From NCBI GenBank assembly GCA_041737355.1, contig JBGSRW010000004.1, forward strand, positions 1 to 57,399: a stretch of 57,399 bases of DNA. The letters are read 5' to 3'. The position numbers and the translations under genes are program-made. Positions 1 through 57,399 of this stretch are shown here, piece after piece (the first letter of the stretch is position 1; the number at the start of each line of letters is the position of its first letter). The notes beneath the pieces are model-generated. The model saw only the letters and a program-made list of their open reading frames with translations. It had not been told where the DNA came from and ran no database searches. Origin of the DNA: Patescibacteria group bacterium (GTDB lineage Bacteria; Patescibacteriota; Patescibacteriia; XYB2-FULL-38-15).

Positions 1-951
1 TCCGGAAAAGTTTCTACGGCAAAAAGCTATATTGAGTCTGCTTTGGTTGGACTGGTTATCGCTCTTACATCATATGTTCTTCTTTATGCTGTTAACCCGA
101 AGTTAGTGGGATTTGAGGCGATGAAGGTGAAGTTTGTGGAAAGAGTCGAAGAACCGGTCGCTTCCTCTGCCGCATCTCTCGCTGAAGATTTACCCGCGGG
201 AGCGCTAACATCAGGAAACCACTCGGCTTTTATTACTCCCGAACAATATAAACTCGCAACAGGCAAAGATATGCCGTCAAAAGATGACATAATCGCGATG
301 ATGGACGAAATCGCGCCGGCGAAAGGTATCGACAAGTGCCTTTTGGATGCAATAGTTGCCAAGGAATCCGGATATAAACCAAATAGGCTTGGACACGATG
401 AAGATGTCGCTAGAGAACAGGTTGGATCGCGAAGAAAATTTATTGATTCTGGAAAAAAATACAGTGGAGCAACTTTCGCGCCGAACGCCAGTCTCTACAC
501 GCAATCTTTCCCAAACGACGACGTCTTCGATCCTCAAAGACCTCCTAATTATGGCTTGGATGTAAGATTTACTCACGGTATCGGCTTAGGCCAAATGACA
601 ATTCTGGACGAAGACCATGACGGGGAGATGGACCGCTGTCCCGATGGAAATATCGGACGCGAGGTTGGAAATACCTGTCTAAACGCGTTAGAATTATTTG
701 ATGCGGAAAAAACGCTCGAAGCCTCAGCAGATTTGATTAAAAAAAAGTTGCAAACAGTGAGTGGCAGCGTCGAAAGACTTTTTTATAAATATGCCGGCCA
801 AGGCTGCAGCGCCAGAGTTTCCCAATGTAAAAAAATGAAAGTATTTGCGGAGTGTAAGGGGGATCAAAATCTTGCCGCCAAAGAACGCGAAGATTGCACG
901 AGTTGGCTGCAGGAACAGGACGCAAATTGCCAAAACAAAGATTTCCGCTAA
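1..951 (+). CDS. Lytic transglycosylase (SLT/GH23, VirB1-like) preceded by a membrane helix; 5' end cut by the window edge
   Basis: Frame 1 is open from base 1 (SGKVSTAKSYIESALVGLVIALTSYVLLYAV...), so the listed TTG start at 43 is an artefact. A hydrophobic helix is followed by a soluble domain with SLT-type motifs AKESGY (catalytic Glu-Ser) and GIGLGQMT (cf. GLMQ). The STAK...GLVI helix resembles the last helix of the pilin-like modules at 52.0-52.4 kb and 54.0-54.4 kb. Confidence 0.6.
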   Translation, partial: SGKVSTAKSYIESALVGLVIALTSYVLLYAVNPKLVGFEAMKVKFVERVEEPVASSAASLAEDLPAGALTSGNHSAFITPEQYKLATGKDMPSKDDIIAMMDEIAPAKGIDKCLLDAIVAKESGYKPNRLGHDEDVAREQVGSRRKFIDSGKKYSGATFAPNASLYTQSFPNDDVFDPQRPPNYGLDVRFTHGIGLGQMTILDEDHDGEMDRCPDGNIGREVGNTCLNALELFDAEKTLEASADLIKKKLQTVSGSVERLFYKYAGQGCSARVSQCKKMKVFAECKGDQNLAAKEREDCTSWLQEQDANCQNKDFR

Positions 952-977
952 ACTCCGATTGAATTAACAGAAAAGTA

Positions 978-2366
978 ATGCATAACCAAGCGCAAACAAT
1001 TTACGAATGCCAAAAATGCGGCGCACAGACCTCAAAATGGGCTGGGCGGTGTTTAGAGTGCGGCGCCTGGGGAAGCTTGACTGAAACTGCCGGCGGCCCG
1101 ACAAGAGAAAAAACTCTGGAAAAAATTCTAACGGGAAAGGTTGTAAATTTCAACGAAGTGACCGGCAAAGATTTCGCCCGGATTAAAACCGGCCTCGGCG
1201 AATTTGACCAGGTTTTGGGTGGCGGAATAGTTCCCGGCTCGCTTGTTCTTTTGGGCGGAGAACCTGGCATCGGAAAATCAACCCTGGTTGCTCAACTGGC
1301 AGCCTCTATTTCGGGCGGCGATAAATCGACCCTCTATGTTTCGGGCGAAGAATCGGCCGAACAGGTAAAGATGCGGCTTGACCGGCTCGAACTTAACGCA
1401 AAATCTCTTCAATTTCTCGGAGAAACAAATATCGATGTTATCTGTTCCACAATCGCTAAAATAAAACCGGCCCTGGCAATTGTTGATTCCATTCAAACCA
1501 TGGCTACACCGGAAATTCCGTCGGAAGCCGGCAGCGTAAACCAGGTCCGTGCCTGCACGGTGAAATTGCTGGAGGTGGCGAAAAAAAATAATATCCCAAT
1601 TTTTGTTATCGGCCACGTTACAAAAGAAGGCCAAGTAGCCGGCCCAAAAACCCTGGAACATTTAGTTGATACCGTGCTCTACCTGGAGGGCGACCGCTTT
1701 CACGCCTATCGCCTGCTTCGCACTGTCAAAAACCGCTTTGGTTCAACCGATGAAGTTGGAATTTTTGAAATGCAAAACGGCGGTTTGAAAGAAGTCAAAA
1801 ATCCTTCGGCAATATTTTTGGAAGAACGCGGCGAAAATATCGCCGGTTCGGCCGTTACTTGCGTAGTCGAGGGCTCGCGGCCGCTCCTGGTTGAAATACA
1901 GGCCTTGGTTTCCCGGACGTATTTCGGATACCCCCAAAGGCGTTCCGCCGGATTTGATCTGAACCGCCTCCAACTTTTGCTCGCCGTCCTCGGTAAAAGA
2001 GCCGGAATGAATCTGGGAGCTCACGACGTGCATTTAAACGTTGCTGGCGGCTATAAAATCCAGGAACCGGCCTGCGACCTGGCTGTGCTTTTAGCCGTAG
2101 CCAGCGCCTTTAAAAATAAACCTCTGCCACCGAGCACAATCATTTTCGGCGAAGTCGGCTTGGGCGGCGAAGTACGCGCTACGGGGCAAACGGAAAAGAG
2201 AATTAACGAAGCGGAAAAACTTGGCTTCGGGGAGGTCTTAGCGCCCAACTTCAAACAACCAGCTAAGGGAAAAATAAAAATTGTCAAAGTAAAAAATATC
2301 GCCGAGGCTTTAAAATATTTTGGCCTGGACGGAAGAAACGCCAAAGAAGAAAATGCCGAAAATTAA
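978..2366 (+). CDS. radA: DNA repair protein RadA
   Basis: 462 aa. N-terminal zinc finger CQKCG...CLECG, Walker A GEPGIGKST, RadA-specific KNRFG motif and a Lon-protease-like C-terminal domain. Confidence 0.95.
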   Translation: MHNQAQTIYECQKCGAQTSKWAGRCLECGAWGSLTETAGGPTREKTLEKILTGKVVNFNEVTGKDFARIKTGLGEFDQVLGGGIVPGSLVLLGGEPGIGKSTLVAQLAASISGGDKSTLYVSGEESAEQVKMRLDRLELNAKSLQFLGETNIDVICSTIAKIKPALAIVDSIQTMATPEIPSEAGSVNQVRACTVKLLEVAKKNNIPIFVIGHVTKEGQVAGPKTLEHLVDTVLYLEGDRFHAYRLLRTVKNRFGSTDEVGIFEMQNGGLKEVKNPSAIFLEERGENIAGSAVTCVVEGSRPLLVEIQALVSRTYFGYPQRRSAGFDLNRLQLLLAVLGKRAGMNLGAHDVHLNVAGGYKIQEPACDLAVLLAVASAFKNKPLPPSTIIFGEVGLGGEVRATGQTEKRINEAEKLGFGEVLAPNFKQPAKGKIKIVKVKNIAEALKYFGLDGRNAKEENAEN

Positions 2367-2955
2367 AAAAAGTTTTTACAATCAAAAAACCCTAAAAGTT
2401 GCCAAGCTCCTGCTTGGTAAATTTTTAATAAGAAAAATCGGAAAAAGAATAATCTCCGGAAAAATCGTGGAGACCGAAGCCTATGTCGGACCAAAAGATC
2501 TCGCCTCACACGCCTCTCGGGGAAAAACTCCCCGCACCGCTTTGATGTTTGGCCCACCCGGCTTTTCTTACGTTTACTTAGTTTATGGCCTTAATTATTG
2601 TTTCAATATTGTCACGGAAGGCGAGGATTACCCGGCGGCTGTTCTTATCCGCGCCCTAGAGCCGGCGGAGGGTGTTAAAAGCATGTTTAACCGCCGAGGC
2701 ATTACTTGTACCCCCAATCCCCCGCCAGCCCTCTCAAACGGCCCCGGAAAACTCTGCCAAGCTCTGGGGATAGATAAAACTTTGAATAAGGCGGATTTAA
2801 CCGATGGCGTACTTTGGCTTGAAGACCGGGGAATAAAAATAAACCCCAGAGAAATAATTTCAAAACCGAGAATAGGTGTTGATTACGCCGGTAAATATAA
2901 AAATAAACCCTGGAGATTTTATCTCAAGGGTAATATCTTCGTTTCAAAAAAATAA
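2353..2955 (+). CDS. mpg: DNA-3-methyladenine glycosylase (AAG/Mpg family)
   Basis: Family signature IVETEAYVGPKDLASHA and PGFSYVYLVYGLNYCFN. ATG at 2353 is preferred to the TTG at 2320. It overlaps the radA stop by 14 nt. Confidence 0.85.
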   Translation: MPKIKKSFYNQKTLKVAKLLLGKFLIRKIGKRIISGKIVETEAYVGPKDLASHASRGKTPRTALMFGPPGFSYVYLVYGLNYCFNIVTEGEDYPAAVLIRALEPAEGVKSMFNRRGITCTPNPPPALSNGPGKLCQALGIDKTLNKADLTDGVLWLEDRGIKINPREIISKPRIGVDYAGKYKNKPWRFYLKGNIFVSKK

Positions 2956-5016
2956 TTATTCCAGGTGGACTTCGGCGGTAAATTTCCTTAGTTTTTCTTG
3001 CAGGTCCGGATAAGCGGAAAACTCCGGGTCTTTTTTTATCAAATTTTCGGCAGCCACCTTTGTTTCTTTAATAATTTCGTAATCGGTCAAAGCTGCTACT
3101 TTGAGATCGGGAATGCCGGACTGTCTTGTCCCCCAAATCTCGCCCGGCCCGCGGAATTCCAAATCTTTCTCCGCCAAAGCAAAGCCGTCGGAACATTGAA
3201 CAAGCACTCCGAGTCTTTTTGCCGTTTCCTCGTTTTCGCTGTCCGAGAAAAGAAAACAATAAGACTGGAAAACCGATCTGCCTACCCGCCCCCTGAATTG
3301 ATGAAGCTGAGCAAGACCAAAACGCTCGGCTCCCTCCACCATCATAATAGTAGCGTTCGGAATATCAACCCCGACCTCAACCACGGAAGTGGAAACCAGA
3401 ATATTTATTTTATTTTCGGAAAAATCTTTCATGACCGCCACCTTGTCCCTGGCTTCCATCCGGCCATGCAAAATTCCCACCCTAAGGTCGGGAAAAATTT
3501 CCTTGCTTAATTTTTTATGTTCTTCGGTAACCGATTTTACCCCGAGTTTATCCGAAGGATCGATCAGAGGGCAAATTACAAAAACTTGCCGCCCGGACTC
3601 AGCCTGTTTCCTTATAAAATCATAAGCCCTTTCCCTGTTTTCGGACGACACGAATCTGGTAACAATTTTTTTTCTGCCAGCCGGTAATTCGCGTATTACC
3701 GACAAATCAAGATCTCCGAAAAATACAAGCGACATGGTACGGGGAATCGGCGTAGCCGTCATGGAAAGGAAGTGGGGATATTTTTCTCCTCTCCCCTTGA
3801 GATTCTTTCTTTGATTGACGCCAAAACGGTGCTGCTCGTCGACTATAGCCAAGCCGAGATTATTAAATTTTATTTTTTCCTGAATCAGGGCGTGCGTTCC
3901 TATTACCAGATCGGCCGCGCTCGTGATTTCTTTGGGATCTATTTTTATATTATCCCCATTTTTCCGATTACTCATCGCCCTGTCGGTTCTCGTCAAAAGA
4001 CCGACCTTAATCTCTGAATTAGCAAAAAGTTTGCGGATATTTTCATAATGCTGTTTGGCGAGAATTTCGGTGGGAGCCATAAAAACGGTTCGATGCCCGT
4101 TCAAAAAAGTATTCAGGGCGGCGATAGCGGCAACTATTGTTTTACCCGAACCGACATCCCCCTCCAAGAGACGGTTCATCGGTTGATTTTTACCAATGTC
4201 CTGGATAATTTCCCAAGCGGCTTTGCGTTGCCCGTCCGTTAATTTAAAGGACAGCGTTTCTAAAAATTGCTTGGTTTCTTTTTCCGCAAATTTCAAAATT
4301 GGCGCCCGACTTTTCTGCAATTTATTTTTAAGCAATAAATTGTTGAGTTGAATTAAAAAAAGCTCATCAAACTTAAGCCGGCGACGAGCCTCGAAGAATC
4401 TGGTTTTGCTGTCGGGAAAGTGCGCTTGTTTTATTGCCTGTCCCAAACCGGCCAGCCGGAAATCTTTTCTGATTTCTCCGGGAAGCCAATCTGAGATTTT
4501 ATCGGCAAGAGGAACGGCAGTTTTTACCAAAAAACGTATTTGTTTATTAGTCAGATTTTCCGTCGCCGAATAAATCGGAACAATCCTGGCGGTATGAGTA
4601 GTATCTTTTTGAACTTTTTCGTAAGACGGCGAGGTAAAATGCATGCCGAAACGATCCAGTTCGATTTTTCCCGAAAGATAAATTTCTTCTCCTGCCTTTA
4701 AAATTTTGGCGAGATACGGCTGGTTAAACCACACAACTTTGACGGAACCGGTATTGTCGGAAACAAGCGCTTCGGTGATATTTTTTTTTCTGAAAAAACT
4801 TCTCGTATTTTTAATAATTTCCACCCTGCCCCGGCAGGTAGCCGCCGTATTATAATTCAACGATCCGATCGGGGTAATTTTGCTCCAATCTTCGTAGCGG
4901 AAAGGAAAATAAAAAAGAAGGTCTTCGGCAGTTCGGAGACCCAATTTTTGCAATCTTTTCGCGGTAGTTTTCCCCACACGGAGAAAACTTTCGATCGGCG
5001 TTTGAAGCGTTAGCAT
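2956..5016 (-). CDS. recG: ATP-dependent DNA helicase RecG
   Basis: Walker A GDVGSGKT, DEQH box (VDEQHRFG), TATPIPRT, and an N-terminal wedge/OB region. ATG at 5016 is preferred to the TTG at 5025. Confidence 0.95.
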   Translation of the reverse strand: MLTLQTPIESFLRVGKTTAKRLQKLGLRTAEDLLFYFPFRYEDWSKITPIGSLNYNTAATCRGRVEIIKNTRSFFRKKNITEALVSDNTGSVKVVWFNQPYLAKILKAGEEIYLSGKIELDRFGMHFTSPSYEKVQKDTTHTARIVPIYSATENLTNKQIRFLVKTAVPLADKISDWLPGEIRKDFRLAGLGQAIKQAHFPDSKTRFFEARRRLKFDELFLIQLNNLLLKNKLQKSRAPILKFAEKETKQFLETLSFKLTDGQRKAAWEIIQDIGKNQPMNRLLEGDVGSGKTIVAAIAALNTFLNGHRTVFMAPTEILAKQHYENIRKLFANSEIKVGLLTRTDRAMSNRKNGDNIKIDPKEITSAADLVIGTHALIQEKIKFNNLGLAIVDEQHRFGVNQRKNLKGRGEKYPHFLSMTATPIPRTMSLVFFGDLDLSVIRELPAGRKKIVTRFVSSENRERAYDFIRKQAESGRQVFVICPLIDPSDKLGVKSVTEEHKKLSKEIFPDLRVGILHGRMEARDKVAVMKDFSENKINILVSTSVVEVGVDIPNATIMMVEGAERFGLAQLHQFRGRVGRSVFQSYCFLFSDSENEETAKRLGVLVQCSDGFALAEKDLEFRGPGEIWGTRQSGIPDLKVAALTDYEIIKETKVAAENLIKKDPEFSAYPDLQEKLRKFTAEVHLE

Positions 5017-5043
5017 AATAACCAAGCTTTAACGTCAAGCTAT

Positions 5044-5115
5044 TGCGCCCGCGAGGAATCGAACCTCGATCACAAGCTCCGCAAGCTTGTACTCTATCCG
5101 TTGAGCTACGGGCGC
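5044..5115 (-). tRNA. tRNA-Arg (anticodon GCG)
   Basis: Reverse complement reads GCGCCCGTAGCTCAACGGATAGAGTACAAGCTTGCGGAGCTTGTGATCGAGGTTCGATTCCTCGCGGGCGCA. It has a 7-bp acceptor stem, anticodon stem CAAGC/GCTTG with loop TTGCGGA, and T-arm GAGGTTCGATTCCTC. No CCA is encoded. Confidence 0.9.
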
Positions 5116-5266
5116 ATGAGTCTGATGTTAATGACGTAAATTAAGGACAAAATCAGCCCTTTTCCCCGACCTTCCTTTTATTTAAGCAGGAAAAAATAAT
5201 TCTGTCCAACTAAATCCCCGCATCGCCGGAAGACGACACGGGGAACTATATTTTTTTATATTTTAT

Positions 5267-5761
5267 CTATATCTTCAGAAAACGACTATAGGATTCCGAC
5301 AACGGTTCGTGTTCCTGGTCGGTATCCTCAATTAAGTATTTCAGCAGGACTTCCCTCACCTTAAGAGGATTCTGATCCAGAAGCGGAACGGAAATCCTTG
5401 ATCTTAGGCCGTTGGGATTAAAATATAAATTTTTAACATCCGGCGGTTCGTAAATAATATAGAATTTGTCGACATCTTTCCATGTATAAAATTTTCCGCC
5501 CACCCCGACGCCGTCTTCGAATATTCCGAAATCAACCTCGTCCGGTTCGCTTATCGAGCGCAAAACGGTAATAACGGCCGCCAAAATTAAAATTACAACG
5601 AATAAAAAGTTCAATGTGTATATCGCGTAAACAACCAGCAGGCCGAAGGCTATCCCCGCCCAAATATACCAACTTTTTCCTCTTTCATATTTTTCGTACT
5701 CGGGTATTCTCCAATTCAAGAGAAGACTTCCCCGGTCCGTTTGTTTTTTTTCTTCCGCCAT
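5267..5761 (-). CDS. Hypothetical membrane protein (two adjacent TM helices plus a C-terminal soluble domain)
   Basis: The listed 223-aa ORF runs over the tRNA-Ser gene and its promoter. I trimmed it to the internal ATG at 5761 (MAEEKKQTDRG...). The hydrophobic segment is WYIWAGIAFGLLVVYAIYTLNFLFVVILILAAVITVL. I recognise no family. Confidence 0.55.
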   Translation of the reverse strand: MAEEKKQTDRGSLLLNWRIPEYEKYERGKSWYIWAGIAFGLLVVYAIYTLNFLFVVILILAAVITVLRSISEPDEVDFGIFEDGVGVGGKFYTWKDVDKFYIIYEPPDVKNLYFNPNGLRSRISVPLLDQNPLKVREVLLKYLIEDTDQEHEPLSESYSRFLKI

Positions 5762-5768
5762 AAATTTA

Positions 5769-5797
5769 TTGACAAAAACGTTTTCCGATATTATAAT
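5769..5797 (+). promoter_or_regulatory. Consensus sigma70-type promoter for the tRNA-Ser pair
   Basis: TTGACA (5769-5774), an exactly 17-nt spacer, then TATAAT (5792-5797). It lies 30 nt upstream of the first tRNA-Ser and is divergent from the CDS starting at 5761. Confidence 0.6.
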
Positions 5798-5827
5798 TTT
5801 GATATAAACTAGAGTTCCGGGGAGCGT

Positions 5828-5921
5828 GGAGAGGTGGCCGAGCGGCTTAAGGCAGCGGTTTGCTAAACCGTTATAGGGTTGAAAAGCCCTATCGAGGGTT
5901 CGAATCCCTCCCTCTCCGCCA
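5828..5921 (+). tRNA. tRNA-Ser (anticodon GCU), CCA encoded
   Basis: GGAGAGGTGGCCGAGCGG... with anticodon loop TTGCTAA, long variable arm TATAGGGTTGAAAAGCCCTATC, T-arm GAGGGTTCGAATCCCTC, acceptor CCTCTCC plus G, then CCA. Confidence 0.9.
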
Positions 5922-5946
5922 CTTTCTATATCAGACAAGCTATAAT

Positions 5947-6033
5947 TGGAGAGGTGGCAGAGTGGACTATTGCACCGGTCTTGAAAACCGGAGTCCTCGC
6001 AAGGGGACCGTGGGTTCGAATCCCACCCTCTCC
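5947..6033 (+). tRNA. tRNA-Ser (anticodon UGA), no CCA encoded
   Basis: GGAGAGGTGGCAGAGTGG... with anticodon stem CCGGT/ACCGG and loop CTTGAAA, a long variable arm, T-arm GTGGGTTCGAATCCCAC, and the same acceptor stem as the preceding tRNA-Ser. Confidence 0.9.
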
Positions 6034-6041
6034 GTTTCTTT

Positions 6042-6713
6042 TTACCCTTTTGCCAAAGCTATTCCCCAAACTTCTTTTGCCCCTCCCAGTTTCAATGTTC
6101 TCGCGCACTCTTCCATGGTTGCGCCGGTTGTCAGCACGTCATCCATCAGGATGATTTTTTTATTGGCAATCTTTGAAATATCGCTCACCGAGAAAGCACC
6201 CTTCACATTTTTTCTTCTTTCGCCCTCTTCGAGGTCAACCTGCGACGGGGTTGCCCTTATTCTCTTCAGAACCCCAGCTTCAAGAGGCCAGCCGAACCGG
6301 CGTGAAACTTTTTCGGCAATAATTTCCGCCTGATTGAAACCTCTTTCGAGAAATCTCTTCCTTGAGAGGGGAACGGGAATAAGAATAAATTCTTTTCCCG
6401 GAGGACGGCCTTTTTCGCAAATACCCTCCGCTACCAGATCGCCGAGCGGCAGAGCGAGACTTTCTACAAATTTATATTTCAAAAGGTGAATCGCTCTTTT
6501 TAATATCTCGTTATCATAGGAATAGAATGTCAAAATTCTGTCGAGGGATTCGCCGGATAAGGAATGCCCGTCTGTTCTTATTTTTTTCAAACACTCCCGG
6601 CACAACCACTCCCCTTCTTTTGCGCAGCCGATACATTCAACCGGAAAAAGTATGTCAAAAATTTCTTTTTTCAAGCAGGAAAAAACTTTTTTAATTTTCT
6701 CCCAGATCACCAT
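6042..6713 (-). CDS. comFC: ComF family protein (ComFC-type phosphoribosyltransferase-fold competence protein)
   Basis: N-terminal Cys4 zinc finger (CIGCAKEGEWLCRECLKK) and a C-terminal PRTase motif ILMDDVLTTGATMEE. Confidence 0.85.
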   Translation of the reverse strand: MVIWEKIKKVFSCLKKEIFDILFPVECIGCAKEGEWLCRECLKKIRTDGHSLSGESLDRILTFYSYDNEILKRAIHLLKYKFVESLALPLGDLVAEGICEKGRPPGKEFILIPVPLSRKRFLERGFNQAEIIAEKVSRRFGWPLEAGVLKRIRATPSQVDLEEGERRKNVKGAFSVSDISKIANKKIILMDDVLTTGATMEECARTLKLGGAKEVWGIALAKG

Positions 6714-6731
6714 TATCTAATCAGCCTTTAA

Positions 6732-7337
6732 TTAACGGGCCTGTCCCCATGTCGCTTCATCAACCTTCCATTCATCTCCGATTTTTTTAAAAATCAACTC
6801 CAAATCCTGGTAATAAACTTTTTGGTTTCCGCCGAGGTTTCCCGACGTTTCTATCTTCTGGGTTCCGACAACAATTTTTGCCGAACCTGCCCCTTTGTCA
6901 AAGCTTGAAATAGCCGTTGAAATCGCCTTGGTCGTAACCCCGGAGTACGCAGAGGCTCCTGACGCCGTGGTTCCGTTTTTTTTAATAAAATTATCGGCCC
7001 ATTGTTGCAACGCAGGAGTCATTATCGCTTTTAAATCCAAAATATTCTCAAAATTTCCCTGGTTGGAATAACTTCCAAATCTCTCCGCAAAAGCAGCGGC
7101 GAGGCGGGAAAGGTCGGTTTTTATCTTATCCTCATCGGGTATTTTTATTTCCGCTGCCGGCTGATTGGTATTAATTGCCGGCAAAGATACCGGGCTCGTC
7201 TGGCCGGTATTAGTGTTCGTGGGTATCGTCGTTCCTCCGGGAGACGGAAGGTTCGGTCTTATAAGCAGCCAGTAAATAAAGGCCAAAAACAGAAGGAGGA
7301 AGGCTATGACAATGATAATTTTTGTTCTTCGTGACAT
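6732..7337 (-). CDS. Bitopic membrane protein; candidate VirB8-like component (weak)
   Basis: A single N-terminal TM helix (IIIVIAFLLLFLAFIYWLLI), a Pro/Thr/Asn-rich linker and a roughly 120-aa C-terminal domain. It sits immediately downstream of VirB4. The VirB8-like role is inferred only from topology, size and position. Confidence 0.3.
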   Translation of the reverse strand: MSRRTKIIIVIAFLLLFLAFIYWLLIRPNLPSPGGTTIPTNTNTGQTSPVSLPAINTNQPAAEIKIPDEDKIKTDLSRLAAAFAERFGSYSNQGNFENILDLKAIMTPALQQWADNFIKKNGTTASGASAYSGVTTKAISTAISSFDKGAGSAKIVVGTQKIETSGNLGGNQKVYYQDLELIFKKIGDEWKVDEATWGQAR

Positions 7338-7370
7338 AGTAATCTTAATTCAACAAAAAATATTTTTTAT

Positions 7371-9287
7371 TTATTTTCCCGCGCCGCTCTCCGACGCCAT
7401 CTGATCGTCAAATTCTTTTTTAGCCGCTTCTATTTCCAAAAGCTGTTTCGGGTCGGAGGTTATAAGCTGATCCTCGGAATAAGAGGCAACTATTTTTATG
7501 GCGGCATGCTTTGCGCCGGCGAAGAAAATTCCCTCGCCAACCCCGCATTCAAGAAGCAAATATTTCTCACCCTGAGTTAACATGAAGGTTTTTTGCACGA
7601 GATCGATCGATGCAGGCGACTGCTTCAGGAGGAGCTGCAGGGAAGAATTGGTAACGATCGCCTGACCGTAAGGAGAAGTTAAAAAATCGTTAACGTCCTG
7701 GGTAATTGTTGTCACGCCCAAATAATATTTCCGGCAACGTTTCACGAGAGCGAAAATAAATTTCGCGCTATCCTCGTGCTGCATCAGCCACCAAGCCTCA
7801 TCAACCACGAGAATTCTTCTTTTTCTCTCGGAACGAACGACATTCCAGATAAAATTGACGATGTTATAAATGGCAATCGGCCGCAGTTCGTCTTCCAGGT
7901 CCCGGACGCTAAAAATAACCAAAGAGTTTCTTACGTCAATTGTCGTCGGAGAATTCAAAAGGCCGGAAAAAGTTCCTTCCGTATACTTTCTCAGTCTTTC
8001 AACCAAGCTTTCGGCGCCGGTCATTCCTTCCAAAATATTCTGTAAGTCTTTCATCACCGGAGGTTCAACGCCGCTTTTCAGATCGGTATCCGCGGTAATA
8101 TCTTTTTTGGCGTAAGTTTCAATCAAGGCTCTGTCCAAAACCGAGTCTTCCTCCGGAGAAAAAATAAGCCTGCCCCCTTCGCCCGGCCTCGCAAGCATCA
8201 GCCGCAGAAGACCTTTGAGGGTAATGACCGCGCTTCTGATTATATCCTCCGTGTTTACCTCTTCTCCGACCGGACGCGGCAAATCGAAGGGATTGATTTT
8301 TGAATCGGAAGCAAGGGAAATATTTACATAAGCTCCGCCGACCGCGTCGGAAAGATGTTTGTATTCCATTTCCGGATCAATAACCAAAACCTCCACGCCC
8401 ATCATAAGCGAACGCAAAACCTCGAGCTTAATAGCATAACTTTTGCCGGCGCCCGAAGTGGCAAAAACGACCGCGTTGGCATTTTGAAGAGAAAATCTGT
8501 CGAACAAGATCAAGCTGTTATTATGCCTGTTTATACCGTAGAGAATTCCGTTATCCGAAGTAAGCTCAGCCGACATAAAGGGAAAAGAGGAAGCAATCGG
8601 CGAGGAATTCATGTTGAAGGTAATCATCAGTTCGTCATTGCAAAGAGGAAGTGTGGAGTTGAAACCCTGCTCGGACTGATAAAACACCCTCTTGGTATAA
8701 ATAAGTTTAGAACCGAAGATGGACTCGACTTCTTCCGAAGTCTTATCCAACTCTTCCTTGCTCTTGGCGTAAATTGTCACATAGAGAGCGAACTGGAAAA
8801 AATGTTCAATACCCTGAGTCAAATCGTCGCGTAATTGCTCAATATCGCGGAGGGCCGTTTCCCGCAGAGGATCGCGTGGCGCGCCTTTTTCCGCATCGGA
8901 TAGAATCTGGGCTTCAAGGGCTCCAGCTTTCTTTTTCAGTTGTTTTAAAATAATTTCCGCCTTGACCGGATAGAAAAACATCGCCACGTCGAGAGCGGTA
9001 TTCAAATTAATAATTGGAGTAAACCAGCCGACGCTTATATAGCGGGGGTAAGTAATAACAAAAATGGTCCTGACGAATTTATCTCCAAGCAAAACATGCG
9101 ACGGTTCTATTTTCATCGACGCCGGAGCAACCAAGTCCTGAATGCCAACGACGCCTTTACGGTAAATGCGCTCTTCCTCAAGAATAATTTTTTCCGCTTC
9201 AAGCCGCCGTTTCTCTTCCGCGGAAGAAACGGGCGCGACCGCCTGCGGTTTTTCTTTTTTTGTAGCAGCGAAAGGATTGAACGCCAT
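7371..9287 (-). CDS. VirB4/TraE-family type IV secretion ATPase
   Basis: Walker A ATSGAGKSY and Walker B RILVVDEAWWLM. The N-terminal region (GDKFVRTIFVITYPRYISVGWF) is typical of Gram-positive-type VirB4 proteins. It is adjacent to a PrgI-like gene. Confidence 0.85.
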   Translation of the reverse strand: MAFNPFAATKKEKPQAVAPVSSAEEKRRLEAEKIILEEERIYRKGVVGIQDLVAPASMKIEPSHVLLGDKFVRTIFVITYPRYISVGWFTPIINLNTALDVAMFFYPVKAEIILKQLKKKAGALEAQILSDAEKGAPRDPLRETALRDIEQLRDDLTQGIEHFFQFALYVTIYAKSKEELDKTSEEVESIFGSKLIYTKRVFYQSEQGFNSTLPLCNDELMITFNMNSSPIASSFPFMSAELTSDNGILYGINRHNNSLILFDRFSLQNANAVVFATSGAGKSYAIKLEVLRSLMMGVEVLVIDPEMEYKHLSDAVGGAYVNISLASDSKINPFDLPRPVGEEVNTEDIIRSAVITLKGLLRLMLARPGEGGRLIFSPEEDSVLDRALIETYAKKDITADTDLKSGVEPPVMKDLQNILEGMTGAESLVERLRKYTEGTFSGLLNSPTTIDVRNSLVIFSVRDLEDELRPIAIYNIVNFIWNVVRSERKRRILVVDEAWWLMQHEDSAKFIFALVKRCRKYYLGVTTITQDVNDFLTSPYGQAIVTNSSLQLLLKQSPASIDLVQKTFMLTQGEKYLLLECGVGEGIFFAGAKHAAIKIVASYSEDQLITSDPKQLLEIEAAKKEFDDQMASESGAGK

Positions 9288-9304
9288 AAATTAAATTTCT
9301 ATCT

Positions 9305-9985
9305 TTATTCTTCTACCCTGACTTTGCCGATCTCGACCATCTTTTCCGTTTCGGCCAATTCGGGATTATATAAATTATAGAAAAGTTCTATTAAACTTTG
9401 CGTATCAAGAATAACCGAAGTTAGTCCCATGCTTGAAAGAAGCATCTGGACGTGTTCGACTCTGGCAAAAAGATCCCTTCTCCTTTTTTTGAATCTTTCC
9501 GCCCCGAGGCTGATTGCCGTACCAGGACTCAGGACTTCGCCGAATCTCGACCAAAATCCTTTTCTCTTATCGGAAAGCGGATCATAGGGAACGACTACAT
9601 AGAAACGCTTGCTCATAATGTCCCCCATCTCCACCAATTCTTTTATATACTCTCTGTAGTCGGCAATCTGAATTTTCAAAAGTTCGTTTGTTTGTTCTTT
9701 CTCAACCTGCCCGAGCTTACCAAGATAAGCGTCAATATTCAATTTGCGGGACTGGACAACGATCTGGAGAGGAAATTCAAGGGCATTCAAAAAAGAAACA
9801 TAGGCGGCGATAATGGCGTTTTGCTCTTCCTCTGATTTAAGAGCAAAATTTATGCTCGAAACCAAAAGCACGGCCCGCATTGTTCCGTCTTTTAAGACGA
9901 CGCTGTCTTCGCGAACTTCCGCTATATCCAGACGATGTTTTGTTGCTACACCGGGTTTTGGCCCGGCTAACTTTTTGGACTGCAT
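9305..9985 (-). CDS. Hypothetical protein resembling a VirB4/TraC N-terminal domain, without an ATPase domain
   Basis: 226 aa, no TM helix, no P-loop. The pattern LDIAEVREDSVVLKDGTMRAVLLVSSINFALKSEEEQNAII..FLNALEFPLQIVVQS is reminiscent of the N-terminal region of VirB4-family proteins. It lies between the PrgI-like gene and VirB4. Confidence 0.35.
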   Translation of the reverse strand: MQSKKLAGPKPGVATKHRLDIAEVREDSVVLKDGTMRAVLLVSSINFALKSEEEQNAIIAAYVSFLNALEFPLQIVVQSRKLNIDAYLGKLGQVEKEQTNELLKIQIADYREYIKELVEMGDIMSKRFYVVVPYDPLSDKRKGFWSRFGEVLSPGTAISLGAERFKKRRRDLFARVEHVQMLLSSMGLTSVILDTQSLIELFYNLYNPELAETEKMVEIGKVRVEE

Positions 9986-9998
9986 AACGGGTTAAAAA

Positions 9999-10424
9999 TT
10001 ATTCTCCCTTGTAAACTCCGCCTGTATTGACGATCAAGGATAATTCCGCAAGTTTTGTCGCTACAATCGGCTCTTTTATCGGCCGGGGAACAGCTACCTT
10101 AACTTCTTCTTTTTTTAAATACCTTCTGACTTCATCAAGACCAAGCTCCTTGTTCCAGATGCGTAGAGGCGGCCGGCGCAGAGTTTGTAATAAATTAAGA
10201 AGAAAAAAATGGAAAGGCTGTCCGTTGACTTTTATAAAAGCCAGGACAACCCCTAGGCCGAAAATCGGCAAAGCAAAAATCAAAAAATAAATAAAAGTAA
10301 AAAGTTTGTAAAAAATAAACAAAACTATCGCTACCGCCAGAAGAATAATAAATTGCCGCGCCGTTATCGGGCCGATAATCTTGTCTTCCACGTCAATAAA
10401 TTGAGGAATAACAAATTGCTGCAT
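9999..10424 (-). CDS. PrgI family (VirB3-like) small membrane protein
   Basis: The N-terminus MQQFVIPQFIDVEDKIIGPITARQFIILL followed by two TM helices is the characteristic PrgI-family start. It is located directly upstream of the VirB4 genes. Confidence 0.7.
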   Translation of the reverse strand: MQQFVIPQFIDVEDKIIGPITARQFIILLAVAIVLFIFYKLFTFIYFLIFALPIFGLGVVLAFIKVNGQPFHFFLLNLLQTLRRPPLRIWNKELGLDEVRRYLKKEEVKVAVPRPIKEPIVATKLAELSLIVNTGGVYKGE

Positions 10425-10463
10425 GATTTAACTTAAATCTCTAATAATTATAGCATTTTTTCT

Positions 10464-12032
10464 TTAATACCTCAAAGATCTGCTGAGTTTCACGAGGGCC
10501 TGGTATTCCGCCTCGGTAAGAGACGGCTTGCCTGATGAAATCCGGGAAGCGATGACTTGGCTTACCGACGCGCCCTGATTCATGCTTTCCCGGCTTATTT
10601 CAAGATAAAGTTTGTAAACCTCCGATTCCTGCCATGCCTTGATGCCGGCTATTTTTTTTGTAATCGATTCCCTTTCCAGAAGTCTCATTTTTTCCTGAAC
10701 TTTCGCCGACGCTACCTCGGGATTTTGATCCAATCTCCTGAAATCGACCATGGTCATTTCCTTCAATTCCTCAAGCGGCCCGACAAGTTTCGGGACATAG
10801 CGGACGTCCTCCAAGCGCGGCCTCTTGTCGTCAACCGTAACAACCGGGCGCCTGGACGGGGCCGTAGCCGGTTTCAAAATTTGAAAAGGCTTAGGCTCTT
10901 CTCCGGGAGAAACCTTTCCCCTGATCGCCGAGGGAATTTCTTTTATTATTTCCGCCGACGGCTTTATTTCTCCAGCCGGCCGTAGCGGTATTTTTTCCGG
11001 AACAATCGCCGGTTTTGCCGGAGCAATGGTTGAAATTTTTGCCTGCATGCCGGCAGGCGGAGCGATCATTGCAGCCGGAACATCGAGCGGGGCAATCTGC
11101 GCCCTTTTCGTAATTTGCTGCCACCGTTCGTCTATCTTATTTTTAACCTTTGTTAAAACTTCTTCGTTGGCCTTCCCTGTCATTACCCTTTCGCTCTCCA
11201 GGGCCTTTTCTACCGTTGACACGGCTTCTTCTTTGTTTTTTGCTTCCGCCCCGCCGATTATTTTTTTCGCGGCGGCCAGTATTTTGGAAATCTGTTCGGA
11301 CGTAAGAGTGATTCCGGCTGAACCGAAAAATCCGGACAAAGTATCCTGCATTTCAAAGCCGTCCCGAATATCCTTAAGATGCGTCAATAAAATATTTTCC
11401 AATTTTTTTCTTCCTATCTCGTCCAAGTTCACTCCGCTTTCCCCAATAACCGAATCGACCAGCCCGGCTGTTTCCGCCGGTTTCAAGCCGGAAACCTGTT
11501 TCGGTAATTTATCCCGCTTTGCCGAAATTTCCGCCTCGTCCGCCGGAGAAAAAACAAGTTCCGCCACTCCTTTCGGCATCTCGGCTATTTTTGGCTTACG
11601 GCTTTCTGTTTTTACCGCGTTTTTTATCGCCGGACGGACTTCCGTTTTCTTTGTCTCGGTTGCGGCGGCAGTTTCTTTTTCATCCTGCCTCTCTCCCTTC
11701 GGCTTAATCTTTCCGACAAGACCGATTACCAAATCGGCCGCCTCCGGAGTAAAACCCATCCCACCGGAAGGAACTGCTCTAATAAGGGCGCTTTTGGTTT
11801 CAAATTTATCCCTGACATCCTTGAAGTAAGCTTCCAACTCATCGGCAAAACGCGCCTTAAGATTTTCCGCTATCCGCAATCCGCTTTTTTCTATAATTTG
11901 GTCAACTAATTTTTTTTCAACCTTGGCGGAAGTTGCCTTTACCGGCGGAGTGAAATCATAAAACTTGCCGCCTCGTAAAATTTTAAACTTACCGGCCGGA
12001 TCTTTGATAATTATTTCGTCACCCACGGACAT
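10464..12032 (-). CDS. Hypothetical protein, Ala/Lys/Pro/Glu-rich, no TM helix
   Basis: A long intact ORF in the co-directional cluster. It has low-complexity central and Pro-rich segments (APAKPAIVPEKIPLRPAGEIKP). I see no recognisable catalytic motif. Confidence 0.6.
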   Translation of the reverse strand: MSVGDEIIIKDPAGKFKILRGGKFYDFTPPVKATSAKVEKKLVDQIIEKSGLRIAENLKARFADELEAYFKDVRDKFETKSALIRAVPSGGMGFTPEAADLVIGLVGKIKPKGERQDEKETAAATETKKTEVRPAIKNAVKTESRKPKIAEMPKGVAELVFSPADEAEISAKRDKLPKQVSGLKPAETAGLVDSVIGESGVNLDEIGRKKLENILLTHLKDIRDGFEMQDTLSGFFGSAGITLTSEQISKILAAAKKIIGGAEAKNKEEAVSTVEKALESERVMTGKANEEVLTKVKNKIDERWQQITKRAQIAPLDVPAAMIAPPAGMQAKISTIAPAKPAIVPEKIPLRPAGEIKPSAEIIKEIPSAIRGKVSPGEEPKPFQILKPATAPSRRPVVTVDDKRPRLEDVRYVPKLVGPLEELKEMTMVDFRRLDQNPEVASAKVQEKMRLLERESITKKIAGIKAWQESEVYKLYLEISRESMNQGASVSQVIASRISSGKPSLTEAEYQALVKLSRSLRY

Positions 12033-12053
12033 AAACTCTGCTCCAATCTTTTT

Positions 12054-13289
12054 TTACGACCACTTAAATTCTTGTTTTTCCAGATCAAAATAAACCAAAC
12101 CCTGGTATTTTCCGCCCGCACCGTCCCGGGAAAGAATGTTGAATAATTTCATGCCAATCCTTCCTGATTCGTCTTCGCTCAGACGGGCTCTTTCTTTCAA
12201 AACATATTGCAAAAATAAACTTAAATACCGCGGATCTTTCGGACTAAGCTTGAAGCCGGCCAATTCCGCCTTCCCGCTCCCCTCCTTCAAATGAACAACC
12301 ATCATCTCGTTGAATTTTTTTTCTTCGAGCAAGCCGGCCAATTTTCCGCCCTCCGCCATTACCATCAAAACCGCCGACAATCTGTATTTGTTTACCGTCC
12401 GGCCCGGCCCGGGAATAGCCTCGAACAAAATCTCTTCCAGTTTTCCCGATTCTCCGCCCGACTCCTTGGCAATATTTTTCATTTCTGTCTCGATTTTTTT
12501 GGCCTCGGCTGCGTCGCCTCGGTATTTTGCTTCGATTTCATCCTGGATTTCTCCGACCTTCGAAACTCCCTGGGCTTGCTTGACCATGTCTTTGACGTCC
12601 CTTCCGACGCGTTCGGTTATCCCCTCTTCGTAAATGTCAACCTCTCCGTCAACAACGAAAACGGTCGTCTCCTCAATTCCGTCGAGCTCCAAGGAAGATA
12701 ATTTCATTTTTTCGTAAAATTTAAAAAGATAATCGAGTCTTGCCCGGCCTTCACGGCTTAATTTTTTCGCGTTTTCTCCGCTTGTGAGGTATTGCGACAA
12801 TTTCAAAGTTTCAACCCGCCCCGTCCCCAAAACGCTGCGGTAATCAGTCAGCCAATTCTTAACCGTCCCGCGCATTTCTCTTCCGTTGATAATAATTTTT
12901 TCCTCGGTCCAGTCCTGATCGGATACCAAAAGAGCCTCCCTGATTAATTTACGCAAAGTATTTCTCTCCTCAAACTCAGGTAAAGACAAAAGTTTTGCTT
13001 TTACTTTTTCCCAAAGATTATACCCCGGCATTGCCGTGACCGCCGATAAATTATTTTTAATCAGTTCGATAATTTCTCCGGGAGCCAAGCGGGGCAAGGC
13101 GACAAATCTCGCCTTAACAAGCATTTCTTCACAGGCGAGTTCCGCTTCCGGCTGGTCGATTCCCTTAGTAAGGCTGTCTTCAAGAAACCCCGCCAAGAGC
13201 CGGGCCTTATCCGCCAAATCAAAATTAACCGCTTCTTCGGCGTGATACCGGATGGCTTCTAAAGTTTTGGAATTATTCAAATCGAGCAT
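12054..13289 (-). CDS. Hypothetical soluble protein
   Basis: Intact 411-aa ORF, tightly packed with its neighbours. No TM helix and no motif I recognise. Confidence 0.6.
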   Translation of the reverse strand: MLDLNNSKTLEAIRYHAEEAVNFDLADKARLLAGFLEDSLTKGIDQPEAELACEEMLVKARFVALPRLAPGEIIELIKNNLSAVTAMPGYNLWEKVKAKLLSLPEFEERNTLRKLIREALLVSDQDWTEEKIIINGREMRGTVKNWLTDYRSVLGTGRVETLKLSQYLTSGENAKKLSREGRARLDYLFKFYEKMKLSSLELDGIEETTVFVVDGEVDIYEEGITERVGRDVKDMVKQAQGVSKVGEIQDEIEAKYRGDAAEAKKIETEMKNIAKESGGESGKLEEILFEAIPGPGRTVNKYRLSAVLMVMAEGGKLAGLLEEKKFNEMMVVHLKEGSGKAELAGFKLSPKDPRYLSLFLQYVLKERARLSEDESGRIGMKLFNILSRDGAGGKYQGLVYFDLEKQEFKWS

Positions 13290-13294
13290 AAAAG

Positions 13295-14395
13295 TTATTT
13301 TTTTATTTCCCGCCAGACTTCATCCGCCTCATCGGGCCGATTCTTTCTTTCTTCAAGATATTTTTTAAGTCCGGCGGAAAACGATCCGGGCAATCCGAGA
13401 TTAGCCAATTCCCCTTCCGCCGAAGCCAAAAATTTAGCCGCTTCGGGATTGAAATTTTTCCGGGCCAGACTTTTTTCAAAATTAGCCGCGTTAAGCATTA
13501 AAATAATTTTTCCCTCTTCGCCCAAAACAAACTCTCCGCCCCCTCCGGAGGCCCCCTTTTCGCCCGGATTAAAATATCCATAAGCTTCCGGGCCGAAATA
13601 TCTCGCGGCGATTTCCGGTTCTATTTTTTTTATCGCCCAAAGCACGGCCGCAAGATGGTCTTTTGCTTCAAGCTCACGCCAAACCCTGCCCTTTCGGCCG
13701 ACGGAAAAGGCCAGACTCCATTGGTTTTGCGCCGCCGCCATACAGGAAAGATCCTGGGCCAGGGAAAAGGCTTTTTGCTGATATAAAAAATTATCAAAAG
13801 CTCTGTCGCTTAAAATCTCCCGGTCGCCGATAATCATCTCGCCGACAAGTTGGTTTAATCCTAAAAAATCGCTTCGGTAACCGTAATAATTTAAAAATTC
13901 TCCGAGTTTTTCTTTTTCCGCCGCCTTTTTAAGAACGGCGCCCATCCCGGGCAAGTCGCCCTTTCCCGAAAAAATATTAAAATCCCTTGCCAATTCTTCA
14001 ACCGATTCTCCGGTTATTTTTTTCATCGCTTCGGCTTCGTCCTTCCGCCGGGCAAAATCCTCGTCGGTTAAAATCGCTGCCGACTCGGCAATAAGTTCGT
14101 CCAATTCCTTTTCAAATTCTCCGGACGTCCGTTTGGCTTCCGCTTTGCGCCGGGCAACCTCCGCTTTGCGTTCCCCCTCCGGCATATTCAAAAGATTGAG
14201 TTTGTCCTGAGCAAGCTCGAAATTTTGGTCGGCCTGGCTCAATTCGTTTTTCCGCTCGGCCTCGGAAAGAGCGGCTAAGCGGTCGGCTTCGGATAAAAAC
14301 CTAAGCAAGGCCTCTTTTTCCGGCCCGGCCGGAAGATTTGCCACATATTGCTTGAAGCCTTCCGAAACGCTGATTTTTTTATCCTTTTTATCCAT
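13295..14395 (-). CDS. Hypothetical soluble protein with a charged/coiled-coil N-terminal half
   Basis: Intact 366-aa ORF, 5 nt from the next gene. The N-terminal third is Glu/Lys/Arg/Ala-rich. No motif I recognise. Confidence 0.6.
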   Translation of the reverse strand: MDKKDKKISVSEGFKQYVANLPAGPEKEALLRFLSEADRLAALSEAERKNELSQADQNFELAQDKLNLLNMPEGERKAEVARRKAEAKRTSGEFEKELDELIAESAAILTDEDFARRKDEAEAMKKITGESVEELARDFNIFSGKGDLPGMGAVLKKAAEKEKLGEFLNYYGYRSDFLGLNQLVGEMIIGDREILSDRAFDNFLYQQKAFSLAQDLSCMAAAQNQWSLAFSVGRKGRVWRELEAKDHLAAVLWAIKKIEPEIAARYFGPEAYGYFNPGEKGASGGGGEFVLGEEGKIILMLNAANFEKSLARKNFNPEAAKFLASAEGELANLGLPGSFSAGLKKYLEERKNRPDEADEVWREIKK

Positions 14396-14404
14396 AAATA
14401 TTTT

Positions 14405-16828
14405 TTACTCCGTCTTCTTCGCGAGATTTTGGTTGGCGAGAGCCAGGTTCTTTTTAGCCACCAATTCCACCAAGTCTTTCATTTCATCCTCGTCTATTTT
14501 CCCGTCGGCCTGGGCGGCCAATAATTTTTTGAAGAATTCTGTCTCCGAGGCGGCTTTGGCTCCTTCTTTCGCTTTTTTCAGCTGTTCTTCGTAGGGTAAT
14601 TTGAAAAAGCTATTTGCGTCTTCAGCGCTTTTTAACCCCGATGCTTTTTCTATTTTTTTCAATTCAACGTCGAGGTTGTTAACAACGCTCTGGTTATTAT
14701 TGATATCAATATCAATTTCTTTCTGCCGGGTTTCCAAATCAAACCTTCTGTCTCTTTCCGCGGGAGTAAGCGGCCCAACTTTTTCCATATCAGCCAGCCT
14801 CCGAAGCTCTGACTGATTTCTATTTTTTTCCTTGGACAGCTTATCGTTTTTTGTGATTGCATCAGTTCTTCTCTTCGTGGCGTCAGTTTTGGCTTTAGCC
14901 GGATCATCTAATCTCAACTTAACTTTCTCAAGATTGCTTGCATCAACTTTTACCGAATCCTCCAGGGTTCCCCTCCTCATAATCAATTCCCCTTCTCTTT
15001 TTTCCGCTCGCGATACCATTGAACCGTCTGCCTGTTTTTCTTTTTTCATGAGCGAATCAATTCTCTTTCTCTCTTTATCAACATCAATTTCTCCTTTATT
15101 TTGCTGAATCAATTCATTTGTCCGGTCAACTCTTTCCTGGTCGGTCATCGGCCGCTTTCTTTCTTCTTTGGCTACTTGCTCTTCAGCTCTTTCCTTTGCA
15201 ATATCGTTTTTCAAATCAACATCGCTCAACCCCTGGCGGCGGCGGGCCGTATCAATAGAAGACAATTCCTGGTCAACTCCCCTGAGTTCGTTTTGTTTGC
15301 TCCGGACCGCGCCTTCAAGAGATTTTCTTTCGCCCATATCGTCGGAGGCCCTTGCCTCGCCCATAGCCGCGGTTGTCCGCTGCTTTAAAACCTCGGCCTG
15401 GTATGGATCTTCGGCATACATTTTTCCGGCCGCTTTTCCCGCGTAACTGTCGGCAATCCGCTGCATCTTGTCTTTGGCATCCTGTTTACCAAGCATCAAT
15501 CTTCCCCGCTCATAAAGCGACATTTTGGTCATAACACGGGGATCGCCCAAGGCGGCCAAGGTATAACGCCCCTGAGCCAGCCGTTCTGCAACTTTACCCA
15601 TGCCTCTGGCCTCGCGCTGGGATTGGAGGGATTTTCTCCTGTCCTCGGAAATTTTCGCCCTCATTGCCGAGCCGGGCAGGGCAACTCCGGTCCGGGCATA
15701 AGTAATATCAGCCATTTTGTTGAATCCGGTTTTAGCTCCCCATTTCGCTCCCGACTTCGCCCAGTTAAGCGGCGCGGTGCCGGCTTTTCTAACATTGCTT
15801 AAAACCGAATCGGCAAGGCCCGATCCGGCGACTCCCATATCTTTCGCAATCATCAAACCGATTAAAAACATCGCCGTGGCGACAATTACCGAAGATAACT
15901 TTTCCATTGTCCCAAGCGCCCCGACCCCGACTGCCGGTCCGGAGACCGTTGAGGTTCCGACCGTCACACCGACCTGCTCGTTGCCCGTTCCTCCTCCGGC
16001 GACAATCAAAGCCAGCCAGATAAAAAAAGCCAGCATCGGCCCGGTAATAACGTACTTACTGAAATTATCCTGCCATTTTTTTGCCGCCGACTGGCCTTGG
16101 GGAAAGGAAGCCATTAAAAAAGCCAAGGGAGACAAAATTATCAAAATCCAAAGAACAATAATTCTCGCGATCAGCATAACAAGCAAAACTCCGACCGTAG
16201 AAATAGCGATCAGGAGAACAACCAAGCCCAAAAGCAGGGCGGGCAATAGACTAAGGCTGCTGTCCAGCCCTTCGCCTCCCGCCAGGGCGTAAACCTGGTC
16301 AATACCAAAAGCCTGGACAAAATTCGCCCCGGCCGCCGCCTTGAAAGCGTTGACAAAAGTCAGCATGATTACCTGGGAAAAATCAATGACAATCCCGCAG
16401 ATCGTTTTGCTGAAATTAATCAGAACCGCCATCAGCAAAAACTTCGGCAGCAATTTTTTGTAATTGTAGGATTCAACCCGCAAAATCGTGGCAATGGCGA
16501 TAACAAGGAGAATTACCACGAAAAACATATTGGCTATGTCGCGGACAATTACCCAGCCGGTCTGGACCGCCTGGGAATTCAAAAAATTATTGTATTGGCA
16601 AACTTTTACCAACTGCTCGGTCAAGCTCAAAAATAACTGGCCAAGCCAACCGGTTATTGCCTGAAGCAATTTGTTGATAAGCCAGGCGACAGCGTCACCC
16701 GCGCTATCAAGTACCCCGGCGGCAGTAATAGCATACGTCGGCTTGACAACAAAAAAAATCCCCGCGGAAATAACCGAAAACAGCACAAAGCTGAGTTTTC
16801 TTCTTTGAGGATTCAAAAATTTAAACAT
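14405..16828 (-). CDS. Polytopic membrane protein, VirB6/TrbL-like, with a roughly 420-aa charged coiled-coil C-terminal tail
   Basis: An N-terminal signal/TM helix followed by at least 6 hydrophobic helices across residues 1 to about 380. The rest is extremely K/E/R/D-rich (e.g. DIAKERAEEQVAKEERKRPMTDQERVDRTNELIQQNKGEIDVDKERKRIDSLMKKEK). The VirB6 assignment rests on topology and context. Confidence 0.5.
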   Translation of the reverse strand: MFKFLNPQRRKLSFVLFSVISAGIFFVVKPTYAITAAGVLDSAGDAVAWLINKLLQAITGWLGQLFLSLTEQLVKVCQYNNFLNSQAVQTGWVIVRDIANMFFVVILLVIAIATILRVESYNYKKLLPKFLLMAVLINFSKTICGIVIDFSQVIMLTFVNAFKAAAGANFVQAFGIDQVYALAGGEGLDSSLSLLPALLLGLVVLLIAISTVGVLLVMLIARIIVLWILIILSPLAFLMASFPQGQSAAKKWQDNFSKYVITGPMLAFFIWLALIVAGGGTGNEQVGVTVGTSTVSGPAVGVGALGTMEKLSSVIVATAMFLIGLMIAKDMGVAGSGLADSVLSNVRKAGTAPLNWAKSGAKWGAKTGFNKMADITYARTGVALPGSAMRAKISEDRRKSLQSQREARGMGKVAERLAQGRYTLAALGDPRVMTKMSLYERGRLMLGKQDAKDKMQRIADSYAGKAAGKMYAEDPYQAEVLKQRTTAAMGEARASDDMGERKSLEGAVRSKQNELRGVDQELSSIDTARRRQGLSDVDLKNDIAKERAEEQVAKEERKRPMTDQERVDRTNELIQQNKGEIDVDKERKRIDSLMKKEKQADGSMVSRAEKREGELIMRRGTLEDSVKVDASNLEKVKLRLDDPAKAKTDATKRRTDAITKNDKLSKEKNRNQSELRRLADMEKVGPLTPAERDRRFDLETRQKEIDIDINNNQSVVNNLDVELKKIEKASGLKSAEDANSFFKLPYEEQLKKAKEGAKAASETEFFKKLLAAQADGKIDEDEMKDLVELVAKKNLALANQNLAKKTE

Positions 16829-16947
16829 ACTTATCTTAAGTATAGCACAAAAATCGTCTCCGGGCTATTTATAATCTAAATCTCCGGCCTGGGGATATCT
16901 TAAGCTAAAAAATCCCAAAAAAATAGACCGTTTTTTCTTTATTTTAA

Positions 16948-17670
16948 TCAAAAAAGATCAGAAATGGCGCCAAATATATCACCAACCCCCGGAATCAGGG
17001 ACGCTGCCCCAATAACCAATATAACCAAAATAATAAGTCCTCCTAAAAACCCTGCCATGGTGCAACCGATAATTTCAAAAGGGGCAAGAATAAGCCGGAG
17101 GGAATTTTTAACGGTTTCCGTAATAGCCGCTCCCCCGAGCCCTCCGCCGCCCCCTGCCTCTTTTGCTTCCGCGGCTTTGGCTTGGACTTTGGCAGCGCTT
17201 TCCGCGGCCTTGGCGGCAATCATTGTCGCCTTGGCGGTAATCATTCCCAAAATCCCGGCAATAAATAAAATCAAACCGAGCAAAATCAAAGGCACCCCTA
17301 TCACGAGACCGACAAGAGTTATTCCAAAACCCATGCCAATGCTAATCAAAGAGCTTCCGCTCGTCCTGGCAAGCGCCGCGGCGGCATTTTGCGCCTGACT
17401 GGCCATTTTTCCGGTCTCAATTACGGCTTTGGTAGCAACCTTTTTGACCGTCTTCCCGACCATTCTTTTGGCCCGAAGCAGGGCTCCGGCTTTTTTCTGG
17501 GCATCCGGTCCGGAAATTGAATCCGCTCCGGAAAAATCCTCATTCCCCGCTTCTTCCGCCGGCGCCTCCGAGGGAGGCTGGCGCAAGGCCTGAACCCGGC
17601 TTTGCCGAAGAGCGCTTTGAATATTTTTTCCTTTTTCGATTGCCGCCATATAAATACTAAATAAAACCAC
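16948..17670 (-). CDS. Ala-rich multi-TM membrane protein, first gene of the T4SS-like block
   Basis: A soluble N-terminus of about 100 aa, then a TM pair, then an Ala/Lys helix and GGGGGLGG, then another TM pair. The GTG at 17670 has AAGGGGA about 10 nt upstream. The alternative ATG at 17649 has no SD sequence. Confidence 0.55.
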   Translation of the reverse strand: MVLFSIYMAAIEKGKNIQSALRQSRVQALRQPPSEAPAEEAGNEDFSGADSISGPDAQKKAGALLRAKRMVGKTVKKVATKAVIETGKMASQAQNAAAALARTSGSSLISIGMGFGITLVGLVIGVPLILLGLILFIAGILGMITAKATMIAAKAAESAAKVQAKAAEAKEAGGGGGLGGAAITETVKNSLRLILAPFEIIGCTMAGFLGGLIILVILVIGAASLIPGVGDIFGAISDLF

Positions 17671-17697
17671 GGGCTGTTAATCCCCTTTTATTTGTTA

Positions 17698-17756
17698 ATT
17701 ATACCACAGAAAAACCAAGGACGGAACTTGACAAATTCAACAAAACGAGTTAGGGT
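17698..17756. promoter_or_regulatory. Candidate back-to-back divergent promoters
   Basis: Minus strand: an extended -10, TGgTATAAT (17698-17706), upstream of the T4SS-like block. Plus strand: TTGACA (17728-17733), a 17-nt spacer, then TAGGGT (17751-17756), upstream of the PEGA lipoprotein gene. Confidence 0.3.
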
Positions 17757-17880
17757 GGAAGGTGGTCTTGAATCCGGACAAAAGGGCTGAAATAAAACTC
17801 TTTTGTCTGGGCTTAAGGCCCAAAAGCCCGAAGAGGGCTTATAGGAAAAATCCGCCCGAAAGGCGGAAAAGGAGGGTGTG

Positions 17881-18609
17881 ATGGAAAAGGTTCTTTTGAC
17901 GATTGCCACGATCTTCGCGGCTGGCTTCCTTGCCGGCTGCCCGGACGACGACTGCAACGACTGCAGCTGCGATCCGTCGCTTTGCGACGGAGGCGGCGAT
18001 GCCGACGCGGACGCGGATTCGGACGGCGACGTGCCGCCCCAGTACGGCAACCTCACCGTGACCTCGACCCCGCTCCAGGGCGCCGCGATCGAACTCGACG
18101 GCGACCCGAGCGGCCAGGTTACGGACCATTTGTTCGAAAATCTCGTGACGGGCGCGCATTCCGTACTCCTTTCGCTTGCCGGCCGGCTCGTGGTCTCCGA
18201 TGCCGGAGAACTCGGCCAGCCGACCGAAGTGAATCTAGCCACGGAAGGCACGGCCGTCAACATCGTGCTGTACTACGACCTTACCGGAAGGTGGAAGCAG
18301 GTAGAATCAAACGGAGCGCCTATCGACGGCCCGGAATACGACATGGAGATGGTGCACAGAAACACCGTCCCCTCCGGGATTTCTCCCACGAACGCCTGTC
18401 CGGAAACTTCGGTGGTCGTTCACGGGTTCGATCCCGCGAACTTCCTCTGCGTCGAAGCCGACGAAACTCTCTCTCTCTGCAAAACCCATGCCAGCGAGTG
18501 CGGAGACCTCTCGATTGAGGGCCGCATCCTTGACAACGGCAGACGGGTAGAATACACCAAGCACCAGCTCGGTGTCGATTACTCGGCCGTTTTCACGAAA
18601 ATGGACTGA
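17881..18609 (+). CDS. PEGA-domain lipoprotein (GC-rich, compositionally foreign)
   Basis: GGAGG lies 5 nt upstream of the ATG at 17881. Signal peptide with lipobox FLAGC, acidic linker DGGGDADADADSDGD, and a PEGA-like segment GNLTVTSTPLQGAAIELDGDPSGQVTDHLFENLVTGAHSVLL. Codon third positions are overwhelmingly G/C, unlike all neighbouring genes. Confidence 0.75.
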   Translation: MEKVLLTIATIFAAGFLAGCPDDDCNDCSCDPSLCDGGGDADADADSDGDVPPQYGNLTVTSTPLQGAAIELDGDPSGQVTDHLFENLVTGAHSVLLSLAGRLVVSDAGELGQPTEVNLATEGTAVNIVLYYDLTGRWKQVESNGAPIDGPEYDMEMVHRNTVPSGISPTNACPETSVVVHGFDPANFLCVEADETLSLCKTHASECGDLSIEGRILDNGRRVEYTKHQLGVDYSAVFTKMD

Positions 18610-18634
18610 CGCGTCAGTTCAAAAAAACAACGCA

Positions 18635-18673
18635 CCCCGTGGATCGCGAGGAACCACGGGGTTTTTTTATTTT
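18635..18673. terminator. Bidirectional intrinsic terminator between convergent genes
   Basis: Stem CCCCGTGG (18635-18642) pairs with CCACGGGG (18654-18661) around an 11-nt loop, followed by TTTTTTTATTTT. On the other strand the hairpin is followed by TGCGTTGTTTTTTT. It lies between the stops at 18609 (+) and 18690 (-). Confidence 0.7.
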
Positions 18674-18689
18674 AAAATTTTTATTCAAT

Positions 18690-21600
18690 TTATTTCGGCA
18701 CAACAATTACCTGCCCCTGGAAAGATGTCCAATGGTTAAATGTCGAGTCGTTCACATTACATTGGTTCGCAAACCCACCAGCATAACACCCGCCGGTCCC
18801 GCCTCTTTCACAACTTCCGTTGCACCATCCCCAGTTGTCTTTGATTTGGACTTTTGGTTTAAAGACACAACAGGAACCGTTTCTGTCTTGGGCGCCGTTT
18901 ACGTCTTCCGGACAGGAACGGTAGGCAAAACAGCCCAAATCATCATTTCCCCAAGTCGATACATCGCCGGTACAGGCAGGTTTGCCGATTCCGTCTTCGG
19001 GACAGGAATAAGTATGAGTGAACATGAAATATTGATCGGTGCAGGCCTGGTCCGACCGACCGAAATCCTCGTTGTCGCACCAAGATTCGTTGCTTTCTTT
19101 TAAACCAAGATGATTTTTGTATTTTCCCGGACGATTACGGATAGAATCGGACGATCCGTCGCTCCAGTTTGTTGAAACATCAACAATCGGCATGGTATTT
19201 TTATCGGCCCGGCCAAAGAACTGCATTACCGCGTAAAGTTTTCCGCCATAACCGACAACGTTGTGGCGCTCTTCAAGGCCCAACGGCGACAGACCGTTTC
19301 CGTCAATTCCGTTAACCGTTACCGTTCCAAACGCGCCTTGTTTACATTTTTCACCAATACATCCGCCAAGCGCGTAAATCTGCGGAACAATCGGCCAACC
19401 CTCGCCGGTTGACGATCCGGTCGGCGGAGTTCCTTCTTTTTTGGTTAAATCTATCGGCTCTATCGCAGCTGCGAGAGTTTCATACGCACCACGGCCCTCG
19501 CCGCCTTTTGTTTTCCACTCTTCAAAACCGTATGATTGGGCAAAAAGCTGGCTAATTCTTTGTTTGGCTAATTCTATTCCGCCCGGCTCTATCTGAATTC
19601 TTGCTGGCGGAGGATCTCCGTTCAAAACACAAGTACCTTCACACGAGCCTTCCTCTAAACTGCAATAATAAGCATAGCAATCGGAATTTCCCGCACATCT
19701 GTCACCGGTACCCGTACACTGACCTATTATTAGACCGAGATCGCCATGGCAAGAAGCGGTTGGCCCGGAAACAGAACTTCCCGTAGCAGAACAAAACCCA
19801 CCCGGATCGCAAGTCCCCGAAGAACAAGTTTTTGGCGACGGGTTACAAACCGTTGTTCCGTCGGGGCAACGTCTGGTTAAAGAATCGCAAGCCCCTCCTC
19901 CCGGACAGTCCGGAGTGCAGGTACGACCCGGGGTGCTTCCGCCCACGCATTTTTTGGTTGATGAATTACAGGTTCCCCCGGGACAATAAGGATTACAAGC
20001 TTCGTAACAAGTATAGTTCGTGCAGGAAACTCCGGGATTACAATTGGCAGCTCCGCTGCCGCCGCAAGCAGTTGTTCCCCTGGTGCAGGTCCCTGTTCCC
20101 GCAGGTAAAACCTGATCATCAATCCAGAGATACGGCCTTGATTCATTTCTTGTTTCCGAACCGCTCTTTGTCTGGTCGGCAATAACATATCCGGACGGAC
20201 AAGAACCGTCAGCCAACGGATTAGTCGTGAGTTTCATGCTTCGTTCGGCTACCGGATCTGTTGGATTTTTTATACAAGTTGGAACCCTGAGATTAGTTTC
20301 AAACAAAGACGCCCAATCGCTGTTGTAGCCAAAAGGAGTTTTCGGCGTAGCTTGACCATAATTTATTTCGGGATGGACAACTGCCGGTGAACTTGGAAAA
20401 ATTCTGTGGAGATTTTTTTCCGATTCCCAAACCCTACTTGTCCAGGCTTTATTCGTAACCTGAATGGGGTCGGGGCTTCCGGCAACTTTCACTAACTCCT
20501 TACACCCAAAATAGGAATTTTGATTAATCGTATAAGATTCAACTCCTTCTTTCTGGCAATCTCCCATGCCTTCGCCGCCATGAGCGGACGGCATCCAATA
20601 AGCCCGCCCAGCCCCTCCGTGGATAACGTAGGCATCAATCTCTCCATCACCAGCCGGATGATCTGAAGTGGGAAAATCAACCCTACGTTCAACCGGGAGA
20701 CCTAAATCGGTCTCCGGATTGCAGAGAGCCCCCGGCGTTCCTGGTGTAGCCGACGCATGCCTTGAGCGTTTTGGTACACAAACATAGGTTGCTCTGTTAT
20801 AGGTATATTCCGTACAATCGCTGCCCGAATCCTCGCATGGCCCCATGATTACCCACTCATTATCCAAATCACAGCATTGCCCCTCGTCGTTGCAGAAGGA
20901 GTGGCTTTGATCGAATCCGCATCGTAGGGCGTTGACCGCTTCGTCCGGATCGCTATCGCACCAGTTATCAGTTTTGCAAAGTGGTGGTAAAACCGCGGCC
21001 ATACCGGCTGCCGGACCGTTTGAAGCGCAGTATGGGTAGCCTCCCGCCGGACGAGTTGTTAATACTTTATAGGGCGCCGGAGTCAGGCAATAGCTTAAAT
21101 TAGTTCTCGAGAAACCGGCTTCGGCGTAATTGTTGTAAACATCGGGCAAGCCGGGCAATTGGTCAATCGGGTACCAAGTAAGACAGGAAAATTTTTCCGG
21201 ATCGCCGTTGATTGAAGTTGACATATCGCGTTCCAGACAATATCCTTGCCAGCCCTGGCTTGCGTCTTCTTTTTGTGCCGAAACGCATTGGCCACCGCCC
21301 GTAGTTGGTCCACAAGCGTCGGCTATCGGCACTCTTCTACCCAAACTATCAATTTTTGAACAAATCTTGCCTGGGGTCGGCCCGCCAACGCAAACCATCG
21401 GCAGATTATCAAATTCCCACGCGCCGGCAAAATATTTTGTTATTGCTCCGCCGCTATAGGAAACTTTTTTGTAATTGCATTCGCAGGCCTCGGCAAATTC
21501 CTGACAGTCTCCGGCCGCGCAGCGTCCGGCCGTTGTGTCGCCGGGGCAATCGGCATCGTCTGTACAAACTTCACCGATACTTGTTCCCCTGATACAAACC

Positions 21601-24600
21601 TTACTGCCGCAAGCCGCCCGATCGCTTGAAGAAGCGCAAACCGCGCCGGATTTTTCTCCGCCAACGCAAAGGAACTGTCTCTCACAGACATTGGCGCCGG
21701 AGAATCCTGATTTTTTACTCTTTACATCGGTTTCAGTTCCGGTTGTAGTATTTCTACTCCATTCTTTTACTACGCTCGTCGGAAAAGGAGAACTCTGCTC
21801 GGGATAAGCCCGGCAGGAAACCGTTTCCGGCTTTTCCGTAACAAGGCGCGGCACGCCGGGAGCCAAAGGATCTCCCCGGAAATTTGTTACGCAAAGATGA
21901 TTATAACATAAACCAGGTCCGCAAGCAGACCCGTTGGCCCGGCTGGCGCAATAACCCGGCGGATCTAATCCGCAGGAAACTGCCGTTCCGGCGGCGTTGT
22001 AGCAATTTTCGTCGACAAAAGCCAAAACATTTTTTGGATTGTTTTCCGTTCCGATATTCACCCCCCGCAAATCCGCCGCTTGGTATTGGTTATAAATTGA
22101 ATCGCCGGAATATTCCATTCCGCTCCAGGAAATATCGCGCGAAACGTATAAATCTTTAGTCAAAATTTCCCGGTAAGTTTCCGGCGGAGGGTCGTCAACC
22201 CAGCTAAGACACTTTGTCGCCTCGCCGGTTTTATTGTAGGAATTGCAGACGCCGAGCTGTTCGCAAAGAGTTTTCTGCCGCCCGGTCTGGGAATCAAAAG
22301 TTGAATTGGTGCTTGTGCAGTCAAGCCACTCGCCGCAAACCCGGTCTCGCCGGACTTTTAAGAGAGTGTTGGAATCGTTGACTTTTCCCGCCAGACGCGG
22401 TTCAAAAACAATCTTGTCGGGAGAAAAGACGGATAATAATAATATTGCTCTTATGGTCGCGGAACCGCCATGGCCCGGACTGTAAGAAAGGCGGCCGTCG
22501 GAGGAATAATTTGTAATCGTGACACAACCCTCGCCGTTGCTCACCGGCGTATCGGTTAAGAAATCGGCGGGGCAATCGCTATCCTGCCGGCAATAATCGC
22601 CAAAATGATATTCATCGTAACCGACGAAATGAACATTTTTAGAACATCTCCCGCAAAAAGGACTGTCTGGATTTTGAGCGCAATCAATCGGCGCGACAAT
22701 TCCGCCCGGATCGCCGACTTTCTTCTCTGAACTGAAATATGTCGCGTTGGCGCTGTAATTCAATTGCGTAACACTCGTATCGTTCAAGAGAACACACCCT
22801 TCGCGCTGGGAGGCCATACCATTGCAATTGCCCGGAGTTAATTTATCGTTTTTTATGTAGTAATAAGGCTCGCCTTCCTCACTTGTTTTGGTATCGGAAG
22901 GATCAATAAATTTGGTACACATATTTGCCGTTGCCAGACATTCCCCTACCCAGCCGGAATACGGACAAGTCCGCTTGCCGTAGGCAACAGTACAAGACGA
23001 ACCGGCAATACCGGTTGCCCCGCCCGTCCCAACGCTGCAAGAACAACCTCCCGCCGTCTGACAGACATTTGGCAAAGTGCATTTAATATCGCCGTTTTTC
23101 CAGATATTGTATGTTCCACCGTAAAAGGCGAACGGATCGCAAGGTTCAGCCGGCTCAACGCCTTTTTTAAACCATCCTGTTACGCTCCGACCGCTAACCG
23201 TAATATTTTCTTTCCATTCACAGGTACGCAGGCCGGGATCCTTAAAATACAATGTTCCGCCTTCGGTTGTCGCGTATTCTTCGCAGCCCTGGTATTGGAC
23301 TTCGCAAAGAATTTTTCCTGTTTCCAAATCGAATTTTGCCGGATCGGCTAAAAATGCAACTGTATCGTACTCTGGGTTGCCGTCTTCCCCCATTTTCACG
23401 TTTCCTGAGGCGTCGAGTTTTGGAGCGCCAAATGCCGCACAGCTTTTATTTTCCGCTTTGCATTTATAGGTATCGTCGACAATGATAAAGGCTAGTTCAT
23501 CGGCCGGAATTTTAACATTATCGGAAAGCTGTTCTTCAGGAGAAAGCGAGGGATCGGCGTCGTTCGACGTATTGAATTCTTCCGTTCCGGTTGCGGAATT
23601 ATTTTGCGTTTTAATCAGTTTTTCGCAGCCGGCCGCGTCCGGTGAGCAGAGCCGCGTGAAAGATTTCAAATAATGTTCGCGGTTGGCCCGGTCGCGATAA
23701 AGGGCGCAGCCAAGCTGGGCTTGCGGCAGGGCGCCGGAGACAATACATTCGTTCGTTTGGGCGTTCCATGATCCGCCGGCCGCCGAACAGTTGGCGGAAT
23801 TCGTTACCGCGTAATCGATAAGGAAAGTCCGGTCGCAGGAAGCCGGCGTATTCCAGGAATTTTTAACGAGATAAATATAATCCTGGACTTCGCGCAAAAC
23901 TATGTTGTCAACATAGGCCGCCATCGTCCCGCCTCTCGGGGTAATCTGTAATTTTTCGTCGGTCGCCGGATCCCAGGTAATATAAACCGGGCCGAGCGAG
24001 AAATACCGCCAGTCAAAAGAAAGTTCGGCGGTCGGGGTAGCCGGGTTTGTATCATTTATGCTGAAATATCTATCGGACGTGCCGGAAAATTTGATATCAA
24101 GCTTTGAATCGCCTTTGGCCCAGAAAGACAAGGTATAAATTCCGCCCTTGCGCAGCGAGCTTCCGAGGTTTTTTGCCGCCGTCACGTCGCGGGCTATGGA
24201 GAAAGATTTTTCGCCGACAGTCAGGGCCTCGGCGCTAATCGCGCCGCCGCTCCATCCGGCTGTTGCCGAATCGTCAAAATTATCGTTTGAAATTATCGCC
24301 ACATTGGCTCCGGCGTTGCCCCGGTATGCCCGGCATCCGACGGCCGCCTCGGAACAGGTCCGGGTTTCCGGCAGATAAACTTGATAAGTGCATTCGTTTT
24401 TAGTCGTATTCCATTTTCCGCCCGAAGTTCCGCAATCGGTTGCGTTGGAAATAGTTTTCCGGTAGGAATGGCAGTCGTCGGTCGCAATAATCGTTTTTGA
24501 ATAAAGGCGGTAATGTTTGTTACCAGCCGCATCGTAAAACTCTCGGCAATCGGGATTGGCCGCTAAATCTGCCTGAGCGCAAACTCCCGCTATTCCGTCA

Positions 24601-27596
24601 TCAGCGCATCGGGTAGAATCCGTCGGATCAAGTTTGGTACAAGGACCGCCCGCGGTTTCTCCCGCAGGAATAACCGGACCGCCAATTTTCAAATTCCAAT
24701 TTTTCAATTGATACCCGGAAGTATCGCTGCCTTCCCAAGTATAGAAAGTCGCCGACCCGGCGCTCGGTTTTTCGCAGCGGCGGATTGCGCTGAAATTGGC
24801 GACCGCTTCGGATTCAAGGCTCGTAAACTGGTCGCAACCCGTCTCGGTCGCGGAGCAAACCCGGGCGGTTGTCGGAATGAAATAGACCGGGAATTTTTCC
24901 TGCTCAAAATCGGTCGAAACCTGTTTGAAAGTCTGATAACCGACGCATTCCTGCGGGCAATAATCATCCGGATAGCTTGCCACGCCGGGGATCCAGGGAT
25001 CGCCGTTAGCCGGAGTAAATTTTTCGCAGCCGACATCTTTTTCTTCGCAGGCTTTGGCAAAATCTTTACATTCCTCGGCATCGTTGGTCTTTTTTATCGA
25101 ACCGTCAGAATTATAATCGTAGCAGGCATAATAATCGGGCGCCGATTTAAGATACAACGCTTCGCCCGTTCTTCCCCATCCTTCATGATAGGAAGAAGGC
25201 GCTCCGGCCTCCTCGAGCTGAACAGCTTCAATCTGACAATTGGCACCCAGATTGGTTATTTCAATTCCGATATTTTGATTCGTATCCCCTGCCGGAAAAG
25301 TATGGGTCGGTCCGGTAATTCTTTGGTAAGATGTGGAATTTTCAAAATTACCTCCCAGGGTAGACACCCCGCCGAAAGTAAAATGGTCGCCGGGTTCCTC
25401 ATCGCAATTTTTGGCGTAGAGACTAATGGTAAAAGTCCGCCCGCCGCGCGGCGCGCCCAAATTTATTGCCTGGGTGACCGTCCCGGTAAGCTTCATGGCC
25501 TTTTGCCCGAAATAAGTGTCAGAAGAAGATTCGGCCGTCCCGCCAACGACCGTCCAGCCGTCAAAAGCCGGCGGCGTTCCGGAAATATTTTCAAAGCTGC
25601 TGTTTGCGACAAGATTTAATCTTGAATCCTTGGTTGTCCGTAAAAATTCATTACAGCCCGGCTCGTCGCACTGGGTAATATTTTTGTTGAAGAAAATACG
25701 GTCAGGGCGGGTTGTTGTCAAGTCGTCCTGCCATTGCCAGACATCCGCCGCGTCTTTTTCCTGCCGTGTCGAATACCAGCGGCATCCGACGTCTTCCGAA
25801 GTGCAGGGCGGGCCGTTGTCAATCGTATTTATAAGATAAGAAGCCTGCTGCCCGTCTCTCCTCTTTAAGGCCCGGCAGGTATCGAATTGGGCGTCGCATT
25901 TGTCGCCGTTTAATCTCCAGATATTTTTCTCGCGGAGACAATTGGCCCATCCGCCTTCGCAATTTCCTTTATCGTCTTCGGCAATACAGGTCGGAGCGTC
26001 AACGCAAACCTCCTGGCGGAAACTGTTTTCCGCGGTCTGCAGGAGCGGACCGTAAACTTTGGCCCGGCATTGCTCCGGCGGAGCTTTTAAAATCCAATTC
26101 GGATCAATAAGATGGCAATAGGGATGCTCGGCGTCGGCCTTGTCTTCGGCGTTACAATCGTAAAATTTGGAAACAACTTCCCCAAGCCGCACCGGCCGGT
26201 CGGAAGTGCTTGAAAGCGCGGCGATTTCCCAGCCGATCGGAATAATTCTCGCTTTTCTCATCTTGACCAAATTGCTATAGCAATAACCGCCGTCTGGTGG
26301 ACCGCTGTAACAATACGGATCCTGATTACTCGCTTCGTCGGTCGGAGGAATTAATGGCCAATCAGCATGCAGAAGATCGCGTTTTGCGTCCATTGCCTGG
26401 GCAACCGTCAACGGCTCCCCGCTTTGGGCTTGCCGTACTGCCGCCTCAAATTGGCCGTCCATAACACAGTTGTTTTGCCCGCGGAATTTTTCCGGACATA
26501 CGACAAATTGCGCCAAAATATCAACCGCGCCGCCTTCTTTGATTTGCGGCGTCAGGAAATCGGCAAAAGCGAGTTCGGCCGCCTTCCGTCCGCCCCAAGC
26601 CGCTCCCTCTTCGTCGCGCACTCCTCCCCCGCCGCTTGAAAAAAGATCGGACAGGGAATACATACCCTTGCTGAAAAGCTGATTCATGGTTTTGGAAAGG
26701 AGGGTGTTGACGAAAGTTGAAACAAACTGCATTAAAATTCCTTCCGCCCCGGCCGACATAGCCTGGCCCGACAAACCGGTTTTCACATTTTCCGCGTCAA
26801 TCGGCCCTTTAGTCTGGATTTCCGAAGTCTGCCTGATTACTTCAGCCGGAGTTTTGACGTTTCCGCTGATAATTTCGCTGGCCGGTAAAAATCCCTGGCC
26901 TTCTTCTCTTGTCAGGCCGGCCGTTTCCGTAGCGCTTTTTTGCACGTTAAAAACGCCGGCAAAACCGGTCAAGGCCAAATCCATATCGTTGCTTCCCGTC
27001 CCGTAGCCGACCTGGAACTGCGAAGCCATCTGGGTTAAGAATTCCTCGGTTTGGACCTCGGAAACAAAAGATTCCCAGTTTGAAGAAATCTGAGACCATT
27101 CGCACCTTGGCGCTGGCGGATTTCCGCCATAAGTATCGGCTAAATTTAACTGCAAAGAAAGGCCGAGCTGGGGGTTTGGCGGAGCGCATAAATCAACTCC
27201 GAGCGAATCTCCAAAACTTCCGATAAATTCTCCGGCCGCGTCCAGAGCCGCGCTTTCAAAATAATCGCCCCAGCCTTCGGTGGAAAAAAGAGGCATTTCG
27301 CCGCCGCCGCCCGAAGCCAAGCTTACCGCCAAGTCATAGGCTATTTTTTGCGTAAATTGGGAAGCGGCGTTGATCATAGCCATGATCCCGCCGTTTACCA
27401 CAACAATTTTCAAAAAATCTTTTATATTTTTTACCGTTGTCTGAGCGCCGGTTACCGGATCGCTGACAACGAGCTGGGCGTTGGCCGGCTTGGCATATAA
27501 TAAAATGCCGCCCACAACCTGGGTCAGCAAAAAACACGCCAAAACAAAACTTATCGTCAATTTCTTTGGCGCGAATTTTTTCATCGTCATGGACAT
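18690..27596 (-). CDS. Giant secreted cysteine-rich surface protein (2968 aa) with CBM4/9-like jelly-roll modules
   Basis: One uninterrupted 8.9-kb ORF. N-terminal signal peptide (LLYAKPANA-Q). Two modules begin with the N-x-x-F-(E/D)...GW pattern typical of CBM_4_9-type domains (VANSSFENISGTPPAFDGWTVVGG and IISNDNFDDSATAGWSGG). Cys density is very high throughout, e.g. SCTNYTCYEACNPYCPGGTCNSSTKKCVGG. Confidence 0.85.
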   Translation of the reverse strand: MSMTMKKFAPKKLTISFVLACFLLTQVVGGILLYAKPANAQLVVSDPVTGAQTTVKNIKDFLKIVVVNGGIMAMINAASQFTQKIAYDLAVSLASGGGGEMPLFSTEGWGDYFESAALDAAGEFIGSFGDSLGVDLCAPPNPQLGLSLQLNLADTYGGNPPAPRCEWSQISSNWESFVSEVQTEEFLTQMASQFQVGYGTGSNDMDLALTGFAGVFNVQKSATETAGLTREEGQGFLPASEIISGNVKTPAEVIRQTSEIQTKGPIDAENVKTGLSGQAMSAGAEGILMQFVSTFVNTLLSKTMNQLFSKGMYSLSDLFSSGGGGVRDEEGAAWGGRKAAELAFADFLTPQIKEGGAVDILAQFVVCPEKFRGQNNCVMDGQFEAAVRQAQSGEPLTVAQAMDAKRDLLHADWPLIPPTDEASNQDPYCYSGPPDGGYCYSNLVKMRKARIIPIGWEIAALSSTSDRPVRLGEVVSKFYDCNAEDKADAEHPYCHLIDPNWILKAPPEQCRAKVYGPLLQTAENSFRQEVCVDAPTCIAEDDKGNCEGGWANCLREKNIWRLNGDKCDAQFDTCRALKRRDGQQASYLINTIDNGPPCTSEDVGCRWYSTRQEKDAADVWQWQDDLTTTRPDRIFFNKNITQCDEPGCNEFLRTTKDSRLNLVANSSFENISGTPPAFDGWTVVGGTAESSSDTYFGQKAMKLTGTVTQAINLGAPRGGRTFTISLYAKNCDEEPGDHFTFGGVSTLGGNFENSTSYQRITGPTHTFPAGDTNQNIGIEITNLGANCQIEAVQLEEAGAPSSYHEGWGRTGEALYLKSAPDYYACYDYNSDGSIKKTNDAEECKDFAKACEEKDVGCEKFTPANGDPWIPGVASYPDDYCPQECVGYQTFKQVSTDFEQEKFPVYFIPTTARVCSATETGCDQFTSLESEAVANFSAIRRCEKPSAGSATFYTWEGSDTSGYQLKNWNLKIGGPVIPAGETAGGPCTKLDPTDSTRCADDGIAGVCAQADLAANPDCREFYDAAGNKHYRLYSKTIIATDDCHSYRKTISNATDCGTSGGKWNTTKNECTYQVYLPETRTCSEAAVGCRAYRGNAGANVAIISNDNFDDSATAGWSGGAISAEALTVGEKSFSIARDVTAAKNLGSSLRKGGIYTLSFWAKGDSKLDIKFSGTSDRYFSINDTNPATPTAELSFDWRYFSLGPVYITWDPATDEKLQITPRGGTMAAYVDNIVLREVQDYIYLVKNSWNTPASCDRTFLIDYAVTNSANCSAAGGSWNAQTNECIVSGALPQAQLGCALYRDRANREHYLKSFTRLCSPDAAGCEKLIKTQNNSATGTEEFNTSNDADPSLSPEEQLSDNVKIPADELAFIIVDDTYKCKAENKSCAAFGAPKLDASGNVKMGEDGNPEYDTVAFLADPAKFDLETGKILCEVQYQGCEEYATTEGGTLYFKDPGLRTCEWKENITVSGRSVTGWFKKGVEPAEPCDPFAFYGGTYNIWKNGDIKCTLPNVCQTAGGCSCSVGTGGATGIAGSSCTVAYGKRTCPYSGWVGECLATANMCTKFIDPSDTKTSEEGEPYYYIKNDKLTPGNCNGMASQREGCVLLNDTSVTQLNYSANATYFSSEKKVGDPGGIVAPIDCAQNPDSPFCGRCSKNVHFVGYDEYHFGDYCRQDSDCPADFLTDTPVSNGEGCVTITNYSSDGRLSYSPGHGGSATIRAILLLSVFSPDKIVFEPRLAGKVNDSNTLLKVRRDRVCGEWLDCTSTNSTFDSQTGRQKTLCEQLGVCNSYNKTGEATKCLSWVDDPPPETYREILTKDLYVSRDISWSGMEYSGDSIYNQYQAADLRGVNIGTENNPKNVLAFVDENCYNAAGTAVSCGLDPPGYCASRANGSACGPGLCYNHLCVTNFRGDPLAPGVPRLVTEKPETVSCRAYPEQSSPFPTSVVKEWSRNTTTGTETDVKSKKSGFSGANVCERQFLCVGGEKSGAVCASSSDRAACGSKVCIRGTSIGEVCTDDADCPGDTTAGRCAAGDCQEFAEACECNYKKVSYSGGAITKYFAGAWEFDNLPMVCVGGPTPGKICSKIDSLGRRVPIADACGPTTGGGQCVSAQKEDASQGWQGYCLERDMSTSINGDPEKFSCLTWYPIDQLPGLPDVYNNYAEAGFSRTNLSYCLTPAPYKVLTTRPAGGYPYCASNGPAAGMAAVLPPLCKTDNWCDSDPDEAVNALRCGFDQSHSFCNDEGQCCDLDNEWVIMGPCEDSGSDCTEYTYNRATYVCVPKRSRHASATPGTPGALCNPETDLGLPVERRVDFPTSDHPAGDGEIDAYVIHGGAGRAYWMPSAHGGEGMGDCQKEGVESYTINQNSYFGCKELVKVAGSPDPIQVTNKAWTSRVWESEKNLHRIFPSSPAVVHPEINYGQATPKTPFGYNSDWASLFETNLRVPTCIKNPTDPVAERSMKLTTNPLADGSCPSGYVIADQTKSGSETRNESRPYLWIDDQVLPAGTGTCTRGTTACGGSGAANCNPGVSCTNYTCYEACNPYCPGGTCNSSTKKCVGGSTPGRTCTPDCPGGGACDSLTRRCPDGTTVCNPSPKTCSSGTCDPGGFCSATGSSVSGPTASCHGDLGLIIGQCTGTGDRCAGNSDCYAYYCSLEEGSCEGTCVLNGDPPPARIQIEPGGIELAKQRISQLFAQSYGFEEWKTKGGEGRGAYETLAAAIEPIDLTKKEGTPPTGSSTGEGWPIVPQIYALGGCIGEKCKQGAFGTVTVNGIDGNGLSPLGLEERHNVVGYGGKLYAVMQFFGRADKNTMPIVDVSTNWSDGSSDSIRNRPGKYKNHLGLKESNESWCDNEDFGRSDQACTDQYFMFTHTYSCPEDGIGKPACTGDVSTWGNDDLGCFAYRSCPEDVNGAQDRNGSCCVFKPKVQIKDNWGWCNGSCERGGTGGCYAGGFANQCNVNDSTFNHWTSFQGQVIVVPK

Positions 27597-27634
27597 AATT
27601 TTCCGAATCGCAAAACCAAAATTACAATTCTAAA

Positions 27635-28381
27635 TTAATATTGCAGGCTTTGCTGATATATTTTAAGCAGAGTCTCGTCGTCTATGCTCTGCAGGGTCGC
27701 CTCGTCGATTCCGTTTTTTCTCAAAACTTCCCGGAGTTCCGCGGCGGTAAAATTGGTATTACCCTGGGTGGAAGTATTGGTGTTTGTATTGACATTGACG
27801 GAAGTTCCGTTCTCTTTAACCGTTTCGGCATAAAGCTCGAGAAGAGTTTTATCGTCAAGTTTACCAAGCATTTCTTCGTTCATCCCCGCCTGGCGCAAAG
27901 CGGCCCTTACCTCGTCCGCCGTCGCCTGGCCGGAAAGAATCCCGCTCGTCTCTCCCGTACTTGCAGTCTGGCCTCCGGTATTTATTGCCGGACTCGCCAC
28001 TCCTTCGGAAATCTTTGAACAGGTCTCGCCAGCCGGACAATTCGGGTCGTTCCCCGACTCTATTTCCTGCTTGTCGCCGAATCCGTCCGAATCCGAGTCG
28101 GCAAGATAGGCGCTTGTCCCGTAGATATAAGTCTCGTCGTAATCGAAGAGGCCGTCGCTGTCCGTATCTTTTGTTTTTAAAGCTTCAATTTTTTCGGCAG
28201 CCTGCTGGGCGGTCGATTTCCAGGCGCCTTTTTGTTGCCCATATTTAGCAAAGGGCAAGCTAAGGTATTTTGGATATTGAAAAACAGTCAGCAGAACAAT
28301 AGCAACGCCGCCGATAATCAAAAGCCACATCCCTATTTTCACCCTTTTCTCTTTCCTCGGGTCCAGGATGGTTTCTCCCAT
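27635..28381 (-). CDS. Membrane-anchored protein with thrombospondin-type-3-like (DxDxDG) calcium-binding repeats
   Basis: N-terminal TM helix (MWLLIIGGVAIVLLTVF), repeats DTDSDGLFDYDE and DSDSDGFGDKQE, and a duplicated C-terminal motif (EVRAALRQAGMNEEMLGKLDDKTLLELY / ELREVLRKNGIDEATLQSIDDETLLKIY). Confidence 0.7.
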   Translation of the reverse strand: MGETILDPRKEKRVKIGMWLLIIGGVAIVLLTVFQYPKYLSLPFAKYGQQKGAWKSTAQQAAEKIEALKTKDTDSDGLFDYDETYIYGTSAYLADSDSDGFGDKQEIESGNDPNCPAGETCSKISEGVASPAINTGGQTASTGETSGILSGQATADEVRAALRQAGMNEEMLGKLDDKTLLELYAETVKENGTSVNVNTNTNTSTQGNTNFTAAELREVLRKNGIDEATLQSIDDETLLKIYQQSLQY

Positions 28382-28434
28382 ATTATTATCCTATTATAAC
28401 ACATTGAAAATCAGGCAACAAGCAATCCGGGGAA

Positions 28435-29283
28435 TTAATAACTCTCCAGGGCCAAAGCTAACTTTATCCAGTCGTCTAAAACCAAATCCTGGGCTCTTGC
28501 CTTGGGGTCAAAACCAGTTTTTGATATAACTTGTTTTGCTTCTTCGTCGGAAATCCTCAACCCCGCCGATAAATTGTTATGGAGCTGCTTGCGGCGGGCG
28601 GAAAAACCGATTTTTACAATCCTAAAAAACTTTTCCGGTTCTATTTTTTCTTTATTCTTATCGGAAATCTCCTTAATCCGGGAAATTTTTAAAATTGCCG
28701 AATCAACCGCCGGCTCCGGCCAAAAAAATTTACGGGGAACAATTGCCGCAATTTCAGGATGTCCAAAAAATTGGACCGACAAAGCCAAAATACTCTCTTC
28801 TCCGGCTCCGGCGCAAATACGCTCCGCCACTTCCTTCTGGACCATTACGGTCATTTCGGCCGGCCGCGGCCCGCTTCCCAAAAATTTTTTAAAAATAGCC
28901 GAAGTAATCTGGTAAGGCAGATTGGCAACAATTTTGTATTTATACTCGGCCAGTTTTAAATTTAAAATTTGCGAGGTCAAAATATCGTCTTCCACGATCT
29001 CCAAGTTGTCCCGGTCGGCCATAATTTTCCGCAAAGCCTTCGCTATCTTCCGGTCGGTCTCAACCGCAACCACCCTCTTCGCGCGCCCCGCTAGTTCATT
29101 GGTCAGCACGCCAAGGCCGGGACCAATTTCCAAAATCTCGTCATTTTTATCAAGACTCGCGGTTTCCACAATTTTATCGAGCGTTTCCCGGCTGATTAAA
29201 AAATTCTGTCCCCTTTCTTTCGCGGGTTTGGCCCCGTATTCCCCCAAAATGCTTTTTATAACTTCCGGCGAGGTTAAATCCAT
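28435..29283 (-). CDS. rsmA: 16S rRNA (adenine1518/1519-N6)-dimethyltransferase
   Basis: GQNFL motif, SAM-binding EIGPGLGVLT, and ANLPYQITS. Confidence 0.9.
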   Translation of the reverse strand: MDLTSPEVIKSILGEYGAKPAKERGQNFLISRETLDKIVETASLDKNDEILEIGPGLGVLTNELAGRAKRVVAVETDRKIAKALRKIMADRDNLEIVEDDILTSQILNLKLAEYKYKIVANLPYQITSAIFKKFLGSGPRPAEMTVMVQKEVAERICAGAGEESILALSVQFFGHPEIAAIVPRKFFWPEPAVDSAILKISRIKEISDKNKEKIEPEKFFRIVKIGFSARRKQLHNNLSAGLRISDEEAKQVISKTGFDPKARAQDLVLDDWIKLALALESY

Positions 29284-29284
29284 A

Positions 29285-30436
29285 TTAAATCAAGGCGTAA
29301 AGCAGGGTCATGACCGCCCCGAGAATAAAAATAGCTATCCAGTTTCCGGGGAAAAAATAAAGTATCGCGAGAGCGATGAGACTGACAATAATTTTCCCGA
29401 TCACAAGCGCCATCTGGAAAAAGACGACCGAATTCATCACGCTCGTTTTTTTCGCTTCTTCGTAGGTAATGGCCGCGAGCGGCACGCCTATAGTCCTTCT
29501 TGAAATTCTATAGAGCGCGTCGGTCATAAAAATTCCGACGCCGGAAACCACGAGGGTCCTCATTAACCATGTAAAAAAAGTGAAAATAACTCCTATTTTT
29601 AAAACTTCGTGCCTTGACTCCTCGTCGGTCACCCGTCCTATGTACAAAGTTAAAATTGTCGCCACAAAAACGGAGGCGGAAATGAGAAAACCGATCGAGG
29701 CGTATTCTTTTATCGCCAAAAAAATAAAAATCGGCCAAAGATATCCGGCAAGATGCTCCTCGCCAAATCCCATACAGGAAAAAAGTTTCCGGCGATTCTC
29801 CGGCTTGACCAGCCGCTTCATCGCGTCGCCGTAAGAAAAAGGGACTGGCTGAAATTTTTCCGGCGTCAGAAGAAGCGGAATGTTTGAAATTAAAATAAGG
29901 AATATCGCGATGATGAACAGAACTTTAAAACCGGCGGCGGCGATAACAAGGCCTCCGAAAGCCGGACCAAGAATCATCACTACCGAATCCCAAACTACGA
30001 GATTGGAAATTTCCCTACCACGCTTGCCATCTTGCCCGAAGCGGGCAAAATCGGCGTGATATCCAGGCCAATAAAGCATTTTTTGCAAGGCCAGGGCGAC
30101 AACCGCGCAAACGATGAAAAACGGATGGTACGGTATCGCAAAAAGCGAAACAAAATATAAAATTAAAAAAGGAGTGCTGAAGAGAATACTGTGTTCGTAT
30201 CCCCGGCTTCTGGCAATTTTACCTCCAAGCGGAACCAACAAAAAATACAGTCCGTAAACGGCGATAAAAAAAAGGATTATCTGGGAGACGGAAAATCCTA
30301 CGGTATAAAGATAAATTGGTTCGAAAACCCCGACGGCCGAAATCGCAAAATCCAAAATAGCCGTTGACCAAAAAAGCTCCTTCAGCTCGCGCGACAGGCC
30401 GTCGGCAAAATATCTGTGATAAAAAGATTGAAACAT
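29285..30436 (-). CDS. MFS-type transporter
   Basis: 383 aa and almost entirely hydrophobic, with about 10-12 predicted helices and a cytoplasmic loop GKIARSRGYE resembling the MFS loop 2-3 motif. Confidence 0.6.
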   Translation of the reverse strand: MFQSFYHRYFADGLSRELKELFWSTAILDFAISAVGVFEPIYLYTVGFSVSQIILFFIAVYGLYFLLVPLGGKIARSRGYEHSILFSTPFLILYFVSLFAIPYHPFFIVCAVVALALQKMLYWPGYHADFARFGQDGKRGREISNLVVWDSVVMILGPAFGGLVIAAAGFKVLFIIAIFLILISNIPLLLTPEKFQPVPFSYGDAMKRLVKPENRRKLFSCMGFGEEHLAGYLWPIFIFLAIKEYASIGFLISASVFVATILTLYIGRVTDEESRHEVLKIGVIFTFFTWLMRTLVVSGVGIFMTDALYRISRRTIGVPLAAITYEEAKKTSVMNSVVFFQMALVIGKIIVSLIALAILYFFPGNWIAIFILGAVMTLLYALI

Positions 30437-30492
30437 AATTCTCGCAACTTAAGACTTGCTACGCTTTAATATTTACCGTCGCGTGCTAGGCC

Positions 30493-31446
30493 TTACGACC
30501 TTCTCAATCTGAACCAATCTACGGTTTTCCCAAGGCCGTCGTCAAGTTTCACTCCAGGCCTCCATCCCAACTCGCGGCTTATTTTCCCGGCATCCAGACT
30601 GCTTCTTTTCTGCTCGCCGGGCGCAAGGGCAGTCGCTTTATTTTTTTGTCCGATTGGCGAACCATGAATTTCGCGCGCTGCCGCGCCGGTCAGTTGTTTT
30701 AATTTTTTAAAAAGATAAATAACGTCGGTTTCCTTGCCCGTTCCGACATTGTAAGATCCTACCTTTTTTGATTTCAGCGCGAGAAGATTCGCTCTGACCA
30801 CGTCGCCGATATAAACATAATCCCTGGTTTGCCGGCCGCTCCCGAAGATTACCGGCTGCTCTCCAGAAAACATTTTATTGATAAAAATGGCGATCACTCC
30901 GGCTTCGCCGTGCGGATTCTGGCGCGGGCCGTAAACATTGGCCATTCGGAGGGCGACGTAAGGAATCCCGTACATTTTCCAAAAATAGTGTAAATACATT
31001 TCAGCTGAAATTTTCGCCGCGCCGTATGGAGAAACCGGCAGGGCAAATTTATTTTCGGGGGTAGGAAGAACGGTCTCTTCGGAGGATATGGCCCCGCCGC
31101 TTGAGGCGAAAATTATTTTTTTTACCTTAACCGCGGCGGCATTTTGTAAAATATTTATTGTCCCGAGAACATTTACTCCGGCGTCGAACATCGGATCGCG
31201 TACTGAAGTTCTTGTATCTATCTGGGCCGCGTAATGAAACACAACCTGCGGTTTTTCTTTTTTGAAAATTTCCGAGATTTTTCTATTGCGAATATCCAGT
31301 TTATAAAATTTTGCCTTGGGATTAAGATTTACTTTCTTCCCCCGCGATAAATTGTCTATTACGACAACGCGGTGCCCCTCGGCCACTAAAGCGTCAACGA
31401 TGTTGGACCCGATAAATCCGGCTCCGCCGGTAACCAGAATTTTCAT
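30493..31446 (-). CDS. NAD-dependent NDP-sugar epimerase/dehydratase (GalE-like SDR)
   Basis: Rossmann motif MKILVTGGAGFIGSN and catalytic YGAAK (YxxxK). The length is typical of extended SDRs. Confidence 0.85.
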   Translation of the reverse strand: MKILVTGGAGFIGSNIVDALVAEGHRVVVIDNLSRGKKVNLNPKAKFYKLDIRNRKISEIFKKEKPQVVFHYAAQIDTRTSVRDPMFDAGVNVLGTINILQNAAAVKVKKIIFASSGGAISSEETVLPTPENKFALPVSPYGAAKISAEMYLHYFWKMYGIPYVALRMANVYGPRQNPHGEAGVIAIFINKMFSGEQPVIFGSGRQTRDYVYIGDVVRANLLALKSKKVGSYNVGTGKETDVIYLFKKLKQLTGAAAREIHGSPIGQKNKATALAPGEQKRSSLDAGKISRELGWRPGVKLDDGLGKTVDWFRLRRS

Positions 31447-31471
31447 AAAAACGAAAATTAAAATTAAAAAA

Positions 31472-32572
31472 CTATGTTTGTTTTTTCCATTTCAAAAAAC
31501 TTTCGGCGAAAGGCTCAAGGTCTCCGTCCAGAACCCCTTCTGCGTCCGCTGTTTCATATTTTGTCCGGTGGTCTTTAACCATTTTATATGGCTGGAGAAC
31601 ATAGGAACGGATTTGATTTCCCCAGGCGGCCAGAACCCCGGCCCTTAGCTTATCGATCTCCTTGGCTTTAGTCTCTTCCTGCAGCCGAAAAATTTTGGCC
31701 TTCAATATTTTCAGAGCCGTTTCTTTATTTTGGGCTTGCGACCTCTCGCGCTGGCAGCTTACAGTAAGACCTGTCGGCATATGAACCACCCTGACGGCCG
31801 AGTAAGTTGTCTGGACGCTTTGTCCGCCGTGACCGCTCGACAAAAAAGTATCTATCCGGATATCTTTAGGATCCAGAACTATTTCCGGGATATCTTCAAT
31901 CTCTGGTAGAACCTCAACGAGCGCGAACGAGGTATGGCGCATTTTTTCCGCGTCAAATGGAGAAATACGCACCAGCCGGTGCACGCCGGCCTCGCTCCGG
32001 AGCCATCCGTAGGCCATTTTACCCGAAACTTTTACCGTTATGCTTTTTATTCCCGCCTCGGTTCCCCGCGTTTCATCCAAAATCGCCGTCTCCCATCCCT
32101 TCTTTTCAAAAGAACGAAAATACATCCTTAGAAGCATGGCTACCCAATCCTGGGCTTCCGTCCCTCCGGTTCCCGCGTGGATGCTCAAAATCGCATTATG
32201 CCGATCGTACGGTCCGGAAAATAAAATCGAAAACTCAAGCTTTTTAAACTGGGACAAAAGTTCTTCGTATCTTTTCTCTATCTCTTCCCGGAGATTGACT
32301 GTTTGATCTTTTTCATCGAGACGCGCCAACTCCAGAATATCCCCTACTTCCTTTTTCAAACCGTCCCAGACGGCAATCTCTTCCTTAAAATCGTTCAATT
32401 TTTGGCTGACGGTTTTCGCTTTTTCGGGATCTTTCCAAAATTCCGGTTTTACCGTTTCGGCTTCCAGTTTTTCCGCTTCCCCCCTGTTCTTTTCCAGGTT
32501 TAAAAGAATCCGGGCATTTTCTATATTGCCCCCCAGGTTCTTTATATTACTGACCAGTTCGTCCATTTTCAT
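31472..32572 (-). CDS. prfB: Peptide chain release factor 2, encoded without a programmed frameshift
   Basis: SPF tripeptide anticodon motif (RISPFD) and GGQ motif (SGHGGQSVQ). A single uninterrupted 366-codon ORF includes the N-terminal region. Confidence 0.9.
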   Translation of the reverse strand: MKMDELVSNIKNLGGNIENARILLNLEKNRGEAEKLEAETVKPEFWKDPEKAKTVSQKLNDFKEEIAVWDGLKKEVGDILELARLDEKDQTVNLREEIEKRYEELLSQFKKLEFSILFSGPYDRHNAILSIHAGTGGTEAQDWVAMLLRMYFRSFEKKGWETAILDETRGTEAGIKSITVKVSGKMAYGWLRSEAGVHRLVRISPFDAEKMRHTSFALVEVLPEIEDIPEIVLDPKDIRIDTFLSSGHGGQSVQTTYSAVRVVHMPTGLTVSCQRERSQAQNKETALKILKAKIFRLQEETKAKEIDKLRAGVLAAWGNQIRSYVLQPYKMVKDHRTKYETADAEGVLDGDLEPFAESFLKWKKQT

Positions 32573-32607
32573 TTTTTATCTCCCCCGGTTTATTGATTTA
32601 AATAATT

Positions 32608-33861
32608 CTAATCCTTGTATTCGGCAAGTTTTACTTTCACGGTTTTTTCCTCACCTTTATGCCAAACCAAAAGAACAATTTCTTCCTCTGGCCTGAAGGA
32701 GCCTACCATTCTTGCCAAGGGATGTTCTTCATCTATTTTTTCCCCGTTGATCTCGAGAATAATATCGTTTTCCAGAAGTCCGGCCTTGTCCGCCGGAGAG
32801 CCGGGAGATACGGCAAACTGCGTTTCGTTTTTACCGCGGACAATCAACGCCCCGTAATCAACTTCAATCTTATTCGCCTTGGCAATCTCCTTATTGAGGA
32901 TAACATATCGGACGCCGAGATATGGCCGAACGATTTTTCCGTATTGCTTTACGCTTTCAATCGCCTGTTTGGCGGCATTGATCGGAATGGCAAAACCGAT
33001 TAATTGGCCTCCTTGATTCATGGCCGTATTAATACCTATAACCTGCCCCGCCAAGTTAATCAGCGGCCCTCCTGAATTCCCGGGATTGATCGCCGCGTCG
33101 GTCTGGATCGCTTCTTCAATCACTTCCGAGCCCCCCTGCAGGTCGCCGGCGACCACTCTTCTTCCCGTGCCGGAAATTACGCCCTTGGTCACTGTGTTAC
33201 GATACTCGCCAAGGGAATTTCCTATGGCAATAACCGTTTGGCCAAGCTCTATTTTATCCGAGTCCCCCAATTCAACTGTCGGTAAATTGTCGGCTTCAAT
33301 CTTCAAAACGGCGATATCCAAAAAAGGATCGGCCGCAATAATTTTTGCGTTGTATTTTTTTTCGTCGTTGGTAACGACCGTGTATTCAGCCTCCTGATCG
33401 GAAGCCACATGTTTGTTTGTCACAACCAAACCGTCCTTGGTAATAATAAAGCCCGTACCCCCTCCGACTTCCTGCTTGCCTCCTTCTGCGCTATTCCCCG
33501 GCTGAGGCGAACCAAAACCGAAAGGAGATTCAAAAAAATCAGGGAATGAAAAAATGTTCGAACCGGTTGAATTGTAAAGTTTGCTTAAATCTTTTGAGAT
33601 TATGATTGAAACAACCGCGGGAGAAACTTCTTTTACGACGGTAGTCGTAGCGGATTCCTCGATTACTGCCTGCCTGGCTGCTTCCTCCTCCGGCGCTTTT
33701 TTCGCTTCATCCGCAATCTGGCCTAAAAAATTTTTCTGAAACCACGGAACAATATGGCTCTTTCCATAAACGCCTCCGACAATTCCGCCTGCTCCTCCGA
33801 AAAGCAATCCCGCCAGAGCGGCTACGGCAATAATTTTTTGCATTGTTTTATCTTGAGACAT
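32608..33861 (-). CDS. HtrA/DegP-family serine protease with a PDZ domain
   Basis: Catalytic triad context TNKHV / DIAVLKI / GNSGGPL, a C-terminal PDZ domain and an N-terminal TM anchor. ATG at 33861 is preferred to the upstream alternative start at 33915. Confidence 0.9.
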   Translation of the reverse strand: MSQDKTMQKIIAVAALAGLLFGGAGGIVGGVYGKSHIVPWFQKNFLGQIADEAKKAPEEEAARQAVIEESATTTVVKEVSPAVVSIIISKDLSKLYNSTGSNIFSFPDFFESPFGFGSPQPGNSAEGGKQEVGGGTGFIITKDGLVVTNKHVASDQEAEYTVVTNDEKKYNAKIIAADPFLDIAVLKIEADNLPTVELGDSDKIELGQTVIAIGNSLGEYRNTVTKGVISGTGRRVVAGDLQGGSEVIEEAIQTDAAINPGNSGGPLINLAGQVIGINTAMNQGGQLIGFAIPINAAKQAIESVKQYGKIVRPYLGVRYVILNKEIAKANKIEVDYGALIVRGKNETQFAVSPGSPADKAGLLENDIILEINGEKIDEEHPLARMVGSFRPEEEIVLLVWHKGEEKTVKVKLAEYKD

Positions 33862-33944
33862 ATTTTTTTGTTTAAGCAACGCGCAACCATTAACGAGTAA
33901 CGCGCAATCGGCCACTTGCCAATGACTAACGCGTCCCTATTTTA

Positions 33945-34244
33945 TTACTTAACTTTTAAAAAATGTTTTTCAAAATCGACGATTTTTCCGTCCGCCACTT
34001 TTACGCCTTCCCGCCCGAGCAACAACATTTTATTTTTTATCCCGCCGGAATAACCGCCCAATCTCCCGTCCGACATAACAACCCTGTGGCAGGGAACGAT
34101 TATTGGCCTGGGATTGGCTCCTACCGCCCGGCCAACCGCCCGCGGCCCGCTTTTAAGCTTTTCGGCAATTGCCTTGTATGTTGTTACCCGTCCCCTTTTT
34201 ATTTTTGATACTAAAAATAACACTTTTTGCTGGAATAAGCTCAT
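33945..34244 (-). CDS. ogt: Methylated-DNA--protein-cysteine methyltransferase (DNA-binding/active-site domain only)
   Basis: Active-site PCHRVV followed by GGYSGG. It is short (about 99 aa from the ATG at 34244), so it has no N-terminal domain. Confidence 0.85.
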   Translation of the reverse strand: MSLFQQKVLFLVSKIKRGRVTTYKAIAEKLKSGPRAVGRAVGANPRPIIVPCHRVVMSDGRLGGYSGGIKNKMLLLGREGVKVADGKIVDFEKHFLKVK

Positions 34245-34300
34245 CTTTATTATACCAAAATTAAGCAAAAATTATAGGCCCGCCCAAACAGCGCGCGTTG

Positions 34301-35011
34301 TCACTCCCTAACCTCGCAAATTTCAAAAAATCCTTTTATTTTATCTTTTATTGTTTTCAAAAAATCCTCCGGATAGGGCTTTATATCCCCGCATTCCTTA
34401 TCTAATATTTTTTTTCCGGGACGGAATTGCTGCAGAAAATACTTCTTCGCTCCGCGGATAGAATCGGCAATGCATAAAATATCTTCTTCTGCGTGCAGCC
34501 CGGGCACGACCGTTGTCCGGAATTCGTAATCCACGCCGCTGTCCATAATCAATTTGATTGTCTTTTTGATCTTTTCGACATCAGCTTCGATCCTGACGAC
34601 TTTGCTGTAGGTAACCACGTCTTGAAGGCGGGTTTTAATATCCATCGCAAAATAATCGACGGCCTTGCCCTCAATCAGCGACGAAACAACTCCGGGATTT
34701 GTCCCATTGGTGTCGAGCTTTACCAAAAATCCCATTTTTTTTATTTTTTTTATAAACTCGGGCAGATCGGAATGAAGCGTCGGCTCCCCGCCGGTGATAC
34801 AAACCCCGTCGAGCAGGCTCTTTCTCGATTCCAGAAAAGAAAAAAAATCTTTTTCATCTATTATTTCCGACAATTTTAAACCGGCCGGATCGACAAGTTC
34901 GGGATTATGGCAGAAGGGACAACGGAAATTGCAGCCAACCGTAAAAACAGTGCAAGCTATTTTGCCCGGGAAGTCGATAAGGGTTAATTTTTGTAAACCG
35001 CCGATGGTCAT
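34301..35011 (-). CDS. nrdG: Anaerobic ribonucleoside-triphosphate reductase activating protein (radical SAM)
   Basis: CxxxCxxC cluster CNFRCPFCHN, GGEP motif (ITGGEPT), and position next to nrdD. Confidence 0.9.
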   Translation of the reverse strand: MTIGGLQKLTLIDFPGKIACTVFTVGCNFRCPFCHNPELVDPAGLKLSEIIDEKDFFSFLESRKSLLDGVCITGGEPTLHSDLPEFIKKIKKMGFLVKLDTNGTNPGVVSSLIEGKAVDYFAMDIKTRLQDVVTYSKVVRIEADVEKIKKTIKLIMDSGVDYEFRTTVVPGLHAEEDILCIADSIRGAKKYFLQQFRPGKKILDKECGDIKPYPEDFLKTIKDKIKGFFEICEVRE

Positions 35012-35035
35012 ATCAAAAATAGTTTAACATAAAAC

Positions 35036-35060
35036 GCGGCAACCTTCAAGGTTGCCGCGC
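35036..35060 (-). terminator. Perfect 10-bp GC-rich hairpin between the glycyl-radical mini-ORF and nrdG (possible attenuator or terminator)
   Basis: CGCGGCAACC (35036-35045) pairs with GGTTGCCGCG (35051-35060) around a 5-nt loop. On the minus strand it is followed by GTTTTATGTT, a weak U-tract. It ends only about 25 nt before the nrdG ATG. Confidence 0.4.
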
Positions 35061-35080
35061 CGTATCCTTTTTACCTTGTC

Positions 35081-35212
35081 TTATTTATTCTCGATCTGCT
35101 TGTTGTACTCTTGCCTCTCCGCGAATTCAGCTTGTTTCCCGTCATTCCATTGGCTGACGGGACGAAGATATCCGACAACCCGCGAATAAACTTCGCACGG
35201 CTGTCTTTTCAT
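35081..35212 (-). CDS. 43-codon ORF encoding the class III RNR glycyl-radical C-terminal motif
   Basis: My own translation of the minus strand gives MKRQPCEVYSRVVGYLRPVSQWNDGKQAEFAERQEYNKQIENK*. It contains the RVxGY glycyl-radical signature and the NxGKxxE tail normally found at the extreme C-terminus of NrdD. GGAGG lies 8 nt upstream of the ATG at 35212, and an in-frame ATG also exists at 35227. The ORF is too short to appear in the supplied ORF track. Confidence 0.65.
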   Translation of the reverse strand: MKRQPCEVYSRVVGYLRPVSQWNDGKQAEFAERQEYNKQIENK

Positions 35213-35309
35213 TTCTTTCGCCTCCATATATTTTTCTTGCTTGAGCTCCCCTGCCCCCGCGGGGCAAAGTTACCTCTCGCAATATTATTTATAAAAAATA
35301 TTTTATACT

Positions 35310-37343
35310 CTATTTTTCCTTGTAGCCTATCTCCTCGTCGCACTTGGGGCAGAACTGGTGTTCTCCGGCCAAATAGCCGTGTATTGAACAAACGCTAAAG
35401 GTCGGCGTCAAAGAGAAATAAGGCAGATGGTACTTGCTGGCTATCTTTTTAACCAAGATTTTCGCCGCATCCCCGTTTGGCAGTTTCTCCCCGATAAACC
35501 CGTGCAGAACCGTACCTCCAGTATACCTTGTTTGCAGGCCGTCTTGCAAATCGAGCGCCTCAAAATAATCGTTGGTGTAATCAACCGGCAAATGCGTTGA
35601 ATTTGTATAATAAGGAACCGCGCCTTTCTCCCGGACCGCTTTTTCGTTTGCCACAATAATTTCCGGGTACTTGGCTTTGTCCCGTTTTGCAAGATTGTAA
35701 GCCGTCCCTTCGCCAGGCGTCGCTTCAAGATTGTAGAGATTGTTCGTCTCGTTCTGGTAATCCATTAATCTTTCTCTCATAAAATCAAGGACGGATTTGG
35801 CAAAATCCTGTCCCTCCGGAGTAGCAATACTTCTGCCCAAAAAATTAAGACAAGCCTCGTTCATCCCGATCAGGCCGATAGTGTTAAAATGGTTTCTCCA
35901 ATACTCATTAAATTTTTCTTTTATCGGAGCGAGATAATACCGGCAATACGGGTAAAGGCCTTTGTCGGTCAATTTTTCAATAACCTCTCTCTTTGTTTCC
36001 AAGCTTTTTTTGGCGAGATCCATCAAAACTGTCAGTCGATCAAAAAATTCTTTCCGGGTTTTTGAAAGATAGCCGATACGCGGCATATTGATTGTCACGA
36101 CACCGATAGACCCGGTCAGAGGATTCGCCGCGAAAAGCCCGCCGCCACGTTTACGAAGTTCGCGGTTGTCAAGACGCAGACGGCAACACATTGATCTCGC
36201 GTCCTCCGCTTTCATATCCGAATTAACAAAATTGGCAAAATAAGGAATACCGTATTTGGCGGTCATTTCCCAGATCGGATCCAGTTCTTTCTTCTCCCAG
36301 GCGAAATCCGGAGTGATATTGTAGGTCGGAATTGGAAAAGAGAACACTCTTCCTTTGGCGTCTCCGGCGATCATTACTTCGGCAAAAGCCCGATTAAACA
36401 TATCCATCTCTTTCTGAAAATCTTTATATTTCTCCGGCTGCGGTTTACCGCCGATAATTACCGCCTCTTCGGCCATATTCTTCGGCGGAACCAAATCCAT
36501 GGTGATATTGGTAAACGGAGTCTGAAAACCAACGCGGGTCGGGACGTTGACGTTGAAAACGAATTCCTGGAGAGCCTGCTTCACGCTTTCATAATCAAGA
36601 TTGTCATAACGGATAAAAGGCGAAAGTAAGGTGTCAAAATTGGCAAAAGCCTGAGCGCCGGCGACTTCTCCCTGGAGCGTGTAGAAAAAATTTACAATGT
36701 GGCCGAGAGCGCTCCGCAGATGTTTCGCCGGCTTTGATTCTATTTTTCCGGAAACTCCGCCAAAACCTCTGGCCAAGAGATCGTGCAAATCCCAGCCGCA
36801 ACAATAAGCCGCCAAGATTTGTAAGTCATGAATATGAAAATCTCCGCTCTGATAAGCGTCCCTGATCTCCGGAGGATAAACCTTGGTCAGCCAATAATGG
36901 GAACTGATCGCCGAATTGATATGGTTGTTCAGGCCCTGCAGGGAGTAAGCCATGTTGCTGTTTTCTCTGACGCGCCAATCAAGCTGTTCAAGGTAATCGC
37001 TCATCATCTTGTCGGAATCAACGAGCATCTTAAGCTCTCTGATTTTAGCGTGCTGGTCGCGGTAAAGAATGTAGGCCTTGGCTACCCGGATTTGCCTCGC
37101 CCTGATCAAAACCTCTTCAACCATGTCCTGGATTTCCTCAACCGCCGGAATAGACCTATGGTGGAATTTTTTGTTCAAATTTTTCACTACCTGGTCGGAA
37201 AGTTTGCCCGCCCGTTTTTCATCGTATTCCCCTACCGCTTCCATTGCCTTTGAAACGGCGGCCGTAATTTTTGCCGGATCAAAGCTGACAATCCGTCCGT
37301 CCCTTTTTCTTATTTCGGCAACTTTATTCTGATTATAAATCAT
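35310..37343 (-). CDS. nrdD: Anaerobic ribonucleoside-triphosphate reductase large chain (class III), lacking the glycyl-radical tail
   Basis: N-terminal ATP-cone (VAEIRKRDGRIVSFDPAKITAAVSKAM), conserved MCCRLRLD, and C-terminal Cys cluster VCSIHGYLAGEHQFCPKC. The ORF stops at ...DEEIGYKEK* before any RVxGY motif. ATG at 37343 is preferred to the upstream start at 37412. Confidence 0.9.
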   Translation of the reverse strand: MIYNQNKVAEIRKRDGRIVSFDPAKITAAVSKAMEAVGEYDEKRAGKLSDQVVKNLNKKFHHRSIPAVEEIQDMVEEVLIRARQIRVAKAYILYRDQHAKIRELKMLVDSDKMMSDYLEQLDWRVRENSNMAYSLQGLNNHINSAISSHYWLTKVYPPEIRDAYQSGDFHIHDLQILAAYCCGWDLHDLLARGFGGVSGKIESKPAKHLRSALGHIVNFFYTLQGEVAGAQAFANFDTLLSPFIRYDNLDYESVKQALQEFVFNVNVPTRVGFQTPFTNITMDLVPPKNMAEEAVIIGGKPQPEKYKDFQKEMDMFNRAFAEVMIAGDAKGRVFSFPIPTYNITPDFAWEKKELDPIWEMTAKYGIPYFANFVNSDMKAEDARSMCCRLRLDNRELRKRGGGLFAANPLTGSIGVVTINMPRIGYLSKTRKEFFDRLTVLMDLAKKSLETKREVIEKLTDKGLYPYCRYYLAPIKEKFNEYWRNHFNTIGLIGMNEACLNFLGRSIATPEGQDFAKSVLDFMRERLMDYQNETNNLYNLEATPGEGTAYNLAKRDKAKYPEIIVANEKAVREKGAVPYYTNSTHLPVDYTNDYFEALDLQDGLQTRYTGGTVLHGFIGEKLPNGDAAKILVKKIASKYHLPYFSLTPTFSVCSIHGYLAGEHQFCPKCDEEIGYKEK

Positions 37344-37461
37344 AAATATATTTAACTTAGACAAAATAAAAAAGCAAAAAAGCAACAAACAAGCTGTTAG
37401 ATTGTCAACCAATCAATGATCAATTTTGGCCCTATTTGCTTTCTTGCTTTTTTATTCTAAT

Positions 37462-38688
37462 CTACATTATCTTTTTGCGGAGAAACGCGGGAATATCAAG
37501 ATCCTCTCCCTCTTCACCCGAAGCAACTGCCGGTTTTGACGAAACAAAACCTTTTCCCTTTGCTTCCTTGTCTTCGGAATTTTCAATATCTCCAAAATCC
37601 ATAATTTTTTTAACCGGACGTTTCTGAAATTGCCCGATCCCCTGACCCCTTTCCGTCTCTTTGGCTTTGGGAGCCGCGACGGGAGCGAAACTGTGCGCGG
37701 CGGCCGGGGTTTCCTGCTCGAAGGAAGCCTTCCTTCTTTCGCTAAAACCCGTGGCAATGACCGTAATTTTCAGGGCATCTTTCATGCTCTCGTTGATAAC
37801 CGCTCCAAAAATAACTTTTGCGTCAGGATCGGCAGAACCGGTAATAATTTTGGCCGCTTCGGCAACTTCATGCATACCCAAATTGTTTCCTCCGGTAACG
37901 GTGAAGAGTATTCCTCTCGCCCCGTCGATAGACATCTCGAGCAATGGGGAAGAAATCGCCGCTTTTGCCGCTTCCTCGGCACGCTTTTCGCCGCTTGCTT
38001 CGCCAAGGCCCATCATGGCCGAACCTGCCTCTTTCATTATAGCTTTAACATCGGCGAAATCAACGTTTATAAGACCGGGAATCGTGATCAGTTCGGAAAT
38101 ACCTTGGACTCCGTTTTTCAAGACTTCGTCACAAGTCATGAAAGCGTCAATCAGGGAAGTTTTTTTATCAATAATTTGCAAAAGTCTGTCGTTTGGTATG
38201 GTGATAAGGGTATCAACCTTGTCTTCCAATTCTTCAAGCCCCCGCTCGGCAATGCCTCGCCTCTGAGCTCCTTCGAAAGAAAAAGGCTTTGTTACTACCG
38301 CAACTGTCAGGGCCCCCTGGTCACGGGCGAGCTGGGCAACAATCGGTGCCGCACCGGTTCCCGTTCCGCCTCCCAATCCGCAAGTAACAAAAACCATGTC
38401 CGCTCCCTTAAGGACATCCCTTATCTCATTCTGACTTTCCTCCGCGGCTCGTCTGCCCGTTTCCGGATCCATGCCAGCTCCGAGACCCCTTGTTACCGTT
38501 TTGCCAATATGGAGTTTCACTGGGGCTTCCGAATAATGGAGAGCCTGAACATCGGTATTGGCGACGATAAACTCAACACCGCGGATTTTTGCCTTAACCA
38601 TCCGGTTAATAGCCGCGCCGCCCGAACCACCCACGCCTATTACTTTAATTTTGGCAAAAGTTTCAATTTCTGGTTTTATTTCTGGCAT
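37462..38688 (-). CDS. ftsZ: Cell division protein FtsZ
   Basis: Tubulin signature [11 protein letters not shown]-terminal [13 protein letters not shown], and C-terminal conserved peptide [11 protein letters not shown]. Confidence 0.95.
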
Positions 38689-38759
38689 AATTTTAAAACT
38701 AGTGAATCGGCTAATTAAATTTCAATCCACCGTTCCCTTTGATCTTCAATACAGACCAA

Positions 38760-39998
38760 TTACGGCATTAGGGATTTAAACCACTTCTTCATCTGGCTTG
38801 TAACTTTATCGATGCTCTTGAATTTAGAAATAAATCCTCCGCCGCCTTTCTCTTCATAAACCGAATTCCCCCAAAGAACAAGACCCAAGGCGGTTATATA
38901 AGACAAATCATTGACTTTATCGACTACGCTCGCCAATCTCTGCGGATAACCGAGGGAAACCGGCAATCTCAATTTTCTCTTGGCAACATCGATAATCCCG
39001 GGCAACTTCGCGGTTGAGCCTATAAGAACGACTCCCGAAGGCAAAAGTCCGCTTCGTCCTATTTTTTTCAATTCTCCGTCTATTTTTTCAAAAATTTCTT
39101 CGACCCTGGCTTCAATAATTTCCGAAATATATTTTTTGGAAACCAGCGTATTCTCGCTCGGATCAAAATCTCCCAGATTAATTTCCTCACGCTTGTTTAT
39201 TTCTTTTGGCAGCGCCGTGCCATACTCTAATTTTATCCTTTCCGCGGCATCTAGAGAAGTCCTGAGGCCGATAGCTACGTCGGAGGTAATAAATTCTCCG
39301 CCGATCGGCAGCATGGCAATATGCATCACGTCGCCTCCTTCAAAAACCGCGAGTTCGGTCGAAGAACGGCCGATGTTTGCCACGGCAATCCCCAATTCTT
39401 TCTGACGCGAAGTTGCCACGGCTTCCGAAGCGGCAAGAATGGAAAGGACGACATCTTCAATATCAACGCCGGTGCGGTAAATGCATTTTGTTAAATTTTT
39501 AATATGGGAGGTAAGCCCCTGGATAATCTGGGTTTCCACTTCCAGTCTCACTCCGCTCATACCCAGCGGATCGCGGATATTTACCTGATTATCTATTGAA
39601 AAAAGTCTCGGAATAACGTGTAAAATTTCAAAATTAGCCGGAGTTGCGACGGCTCTCGAGGCCTCAACCGCCCGCTCGACATCCCCTTCGTCTATTTCGC
39701 CGTTCGGCTTCGAGACCGCGACAACCCCCCGGCTTTTCTGAAAAATTATATGTTCTCCGGAAACTCCAACCCAAACCCGGCCGACGGGAACGCCAGTAAT
39801 CCTCTCAGCCGCCTCTAAGGCGGCGGCAATGCCCGAGGTAGCGTCTTCAACGCTCATTATTGACCCCCGGGAAATACCTTCGGAAGGCACTTCTACGGCA
39901 GCAATAATCCTCGGCACGCCAGCTTCATCCCGCTGGCCTACCACCACTCTTATCGCGTTGGAACCGAGATCTAGCCCTGTTATTGTCTCGCTCCTCAT
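38760..39998 (-). CDS. ftsA: Cell division protein FtsA
   Basis: Actin-like ATPase start GLDLGSNAIRVVVG, 412 aa, immediately upstream of ftsZ, with a C-terminal amphipathic KKWFKSLM. Confidence 0.9.
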   Translation of the reverse strand: MRSETITGLDLGSNAIRVVVGQRDEAGVPRIIAAVEVPSEGISRGSIMSVEDATSGIAAALEAAERITGVPVGRVWVGVSGEHIIFQKSRGVVAVSKPNGEIDEGDVERAVEASRAVATPANFEILHVIPRLFSIDNQVNIRDPLGMSGVRLEVETQIIQGLTSHIKNLTKCIYRTGVDIEDVVLSILAASEAVATSRQKELGIAVANIGRSSTELAVFEGGDVMHIAMLPIGGEFITSDVAIGLRTSLDAAERIKLEYGTALPKEINKREEINLGDFDPSENTLVSKKYISEIIEARVEEIFEKIDGELKKIGRSGLLPSGVVLIGSTAKLPGIIDVAKRKLRLPVSLGYPQRLASVVDKVNDLSYITALGLVLWGNSVYEEKGGGGFISKFKSIDKVTSQMKKWFKSLMP

Positions 39999-40071
39999 AC
40001 TGGCTCAAGTTATTTTAAGTTTTTTTATTATAAACAATTCAAAAACTTCTGGCAAGTTTTGGCCCAGGCCG

Positions 40072-40443
40072 TTATCCCCTGAAAAACTGGACAAAATACG
40101 GCCCCAGAATCAGCAGGCCGATAAAGACCGCTCCGATCGATGAAAGTAGAACTACCGCGGCCATAATATCCTTTATTGTTTCAACGTCCGGGTGCATTCT
40201 GGGTTTAAGCACATCTACCACTCTTTCAAAGACGCTGTTGATTAACTCTAACACCAAAACCATGATTATAACAAGCAAAAGAGCAACCGCTTCCCATACT
40301 TTAATCCCGAAATATAAAGACAAAATTAAAACCGCGATTGCCGAGAAAACCTGAATGCGGAAACTCTGTTCCTCTCGGAGAACCTGTTTCAAGCCCTTGC
40401 CGGCATAAGTAAAGCTGCGGATTAAACGTCTGAAACTCAACAT
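40072..40443 (-). CDS. dgkA: Diacylglycerol/undecaprenol kinase, DgkA family
   Basis: 123 aa with three TM helices. Family motifs FRIQ... and LELINSVFERVVD, plus KDIMAAVVL. Confidence 0.8.
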   Translation of the reverse strand: MLSFRRLIRSFTYAGKGLKQVLREEQSFRIQVFSAIAVLILSLYFGIKVWEAVALLLVIIMVLVLELINSVFERVVDVLKPRMHPDVETIKDIMAAVVLLSSIGAVFIGLLILGPYFVQFFRG

Positions 40444-40453
40444 ACTTTCTTAA

Positions 40454-40870
40454 TTATTTTCTTAAAACTGAAATAATTTTATTCTGCAGGTTGTCCATTA
40501 TTTTTTCTTCCCTGGCGCTTTTCTCATGATCATAACCGCAAAGATGGAGAAGGCCGTGGACAAGCAAAAATTCTATCTCATCATTTACAGTATGCCCTTT
40601 TTCCTTCGCTTGCCGGACCACCTTCGAATAACAAATAATAATTTCTCCGTCCAGGGGTTTCTCGCTATAGACAAAACTCAAAACGTCCGTAGCCAAATTT
40701 TTCCCGCGGTAAAGCTTGTTCCATTTTTTTATTTCTCCGCTGCCGACAAGGGCGAGGGAAACATCGGCGTTTCTTACTCCGGTTTTTTTAAAAACAGTTT
40801 TAACGATTTTCTCCGCCCACCTCTCCCCTACTTTTTTGCCCACCCGCTGATTGATTGAAAACTTAATCAT
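40454..40870 (-). CDS. ybeY: rRNA maturation endoribonuclease YbeY
   Basis: Zinc-binding motif HGLLHLCGYDH and a typical length of 138 aa. Confidence 0.9.
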   Translation of the reverse strand: MIKFSINQRVGKKVGERWAEKIVKTVFKKTGVRNADVSLALVGSGEIKKWNKLYRGKNLATDVLSFVYSEKPLDGEIIICYSKVVRQAKEKGHTVNDEIEFLLVHGLLHLCGYDHEKSAREEKIMDNLQNKIISVLRK

Positions 40871-40880
40871 TTTATTGGAG

Positions 40881-41864
40881 CTACGGATTGAGCTTGAAAC
40901 TTTTTACCATCATTTCAAAAGTGCTTTTATAATTCAATTCCGTTTTTATTCCCAAACTATAACTCACCGCGTAAATTTTATCGCCTACCCCGAAATAAAC
41001 CGTAAGGCCGTCCGGACTTTTTATACCGAGCAATCCCCCTTTTGTCGCCGCCGTGCCGACGTCGGCCGGATTTGTCCCCGGAGCTTCGGAAAGATACCAG
41101 TCCAAAAGAGGTGTCAGGTTCGGATTATCCTCAACGATAACTTGAATGAATTCTCCGGTCGCGGAGGTAAACATAACCTCCCTGTTCGACTCGTCAAGCG
41201 CCTTGGGAAGCCAGTTCGTGGGATAAAAAATTGAATATCCGTATGAAGAATTGGTATAAATTTTAACCAAAGACGTTTCCTCGATTTTTTGCGGAGCAAA
41301 TCCGGTCGGATTATAGAGATTGATCAACTCAAGACTGTCCGGATAGCCGTCTCCGTCGGTATCTGATTTCACCGAATCGGTCGTATAGAGAGCTTCCTCG
41401 GTGTCGGTCAGGCCATCTTTGTCCTCATCGGCGGCCAAGGGAGTTTCTTCCGGGACCGGAGGAGCGGGCGGCGCCGGGCAATCGGCCGGACAAATTGCCG
41501 AGCTCTCATCCGTTTCACAAACGCCATTTCCGCAAAGCGAGGTCGGAGTATTGTTGACCGGAGGAATGTTCACGGGAACATTTACCGGAACATTTACCGC
41601 GACATTGGTATTTACGTTTGTTTTGGTTTCCGGAGCCGGTTTTTTAGTCAAACTTTTCGTAAAAAGATAAGCCGCGCCAACCATCAATCCCAAAATTACA
41701 ACAACCGCCCCAACAATCAGGAGCATTTTTGATTTCGATCCGCCTCCGCCCTCTTCCGGAGATTTTATTTTAACCTTTTTAAAATAAAACTCCTCGGGCA
41801 TTACCTTTATTTCGACCGACGGTTCTTCTTTTTCTCCGAATGGTTTCATTTCTCCGTTTGACAT
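40881..41864 (-). CDS. Membrane-anchored protein: Cys-knot-like CGNGVCE module, TSP3-like repeats and a C-terminal beta-rich domain
   Basis: TM helix LLIVGAVVVILGLMVGAAYLF, then SLCGNGVCETDESSAICPADCPAPP, then DEDKDGLTDTEE and DTDGDGYPDSLE. The C-terminal domain is about 150 aa. Confidence 0.7.
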   Translation of the reverse strand: MSNGEMKPFGEKEEPSVEIKVMPEEFYFKKVKIKSPEEGGGGSKSKMLLIVGAVVVILGLMVGAAYLFTKSLTKKPAPETKTNVNTNVAVNVPVNVPVNIPPVNNTPTSLCGNGVCETDESSAICPADCPAPPAPPVPEETPLAADEDKDGLTDTEEALYTTDSVKSDTDGDGYPDSLELINLYNPTGFAPQKIEETSLVKIYTNSSYGYSIFYPTNWLPKALDESNREVMFTSATGEFIQVIVEDNPNLTPLLDWYLSEAPGTNPADVGTAATKGGLLGIKSPDGLTVYFGVGDKIYAVSYSLGIKTELNYKSTFEMMVKSFKLNP

Positions 41865-41899
41865 ATGCCAAATTCAAAAAAATTAATTTACTTCGGAAA

Positions 41900-42562
41900 T
41901 TATAACAATTTCCCGGGACCCTTGGGATCATAACCGGCCTTCACCTCGTCGCCGTCCGTATACGTATCGCCATCGGTATCGGAATTCAATGGATTTGTCT
42001 GATAGGTTTGCGCTTCCTCCCGGTCGGTCAGGCCATCAGCATCCGTATCTGTTTTTGCCGAATCAGTTCCCAGAGCCGCCTCTTCCGCGTCGGTCAGGCC
42101 GTCGCCGTCCGTATCAAGGCCAACAACCGGAGGCGGAGGCGCCGGACAATCGTCAAGGCAATTTGTCGCGTCTTCACCCGTTTCGCAAACACCGTTGCCG
42201 CAAAGCGAGGACGGAGTGTTGTTGACCGGGGGCGTTTCGACCGGCAGATTGGTGTTAACCACGGCCGGAGATTCCGGGACATTTGTTTGTAATGTATTTT
42301 TCGGAAAAAACTGCTGCCAGGCAAGATATCCGCCCACTCCTAAAATTACTGCCAGCACCGCGACCATAATTACTAAAAACATTTTTTTCCGCGGCGCGGG
42401 AGATTCTCCCAAATCTTCGGCCATCGCCCCGACCTGCGCCGGAGCGCCCGGACGGCCCGGCACGGTCGGCGACATCGCTCCACCCGGCCTTAACGGTTCA
42501 ATTTTAGCCGGCTCGGTGCCGGAAAAGATATCTTCGGGTTCTTTGTCAAACATAATTTTCAA
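41900..42562 (-). CDS. Membrane-anchored protein: CGNGVCE module plus TSP3-like calcium-binding repeats
   Basis: TM helix FLVIMVAVLAVILGVGGYLAW, then SLCGNGVCETGEDATNCLDDCPAPPPP, then DTDGDGLTDAEE, DTDADGLTDREE and DTDGDTYTDGDE. It is a paralogue of the preceding gene, with visible DNA-level similarity between 41512-41570 and 42179-42237. Confidence 0.7.
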   Translation of the reverse strand: MKIMFDKEPEDIFSGTEPAKIEPLRPGGAMSPTVPGRPGAPAQVGAMAEDLGESPAPRKKMFLVIMVAVLAVILGVGGYLAWQQFFPKNTLQTNVPESPAVVNTNLPVETPPVNNTPSSLCGNGVCETGEDATNCLDDCPAPPPPVVGLDTDGDGLTDAEEAALGTDSAKTDTDADGLTDREEAQTYQTNPLNSDTDGDTYTDGDEVKAGYDPKGPGKLL

Positions 42563-42580
42563 ATTATTAATTACTAATTT

Positions 42581-43321
42581 TTATTGAGTTATAATTTTCC
42601 CCTGCCCCAAAGGATTATATCCATTTTTGACTTCATCGCCGTCTTTATACCCGTCGCCGTCCGTATCGGGGTTCAAGGGGTCAGTCAAATAAATTCTTGC
42701 TTCCTCAAAATCGTTCAGCCCGTCGCCGTCCGTATCGGATTTTGCCGGATCGGTTCCGAGTGCCGTTTCTTCTTCATCAAACAATCCGTCCTTGTCGGTA
42801 TCGGGAAAAATTTTTATTTCCCGTTCTGGAAAAATATCGGCTTTCAACGGATCAAGTCCGGCGTCAATCTCTCCCAAATCGGAAATTCCGTCGCCGTCGG
42901 TGTCGGGATTATTGAGATCGGTTCCCAAAAATTTTTCCTCCTCGTCGGTCAGGCCGTCCTTGTCGGTATCAACCGTTCCAATATTGAAATCTTTAACCAA
43001 GGGATTGTGTTTATATTTTACTTCCGCCCCGTCGCCCAAACCGTCACCGTCAGTATCGCGGTTTGCCGGATCGGTTCCAAGTTTTTTTTCTTCTTCATCG
43101 GTCAGGCCGTCCAAATCCTGATCAGCCGGCGGCGAAACAACTTCCGGGGTTTCTCCCCCGCCCACGGGGATATTAACCAAAGAATTTGTCGCGGGCGTTT
43201 CCGTTCCGCCGGGCGTCTCTTCATTATTTTTTCCAAAATAATAAATTCCAAACGATGCCAGAAAAATTACAACCGCTATGCCTATCAATATTACAAATAA
43301 TTTTTGAATATTTATGGTCAT
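42581..43321 (-). CDS. Membrane-anchored protein made almost entirely of TSP3-like calcium-binding repeats
   Basis: N-terminal TM helix, then repeated D-x-D-x-DG-(L/I)-x-D-x-E units ([84 protein letters not shown]). Confidence 0.75.
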
Positions 43322-43332
43322 TCTCTTTTTAA

Positions 43333-46300
43333 TTATTCAACTATGAAATTGACACTTCTCTCCTCCATGATGGCAGAGAAAATACCATCGCACGGCAAAG
43401 TACCAAGATCCGCAAGCCAATTAACCGTGGGGAAAGGAGCAGAATCAACCTCGCAAGATCCCTCAGCGGGCGACGAAGAAGTTCCCGCGTAAACCATTTG
43501 CAAATTATGCTCGCCTCTGGCCAACGTCCGTATTTCCAAAGTTTTATTATGATTGACCGGCCCACATTCAAATACTGGGAAATATCTACATTCAAAAGTC
43601 ATGTACCATCCGGCTAAACCGACATAATTACCATCGATATACACGCTAAAGGTATCATCGGCTGTAGAACCGGATCCAATTAGTAAATTAACTGTTACGC
43701 AATTCGGGTCGCCGTCAATGCAACCGTCAACGTTGCTGTCGTCATTGGTATCGCAGGCATTGCCAATTCCGTCATGGTCCGGATCGGGATTGCTTGTATT
43801 AACAATATTATTACAGGGGCGACCGGAGGCACAGCTTATCAGACAGCTTGACCGGCTGCATTCAGGAAAACCCGACAATTTATAAAAATCCCAAGGATTG
43901 GTTGTGCTAACGCAAATCCAACTCTGACTCGGGAGACTGCCGTCGCATTGTTCGGTCGGCGGATTGACTGTCCCGTCGCCACAAGTCGGGCCGGTTGCCG
44001 TGCGCAGAGTGCATTCGCGGCTGCAATAATTACAGGTTGAACCGTACGGCGCGGTACAAATTGTTCCATTTGCAGTCCCCGCGTCGCAAACTTCAACTCC
44101 AGTTTTAACATATCCGTCACCGCAGCGGGCGTTCAAACACGTACTAGTACACGAATCATTATTATTGGTATTGCCGTCGTCGCATTCTTCGCTTCCTTCC
44201 TTAATTCCATTCCCGCAAGAGCCGGGAGCATGACACGCCCCCCAATTTTCCCAGCTACAAGAACTGTTACAGGCAAGACTCCTAAATTGCTCATAACCGC
44301 CGCTTAAAGGGCAAACAAAACATGACTCGCCGTCGCAACTACCGCCAGGACAATCCGCCGGACGGTGGCAGCTCGCTCCATCGCGCGCTCCACCGCTGCA
44401 AGCACCAACGCTGCAATCATTATCGCTTGCGCACGGAAAACCATCAACCGCCAAAACTCCTTCGTAGGGAGTGCAGACGCCTTTCGCTGTTTCTGTATTT
44501 CCATCGCAATATTCTCTTCCTTCGTTCACAACTCTATCTCCGCAGTATGGCGCCGTACCGACACAGCCAACAGCACAATATGTTGATCCGTCTGATTTTG
44601 TTCCGTAGTGTCCATTATCAACTCCGTCGTCGCAACGCTCGCCCATGCCCGATTGTAAAATTCCGTCGCCGCACCAGGCCGGTTGGCCGGTTACCGCTCT
44701 GACGAAACGGCAACTTGAACTGCATTCGTAAGGATTACTCTCCGATGTCCCCCCGCCTGGGATTTTTCCACCGCCCGGTCCGCGGTCGCACTCTTCGCCC
44801 GTATCAATAATTCCGTTGCCGCAATTTGTTGAGCAGCTTCCCCAGTCATTCCATTGGCAGGTAGCCAAGTTACATGTCCGGCTCTGCCGTCCCGATCTTG
44901 GCGGAGCATCGGTTGTCGTGCACGATTGTTCGCTCAAAAGACAAGTTCCTTCGCCGGCTACGCAATCCGTATCGGCCGCGCAGGCCTTTCCCGTATTCAA
45001 CGAACAGACATTAATCATCCCCGGTTCACATTGTTCACTTGTGCCGATCGCTCCGTCGCCGCAGATGCCGCCGTTTTGATAAATTGCCGCGGCGGTACAA
45101 ATATTTTTTATCTGGACAGTACGCGAAGCCAAACCAGGAATATTGCTCCAGCCAAGCCCTTCGGCACTCGGATTATCTTCGGTATATTCGAAATCCGCGC
45201 CGACTTGGTATGAACCCGAGGCCGAATCAAATCTGTATTGATAAATATGTGAACCTTCCGGACAACGGTAAATCTGCGAATCAACGCTCCAGCAGGTATT
45301 GGAATCAAATTTAAAATTATCGCAAGAACCACCGGCGCAATCTCCGCCGTCTACGCAGCTATGCGTTAAATTATTCGCGCACAGTTTCGCGTCGCCGCAA
45401 CCGTTAATTTTGTTCAATGGATCGGTTGGCAAAGTAATGCCTGCATCCTTAGCCAAAACATTGACCCAGGAATCCCAAACACTCGCCGACATACCCCGGA
45501 CGTAAGTTCCCGCTTCAAGTTTCGGCGCAATCGCCCGCCCGGAAATCGTCTGACGCATTTTTTCCAAATCAACCAATCTTTTTACGTCGCGGGCCAGCTT
45601 GTCTTTTGGCGCGGCGCAGGTGTACTGCGTTGCGCCAATCTGGCAGTCAAAATCCGACGAGCAGGCTATCGGTAAATTTTCCCTCAACACGGAAATTCCC
45701 GCCGCGTCTTTGCAGACCTTGTCGTTATTCAAATTGGTATTGAATTTCCAGTTGCCAACCAGTTGGTTATAAATTTCCAGAGTGTCGGGGCTGGCTCCAT
45801 CGTTGTAAGAAATCAGATAAACATTGGTGTAAAGGGAGCTGGACTTGTTGGCTGCCGCGACGTAAACCGTCCGGCCGTCAACAATCGCTTCGTACCCGTC
45901 TATAATTTGTGAGGAGGGCGCGGCGTGAGAGAATCCCTGGGCCCGGTACCAGTCGGTAAGGTTAAGATGATTTGCGTTTTCGTAAATCCTGACGCCGATC
46001 GCGTCGGAGGAGAGCTGGCATGAACCGCCGGTTGATCCGCAATCTTCATCCGTGTCGCACATTGTTTTGGAAAGAGTGCAATATCGTCCTTTATTAAATA
46101 AGAAATACTCGCGGAATAAGTCATCGCCCGGAGTTCTTATTGCCGGATCGTTTTGAACAATCGCGGCCGGCTCGCCAAGCGACGGAAAATCGTCGCTCGT
46201 GTCAGCGGACTCCCCTCTGTCGCGGCAATAATATGTTTTAAATTTATAAACGTCATCTTGCCAACCATGAATAATATCAATGTCGTCCGGCCAAGGATTT

Positions 46301-49300
46301 TCGCAAAGGAAAACCGTGACGTCGGCGCCGGCTTCAAATTTTTTGCCGAGCATGCCCGGCCGGGAAATAGTATCGGCCGTGACTTTTACGGTTGCCAAAA
46401 TTCTCGCCTCGCCGTTTTTATTTTGGGCGGTCGCGGTTTGGTTTACGTCAAAATTACAAACTCCCGGCGAAACGCAATCAATATTGCTATGGCAAACCGT
46501 ACTTGGGTTGTTGGCGCAATGTCCGGCCGGGGTCAAGGCGGCAACAGTTCCATCGGTCGAAAGCCAGTTTTCAAAAATCCAATCATAAACTCCGGAAAGC
46601 GGCGCGATACTGTTTCCCCGCCAATCTTTGACAGAGGCCCGGAACTCTTGGGTCTCCCCGCTTCGTTTGAATAATTTAAAAGACGGATCAAGCTCAACCT
46701 TGTTTATCACGCAAATATCCGAACCGGTCCGGAAGGTCCAGCTGTAAACTTGCCGGGCCGATCCTTCAAAAAGCAGGGTCGGATCAATTGTAGCGCTCAA
46801 AGTCGTTCCGCCCAAAGCGGTCCCGTCCAGACTTTTTACTCCCTTAATCACGGCCCCCGGAGAAATACCATCTCCCAAAATAACAACTCTGTATTCCTTG
46901 CTGGAATCAAAGGCCTTGGTTGGACTGAAAATTATTTTTGTCCTGGCGGCCGGAAGACCAAAATCAAGAGTTATGTTTGTCGCCCTTCCCGGCCAGACGC
47001 ACCAAGGATTGGTTCTTATTGGATCGGCGGCTAAAACCGGCCTGCCTAAAAATACTTCCGAAACTTTATTTACAAATTGGCGGAGTCCGGAAAAATAATT
47101 TTCCACTTTCCCAAATTGCGCGGCCAAAAATTCCCCAAGACGATTGGGCAATAAATTTTTAATTTTTTCGGCAAAATGCCTTATCTCCTCGGCCGCGGTT
47201 ATTCTCTCCGCAATCAATGGCGTGCTGCCCTCTGGACAAGCGACAGTCCTGTCGTCATAACGGCCTAATACCAAAATATTTCCCGTGACGCTCGCCGGAT
47301 CCATGGCCTGATTGAAAATTACCGATAATTCCGCGTTGCGGCAGACCAAAGGCGTTGTCCGCGAGGTGCAGGAACCAGTCGTTCCGGACGGATCGCACGA
47401 GGCAACCTGCGGTTTGAAATGACAACATGTGTCTTTCCCGACCCCGAGTTCGCAGTCGGCGCCGGTGCTGCAGGTTTTGGCGCTCCCGTGGCAGACTCCC
47501 GCCTCGCAGGCTAGACTTGCCGGCTGACAATCGCGGTAAGAATCGTCTTCCTGAATACCGAAATCGCAGCGCACGGTCAAATCGCCCGAACCGGAAACAG
47601 TACTCGCGGTTTCCTCGGCGCTGATCTCCGTTGTGCTTTCTTTTCTTCCGGCCGCCACGTCAGATTCTTTAAGTCCGCGGGCCGTAGCGGTCTGGTATGG
47701 ATCAACTCTTGGATCAACGACCGTTCCTTCATTTAAACAAGTCGCTCCACAGCCGTCGTAAGCGGTTGTATTTCCGTCATCGCAGTCTTCGCCTCTTTCT
47801 TTTCTTCCGTTGCCGCAAATTGAGGCGCCGGCAACCGAACCCTCATTCATGCAAAGCCTGTTGCATCCGTCGCCAGAACGAGTGTTTCCGTCGTCGCAGT
47901 CCTCACCTATTTCAATTATTCCATTGCCGCAAATTGTAGTTTTGACGCAGGTTCCTGCTAACGGCTCTCCCTGCCATCTGCACCGCTTGTCGGGAACACA
48001 CCAGCCGATCGTCGTGTATGCCGCGCAATCGCTTTCCCCGCCATTTAAACAATTATTATCACATCCGTCGCTTCGGTCGGTGTTCCCGTCGTCGCAGTCT
48101 TCACCAAATTCTTTGACTCCGTTGCCGCAGCTCGGATAAATATTAATATTGGTTATTGCCGCAACCGCCGCGTCGGCCGAAGACCAGTTCCATCCGTAAT
48201 CCAAAGGCCCGAGACGCTGACCGGTCTGGCTGCAAACATCGGGGAGAGAATAAGGGGTTGAAATATAATCCTGGGTTGCCCCTATCCAAGAAAGAACCGC
48301 TTCAGCCGGATCAACCGTTACCCGATCTACGGCGCAAGGACTCGCGTCGTCCTTGGTCTTAAAAGACCAGGCATAGGAATCGGACCTGGCCGGAGAAGCC
48401 GGGTAGTTCAGTTCCGTCAAAGAGACATTGCTTTTTGAGGTTACCCTTCCGGAAATTATTGCTTTATAAAAAGTATTGGGCAGGAAGCTCGATGCCGGAG
48501 TAATTGTTAAAATATTCGTCCTGCTGGCCGGCACGCCTTCGGTAAAATCATATCTCAAGCTCCGAAGAAGCACTTCCCGCAAATCAGTTGTCCCTTCGTT
48601 TGTGCAAGTCGCGCTGCAGCCGTTCCCGGTGGCAACTTGGTCTCCGTCGTCGCAATCCTCCCCTTCTTCAACTATTCCGTTGCCGCAGCCCAAACCGGTT
48701 GACCCCAAATTCAAACAGGTTGCCGCGCTGCAATCGCTCGGGAAAGGTACGCCGTCACAGTCCTCACCGGTTTCCCGCCGGCCGTTGCCGCAAGTTGAGC
48801 CGTAACTCGAATTGGATCCTTCGTTCAGGCAGATTGCGCTGCAGCCGTCGCCGCCGGTCGCATTACCGTCGTCGCAGTCCTCGCCTAATTCTATTACTCC
48901 GTTGCCGCATTTCCAAATATACAATTTAACATTATCCGTATTTTCAATGTTGGCCGGATTAGTAAGCGGAACGCGATCAACGCTCCAATTTTTCATCCTG
49001 GTGTTGAATCTCGCTCCTACCTCGGCGTTGGTGCAGGCGTCCGAACAGTTCGGCCAGCTTTCCATAACTTTCGGATCGGAAAAATCAACCGTCAGTTCGC
49101 CAAAACCGGACTTGCCTTCGGAAAGAATCGATCCGGTAACCTGGACCGGCGAACCGGGGGTTGTTTCGCCAAGAGCCTCGGCGACCGCCTGGTTGTTGTT
49201 GCCGGAAATTTCCGCGCCAAGAGCGTTGAGTGTCGCGTTGCCGCGCACCGCGGCTCTGCCGGAAGCGTCGCCGCCGCCGGAAAATCTTGAAGTCCACGTC

Positions 49301-52300
49301 CAGGCGTAGCCGCTGCAATCAATCATCGTGCAAACGTCTTCCGCGGCCGTGCAAAGACCGTTATATTTTTCTTTTGCTCCTTCTTCATTCAAAGTTTTTG
49401 AATACGGGAAAACGCCGATCCAGCCGATGGCGCAACTCGCCGTGCTGTCGCGCGTCTTGAATTTCCAAACATAATCCCCACCTTCCTCACCATCCTTGTC
49501 GCCGTCAAGCCAAAAACCTTCCGGACTCTTTATCGCCGGATCGCCGGCAACCGATCCGCCCTTCAGGGTAACTCTGTACGTTGAAGATATCGCCAAAACC
49601 GGGCTGGGCGTAAAGAAAAACGCTCCGGGATCCGTTCCGCTCGCGCTTGACGAGAGTCCGCCGGTAACCGGAACAACCGTAGCGCAGGGGTCGGCCCCCG
49701 TGGCCGTGCATTTTTCAATTATAACCGTATCGCTGTCAATTGTTCTTTCGTCAATCGGCGTCGTAAATCTCGCGGCGATTTGCGCGTTAACGCAAACCGT
49801 GTTTCCGCCTTCGCGCAATTCCCAGGGCGAGGGAGACGACGGAACGCGCCTGGGCGGGCGAGTCGTATCACATTCTTCAACGACTTCCGGATAAACCGGA
49901 AGTTGCCCCGTGGAAAATTGCCAGAAATAATATCCTTGTCCCGGAGCCGCTTCACAAACTGTTCTGCAGGCGCCGTCGCGGCAGCAGGATTGGCCGGTCG
50001 TCGTGCATTGTGGCGTACTTGTCCGGCAATCACGAACCGTAAAATTTAAATTATTACTAACCGCCGAACCGGCCGTTACATTGACCGGACCAGTCGCGGC
50101 GCCGCTCGGCACGGAAGCGGAAATTTGGGTATCGCTCCAGGCCGTTGTTGTTGCCGTTTTGTCCTGCCAGAATTTCAACGCTCCCGAGCTGCCTAATCTT
50201 TCACCGACTAAAGATACTGCCGCAGAAGCCGGACCGTTGTCAGGTTCTATTTTGCAAAGGCCGGGTCTCGCCGGATCGGTATTAACGGTAAAACGGGATG
50301 TCGCCAAATCGGAAGTATCATCGGACGGCGGCGGGCCTCCTACAGGAATTACTTCGATTAAATATGCCGGACCCGAGGCAATCGTCGCTTCGGGCGGGAC
50401 TTTCACTATAATTTGGTCGTTTTTCCACCAATTGGCGCTGCAGGCTGGCGGAAAATTCGTTGCCGCCAAATGTTTCACTCCACCACGGTCAATAAAATTA
50501 ACCGTGCCGGGAGTATCGCCGAAATTGGCGCCAAAAATTGTTACATATTCGCCAATCGGTCCGGCGGTCGGTTCAAATCTTAAAATTTGCGGCGCGGCGG
50601 CGAGTGCCGTAACCCGGAAATTAACCGGATTGCTGTTTTGCCCGCCTTTCACTACTTGGACCGGAACGGTTCCCGCGGCAAGCGGCGGAACTGTCGCCAT
50701 AATGCTTGCGTTGGTCCAGGCTCCGGTTGCCACGGCTCTTGTTCCGCCAAAAATAACTTCGTCTCCCGTCCCCTGCGTGCCAAACTGCGTACCGGAGACG
50801 GTTACTTCGATTCTTGGCTCACCGCTTGACGGATCAACCCGACAAACGCCCGGACGGCTGGTATCGTTAACGTCAAAATTCGGAAGCATCGACCCGCGTT
50901 CATCATCCGTCATGTCAGTATAATCGGCTGCAGTCGCCCCGCTTGGCGGCGGAACAACGACTTTAATCGGGCCGTCGGCCGCGCCGGAGGGAACCTCGAC
51001 AATAATCTGATTGTTCTGCCAGGTATCGGCCGCGCCGCAGGCTGCCGGGAAGGGAGCCAATACATTATTGAAAAAATAAACGCTGCCCGGAGTCGTTCCG
51101 AAACCTTCGCCAAAAATCGTAATATAATTTCCGGCCGCTCCGTCAATAGGCGTCACTGCCGTAATCGCCGGCAAAGTCCGGCAAACTCCGCCGACGCAAT
51201 AACCGCTCCGGCAATCCGAGCCGGTCGTGCAGGATCCGCCGTCGCAGGTTCCGCAGTCGGCTCCGCCGCAATCAATTCCCACCTCGTCGGAATCCAGAGC
51301 GCCGTTGAAACAGTGCGCGGCGCGGACAACAACCTCGACTCCGGTTGAAGTGGTATTGTTTGTATCTATATCAAAAGCTTTTGTCGTTAAAGTATGCCTT
51401 GAACCGGCGGTTACTCCGGTTGTATCCCAGTCAAACAGAGAAAAATAATCACGCGGCGTCGGACCTGTCGGCGCATCGGTGCCGAGCACTCCGCCGTCGG
51501 CGGAATATTCCAGATAAGAAACTCCTGCGTCGTCGACAGCATGCGCCTCAATTGAAACGATCGCGTCGGCGGAAACCGCCTGACCCGGATCAGGATCAGG
51601 ATAGGTAATTTCAACAACCGGACCAGCCACGTCGACTAGATTTCCTGTTGTAAAATTACCGCTGCAGGCCGGAGCCAGTCCGCCACAAATTAAATTCTTC
51701 CCATCGGCGCTCCGCACGGCGGTTGTCACCTCAACCGTAAACTCGGTATCACTATCAAAACATTTTCTGTCCGTATTAGGATCGGGACACGCGGCGCTCG
51801 GCGTAAACTCGGCAACGCTGCCGGAAGTGCTGATTATTCCATCAACCAGACTTCCGTCTGAAGCTTTTTTCACGGTTAAATTTCCCGTTAAACTCGCGGC
51901 CTCAACATTACGGTTAAAAACAACCCTTACGACAACATTTCTGATCGGAATGCTGCCATTCGGCTGAATGCTCCGCGCGGTAAATGCGTCGGAAGGCAAG
52001 CCCCCTCCGCCTCCCCCGCCGCCTCCGCCTCCCCCGCCGCCCGGCGTCATTCCTGTTGCCTCCATTAATCTGCTGATGACGAACGAGGTAATGCCAAAAG
52101 CCATGATAATTATTATCAAACCAATCACGCCATTCACCAAAATCTTTTTCGCCGTGGACAATCTTTCTTCATTGCCTCCAGAAGTCATCCACATAAATCC
52201 GCCGTACAAAACAATCGCCACGGCAATAATTCCTAAAAATCCCAAAACTACTCTGATAATATTCGCGGCAAAAACCCGCGGATCCTGCGTCGGCAAGGCG

Positions 52301-52425
52301 ATTTCGTTTCCGACCTGATTAATCCCGAGATCCTGGGCAAAAACAGTTTGAACAAACAAAAATCCGGTCCCCACTAAAAACAGGGCTATCAAAAACTTTA
52401 AAATCCGCTTCTGGTGTGGTTTCAT
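43333..52425 (-). CDS. Giant surface protein (3030 aa): VirB2/TrbC-like pilin module, Gly14 linker, Ig-like/IPT-TIG domains, and two arrays of CGNG...CDDGN cysteine-rich repeats
   Basis: One uninterrupted 9.1-kb ORF. The N-terminal approximately 128 aa comprise a signal helix ending VFAQD plus two TM helices. The Gly14 run is at 52000-52041. IPT/TIG-like units include [23 protein letters not shown] and [23 protein letters not shown]. At least 12 repeats of the C-G-(N/D)-G-x5-E-x-C-D-x-G type are present. Confidence 0.85.
52006..52041 (-). repeat. Perfect 2 x 18-nt tandem repeat inside the poly-Gly linker codons
   Basis: TCCGCCTCCCCCGCCGCC occurs at 52006-52023 and again at 52024-52041. Each unit is in frame and encodes Gly6. 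Confidence 0.9.
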
Positions 52426-52445
52426 AATCCACCCACACTATTTAA

Positions 52446-54365
52446 TTATTCTATCCCCCACTGGCATACTCCACCCGCGGCAGTACAACTCCGCCCGCCT
52501 GAGGGCCCCTCCGGCAAATAAAAACAGTTTTGGTAAATATCTTTGACTCGGTGGGTAGCGCGCGGATAGTATTCCACGAGCGTCGGATCAATATCTGCGC
52601 CGTTGGAACAGGTGGAGGGAGGAGTGGTATTGCTCGGAATAAAATCTCCGTGATAAATTTTTGCCCGGGTTTTGACCGGCACGTCGTCCGTTGACTCCAC
52701 CGGCACAAAAGTACCTGCCGGTTCCTCTTTCAGAATTACCCCTCCATTCATAAACCAAACCGCGCAGGCAAGGTTGTCCTGATTATCATCCAAAATAATA
52801 TTACTCGTACCAAAACTCCCCATGCTCATAATTCCGTCAAAAGTAATTTCAACCGGCGCGGTAAAAAGCACATTGGAATTTCCCGGCGGAGTAGCCGGCG
52901 GATTTACTGCCTCCACCTTCGGCGGAGTCAGGCGAATTTCATTATTGGTCGAAAAAGCTATGCCAAAATTATCAATCCCGGGAACAGCCGGTATGGTGGT
53001 ACTGCCGACAGTACGCTCTACGTCATCATCTGCCGATCCTTGGGCGGTTCCGTCCTTATTCCCGTCCAATGAATTACCGGCTGCGTCGGTTACCCCGTCC
53101 GACGGCGCAAGGGCTTCGGGCGGCTCTGCGCCCAAAGTTGCCGCCTTGACTAAAACATTGACGTCTTCGCTCGGCGGCAGACAATAAACTCGCCCGCCGC
53201 AGGAATTCTCGCCGCAATCCCGGTCGGTCGTAAACTCAACGGTTTTATATTGGTTGCTTATTTCCCACTTCCCGGCAATTGAAGATTCGATGCTGTCTTT
53301 AACTTCAATTATGCCAAACTGCGTCGGCCAGTTTCCGGAAACGGTCGTTGGATCCATGGCTTCGTCAAAATTGATTTGTATCAAAGTATTCATGGCGACC
53401 GTTTCCCCGGCCCGTAATTTCGGCCAATAATTTACAACCTGCGGCGGAGTCGTATCAATAATCGTGCTGGTTTCAAAATCCCAAGCGTAGCCGTCGCGGA
53501 AGGCTCCGGCAAAAGCGTCGCTGCCGTCGGCTTTTTTTACTTCCGGTTTTATTGCCACGGTGTACCAGACGTTTTCCGAAGGGCTGCCCAAATAATCAAT
53601 CGGATCAAAAACAAAATTTTTCAAATCTCTGGTAAAGGTAACTTTTACCGCGGCCGGCGCCAGATAATTTGGAGCACCGCCGGTTCCTGTTTCCCCATCG
53701 GCTGATTTATAAATCCTAATATTTTCGCTTAAAAGCGGAAAAATAGTAGCAGAAGTAATTGGCGCTCCACCGAGAGTGTCATTCGTGAGATCCTCTGCCG
53801 TGCCGTTTGTCTCATATCCTTCAATGATGCTATCCAACGCCATCGGCTCCTTGAAAGTCACGATAATCTTCGTATTTCTGGCGATGCCCGTTCCGCCGCG
53901 CGGCGGATAATGGCTTTCAACAATGCCATTGCCCAGGGCGCCGCTATAACGGCCGATAGCCGGAGGACCGGACGGCCCTCCCCCGCCTCCCCCGCCGCCC
54001 GCTGCGCCAAGCAAAGCATTTATTACGTATTGGGTTATCCCAAAAGCCATCAATATAATAACCAAACCGATTATGCCGTTAGTTAATATTTTTTTAGCCG
54101 TAGAAATTTTTTCTTCGTTGCCGGCCGAAGTCATCCAGACAAAGCCGCCGTAAAGAACAATACCTAGGGCGATAATTCCTAAAAATCCCAAAGCCGCCCG
54201 GACGATTTTCGCGGCAATGACGCGGGGATCGCCCGCGGCAAGGGCGATTTCGTTGTTCACTACGTTAATGCCTAAATCCTGGGCAAAAACATTTTGGACA
54301 AACAAAAGACCACCCGCGACGAGCGTCAGGGCTAACAGAATTTTAATTGACCTCCTTGCCTTCAT
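52446..54365 (-). CDS. Pilin-module protein (639 aa): VirB2/TrbC-like N-terminal module, Gly8 linker and Ig-like (SbsA/Big_5-type) domains
   Basis: The N-terminal module is paralogous to that of the 3030-aa gene (73 of 98 aligned residues identical by hand count). Gly8 is at 53976-53999. Downstream segments have the pattern P..G...V..N..I.V.F...M typical of bacterial Ig-like surface domains. Confidence 0.75.
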   Translation of the reverse strand: MKARRSIKILLALTLVAGGLLFVQNVFAQDLGINVVNNEIALAAGDPRVIAAKIVRAALGFLGIIALGIVLYGGFVWMTSAGNEEKISTAKKILTNGIIGLVIILMAFGITQYVINALLGAAGGGGGGGGPSGPPAIGRYSGALGNGIVESHYPPRGGTGIARNTKIIVTFKEPMALDSIIEGYETNGTAEDLTNDTLGGAPITSATIFPLLSENIRIYKSADGETGTGGAPNYLAPAAVKVTFTRDLKNFVFDPIDYLGSPSENVWYTVAIKPEVKKADGSDAFAGAFRDGYAWDFETSTIIDTTPPQVVNYWPKLRAGETVAMNTLIQINFDEAMDPTTVSGNWPTQFGIIEVKDSIESSIAGKWEISNQYKTVEFTTDRDCGENSCGGRVYCLPPSEDVNVLVKAATLGAEPPEALAPSDGVTDAAGNSLDGNKDGTAQGSADDDVERTVGSTTIPAVPGIDNFGIAFSTNNEIRLTPPKVEAVNPPATPPGNSNVLFTAPVEITFDGIMSMGSFGTSNIILDDNQDNLACAVWFMNGGVILKEEPAGTFVPVESTDDVPVKTRAKIYHGDFIPSNTTPPSTCSNGADIDPTLVEYYPRATHRVKDIYQNCFYLPEGPSGGRSCTAAGGVCQWGIE

Positions 54366-54376
54366 AGGCGTTTATT

Positions 54377-54826
54377 TCATTGGCTCAAAAGTTCTCGCAC
54401 AACCTTTCCAACCGCATCTCCTCCGGCTCGTCCCGCCGTTACCTTCATTACGGCGCCCATTACTTTGCCGAAGTCCCCCGGGCCGCTTGCTCCGAGCTCC
54501 TTTATTTTTTCTTCGGCGATTTTTTTAATCTCGTCCTCGCCGATCTGGGCCGGCAGATATTGGGCTAATATTTCCATCTCTTTTTTTTCTTTTTCCGCTA
54601 AATCGTTCCGAGCGCCTTTTTCGTATTCGGAAATGGAATCCTTGTGCTTTTTCACCTCGGAATTGATTACTTTCAGAATATCTTCGTCGGTAAACTCTTT
54701 ACGCATTCCGGCGATTTCGGCGTTTTGGACGGCAGCCCTAAGCATACCGAGAGTGGAAACCACGGCTTCGCTTCTTTCCTTCCGAGCTTGAACAAAATCC
54801 TTTTCGATTTTTTCTTTTAAGCTCAT
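54377..54826 (-). CDS. yqeY: GatB/YqeY domain protein
   Basis: 149 aa with a typical YqeY start (LKEKIEKDFVQARKERSEAVVSTLGMLRAAVQNAEI). The conserved rpsU-yqeY adjacency is present, and the start overlaps the rpsU stop in TAATG. Confidence 0.8.
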   Translation of the reverse strand: MSLKEKIEKDFVQARKERSEAVVSTLGMLRAAVQNAEIAGMRKEFTDEDILKVINSEVKKHKDSISEYEKGARNDLAEKEKKEMEILAQYLPAQIGEDEIKKIAEEKIKELGASGPGDFGKVMGAVMKVTAGRAGGDAVGKVVRELLSQ

Positions 54827-55080
54827 TACCTTTTGTATTTATTTCTAAAATCGCCCGTTTCTTCCTTCAATTTCCCGATTTTCTTCAGATACTCCCTTTT
54901 CCCCTTGATTTCTTCCCGGCGGAGGGCGGACGCGCGCTGCAGATTTTTGCTTTTATCCTTTGTGTAGAATCTGATTTTCTTGGCTTGGAGCAATTTTCCG
55001 CTTTGCTGAACCCGCCGACTGAAACGGCGCATCAAACTTTCAAAAGTTTCTCCCTTTTTTCTTTTAACTTCTTGACCCAT
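54826..55080 (-). CDS. rpsU: 30S ribosomal protein S21
   Basis: 84 aa and basic, with the S21 pattern GETFESLMRRFSRRVQQSGKLLQAKKIRFYTK. Confidence 0.85.
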   Translation of the reverse strand: MGQEVKRKKGETFESLMRRFSRRVQQSGKLLQAKKIRFYTKDKSKNLQRASALRREEIKGKREYLKKIGKLKEETGDFRNKYKR

Positions 55081-55127
55081 TCTTTCACCTCTCTTTCTTA
55101 AATTATATTATAATTTTAATTAATTTG

Positions 55128-56522
55128 CTATTTTATCGTCTCTCCGGCCAATTTTTTCCGCACCACTTGGACAACTTTGTCAAAATTGACAATCTCCTGC
55201 GTCCCGCCTTCCATATCCCTGATTATGCTGGTTCCGTCCAATATTTCTTTTTGCCCGAGGATCAAGGCATATTTCGCCCCGATTTTATTGGCTATTTCAA
55301 GCTGTTTTTTGAGCCCTTCCTTGGAGAGGCTGTGGGAAACCGTCAATCCCGCTTTTCTCAAGCTTTCAATCAGGCTAAAAATTTTTTTTCTTGCCTGTTC
55401 CCCGAGCTGCGCCAGATAAACATCCGGAACATTAACCGGCGGAATATTGACATTCATTTCCTTTATCTTCAATATCAGGCGTTCGACTCCGAGAGCTACT
55501 CCACAAGCCGGCGTCGGCCGCCCGCCCAAAATTTCTGCCAAACCGTCGTATCGTCCCCCGCCACCCAAGGCATCCGGTTTTCCCGAACCCTGGCTTTCGC
55601 CGGACACTTCCGGAAAAAATTCAAAGACTGTTTTGGTGTAATAATCAAGCCCGCGGACCAGCTGCGGATTAAGATTATACGAAACTCCGGCTTCGTCAAG
55701 GTATTCCAAGACTCTCACAAAATGATTTTTGCAATCCTCACATAAATAATCAACTATTTGCGGCGCCTCTTCTTTAGCCGGCTGGCAGCCTTCTTCCTTA
55801 CAATCCAGTAATCTCATCGGATTCTTAACCAGCCTTCTCTTGCAATCCTCGCAAAGATCCGATTTCCGGTCGCGGTAATGATTCACTAATTTTACCTTGT
55901 ATGCTTCCCGGCACTTGGGGCAACCAATGCTGTTGATCTGAACATTTATTTTTAAACCCAAATCCTGAAGAAGATTATAAATCAAAAAAATTATTTCCGC
56001 GTCAATTATCGGGTGCGTTTCTCCGAGGGCCTCAAAGCCGAATTGGTGGAAAGCCCGGAGCCGTCCGGCCTGCGGCCGGTCGTGTCTGAACATCGGACCA
56101 AAATAAAAAAACTTTACCGGCTGCGGAAGGTTTAGCATCCCGTGCTGTATATACGACCTTACGATCGAAGCTGTCTCCTCGGGCCTCAAACAAACATTTT
56201 CCCCTCCGCGGTCGACAAAAGAAAACATCTCTTTTGAAACAATATCCGTTTCCCCTCCCACCGCGCGGTTAAAAAGGGCCGTTTCTTCGAGAACCGGCGT
56301 TTCTATAAGATCATAACCGTAATTGTCGGCAAAATTAAAAGCCTTGCCCCGGACAAAATTCCAATATTTCGCCTCTCCCGGCAAGATGTCTTTCATTCCG
56401 CGCAAAGACTGGAACGACCTTGGCTTTTTTGTTTCGGCGGACGAAGACCTCTCCTTGCGGGGTTTCTTCGCGGCAATTTTAGGTTTTTTAATTTTTTTCT
56501 GAATTTTTATTTTTTTTGCCAT
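55128..56522 (-). CDS. hisS: Histidine--tRNA ligase with a Lys-rich N-terminal extension
   Basis: Class II aaRS/HisRS motifs (RGMKDILPGE, FRHDRPQAGRLRAFHQFG, GGGRYDGL) and a C-terminal anticodon-binding domain. About 40 extra basic N-terminal residues (MAKKIKIQKKIKKPKIAAKKPRKE...). Confidence 0.9.
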   Translation of the reverse strand: MAKKIKIQKKIKKPKIAAKKPRKERSSSAETKKPRSFQSLRGMKDILPGEAKYWNFVRGKAFNFADNYGYDLIETPVLEETALFNRAVGGETDIVSKEMFSFVDRGGENVCLRPEETASIVRSYIQHGMLNLPQPVKFFYFGPMFRHDRPQAGRLRAFHQFGFEALGETHPIIDAEIIFLIYNLLQDLGLKINVQINSIGCPKCREAYKVKLVNHYRDRKSDLCEDCKRRLVKNPMRLLDCKEEGCQPAKEEAPQIVDYLCEDCKNHFVRVLEYLDEAGVSYNLNPQLVRGLDYYTKTVFEFFPEVSGESQGSGKPDALGGGGRYDGLAEILGGRPTPACGVALGVERLILKIKEMNVNIPPVNVPDVYLAQLGEQARKKIFSLIESLRKAGLTVSHSLSKEGLKKQLEIANKIGAKYALILGQKEILDGTSIIRDMEGGTQEIVNFDKVVQVVRKKLAGETIK

Positions 56523-56538
56523 ATTTTATGATCAATTT

Positions 56539-57201
56539 CTATAAACCGTACTCCGGCTTCTCGAAAATTTTAATTTTATCGAAAGGCCATCCCCTTACCC
56601 AGACTTTCCCGACAATATATTTTTCATCTATCGGACCGAAACTCCGCGAATCAAAACTGGCCAAACGGTTATCTCCCATAACGAAATACTCCTTCGATCC
56701 CAGGGAAACCGTCCTGTCCCCGAAAGTCTTAACGCCGGAATCCAAGTATTTCTCCGTCAGAACCGTCCCGTTGCTATTATCTTTATTATAAATGGTCACG
56801 CTTCCGTCTTTTATCTGCACCGTTTCACCGGGCAAACCAATAACTCTTTTTATAAAATACTGGCTCGTATCCCTGGGGTACTTAAAAACAACTATATCCC
56901 CTCTCCCAGGCTCGCCGAACCGATAACTTATTTCGTTGATAATCAAATATTCGTGATCATAAAAATTCGGTTCCATTGAAGCGCCTTTGACATAAAAAGG
57001 CTGAATCAAAAAATAACGGACCGGAATAATTATTGCCAAAGAAATCAAAACCACTTTTATAATTTCCAAAATATACTCCGTCGCTTTTTTCAGTTTTGAC
57101 GATTCCTTGTTTCCGGCCGGGATAACCGGGTTATCGTTTTGCGGAAGAACCGATTTGTCCCCGTCTATTTTATTTTCTTTATCTTTGCCAAAAAAGGCCA
57201 T
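56539..57201 (-). CDS. lepB: Signal peptidase I
   Basis: S26 motifs GASMEPNF (catalytic Ser), KRVIGLPGE (Lys box) and GDNRLASFDSR, with an N-terminal TM helix. ATG at 57201 is preferred to the TTG at 57297. Confidence 0.85.
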   Translation of the reverse strand: MAFFGKDKENKIDGDKSVLPQNDNPVIPAGNKESSKLKKATEYILEIIKVVLISLAIIIPVRYFLIQPFYVKGASMEPNFYDHEYLIINEISYRFGEPGRGDIVVFKYPRDTSQYFIKRVIGLPGETVQIKDGSVTIYNKDNSNGTVLTEKYLDSGVKTFGDRTVSLGSKEYFVMGDNRLASFDSRSFGPIDEKYIVGKVWVRGWPFDKIKIFEKPEYGL

Positions 57202-57399
57202 AGCTTGATGACTTAGTGATAAAATAACAAATAAATTGATTGGTATTTTTTCTGACAATGGTGTTTGTTGGACGAAATCCGAACCTTTTTTGAGCAAAAT
57301 CCAGAGGATTTTGCGGATTGAATCCCGCCCAGCGTTTCCGCCCGCCTGACGGCGAGCAAAACAGAAAAATTTTCTCTACATTTTTTTAATCGCCTGCCC

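Follow-up and report, generated by a model that had tools for sequence, protein, structure and literature searches.

Nine co-directional ORFs occupy positions 6732–17670 on the minus strand of the stretch of DNA analyzed here (57 kb; hereafter the window). Counted down from the gene at 16948–17670, they are intact and closely spaced, with intergenic distances of 119, 9, 5, 21, 39, 13, 17, and 33 bp. An earlier reading of the sequence without database searches (the original prediction) had described nine tightly packed same-strand genes, and its limits match the ORF listing exactly, with gaps of 5–119 bp; it missed, however, a tenth co-directional gene, that of ComFC (6042–6713, minus strand), which starts 18 bp past the VirB8-like gene. 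Comparisons were made with 80 related loci from species-level genomes, each including as much as 10 kb of sequence to either side.

The string begins with a 240-aa, Ala/Gly-rich, polytopic membrane protein (16948–17670, minus strand), in which the TM scan placed two hydrophobic hairpins, in keeping with the Ala-rich multi-TM protein noted previously. Pfam and NCBIfam searches returned nothing above noise for it, an hhalign comparison with T4SS_pilin domains was negative, and among the 80 loci its homologues are confined to the closest relatives (L001 and L002). Its GTG start is preceded by a ribosome-binding site and a candidate extended −10 element (TGgTATAAT, 17706–17698). A lipoprotein gene (17878–18609, plus strand) separates the operon from a giant-protein gene at 18690–27596; the minus-strand ORF at 17688–18263 was rejected as a gene, being an antisense shadow of this lipoprotein gene.

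Membrane Core and Motor Components

The original prediction had called a clear VirB4 ATPase at 7371–9287 (minus strand), and profile searches, a PDB match, and Walker A/B motifs all agree. The protein matches Pfam P-loop_TraG (1.7e-27) and AAA_10, passes the NCBIfam conju_CD1110 cut-off (332.8 vs. 325 bits), and matches the VirB4 C-terminal domain 4ag5 in the PDB (E = 1e-56), with Walker A (ATSGAGKS) at residue 276 and Walker B (ILVVDE) at residue 492. The NCBIfam families rank as conju_CD1110 (333 bits), VirB4_plasma (255), TraC-F (184), and VirB4_CagE (118). Because the protein spans positions 176–729 of the CD1110-family profile, it lacks the first ~175 positions of that profile. It shares 25% identity over 559 aa with PrgJ of pCF10, and 72–97% identity with proteins of Falkowbacteria, Uhrbacteria, and Magasanikbacteria.

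The neighboring gene (9305–9985, minus strand) encodes a TrsD/TraD-like protein in which a P-loop was sought and is absent. Its matches, all under the respective cut-offs, are to NCBIfam TrsD (1.1e-6), to positions 110–233 of VirB4_plasma (1.4e-9), and to positions 20–104 of CD1110 (0.0067), and they bear out the earlier call of a P-loop-less VirB4-N-domain-like protein; its orthologues bear the precomputed Pfam family PF26593 (TraC-like), and hhalign found no match between it and the window's own VirB4 family. The gene is present in 80/80 related loci, and tblastn found the protein in 149 plasmids of Firmicutes, Actinobacteria, and haloarchaea, where it sits between PrgI and VirB4. By sequence, this product is homologous to the far N-terminal domain of long VirB4 proteins but stands as a protein of its own.

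Three further membrane proteins accompany the motor. The PrgI/VirB3-like small membrane protein (9999–10424, minus strand), as predicted, matches Pfam PF12666 above its gathering score (7.3e-10, 39.7 vs. 27 bits) and recurs in 79 of the 80 loci. An extended, 807-aa polytopic protein (14405–16828, minus strand; present in 59–61/80 loci) has ~7 TM segments in residues 1–345, followed by a C-terminal tail of 460 aa, 39% of them charged. Pfam gave no match for the window copy; the earlier VirB6/TrbL-like assignment is nonetheless upheld through its orthologues, 12 of 59 of which match Pfam TrbL/VirB6 (best 2.7e-6), and the call of a VirB6/TrbL-like protein is thus a putative one made via these rather than via the window protein itself. 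Against 30 reference T4SS proteins, the top match of the family profile was a Geobacillus pLW1071 “type IV secretion system protein” (E = 0.013).

The third, a 201-aa bitopic protein (6732–7337, minus strand; 72/80 loci), has a single TM segment at its N-terminus, joined by a linker to an NTF2-like domain (AF2 model, pLDDT 86). The possibility that it is VirB8-like had been raised before, and the nine best Foldseek matches of the model in the PDB are all VirB8 proteins, including CagV (1.8e-4), PrgL (6.3e-4), TraE, and Rickettsia VirB8, although these E-values are modest (~1e-4), with other proteins of NTF2 fold ranking just behind. In searches with the family profile, PrgL scores E = 3.6e-7 within the 30-protein set and E = 0.9 when the entire PDB is used. 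On the strength of the model, a VirB8 fold is predicted for this protein.

Soluble Proteins of the Operon

The operon also encodes three soluble proteins. The first is basic and has 522 aa (10464–12032, minus strand); its helical modules, a Pro-rich disordered linker (about 310–418), and a conserved C-terminal helical domain (419–521) were modeled by AF2 at a mean pLDDT of 73.5, with >95 for the C-terminal domain. Its family lies immediately upstream of PrgI in 74–76/80 loci and is 23–50% identical among relatives; word-search homologues are all unannotated (42/42), and neither Foldseek against PDB and BFVD nor a PDB sequence search gave a match. The second is acidic and has 411 aa (12054–13289, minus strand); its widespread family (1121 representative clusters at E ≤ 1e-3, 584 at E ≤ 1e-10) has no Pfam or PDB match and occupies the position between the VirB6-like and 522-aa-family genes, one that distant homologues (24% identity) also take in other T4SS loci. 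The third, an acidic protein of 366 aa (13295–14395, minus strand) with a coiled-coil N-terminal half, is restricted to the closest relatives (homologues in L001 and L004; 2–3/80 loci). It is 42% identical to residues 14–352 of a 752-aa fusion protein (P0237), and in some relatives the 366- and 411-aa proteins are fused into a single polypeptide.

The original prediction had described these proteins as without a placeable motif, and Pfam, NCBIfam, and PDB searches indeed returned no match for any of the three; signal peptides were likewise not found. It had also offered all three as candidate lineage-specific parts of the apparatus, but missed that the 522- and 411-aa proteins are conserved in the cluster at fixed positions rather than idiosyncratic. 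All three diverge far faster than the core, in which VirB4 is 72–93% identical.

The main alternative to the substrate proposed below arises here, namely an effector-export machine that delivers proteins to a host bacterium, by injection or by release onto it, which we consider rather unlikely; the same doubt attaches to the idea that the 366-, 411-, and 522-aa proteins are its substrates or chaperones. Export would be compatible with a locus devoid of relaxase and T4CP; the Southlakia system likewise has neither, and protein export or some other role has been suggested for it by its authors (PMC10633639). The soluble proteins themselves agree with it in having no signal peptides, in their rapid evolution (23–50% identity for the 522-aa family, 2–3/80 loci for the 366-aa protein), and in the long disordered linkers of the 522-aa protein. 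Yet effector translocation in known systems usually depends on a T4CP or on loading via Sec, neither of which is evident here, and a search for toxin, enzyme, or immunity signatures found none. Moreover, the 522- and 411-aa families combine a fixed position with a well-conserved, well-folded C-terminal domain, so structural parts fit better than effectors. For these soluble proteins, the simplest reading is that they are accessory parts of the machine, cytoplasmic and specific to the lineage.

ComFC, Neighboring Genes, and Pilin-Domain Proteins

ComFC is a ComF-family phosphoribosyltransferase with a zinc ribbon (Pfam Pribosyltran and DZR_2; NCBIfam comF 1.1e-31, under cut-off). It lies downstream of the VirB8-like gene in 60–67/80 loci at a median gap of 16 bp, and the gap is ≤100 bp in 50 of 60 loci. 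Beyond it, Pfam identifies conserved neighbors with roles in DNA repair and recombination, namely RecG (2956–5025, minus strand), an MPG glycosylase (2320–2955, plus strand), and RadA (978–2366, plus strand); within the fetchable flank, RecG and RadA recur in 29/80 and 28/80 related loci, respectively.

Directly upstream of RadA, a gene cut by the window edge (1–948, plus strand) encodes the C-terminal 316 aa of a ~580-aa T4SS_pilin-domain protein. The fragment is 83.5% identical to residues 269–583 of a relative's protein (L003:11033–12784, minus strand) whose T4SS_pilin match (E = 1.8e-5) scores 25.2 bits vs. a gathering score of 26.6, and its homologues form the largest non-core neighbor cluster in the 80 loci. 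Two more such genes lie toward the other end of the window: a 639-aa surface protein (52446–54365, minus strand) with a signal peptide, a T4SS_pilin domain above the gathering score (2e-8), a poly-Gly stretch, and an Ig-like domain (Big_5), and a 3030-aa surface protein (43333–52425, minus strand) with a pilin-like two-helix N-terminal head (T4SS_pilin 21.3 bits, under the gathering score of 26.6) followed by Ig-like arrays (Big_5, Big_7, TIG, and DUF4215). Their N-termini align by eye, and both are probably associated with the T4SS. As T4SS_pilin-domain proteins exist in the window, the word “minimal” in the original prediction understates the system. The 2968-aa secreted giant protein (18690–27596, minus strand), which carries a CBM_4_9 domain and is Cys-rich at its C-terminus, is a positionally conserved neighbor (18–24/80 loci have homologous C-terminal parts upstream of their VirB6-like gene) whose membership in the T4SS is uncertain.

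These proteins bear on a further reading in which the VirB4 core just assembles and displays VirB2-like pilin-domain proteins, the giant Ig-like ones included, for host attachment, with zero substrate translocation; we judge this improbable. T4SS_pilin domains do head the 639- and 3030-aa Ig-like proteins and occur in the ~580-aa protein beside RadA, pilin-domain proteins are the commonest non-core neighbors in related loci, and pilin arrays are essential in Southlakia (PMC10633639). However, the pilin-domain genes of the window lie outside the operon, 26–45 kb from VirB4, and for the 3030-aa protein, as for the relatives of the ~580-aa one, the pilin-domain match falls below the Pfam gathering score. 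Display also leaves the conserved ComFC coupling and the cytoplasmic partners unexplained, and adhesion in Saccharibacteria has been credited mainly to type IV pili (PMC12857230).

Conservation Across Relatives and Chromosomal Context

Gene order is kept in the 80 species-level genomes, which belong to Falkowbacteria, Uhrbacteria, and Magasanikbacteria, groups that we place in the class ABY1. The recurring order is VirB6-like, 411- and 522-aa families, PrgI, TrsD-like, VirB4, VirB8-like, and ComFC, with median gaps of 5–29 bp. Housekeeping and DNA-repair genes flank the block in these loci, and in some of them housekeeping genes are interleaved with it.

The absence of VirD4, relaxase, and integrase genes from the 57 kb had been claimed from the sequence alone; Pfam searches of window ORFs of at least 150 aa matched no T4CP, relaxase, or integrase family, and tblastn found none in the window or in the 80 related loci. 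A T4CP or relaxase may lie elsewhere in the genome, as the search covered the 57-kb window; VirD4 homologues are far from virB4 in many genomes (PMC12102498). The earlier view of a chromosomal apparatus rather than a conjugative element thus holds across the related loci, including their flanks, where relaxase, VirD4, or integrase genes would have pointed to the opposite.

Decay of an ICE, with loss of relaxase, T4CP, and integrase, is accordingly a very improbable origin of the block and already contradicted by the data. Its core genes are homologous to plasmid conjugation genes of Firmicutes and archaea, and three tRNA genes adjoin ComFC, tRNA genes being classic ICE integration sites; despite these, att-like repeats of tRNA ends do not flank the block, and a compositional island or GC anomaly is likewise absent there. 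Decay is further at odds with intact, tightly spaced genes, with a strongly constrained VirB4 (72–97% identity), and with an identical order and chromosomal context in 80 species-level genomes, some with interleaved housekeeping genes and none with a detectable integrase, relaxase, or T4CP. The single ancient acquisition from monoderms that has been proposed (PMC12102498) would amount to domestication, not decay.

Proposed Function

We favor, at a probability of about 0.8, the view that the block is the vertically inherited chromosomal T4SS characteristic of Patescibacteria (CPR) and follows the gene layout known from the class ABY1. Encoded here is the core, in the cytoplasmic membrane, of a T4SS of the monoderm (MPF_FATA-like) type: an extended VirB6-like channel protein, the VirB3-like PrgI, a bitopic protein of VirB8 fold, and a VirB4 motor made as two proteins, a TrsD-like N-domain protein and the ATPase. 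A VirB4 hexamer, docked on PrgI, VirB6, and VirB8, would power assembly of an envelope-spanning conduit, and the same machine probably also builds a VirB2-type fiber from the window's T4SS_pilin-domain proteins. Its role is probably in contact with a host or in the traffic of nucleic acids, not in plasmid transfer, and it would operate where a host bacterium is contacted, not in conjugation. Tubular structures, maybe T4SS pili, have been described at a parasite–host interface where host RNA is acquired (bioRxiv 10.64898/2026.06.21.733656).

As its substrate we tentatively favor nucleic acid, imported from the host or from the surroundings; the co-transcribed ComFC and the neighboring RecG and RadA would then process the DNA that enters. 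Against import, ComEC and ComFA are absent from the window, and in most non-ABY1 classes the T4SS adjoins dnaA and dnaN rather than competence genes (PMC12102498). In Southlakia, furthermore, the T4SS is essential and comEC is not (PMC12857230); its essential role there is therefore not ComEC-dependent DNA uptake.

Comparison With Known Systems

Helicobacter pylori ComB and archaeal Ced are likewise VirB4-family ATPase machines without relaxase or T4CP. Both are known for DNA import, whereas the link here is genomic only (ComFC in the operon, RecG and RadA adjacent). Unlike in Ced, CedA-like proteins were not identified here, and VirB4 matches CedB weakly (E = 5e-14, 52 bits vs. a cut-off of 700). 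ComB works across an outer membrane, while Patescibacteria have been proposed to be without one (PMC12102498).

Several features are shared with the monoderm conjugative systems of the MPF_FATA class (pCF10 Prg/Pcf, pGO1 Trs, and Geobacillus pLW1071): the order VirB3-like, TrsD-like, VirB4 is the same (PrgI, TrsD-like, VirB4 in both Geobacillus pLW1071 and C. perfringens pJFP838A), VirB4 meets the CD1110-family cut-off, and a PrgL-related VirB8-fold protein and a VirB6-like polytopic protein are present. In contrast to those systems, the locus is chromosomal and vertically inherited, has no T4CP (PcfC or FtsK-like), relaxase, oriT-processing genes, PrgK-type hydrolase, or PrgB-type surface adhesin, and carries extra soluble proteins, to which none of the 30 reference proteins compared (Prg, Pcf, and pLW1071) corresponds.

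The identification is correct but not a new discovery, as the layout is already published (PMC12102498; Wang et al., 2023). A Patescibacteria MPF_FATA-like T4SS without relaxase has been described (Quinonero-Coronel et al., 2025; PMC12102498), with a VirB4 clade nested in MPF_FATA, associated TrsD, PrgI, VirB6, and VirB2-like components, a VirB8-like protein reported almost only in ABY1, and ABY1 loci that carry comF, recG, and radA alongside (PMC12102498); the epibiotic growth of Southlakia has been shown to require its T4SS genes (Wang et al., 2023; PMC10633639; PMC12857230). Compared with these systems (PMC12102498; Southlakia epibionticum SEML1_0006-0019, PMC10633639), the present one is also chromosomal, with a VirB4 close to Patescibacteria proteins, TrsD-like, PrgI/VirB3, and VirB6-like genes beside it, a VirB8-like protein, relaxase and T4CP missing nearby, VirB2-like pilin domains in the genome, and the ABY1 neighborhood of comF, recG, radA, and ksgA. 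It differs in that the operon is without a tandem small-pilin gene array, the pilin domains residing instead within ~580-, 639-, and 3030-aa proteins far from virB4, and in that a VirB1-like hydrolase was undetected in the window; an M23 peptidase adjoins the block in 14 related loci. The 522- and 411-aa families are not named in the parts of these two accounts available to us (PMC12102498; PMC10633639). The small additions made here are thus the membership of the 522- and 411-aa families, the 366–411 fusion in relatives, and the placement of VirB2-like pilin domains within larger surface proteins.

A Compact, Co-directional Gene String

Nine open reading frames, all on the minus strand, fill positions 6732–17670 with intergenic gaps of 119, 9, 5, 21, 39, 13, 17, and 33 bp, and a tenth co-directional gene, encoding ComFC (6042–6713, minus; Pfam Pribosyltran plus zinc ribbon; NCBIfam comF 1.1e-31, under the cut-off), follows 18 bp beyond the VirB8-like gene. 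Base composition along the window gives the block a GC content of 0.44–0.49, the same as its flanks, and RecG and RadA are encoded within 6 kb of the T4SS genes. The first gene of the string (16948–17670, minus) encodes a 240-aa membrane protein with homologues confined to close relatives; its GTG start is preceded by a GGGGA ribosome-binding site and, as read from the sequence, by a candidate extended −10-like element (TGgTATAAT, 17706–17698). This protein was considered as a VirB2-like pilin and rejected, as Pfam and hhalign against an alignment of T4SS_pilin domains were negative.

The 1-kb gap at 17670–18690 was considered for a non-coding RNA, though Rfam returned no match and the gap instead holds a plus-strand lipoprotein gene (17878–18609) between the block and an upstream gene for a 2968-aa protein; the ORF at 17688–18263 (minus) is therefore only its antisense shadow. 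The lipoprotein (243 aa, GC-rich at ~54%, with a LAGC lipobox and an Asp/Cys-rich start) has no Pfam family, and a hairpin at 18635–18651 resembles a terminator common to its gene and that of the 2968-aa protein. Beyond ComFC, a mechanically called 223-aa ORF (5267–5938, minus) overlaps a tRNA-Ser gene (5828–5921, plus), and the true DUF5673 gene most likely starts at an internal ATG (164 aa, 5267–5761), as in its orthologues.

Channel and ATPase Components

The original prediction had read VirB4 and PrgI/VirB3-like proteins from the sequence alone, and profile searches bear out both. The VirB4 ATPase (7371–9287, minus) matches Pfam P-loop_TraG (1.7e-27), AAA_10, and DUF87, scores 332.8 bits against NCBIfam conju_CD1110 (cut-off 325; VirB4_plasma, TraC-F, and VirB4_CagE score lower), and covers positions 176–729 of that 752-position profile. 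Its family profile finds the VirB4 C-terminal domain structure in the PDB (4ag5, E=1e-56), and it carries Walker A (ATSGAGKS) and Walker B (ILVVDE) motifs, as expected of the VirB4-family ATPase of a T4SS. It is 72–97% identical to proteins of Falkowbacteria, Uhrbacteria, and Magasanikbacteria, with the MPF_FATA-type CD1110 as best profile, similarities in favour of a possible place in the Patescibacteria clade nested in MPF_FATA. PrgI/VirB3 (9999–10424, minus; Pfam PrgI 39.7 bits against a gathering score of 27) is encoded beside virB4, as in the Patescibacteria clade of these systems.

Also beside virB4, as in that clade, lies a gene for a 226-aa TrsD-like protein (9305–9985, minus) that resembles a VirB4 N-domain and, as first proposed, has no P-loop. 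Its NCBIfam matches (TrsD 1.1e-6; N-terminal part of VirB4_plasma 1.4e-9; CD1110 positions 20–104, E=0.0067) are all three under curated cut-offs, and its orthologues carry PF26593 TraC-like. Among plasmids of Firmicutes, Actinobacteria, and haloarchaea, 149 carry homologues, and both in Geobacillus pLW1071, a plasmid with a conjugative typing, and in C. perfringens pJFP838A the homologue sits between the PrgI-like and VirB4 genes. This order of TrsD-like and VirB4 genes is the split-VirB4 layout familiar from systems of the pGO1 type. Descent by duplication of the VirB4 N-domain was rejected when hhalign against the VirB4 family of the window found nothing, and a PDB profile search with the 226-aa family gave no match; the evidence linking the protein to VirB4 N-domains consists of the NCBIfam profiles and plasmid synteny.

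The 201-aa product of 6732–7337 (minus) was initially put forward as possibly VirB8-like, a call that its predicted structure bears out. The AF2 model (pLDDT 86) has an N-terminal TM helix (residues 3–25), a linker, and an alpha+beta cone (residues 68–197) built from three helices and four long strands, i.e., a bitopic protein with the extracytoplasmic NTF2-like domain of the VirB8 family. Its nine best Foldseek matches in the PDB are all VirB8 proteins at target-normalised TM-scores of 0.54–0.70 (among them CagV 1.8e-4, PrgL 6.3e-4, TraE, and Rickettsia VirB8), and the family profile matches PrgL at E=3.6e-7 within a 30-protein reference set and at E=0.9 across the whole PDB. The VirB6/TrbL-like assignment of 14405–16828 (minus) stands in part: the protein has ~7 TM segments, followed by a 460-aa tail with 39% charged residues, and 12 of 59 orthologues match TrbL/VirB6 in Pfam (best 2.7e-6), but the window copy itself has no Pfam match. 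Comparison of its family profile with 30 reference proteins gave a weak best match to a plasmid VirB6, and our label for the product, "extended VirB6," is a qualified one, given transitive evidence by way of orthologues.

Soluble Partners

The three soluble proteins, of 366, 411, and 522 aa, were originally described as bearing no placeable motif and as candidate lineage-specific parts of the apparatus. None has a signal peptide. The 522-aa protein (10464–12032) has 42 word-search homologues, none annotated, and its family lies directly upstream of PrgI in 74–76 of 80 related loci. Its AF2 model (mean pLDDT 73.5) comprises a small beta unit, two similar helical modules, and one long helix, then a Pro-rich disordered linker (~310–418) and a very confident C-terminal helical domain (419–521). 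Neither Foldseek (PDB, BFVD) nor PDB sequence profiles gave a credible match for the protein. The family of the 411-aa protein (12054–13289) reaches 1121 representative clusters at E≤1e-3 and has no relative in the PDB (profile search) or Pfam (scan of 51 members); homologues at only 24% identity hold the same slot, between VirB6-like and 522-family genes, in other T4SS loci. The 366-aa protein (13295–14395) has homologues only in the closest relatives.

The genes for the 366- and 411-aa proteins are 5 bp apart in different frames (12054–14395), and the two proteins occur as a single fusion in a 752-aa homologue (P0237), which provides a Rosetta-stone link between them; alignment coordinates suggest the same fusion in a 769-aa homologue (P0239). 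Paralogy of the 411- and 522-aa proteins was rejected, as neither BLAST nor hhalign related them significantly; the sole shared feature was a 29-column motif at 7% probability.

Vertical Conservation and the Conjugation Question

Scanning GTDB at one genome per species yielded 80 related loci, in records titled Falkowbacteria, Uhrbacteria, Magasanikbacteria, or unclassified Patescibacteria. Many GTDB/ENA "binchicken" MAG records with the T4SS (L006–L009 and others) are titled "uncultured Gammaproteobacteria bacterium," and single T4SS-bearing records are titled Methylomirabilis and Binatia; these titles appear to be taxonomic mislabels of Patescibacteria records. Comparing gene order, as the original prediction had proposed, we found that the order VirB6-like, 411/522 families, PrgI, TrsD-like, VirB4, VirB8-like, ComFC recurs across the 80 loci with median gaps of 5–29 bp. 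Neighbours in these loci include RecG, RadA, MPG, DsbA-like proteins, and M23 peptidases (adjacent in 14 loci), with DprA and topoisomerase I nearby in single loci. In eight loci housekeeping genes are wedged between the VirB6-like and 522-family genes, the complete set (PfkB kinase, AdoHcy hydrolase, SAM synthetase, riboflavin synthase, lumazine synthase) in L030, L031, and L045 and subsets of this SAM-cycle/riboflavin set in L002, L023, L034, L055, and L067. Small genes for a "23S rRNA-intervening sequence protein" (PF05635) occur at varying sites inside the strings of relatives, among them between TrsD-like and VirB4 and between VirB4 and VirB8-like (e.g., L004:9553–9921, L060:6456–6833), which suggests a mobile small gene.

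The block had been interpreted as a chromosomal apparatus rather than a conjugative element, and this interpretation withstands comparison with relatives. No ORF of at least 150 aa in the window has a T4CP, relaxase, or integrase Pfam family, and tblastn across the window and the 80 loci was negative for PcfC (T4CP) and PcfG (relaxase) from pCF10, a Geobacillus FtsK-like T4CP, a Rep-relaxase, and the Tn916 integrase. This absence of relaxase and coupling protein from window and related loci alike is as in the Patescibacteria clade, and the marks of a conjugative T4SS or ICE (relaxase, T4CP, integrase, att sites) are missing from the window. Three tRNA genes abut ComFC, and the block's other border has no att-like repeat. 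With neither mobile-element proteins (tblastn, Pfam) nor such a repeat, we therefore reject a decayed ICE, and consider conjugation as the role of the machine extremely improbable.

Pilin-Domain and Giant Surface Proteins

VirB2-like T4SS_pilin (PF18895) domains, a feature of the Patescibacteria clade, occur in the window only inside larger proteins and not in the operon. A 639-aa surface protein (52446–54365, minus) matches above the gathering score (2e-8) and a 3030-aa surface protein (43333–52425, minus) below it (21.3 bits); in both, a signal peptide leads into a two-helix pilin head, and a poly-Gly stretch and Ig-like domains follow. A third, Cys-rich protein of ~580 aa (1–948, plus), truncated at the edge of the window immediately upstream of RadA, has its pilin domain mid-protein, with sub-threshold T4SS_pilin matches in relatives; among non-core neighbours in the 80 loci, the largest cluster consists of proteins like it. 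An SLT (VirB1-like) domain in this protein was rejected, with faint matches only (E=0.017 and 0.17). We likewise rejected pilin arrays in the region preceding the VirB6-like gene of related loci: the small ORFs inspected there were mostly antisense shadows, with no TrbC or T4SS_pilin among the Pfam families listed. We found no discussion of such pilin-domain fusions in one survey (PMC12102498). Display alone, as the role of the machine, is very unlikely.

The 2968-aa secreted protein (18690–27596, minus) has CBM_4_9 as its sole Pfam match and a Cys-rich C-terminal part. Homologues of its middle and C-terminal parts are encoded immediately upstream of the VirB6-like gene in 18–24 of the 80 loci, and a role as T4SS-associated surface protein or as substrate is possible. 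Upstream of its gene, a 248-aa protein (27635–28381) has Asp-rich motifs, with TSP3 not among its Pfam matches. A tandem of three small membrane-anchored proteins (40881–43321, minus; 327, 220, and 246 aa) is encoded immediately upstream of the 3030-aa protein and includes two rich in bacterial TSP3 calcium-binding repeats and a third with only a faint match.

Proposed Mechanism and Ecological Meaning

Patescibacteria, which are dependent on host cells, account for a large part of bacterial diversity, and their T4SS is found widely across the phylum; the one species tested requires it for epibiotic growth. What the present locus establishes is a parts list, vertical conservation, and no conjugation functions nearby. 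In the mechanism we propose, the TrsD-like protein would provide the N-domain in trans to a VirB4 hexamer, which would dock on PrgI, VirB6, and VirB8 and power a conduit at host contact, and probably a pilin-based fibre there as well. As to the substrate, we favour nucleic-acid uptake, with the acid passed to ComFC, RecG, and RadA, over effector export, which we consider somewhat unlikely, display, or conjugation, and put uptake at roughly 40%. Generalisation of the uptake idea is argued against by the comEC result in Southlakia epibionticum, a Patescibacterium with an essential T4SS, and by the different T4SS context in other classes.

A more specific pair of proposals is quite unlikely. The 522- and 411-aa families and the 366-aa protein, encoded between VirB6 and VirB3, could form a lineage-specific cytoplasmic platform that replaces the missing coupling protein and links the channel to ComFC, RecG, and RadA for import of host nucleic acid; separately, the pilin-headed giant Ig-like proteins could be a T4SS-assembled adhesive fibre. 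If true, the platform would imply an import-direction T4SS feeding host nucleic acid into the epibiont, and the pilin heads a previously undescribed type of adhesive fibre.

As an ABY1 example the locus is clean: its VirB8-fold protein can be recognised, the gene string has two uncharacterised soluble families among its fixed members, and ComFC is co-oriented within ~20 bp of the T4SS genes. These three features offer concrete handles on the question of nucleic acid versus protein transport. What stays of interest is the two structurally unmatched, conserved soluble families with the 366/411 fusion, together with the pilin-headed giant proteins.

Comparison with Published Systems

Previous work has defined a Patescibacteria VirB4 clade that is monophyletic, lies within MPF_FATA, and is accompanied by TrsD, PrgI/VirB3, VirB6, and VirB2-like pilins, in which VirB8 homologues are almost exclusive to ABY1, relaxases are almost absent, and comF, recG, and radA are commonly part of ABY1 T4SS loci (Quinonero-Coronel et al., 2025; PMC12102498). 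In Southlakia, Tn-seq showed the T4SS genes, which include neither coupling protein nor relaxase, to be essential for epibiotic growth (Wang et al., 2023; PMC10633639), and a 2025 review makes the same points on the Patescibacteria T4SS and adds that comEC is dispensable there (PMC12857230). A 2026 preprint describes tubular structures, possibly T4SS pili, at a parasite–host interface that is a site of host RNA acquisition (bioRxiv 10.64898/2026.06.21.733656). The window shows the ABY1 layout, with comF, recG, and radA co-located, as also in related loci, and a detectable VirB8 homologue. The original observation is confirmed and its interpretation supported, for a type of system already known, and the locus adds no new kind. 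Set against this literature, the T4SS of the window is thus a correct, independent rediscovery of the published system in its published ABY1 layout.
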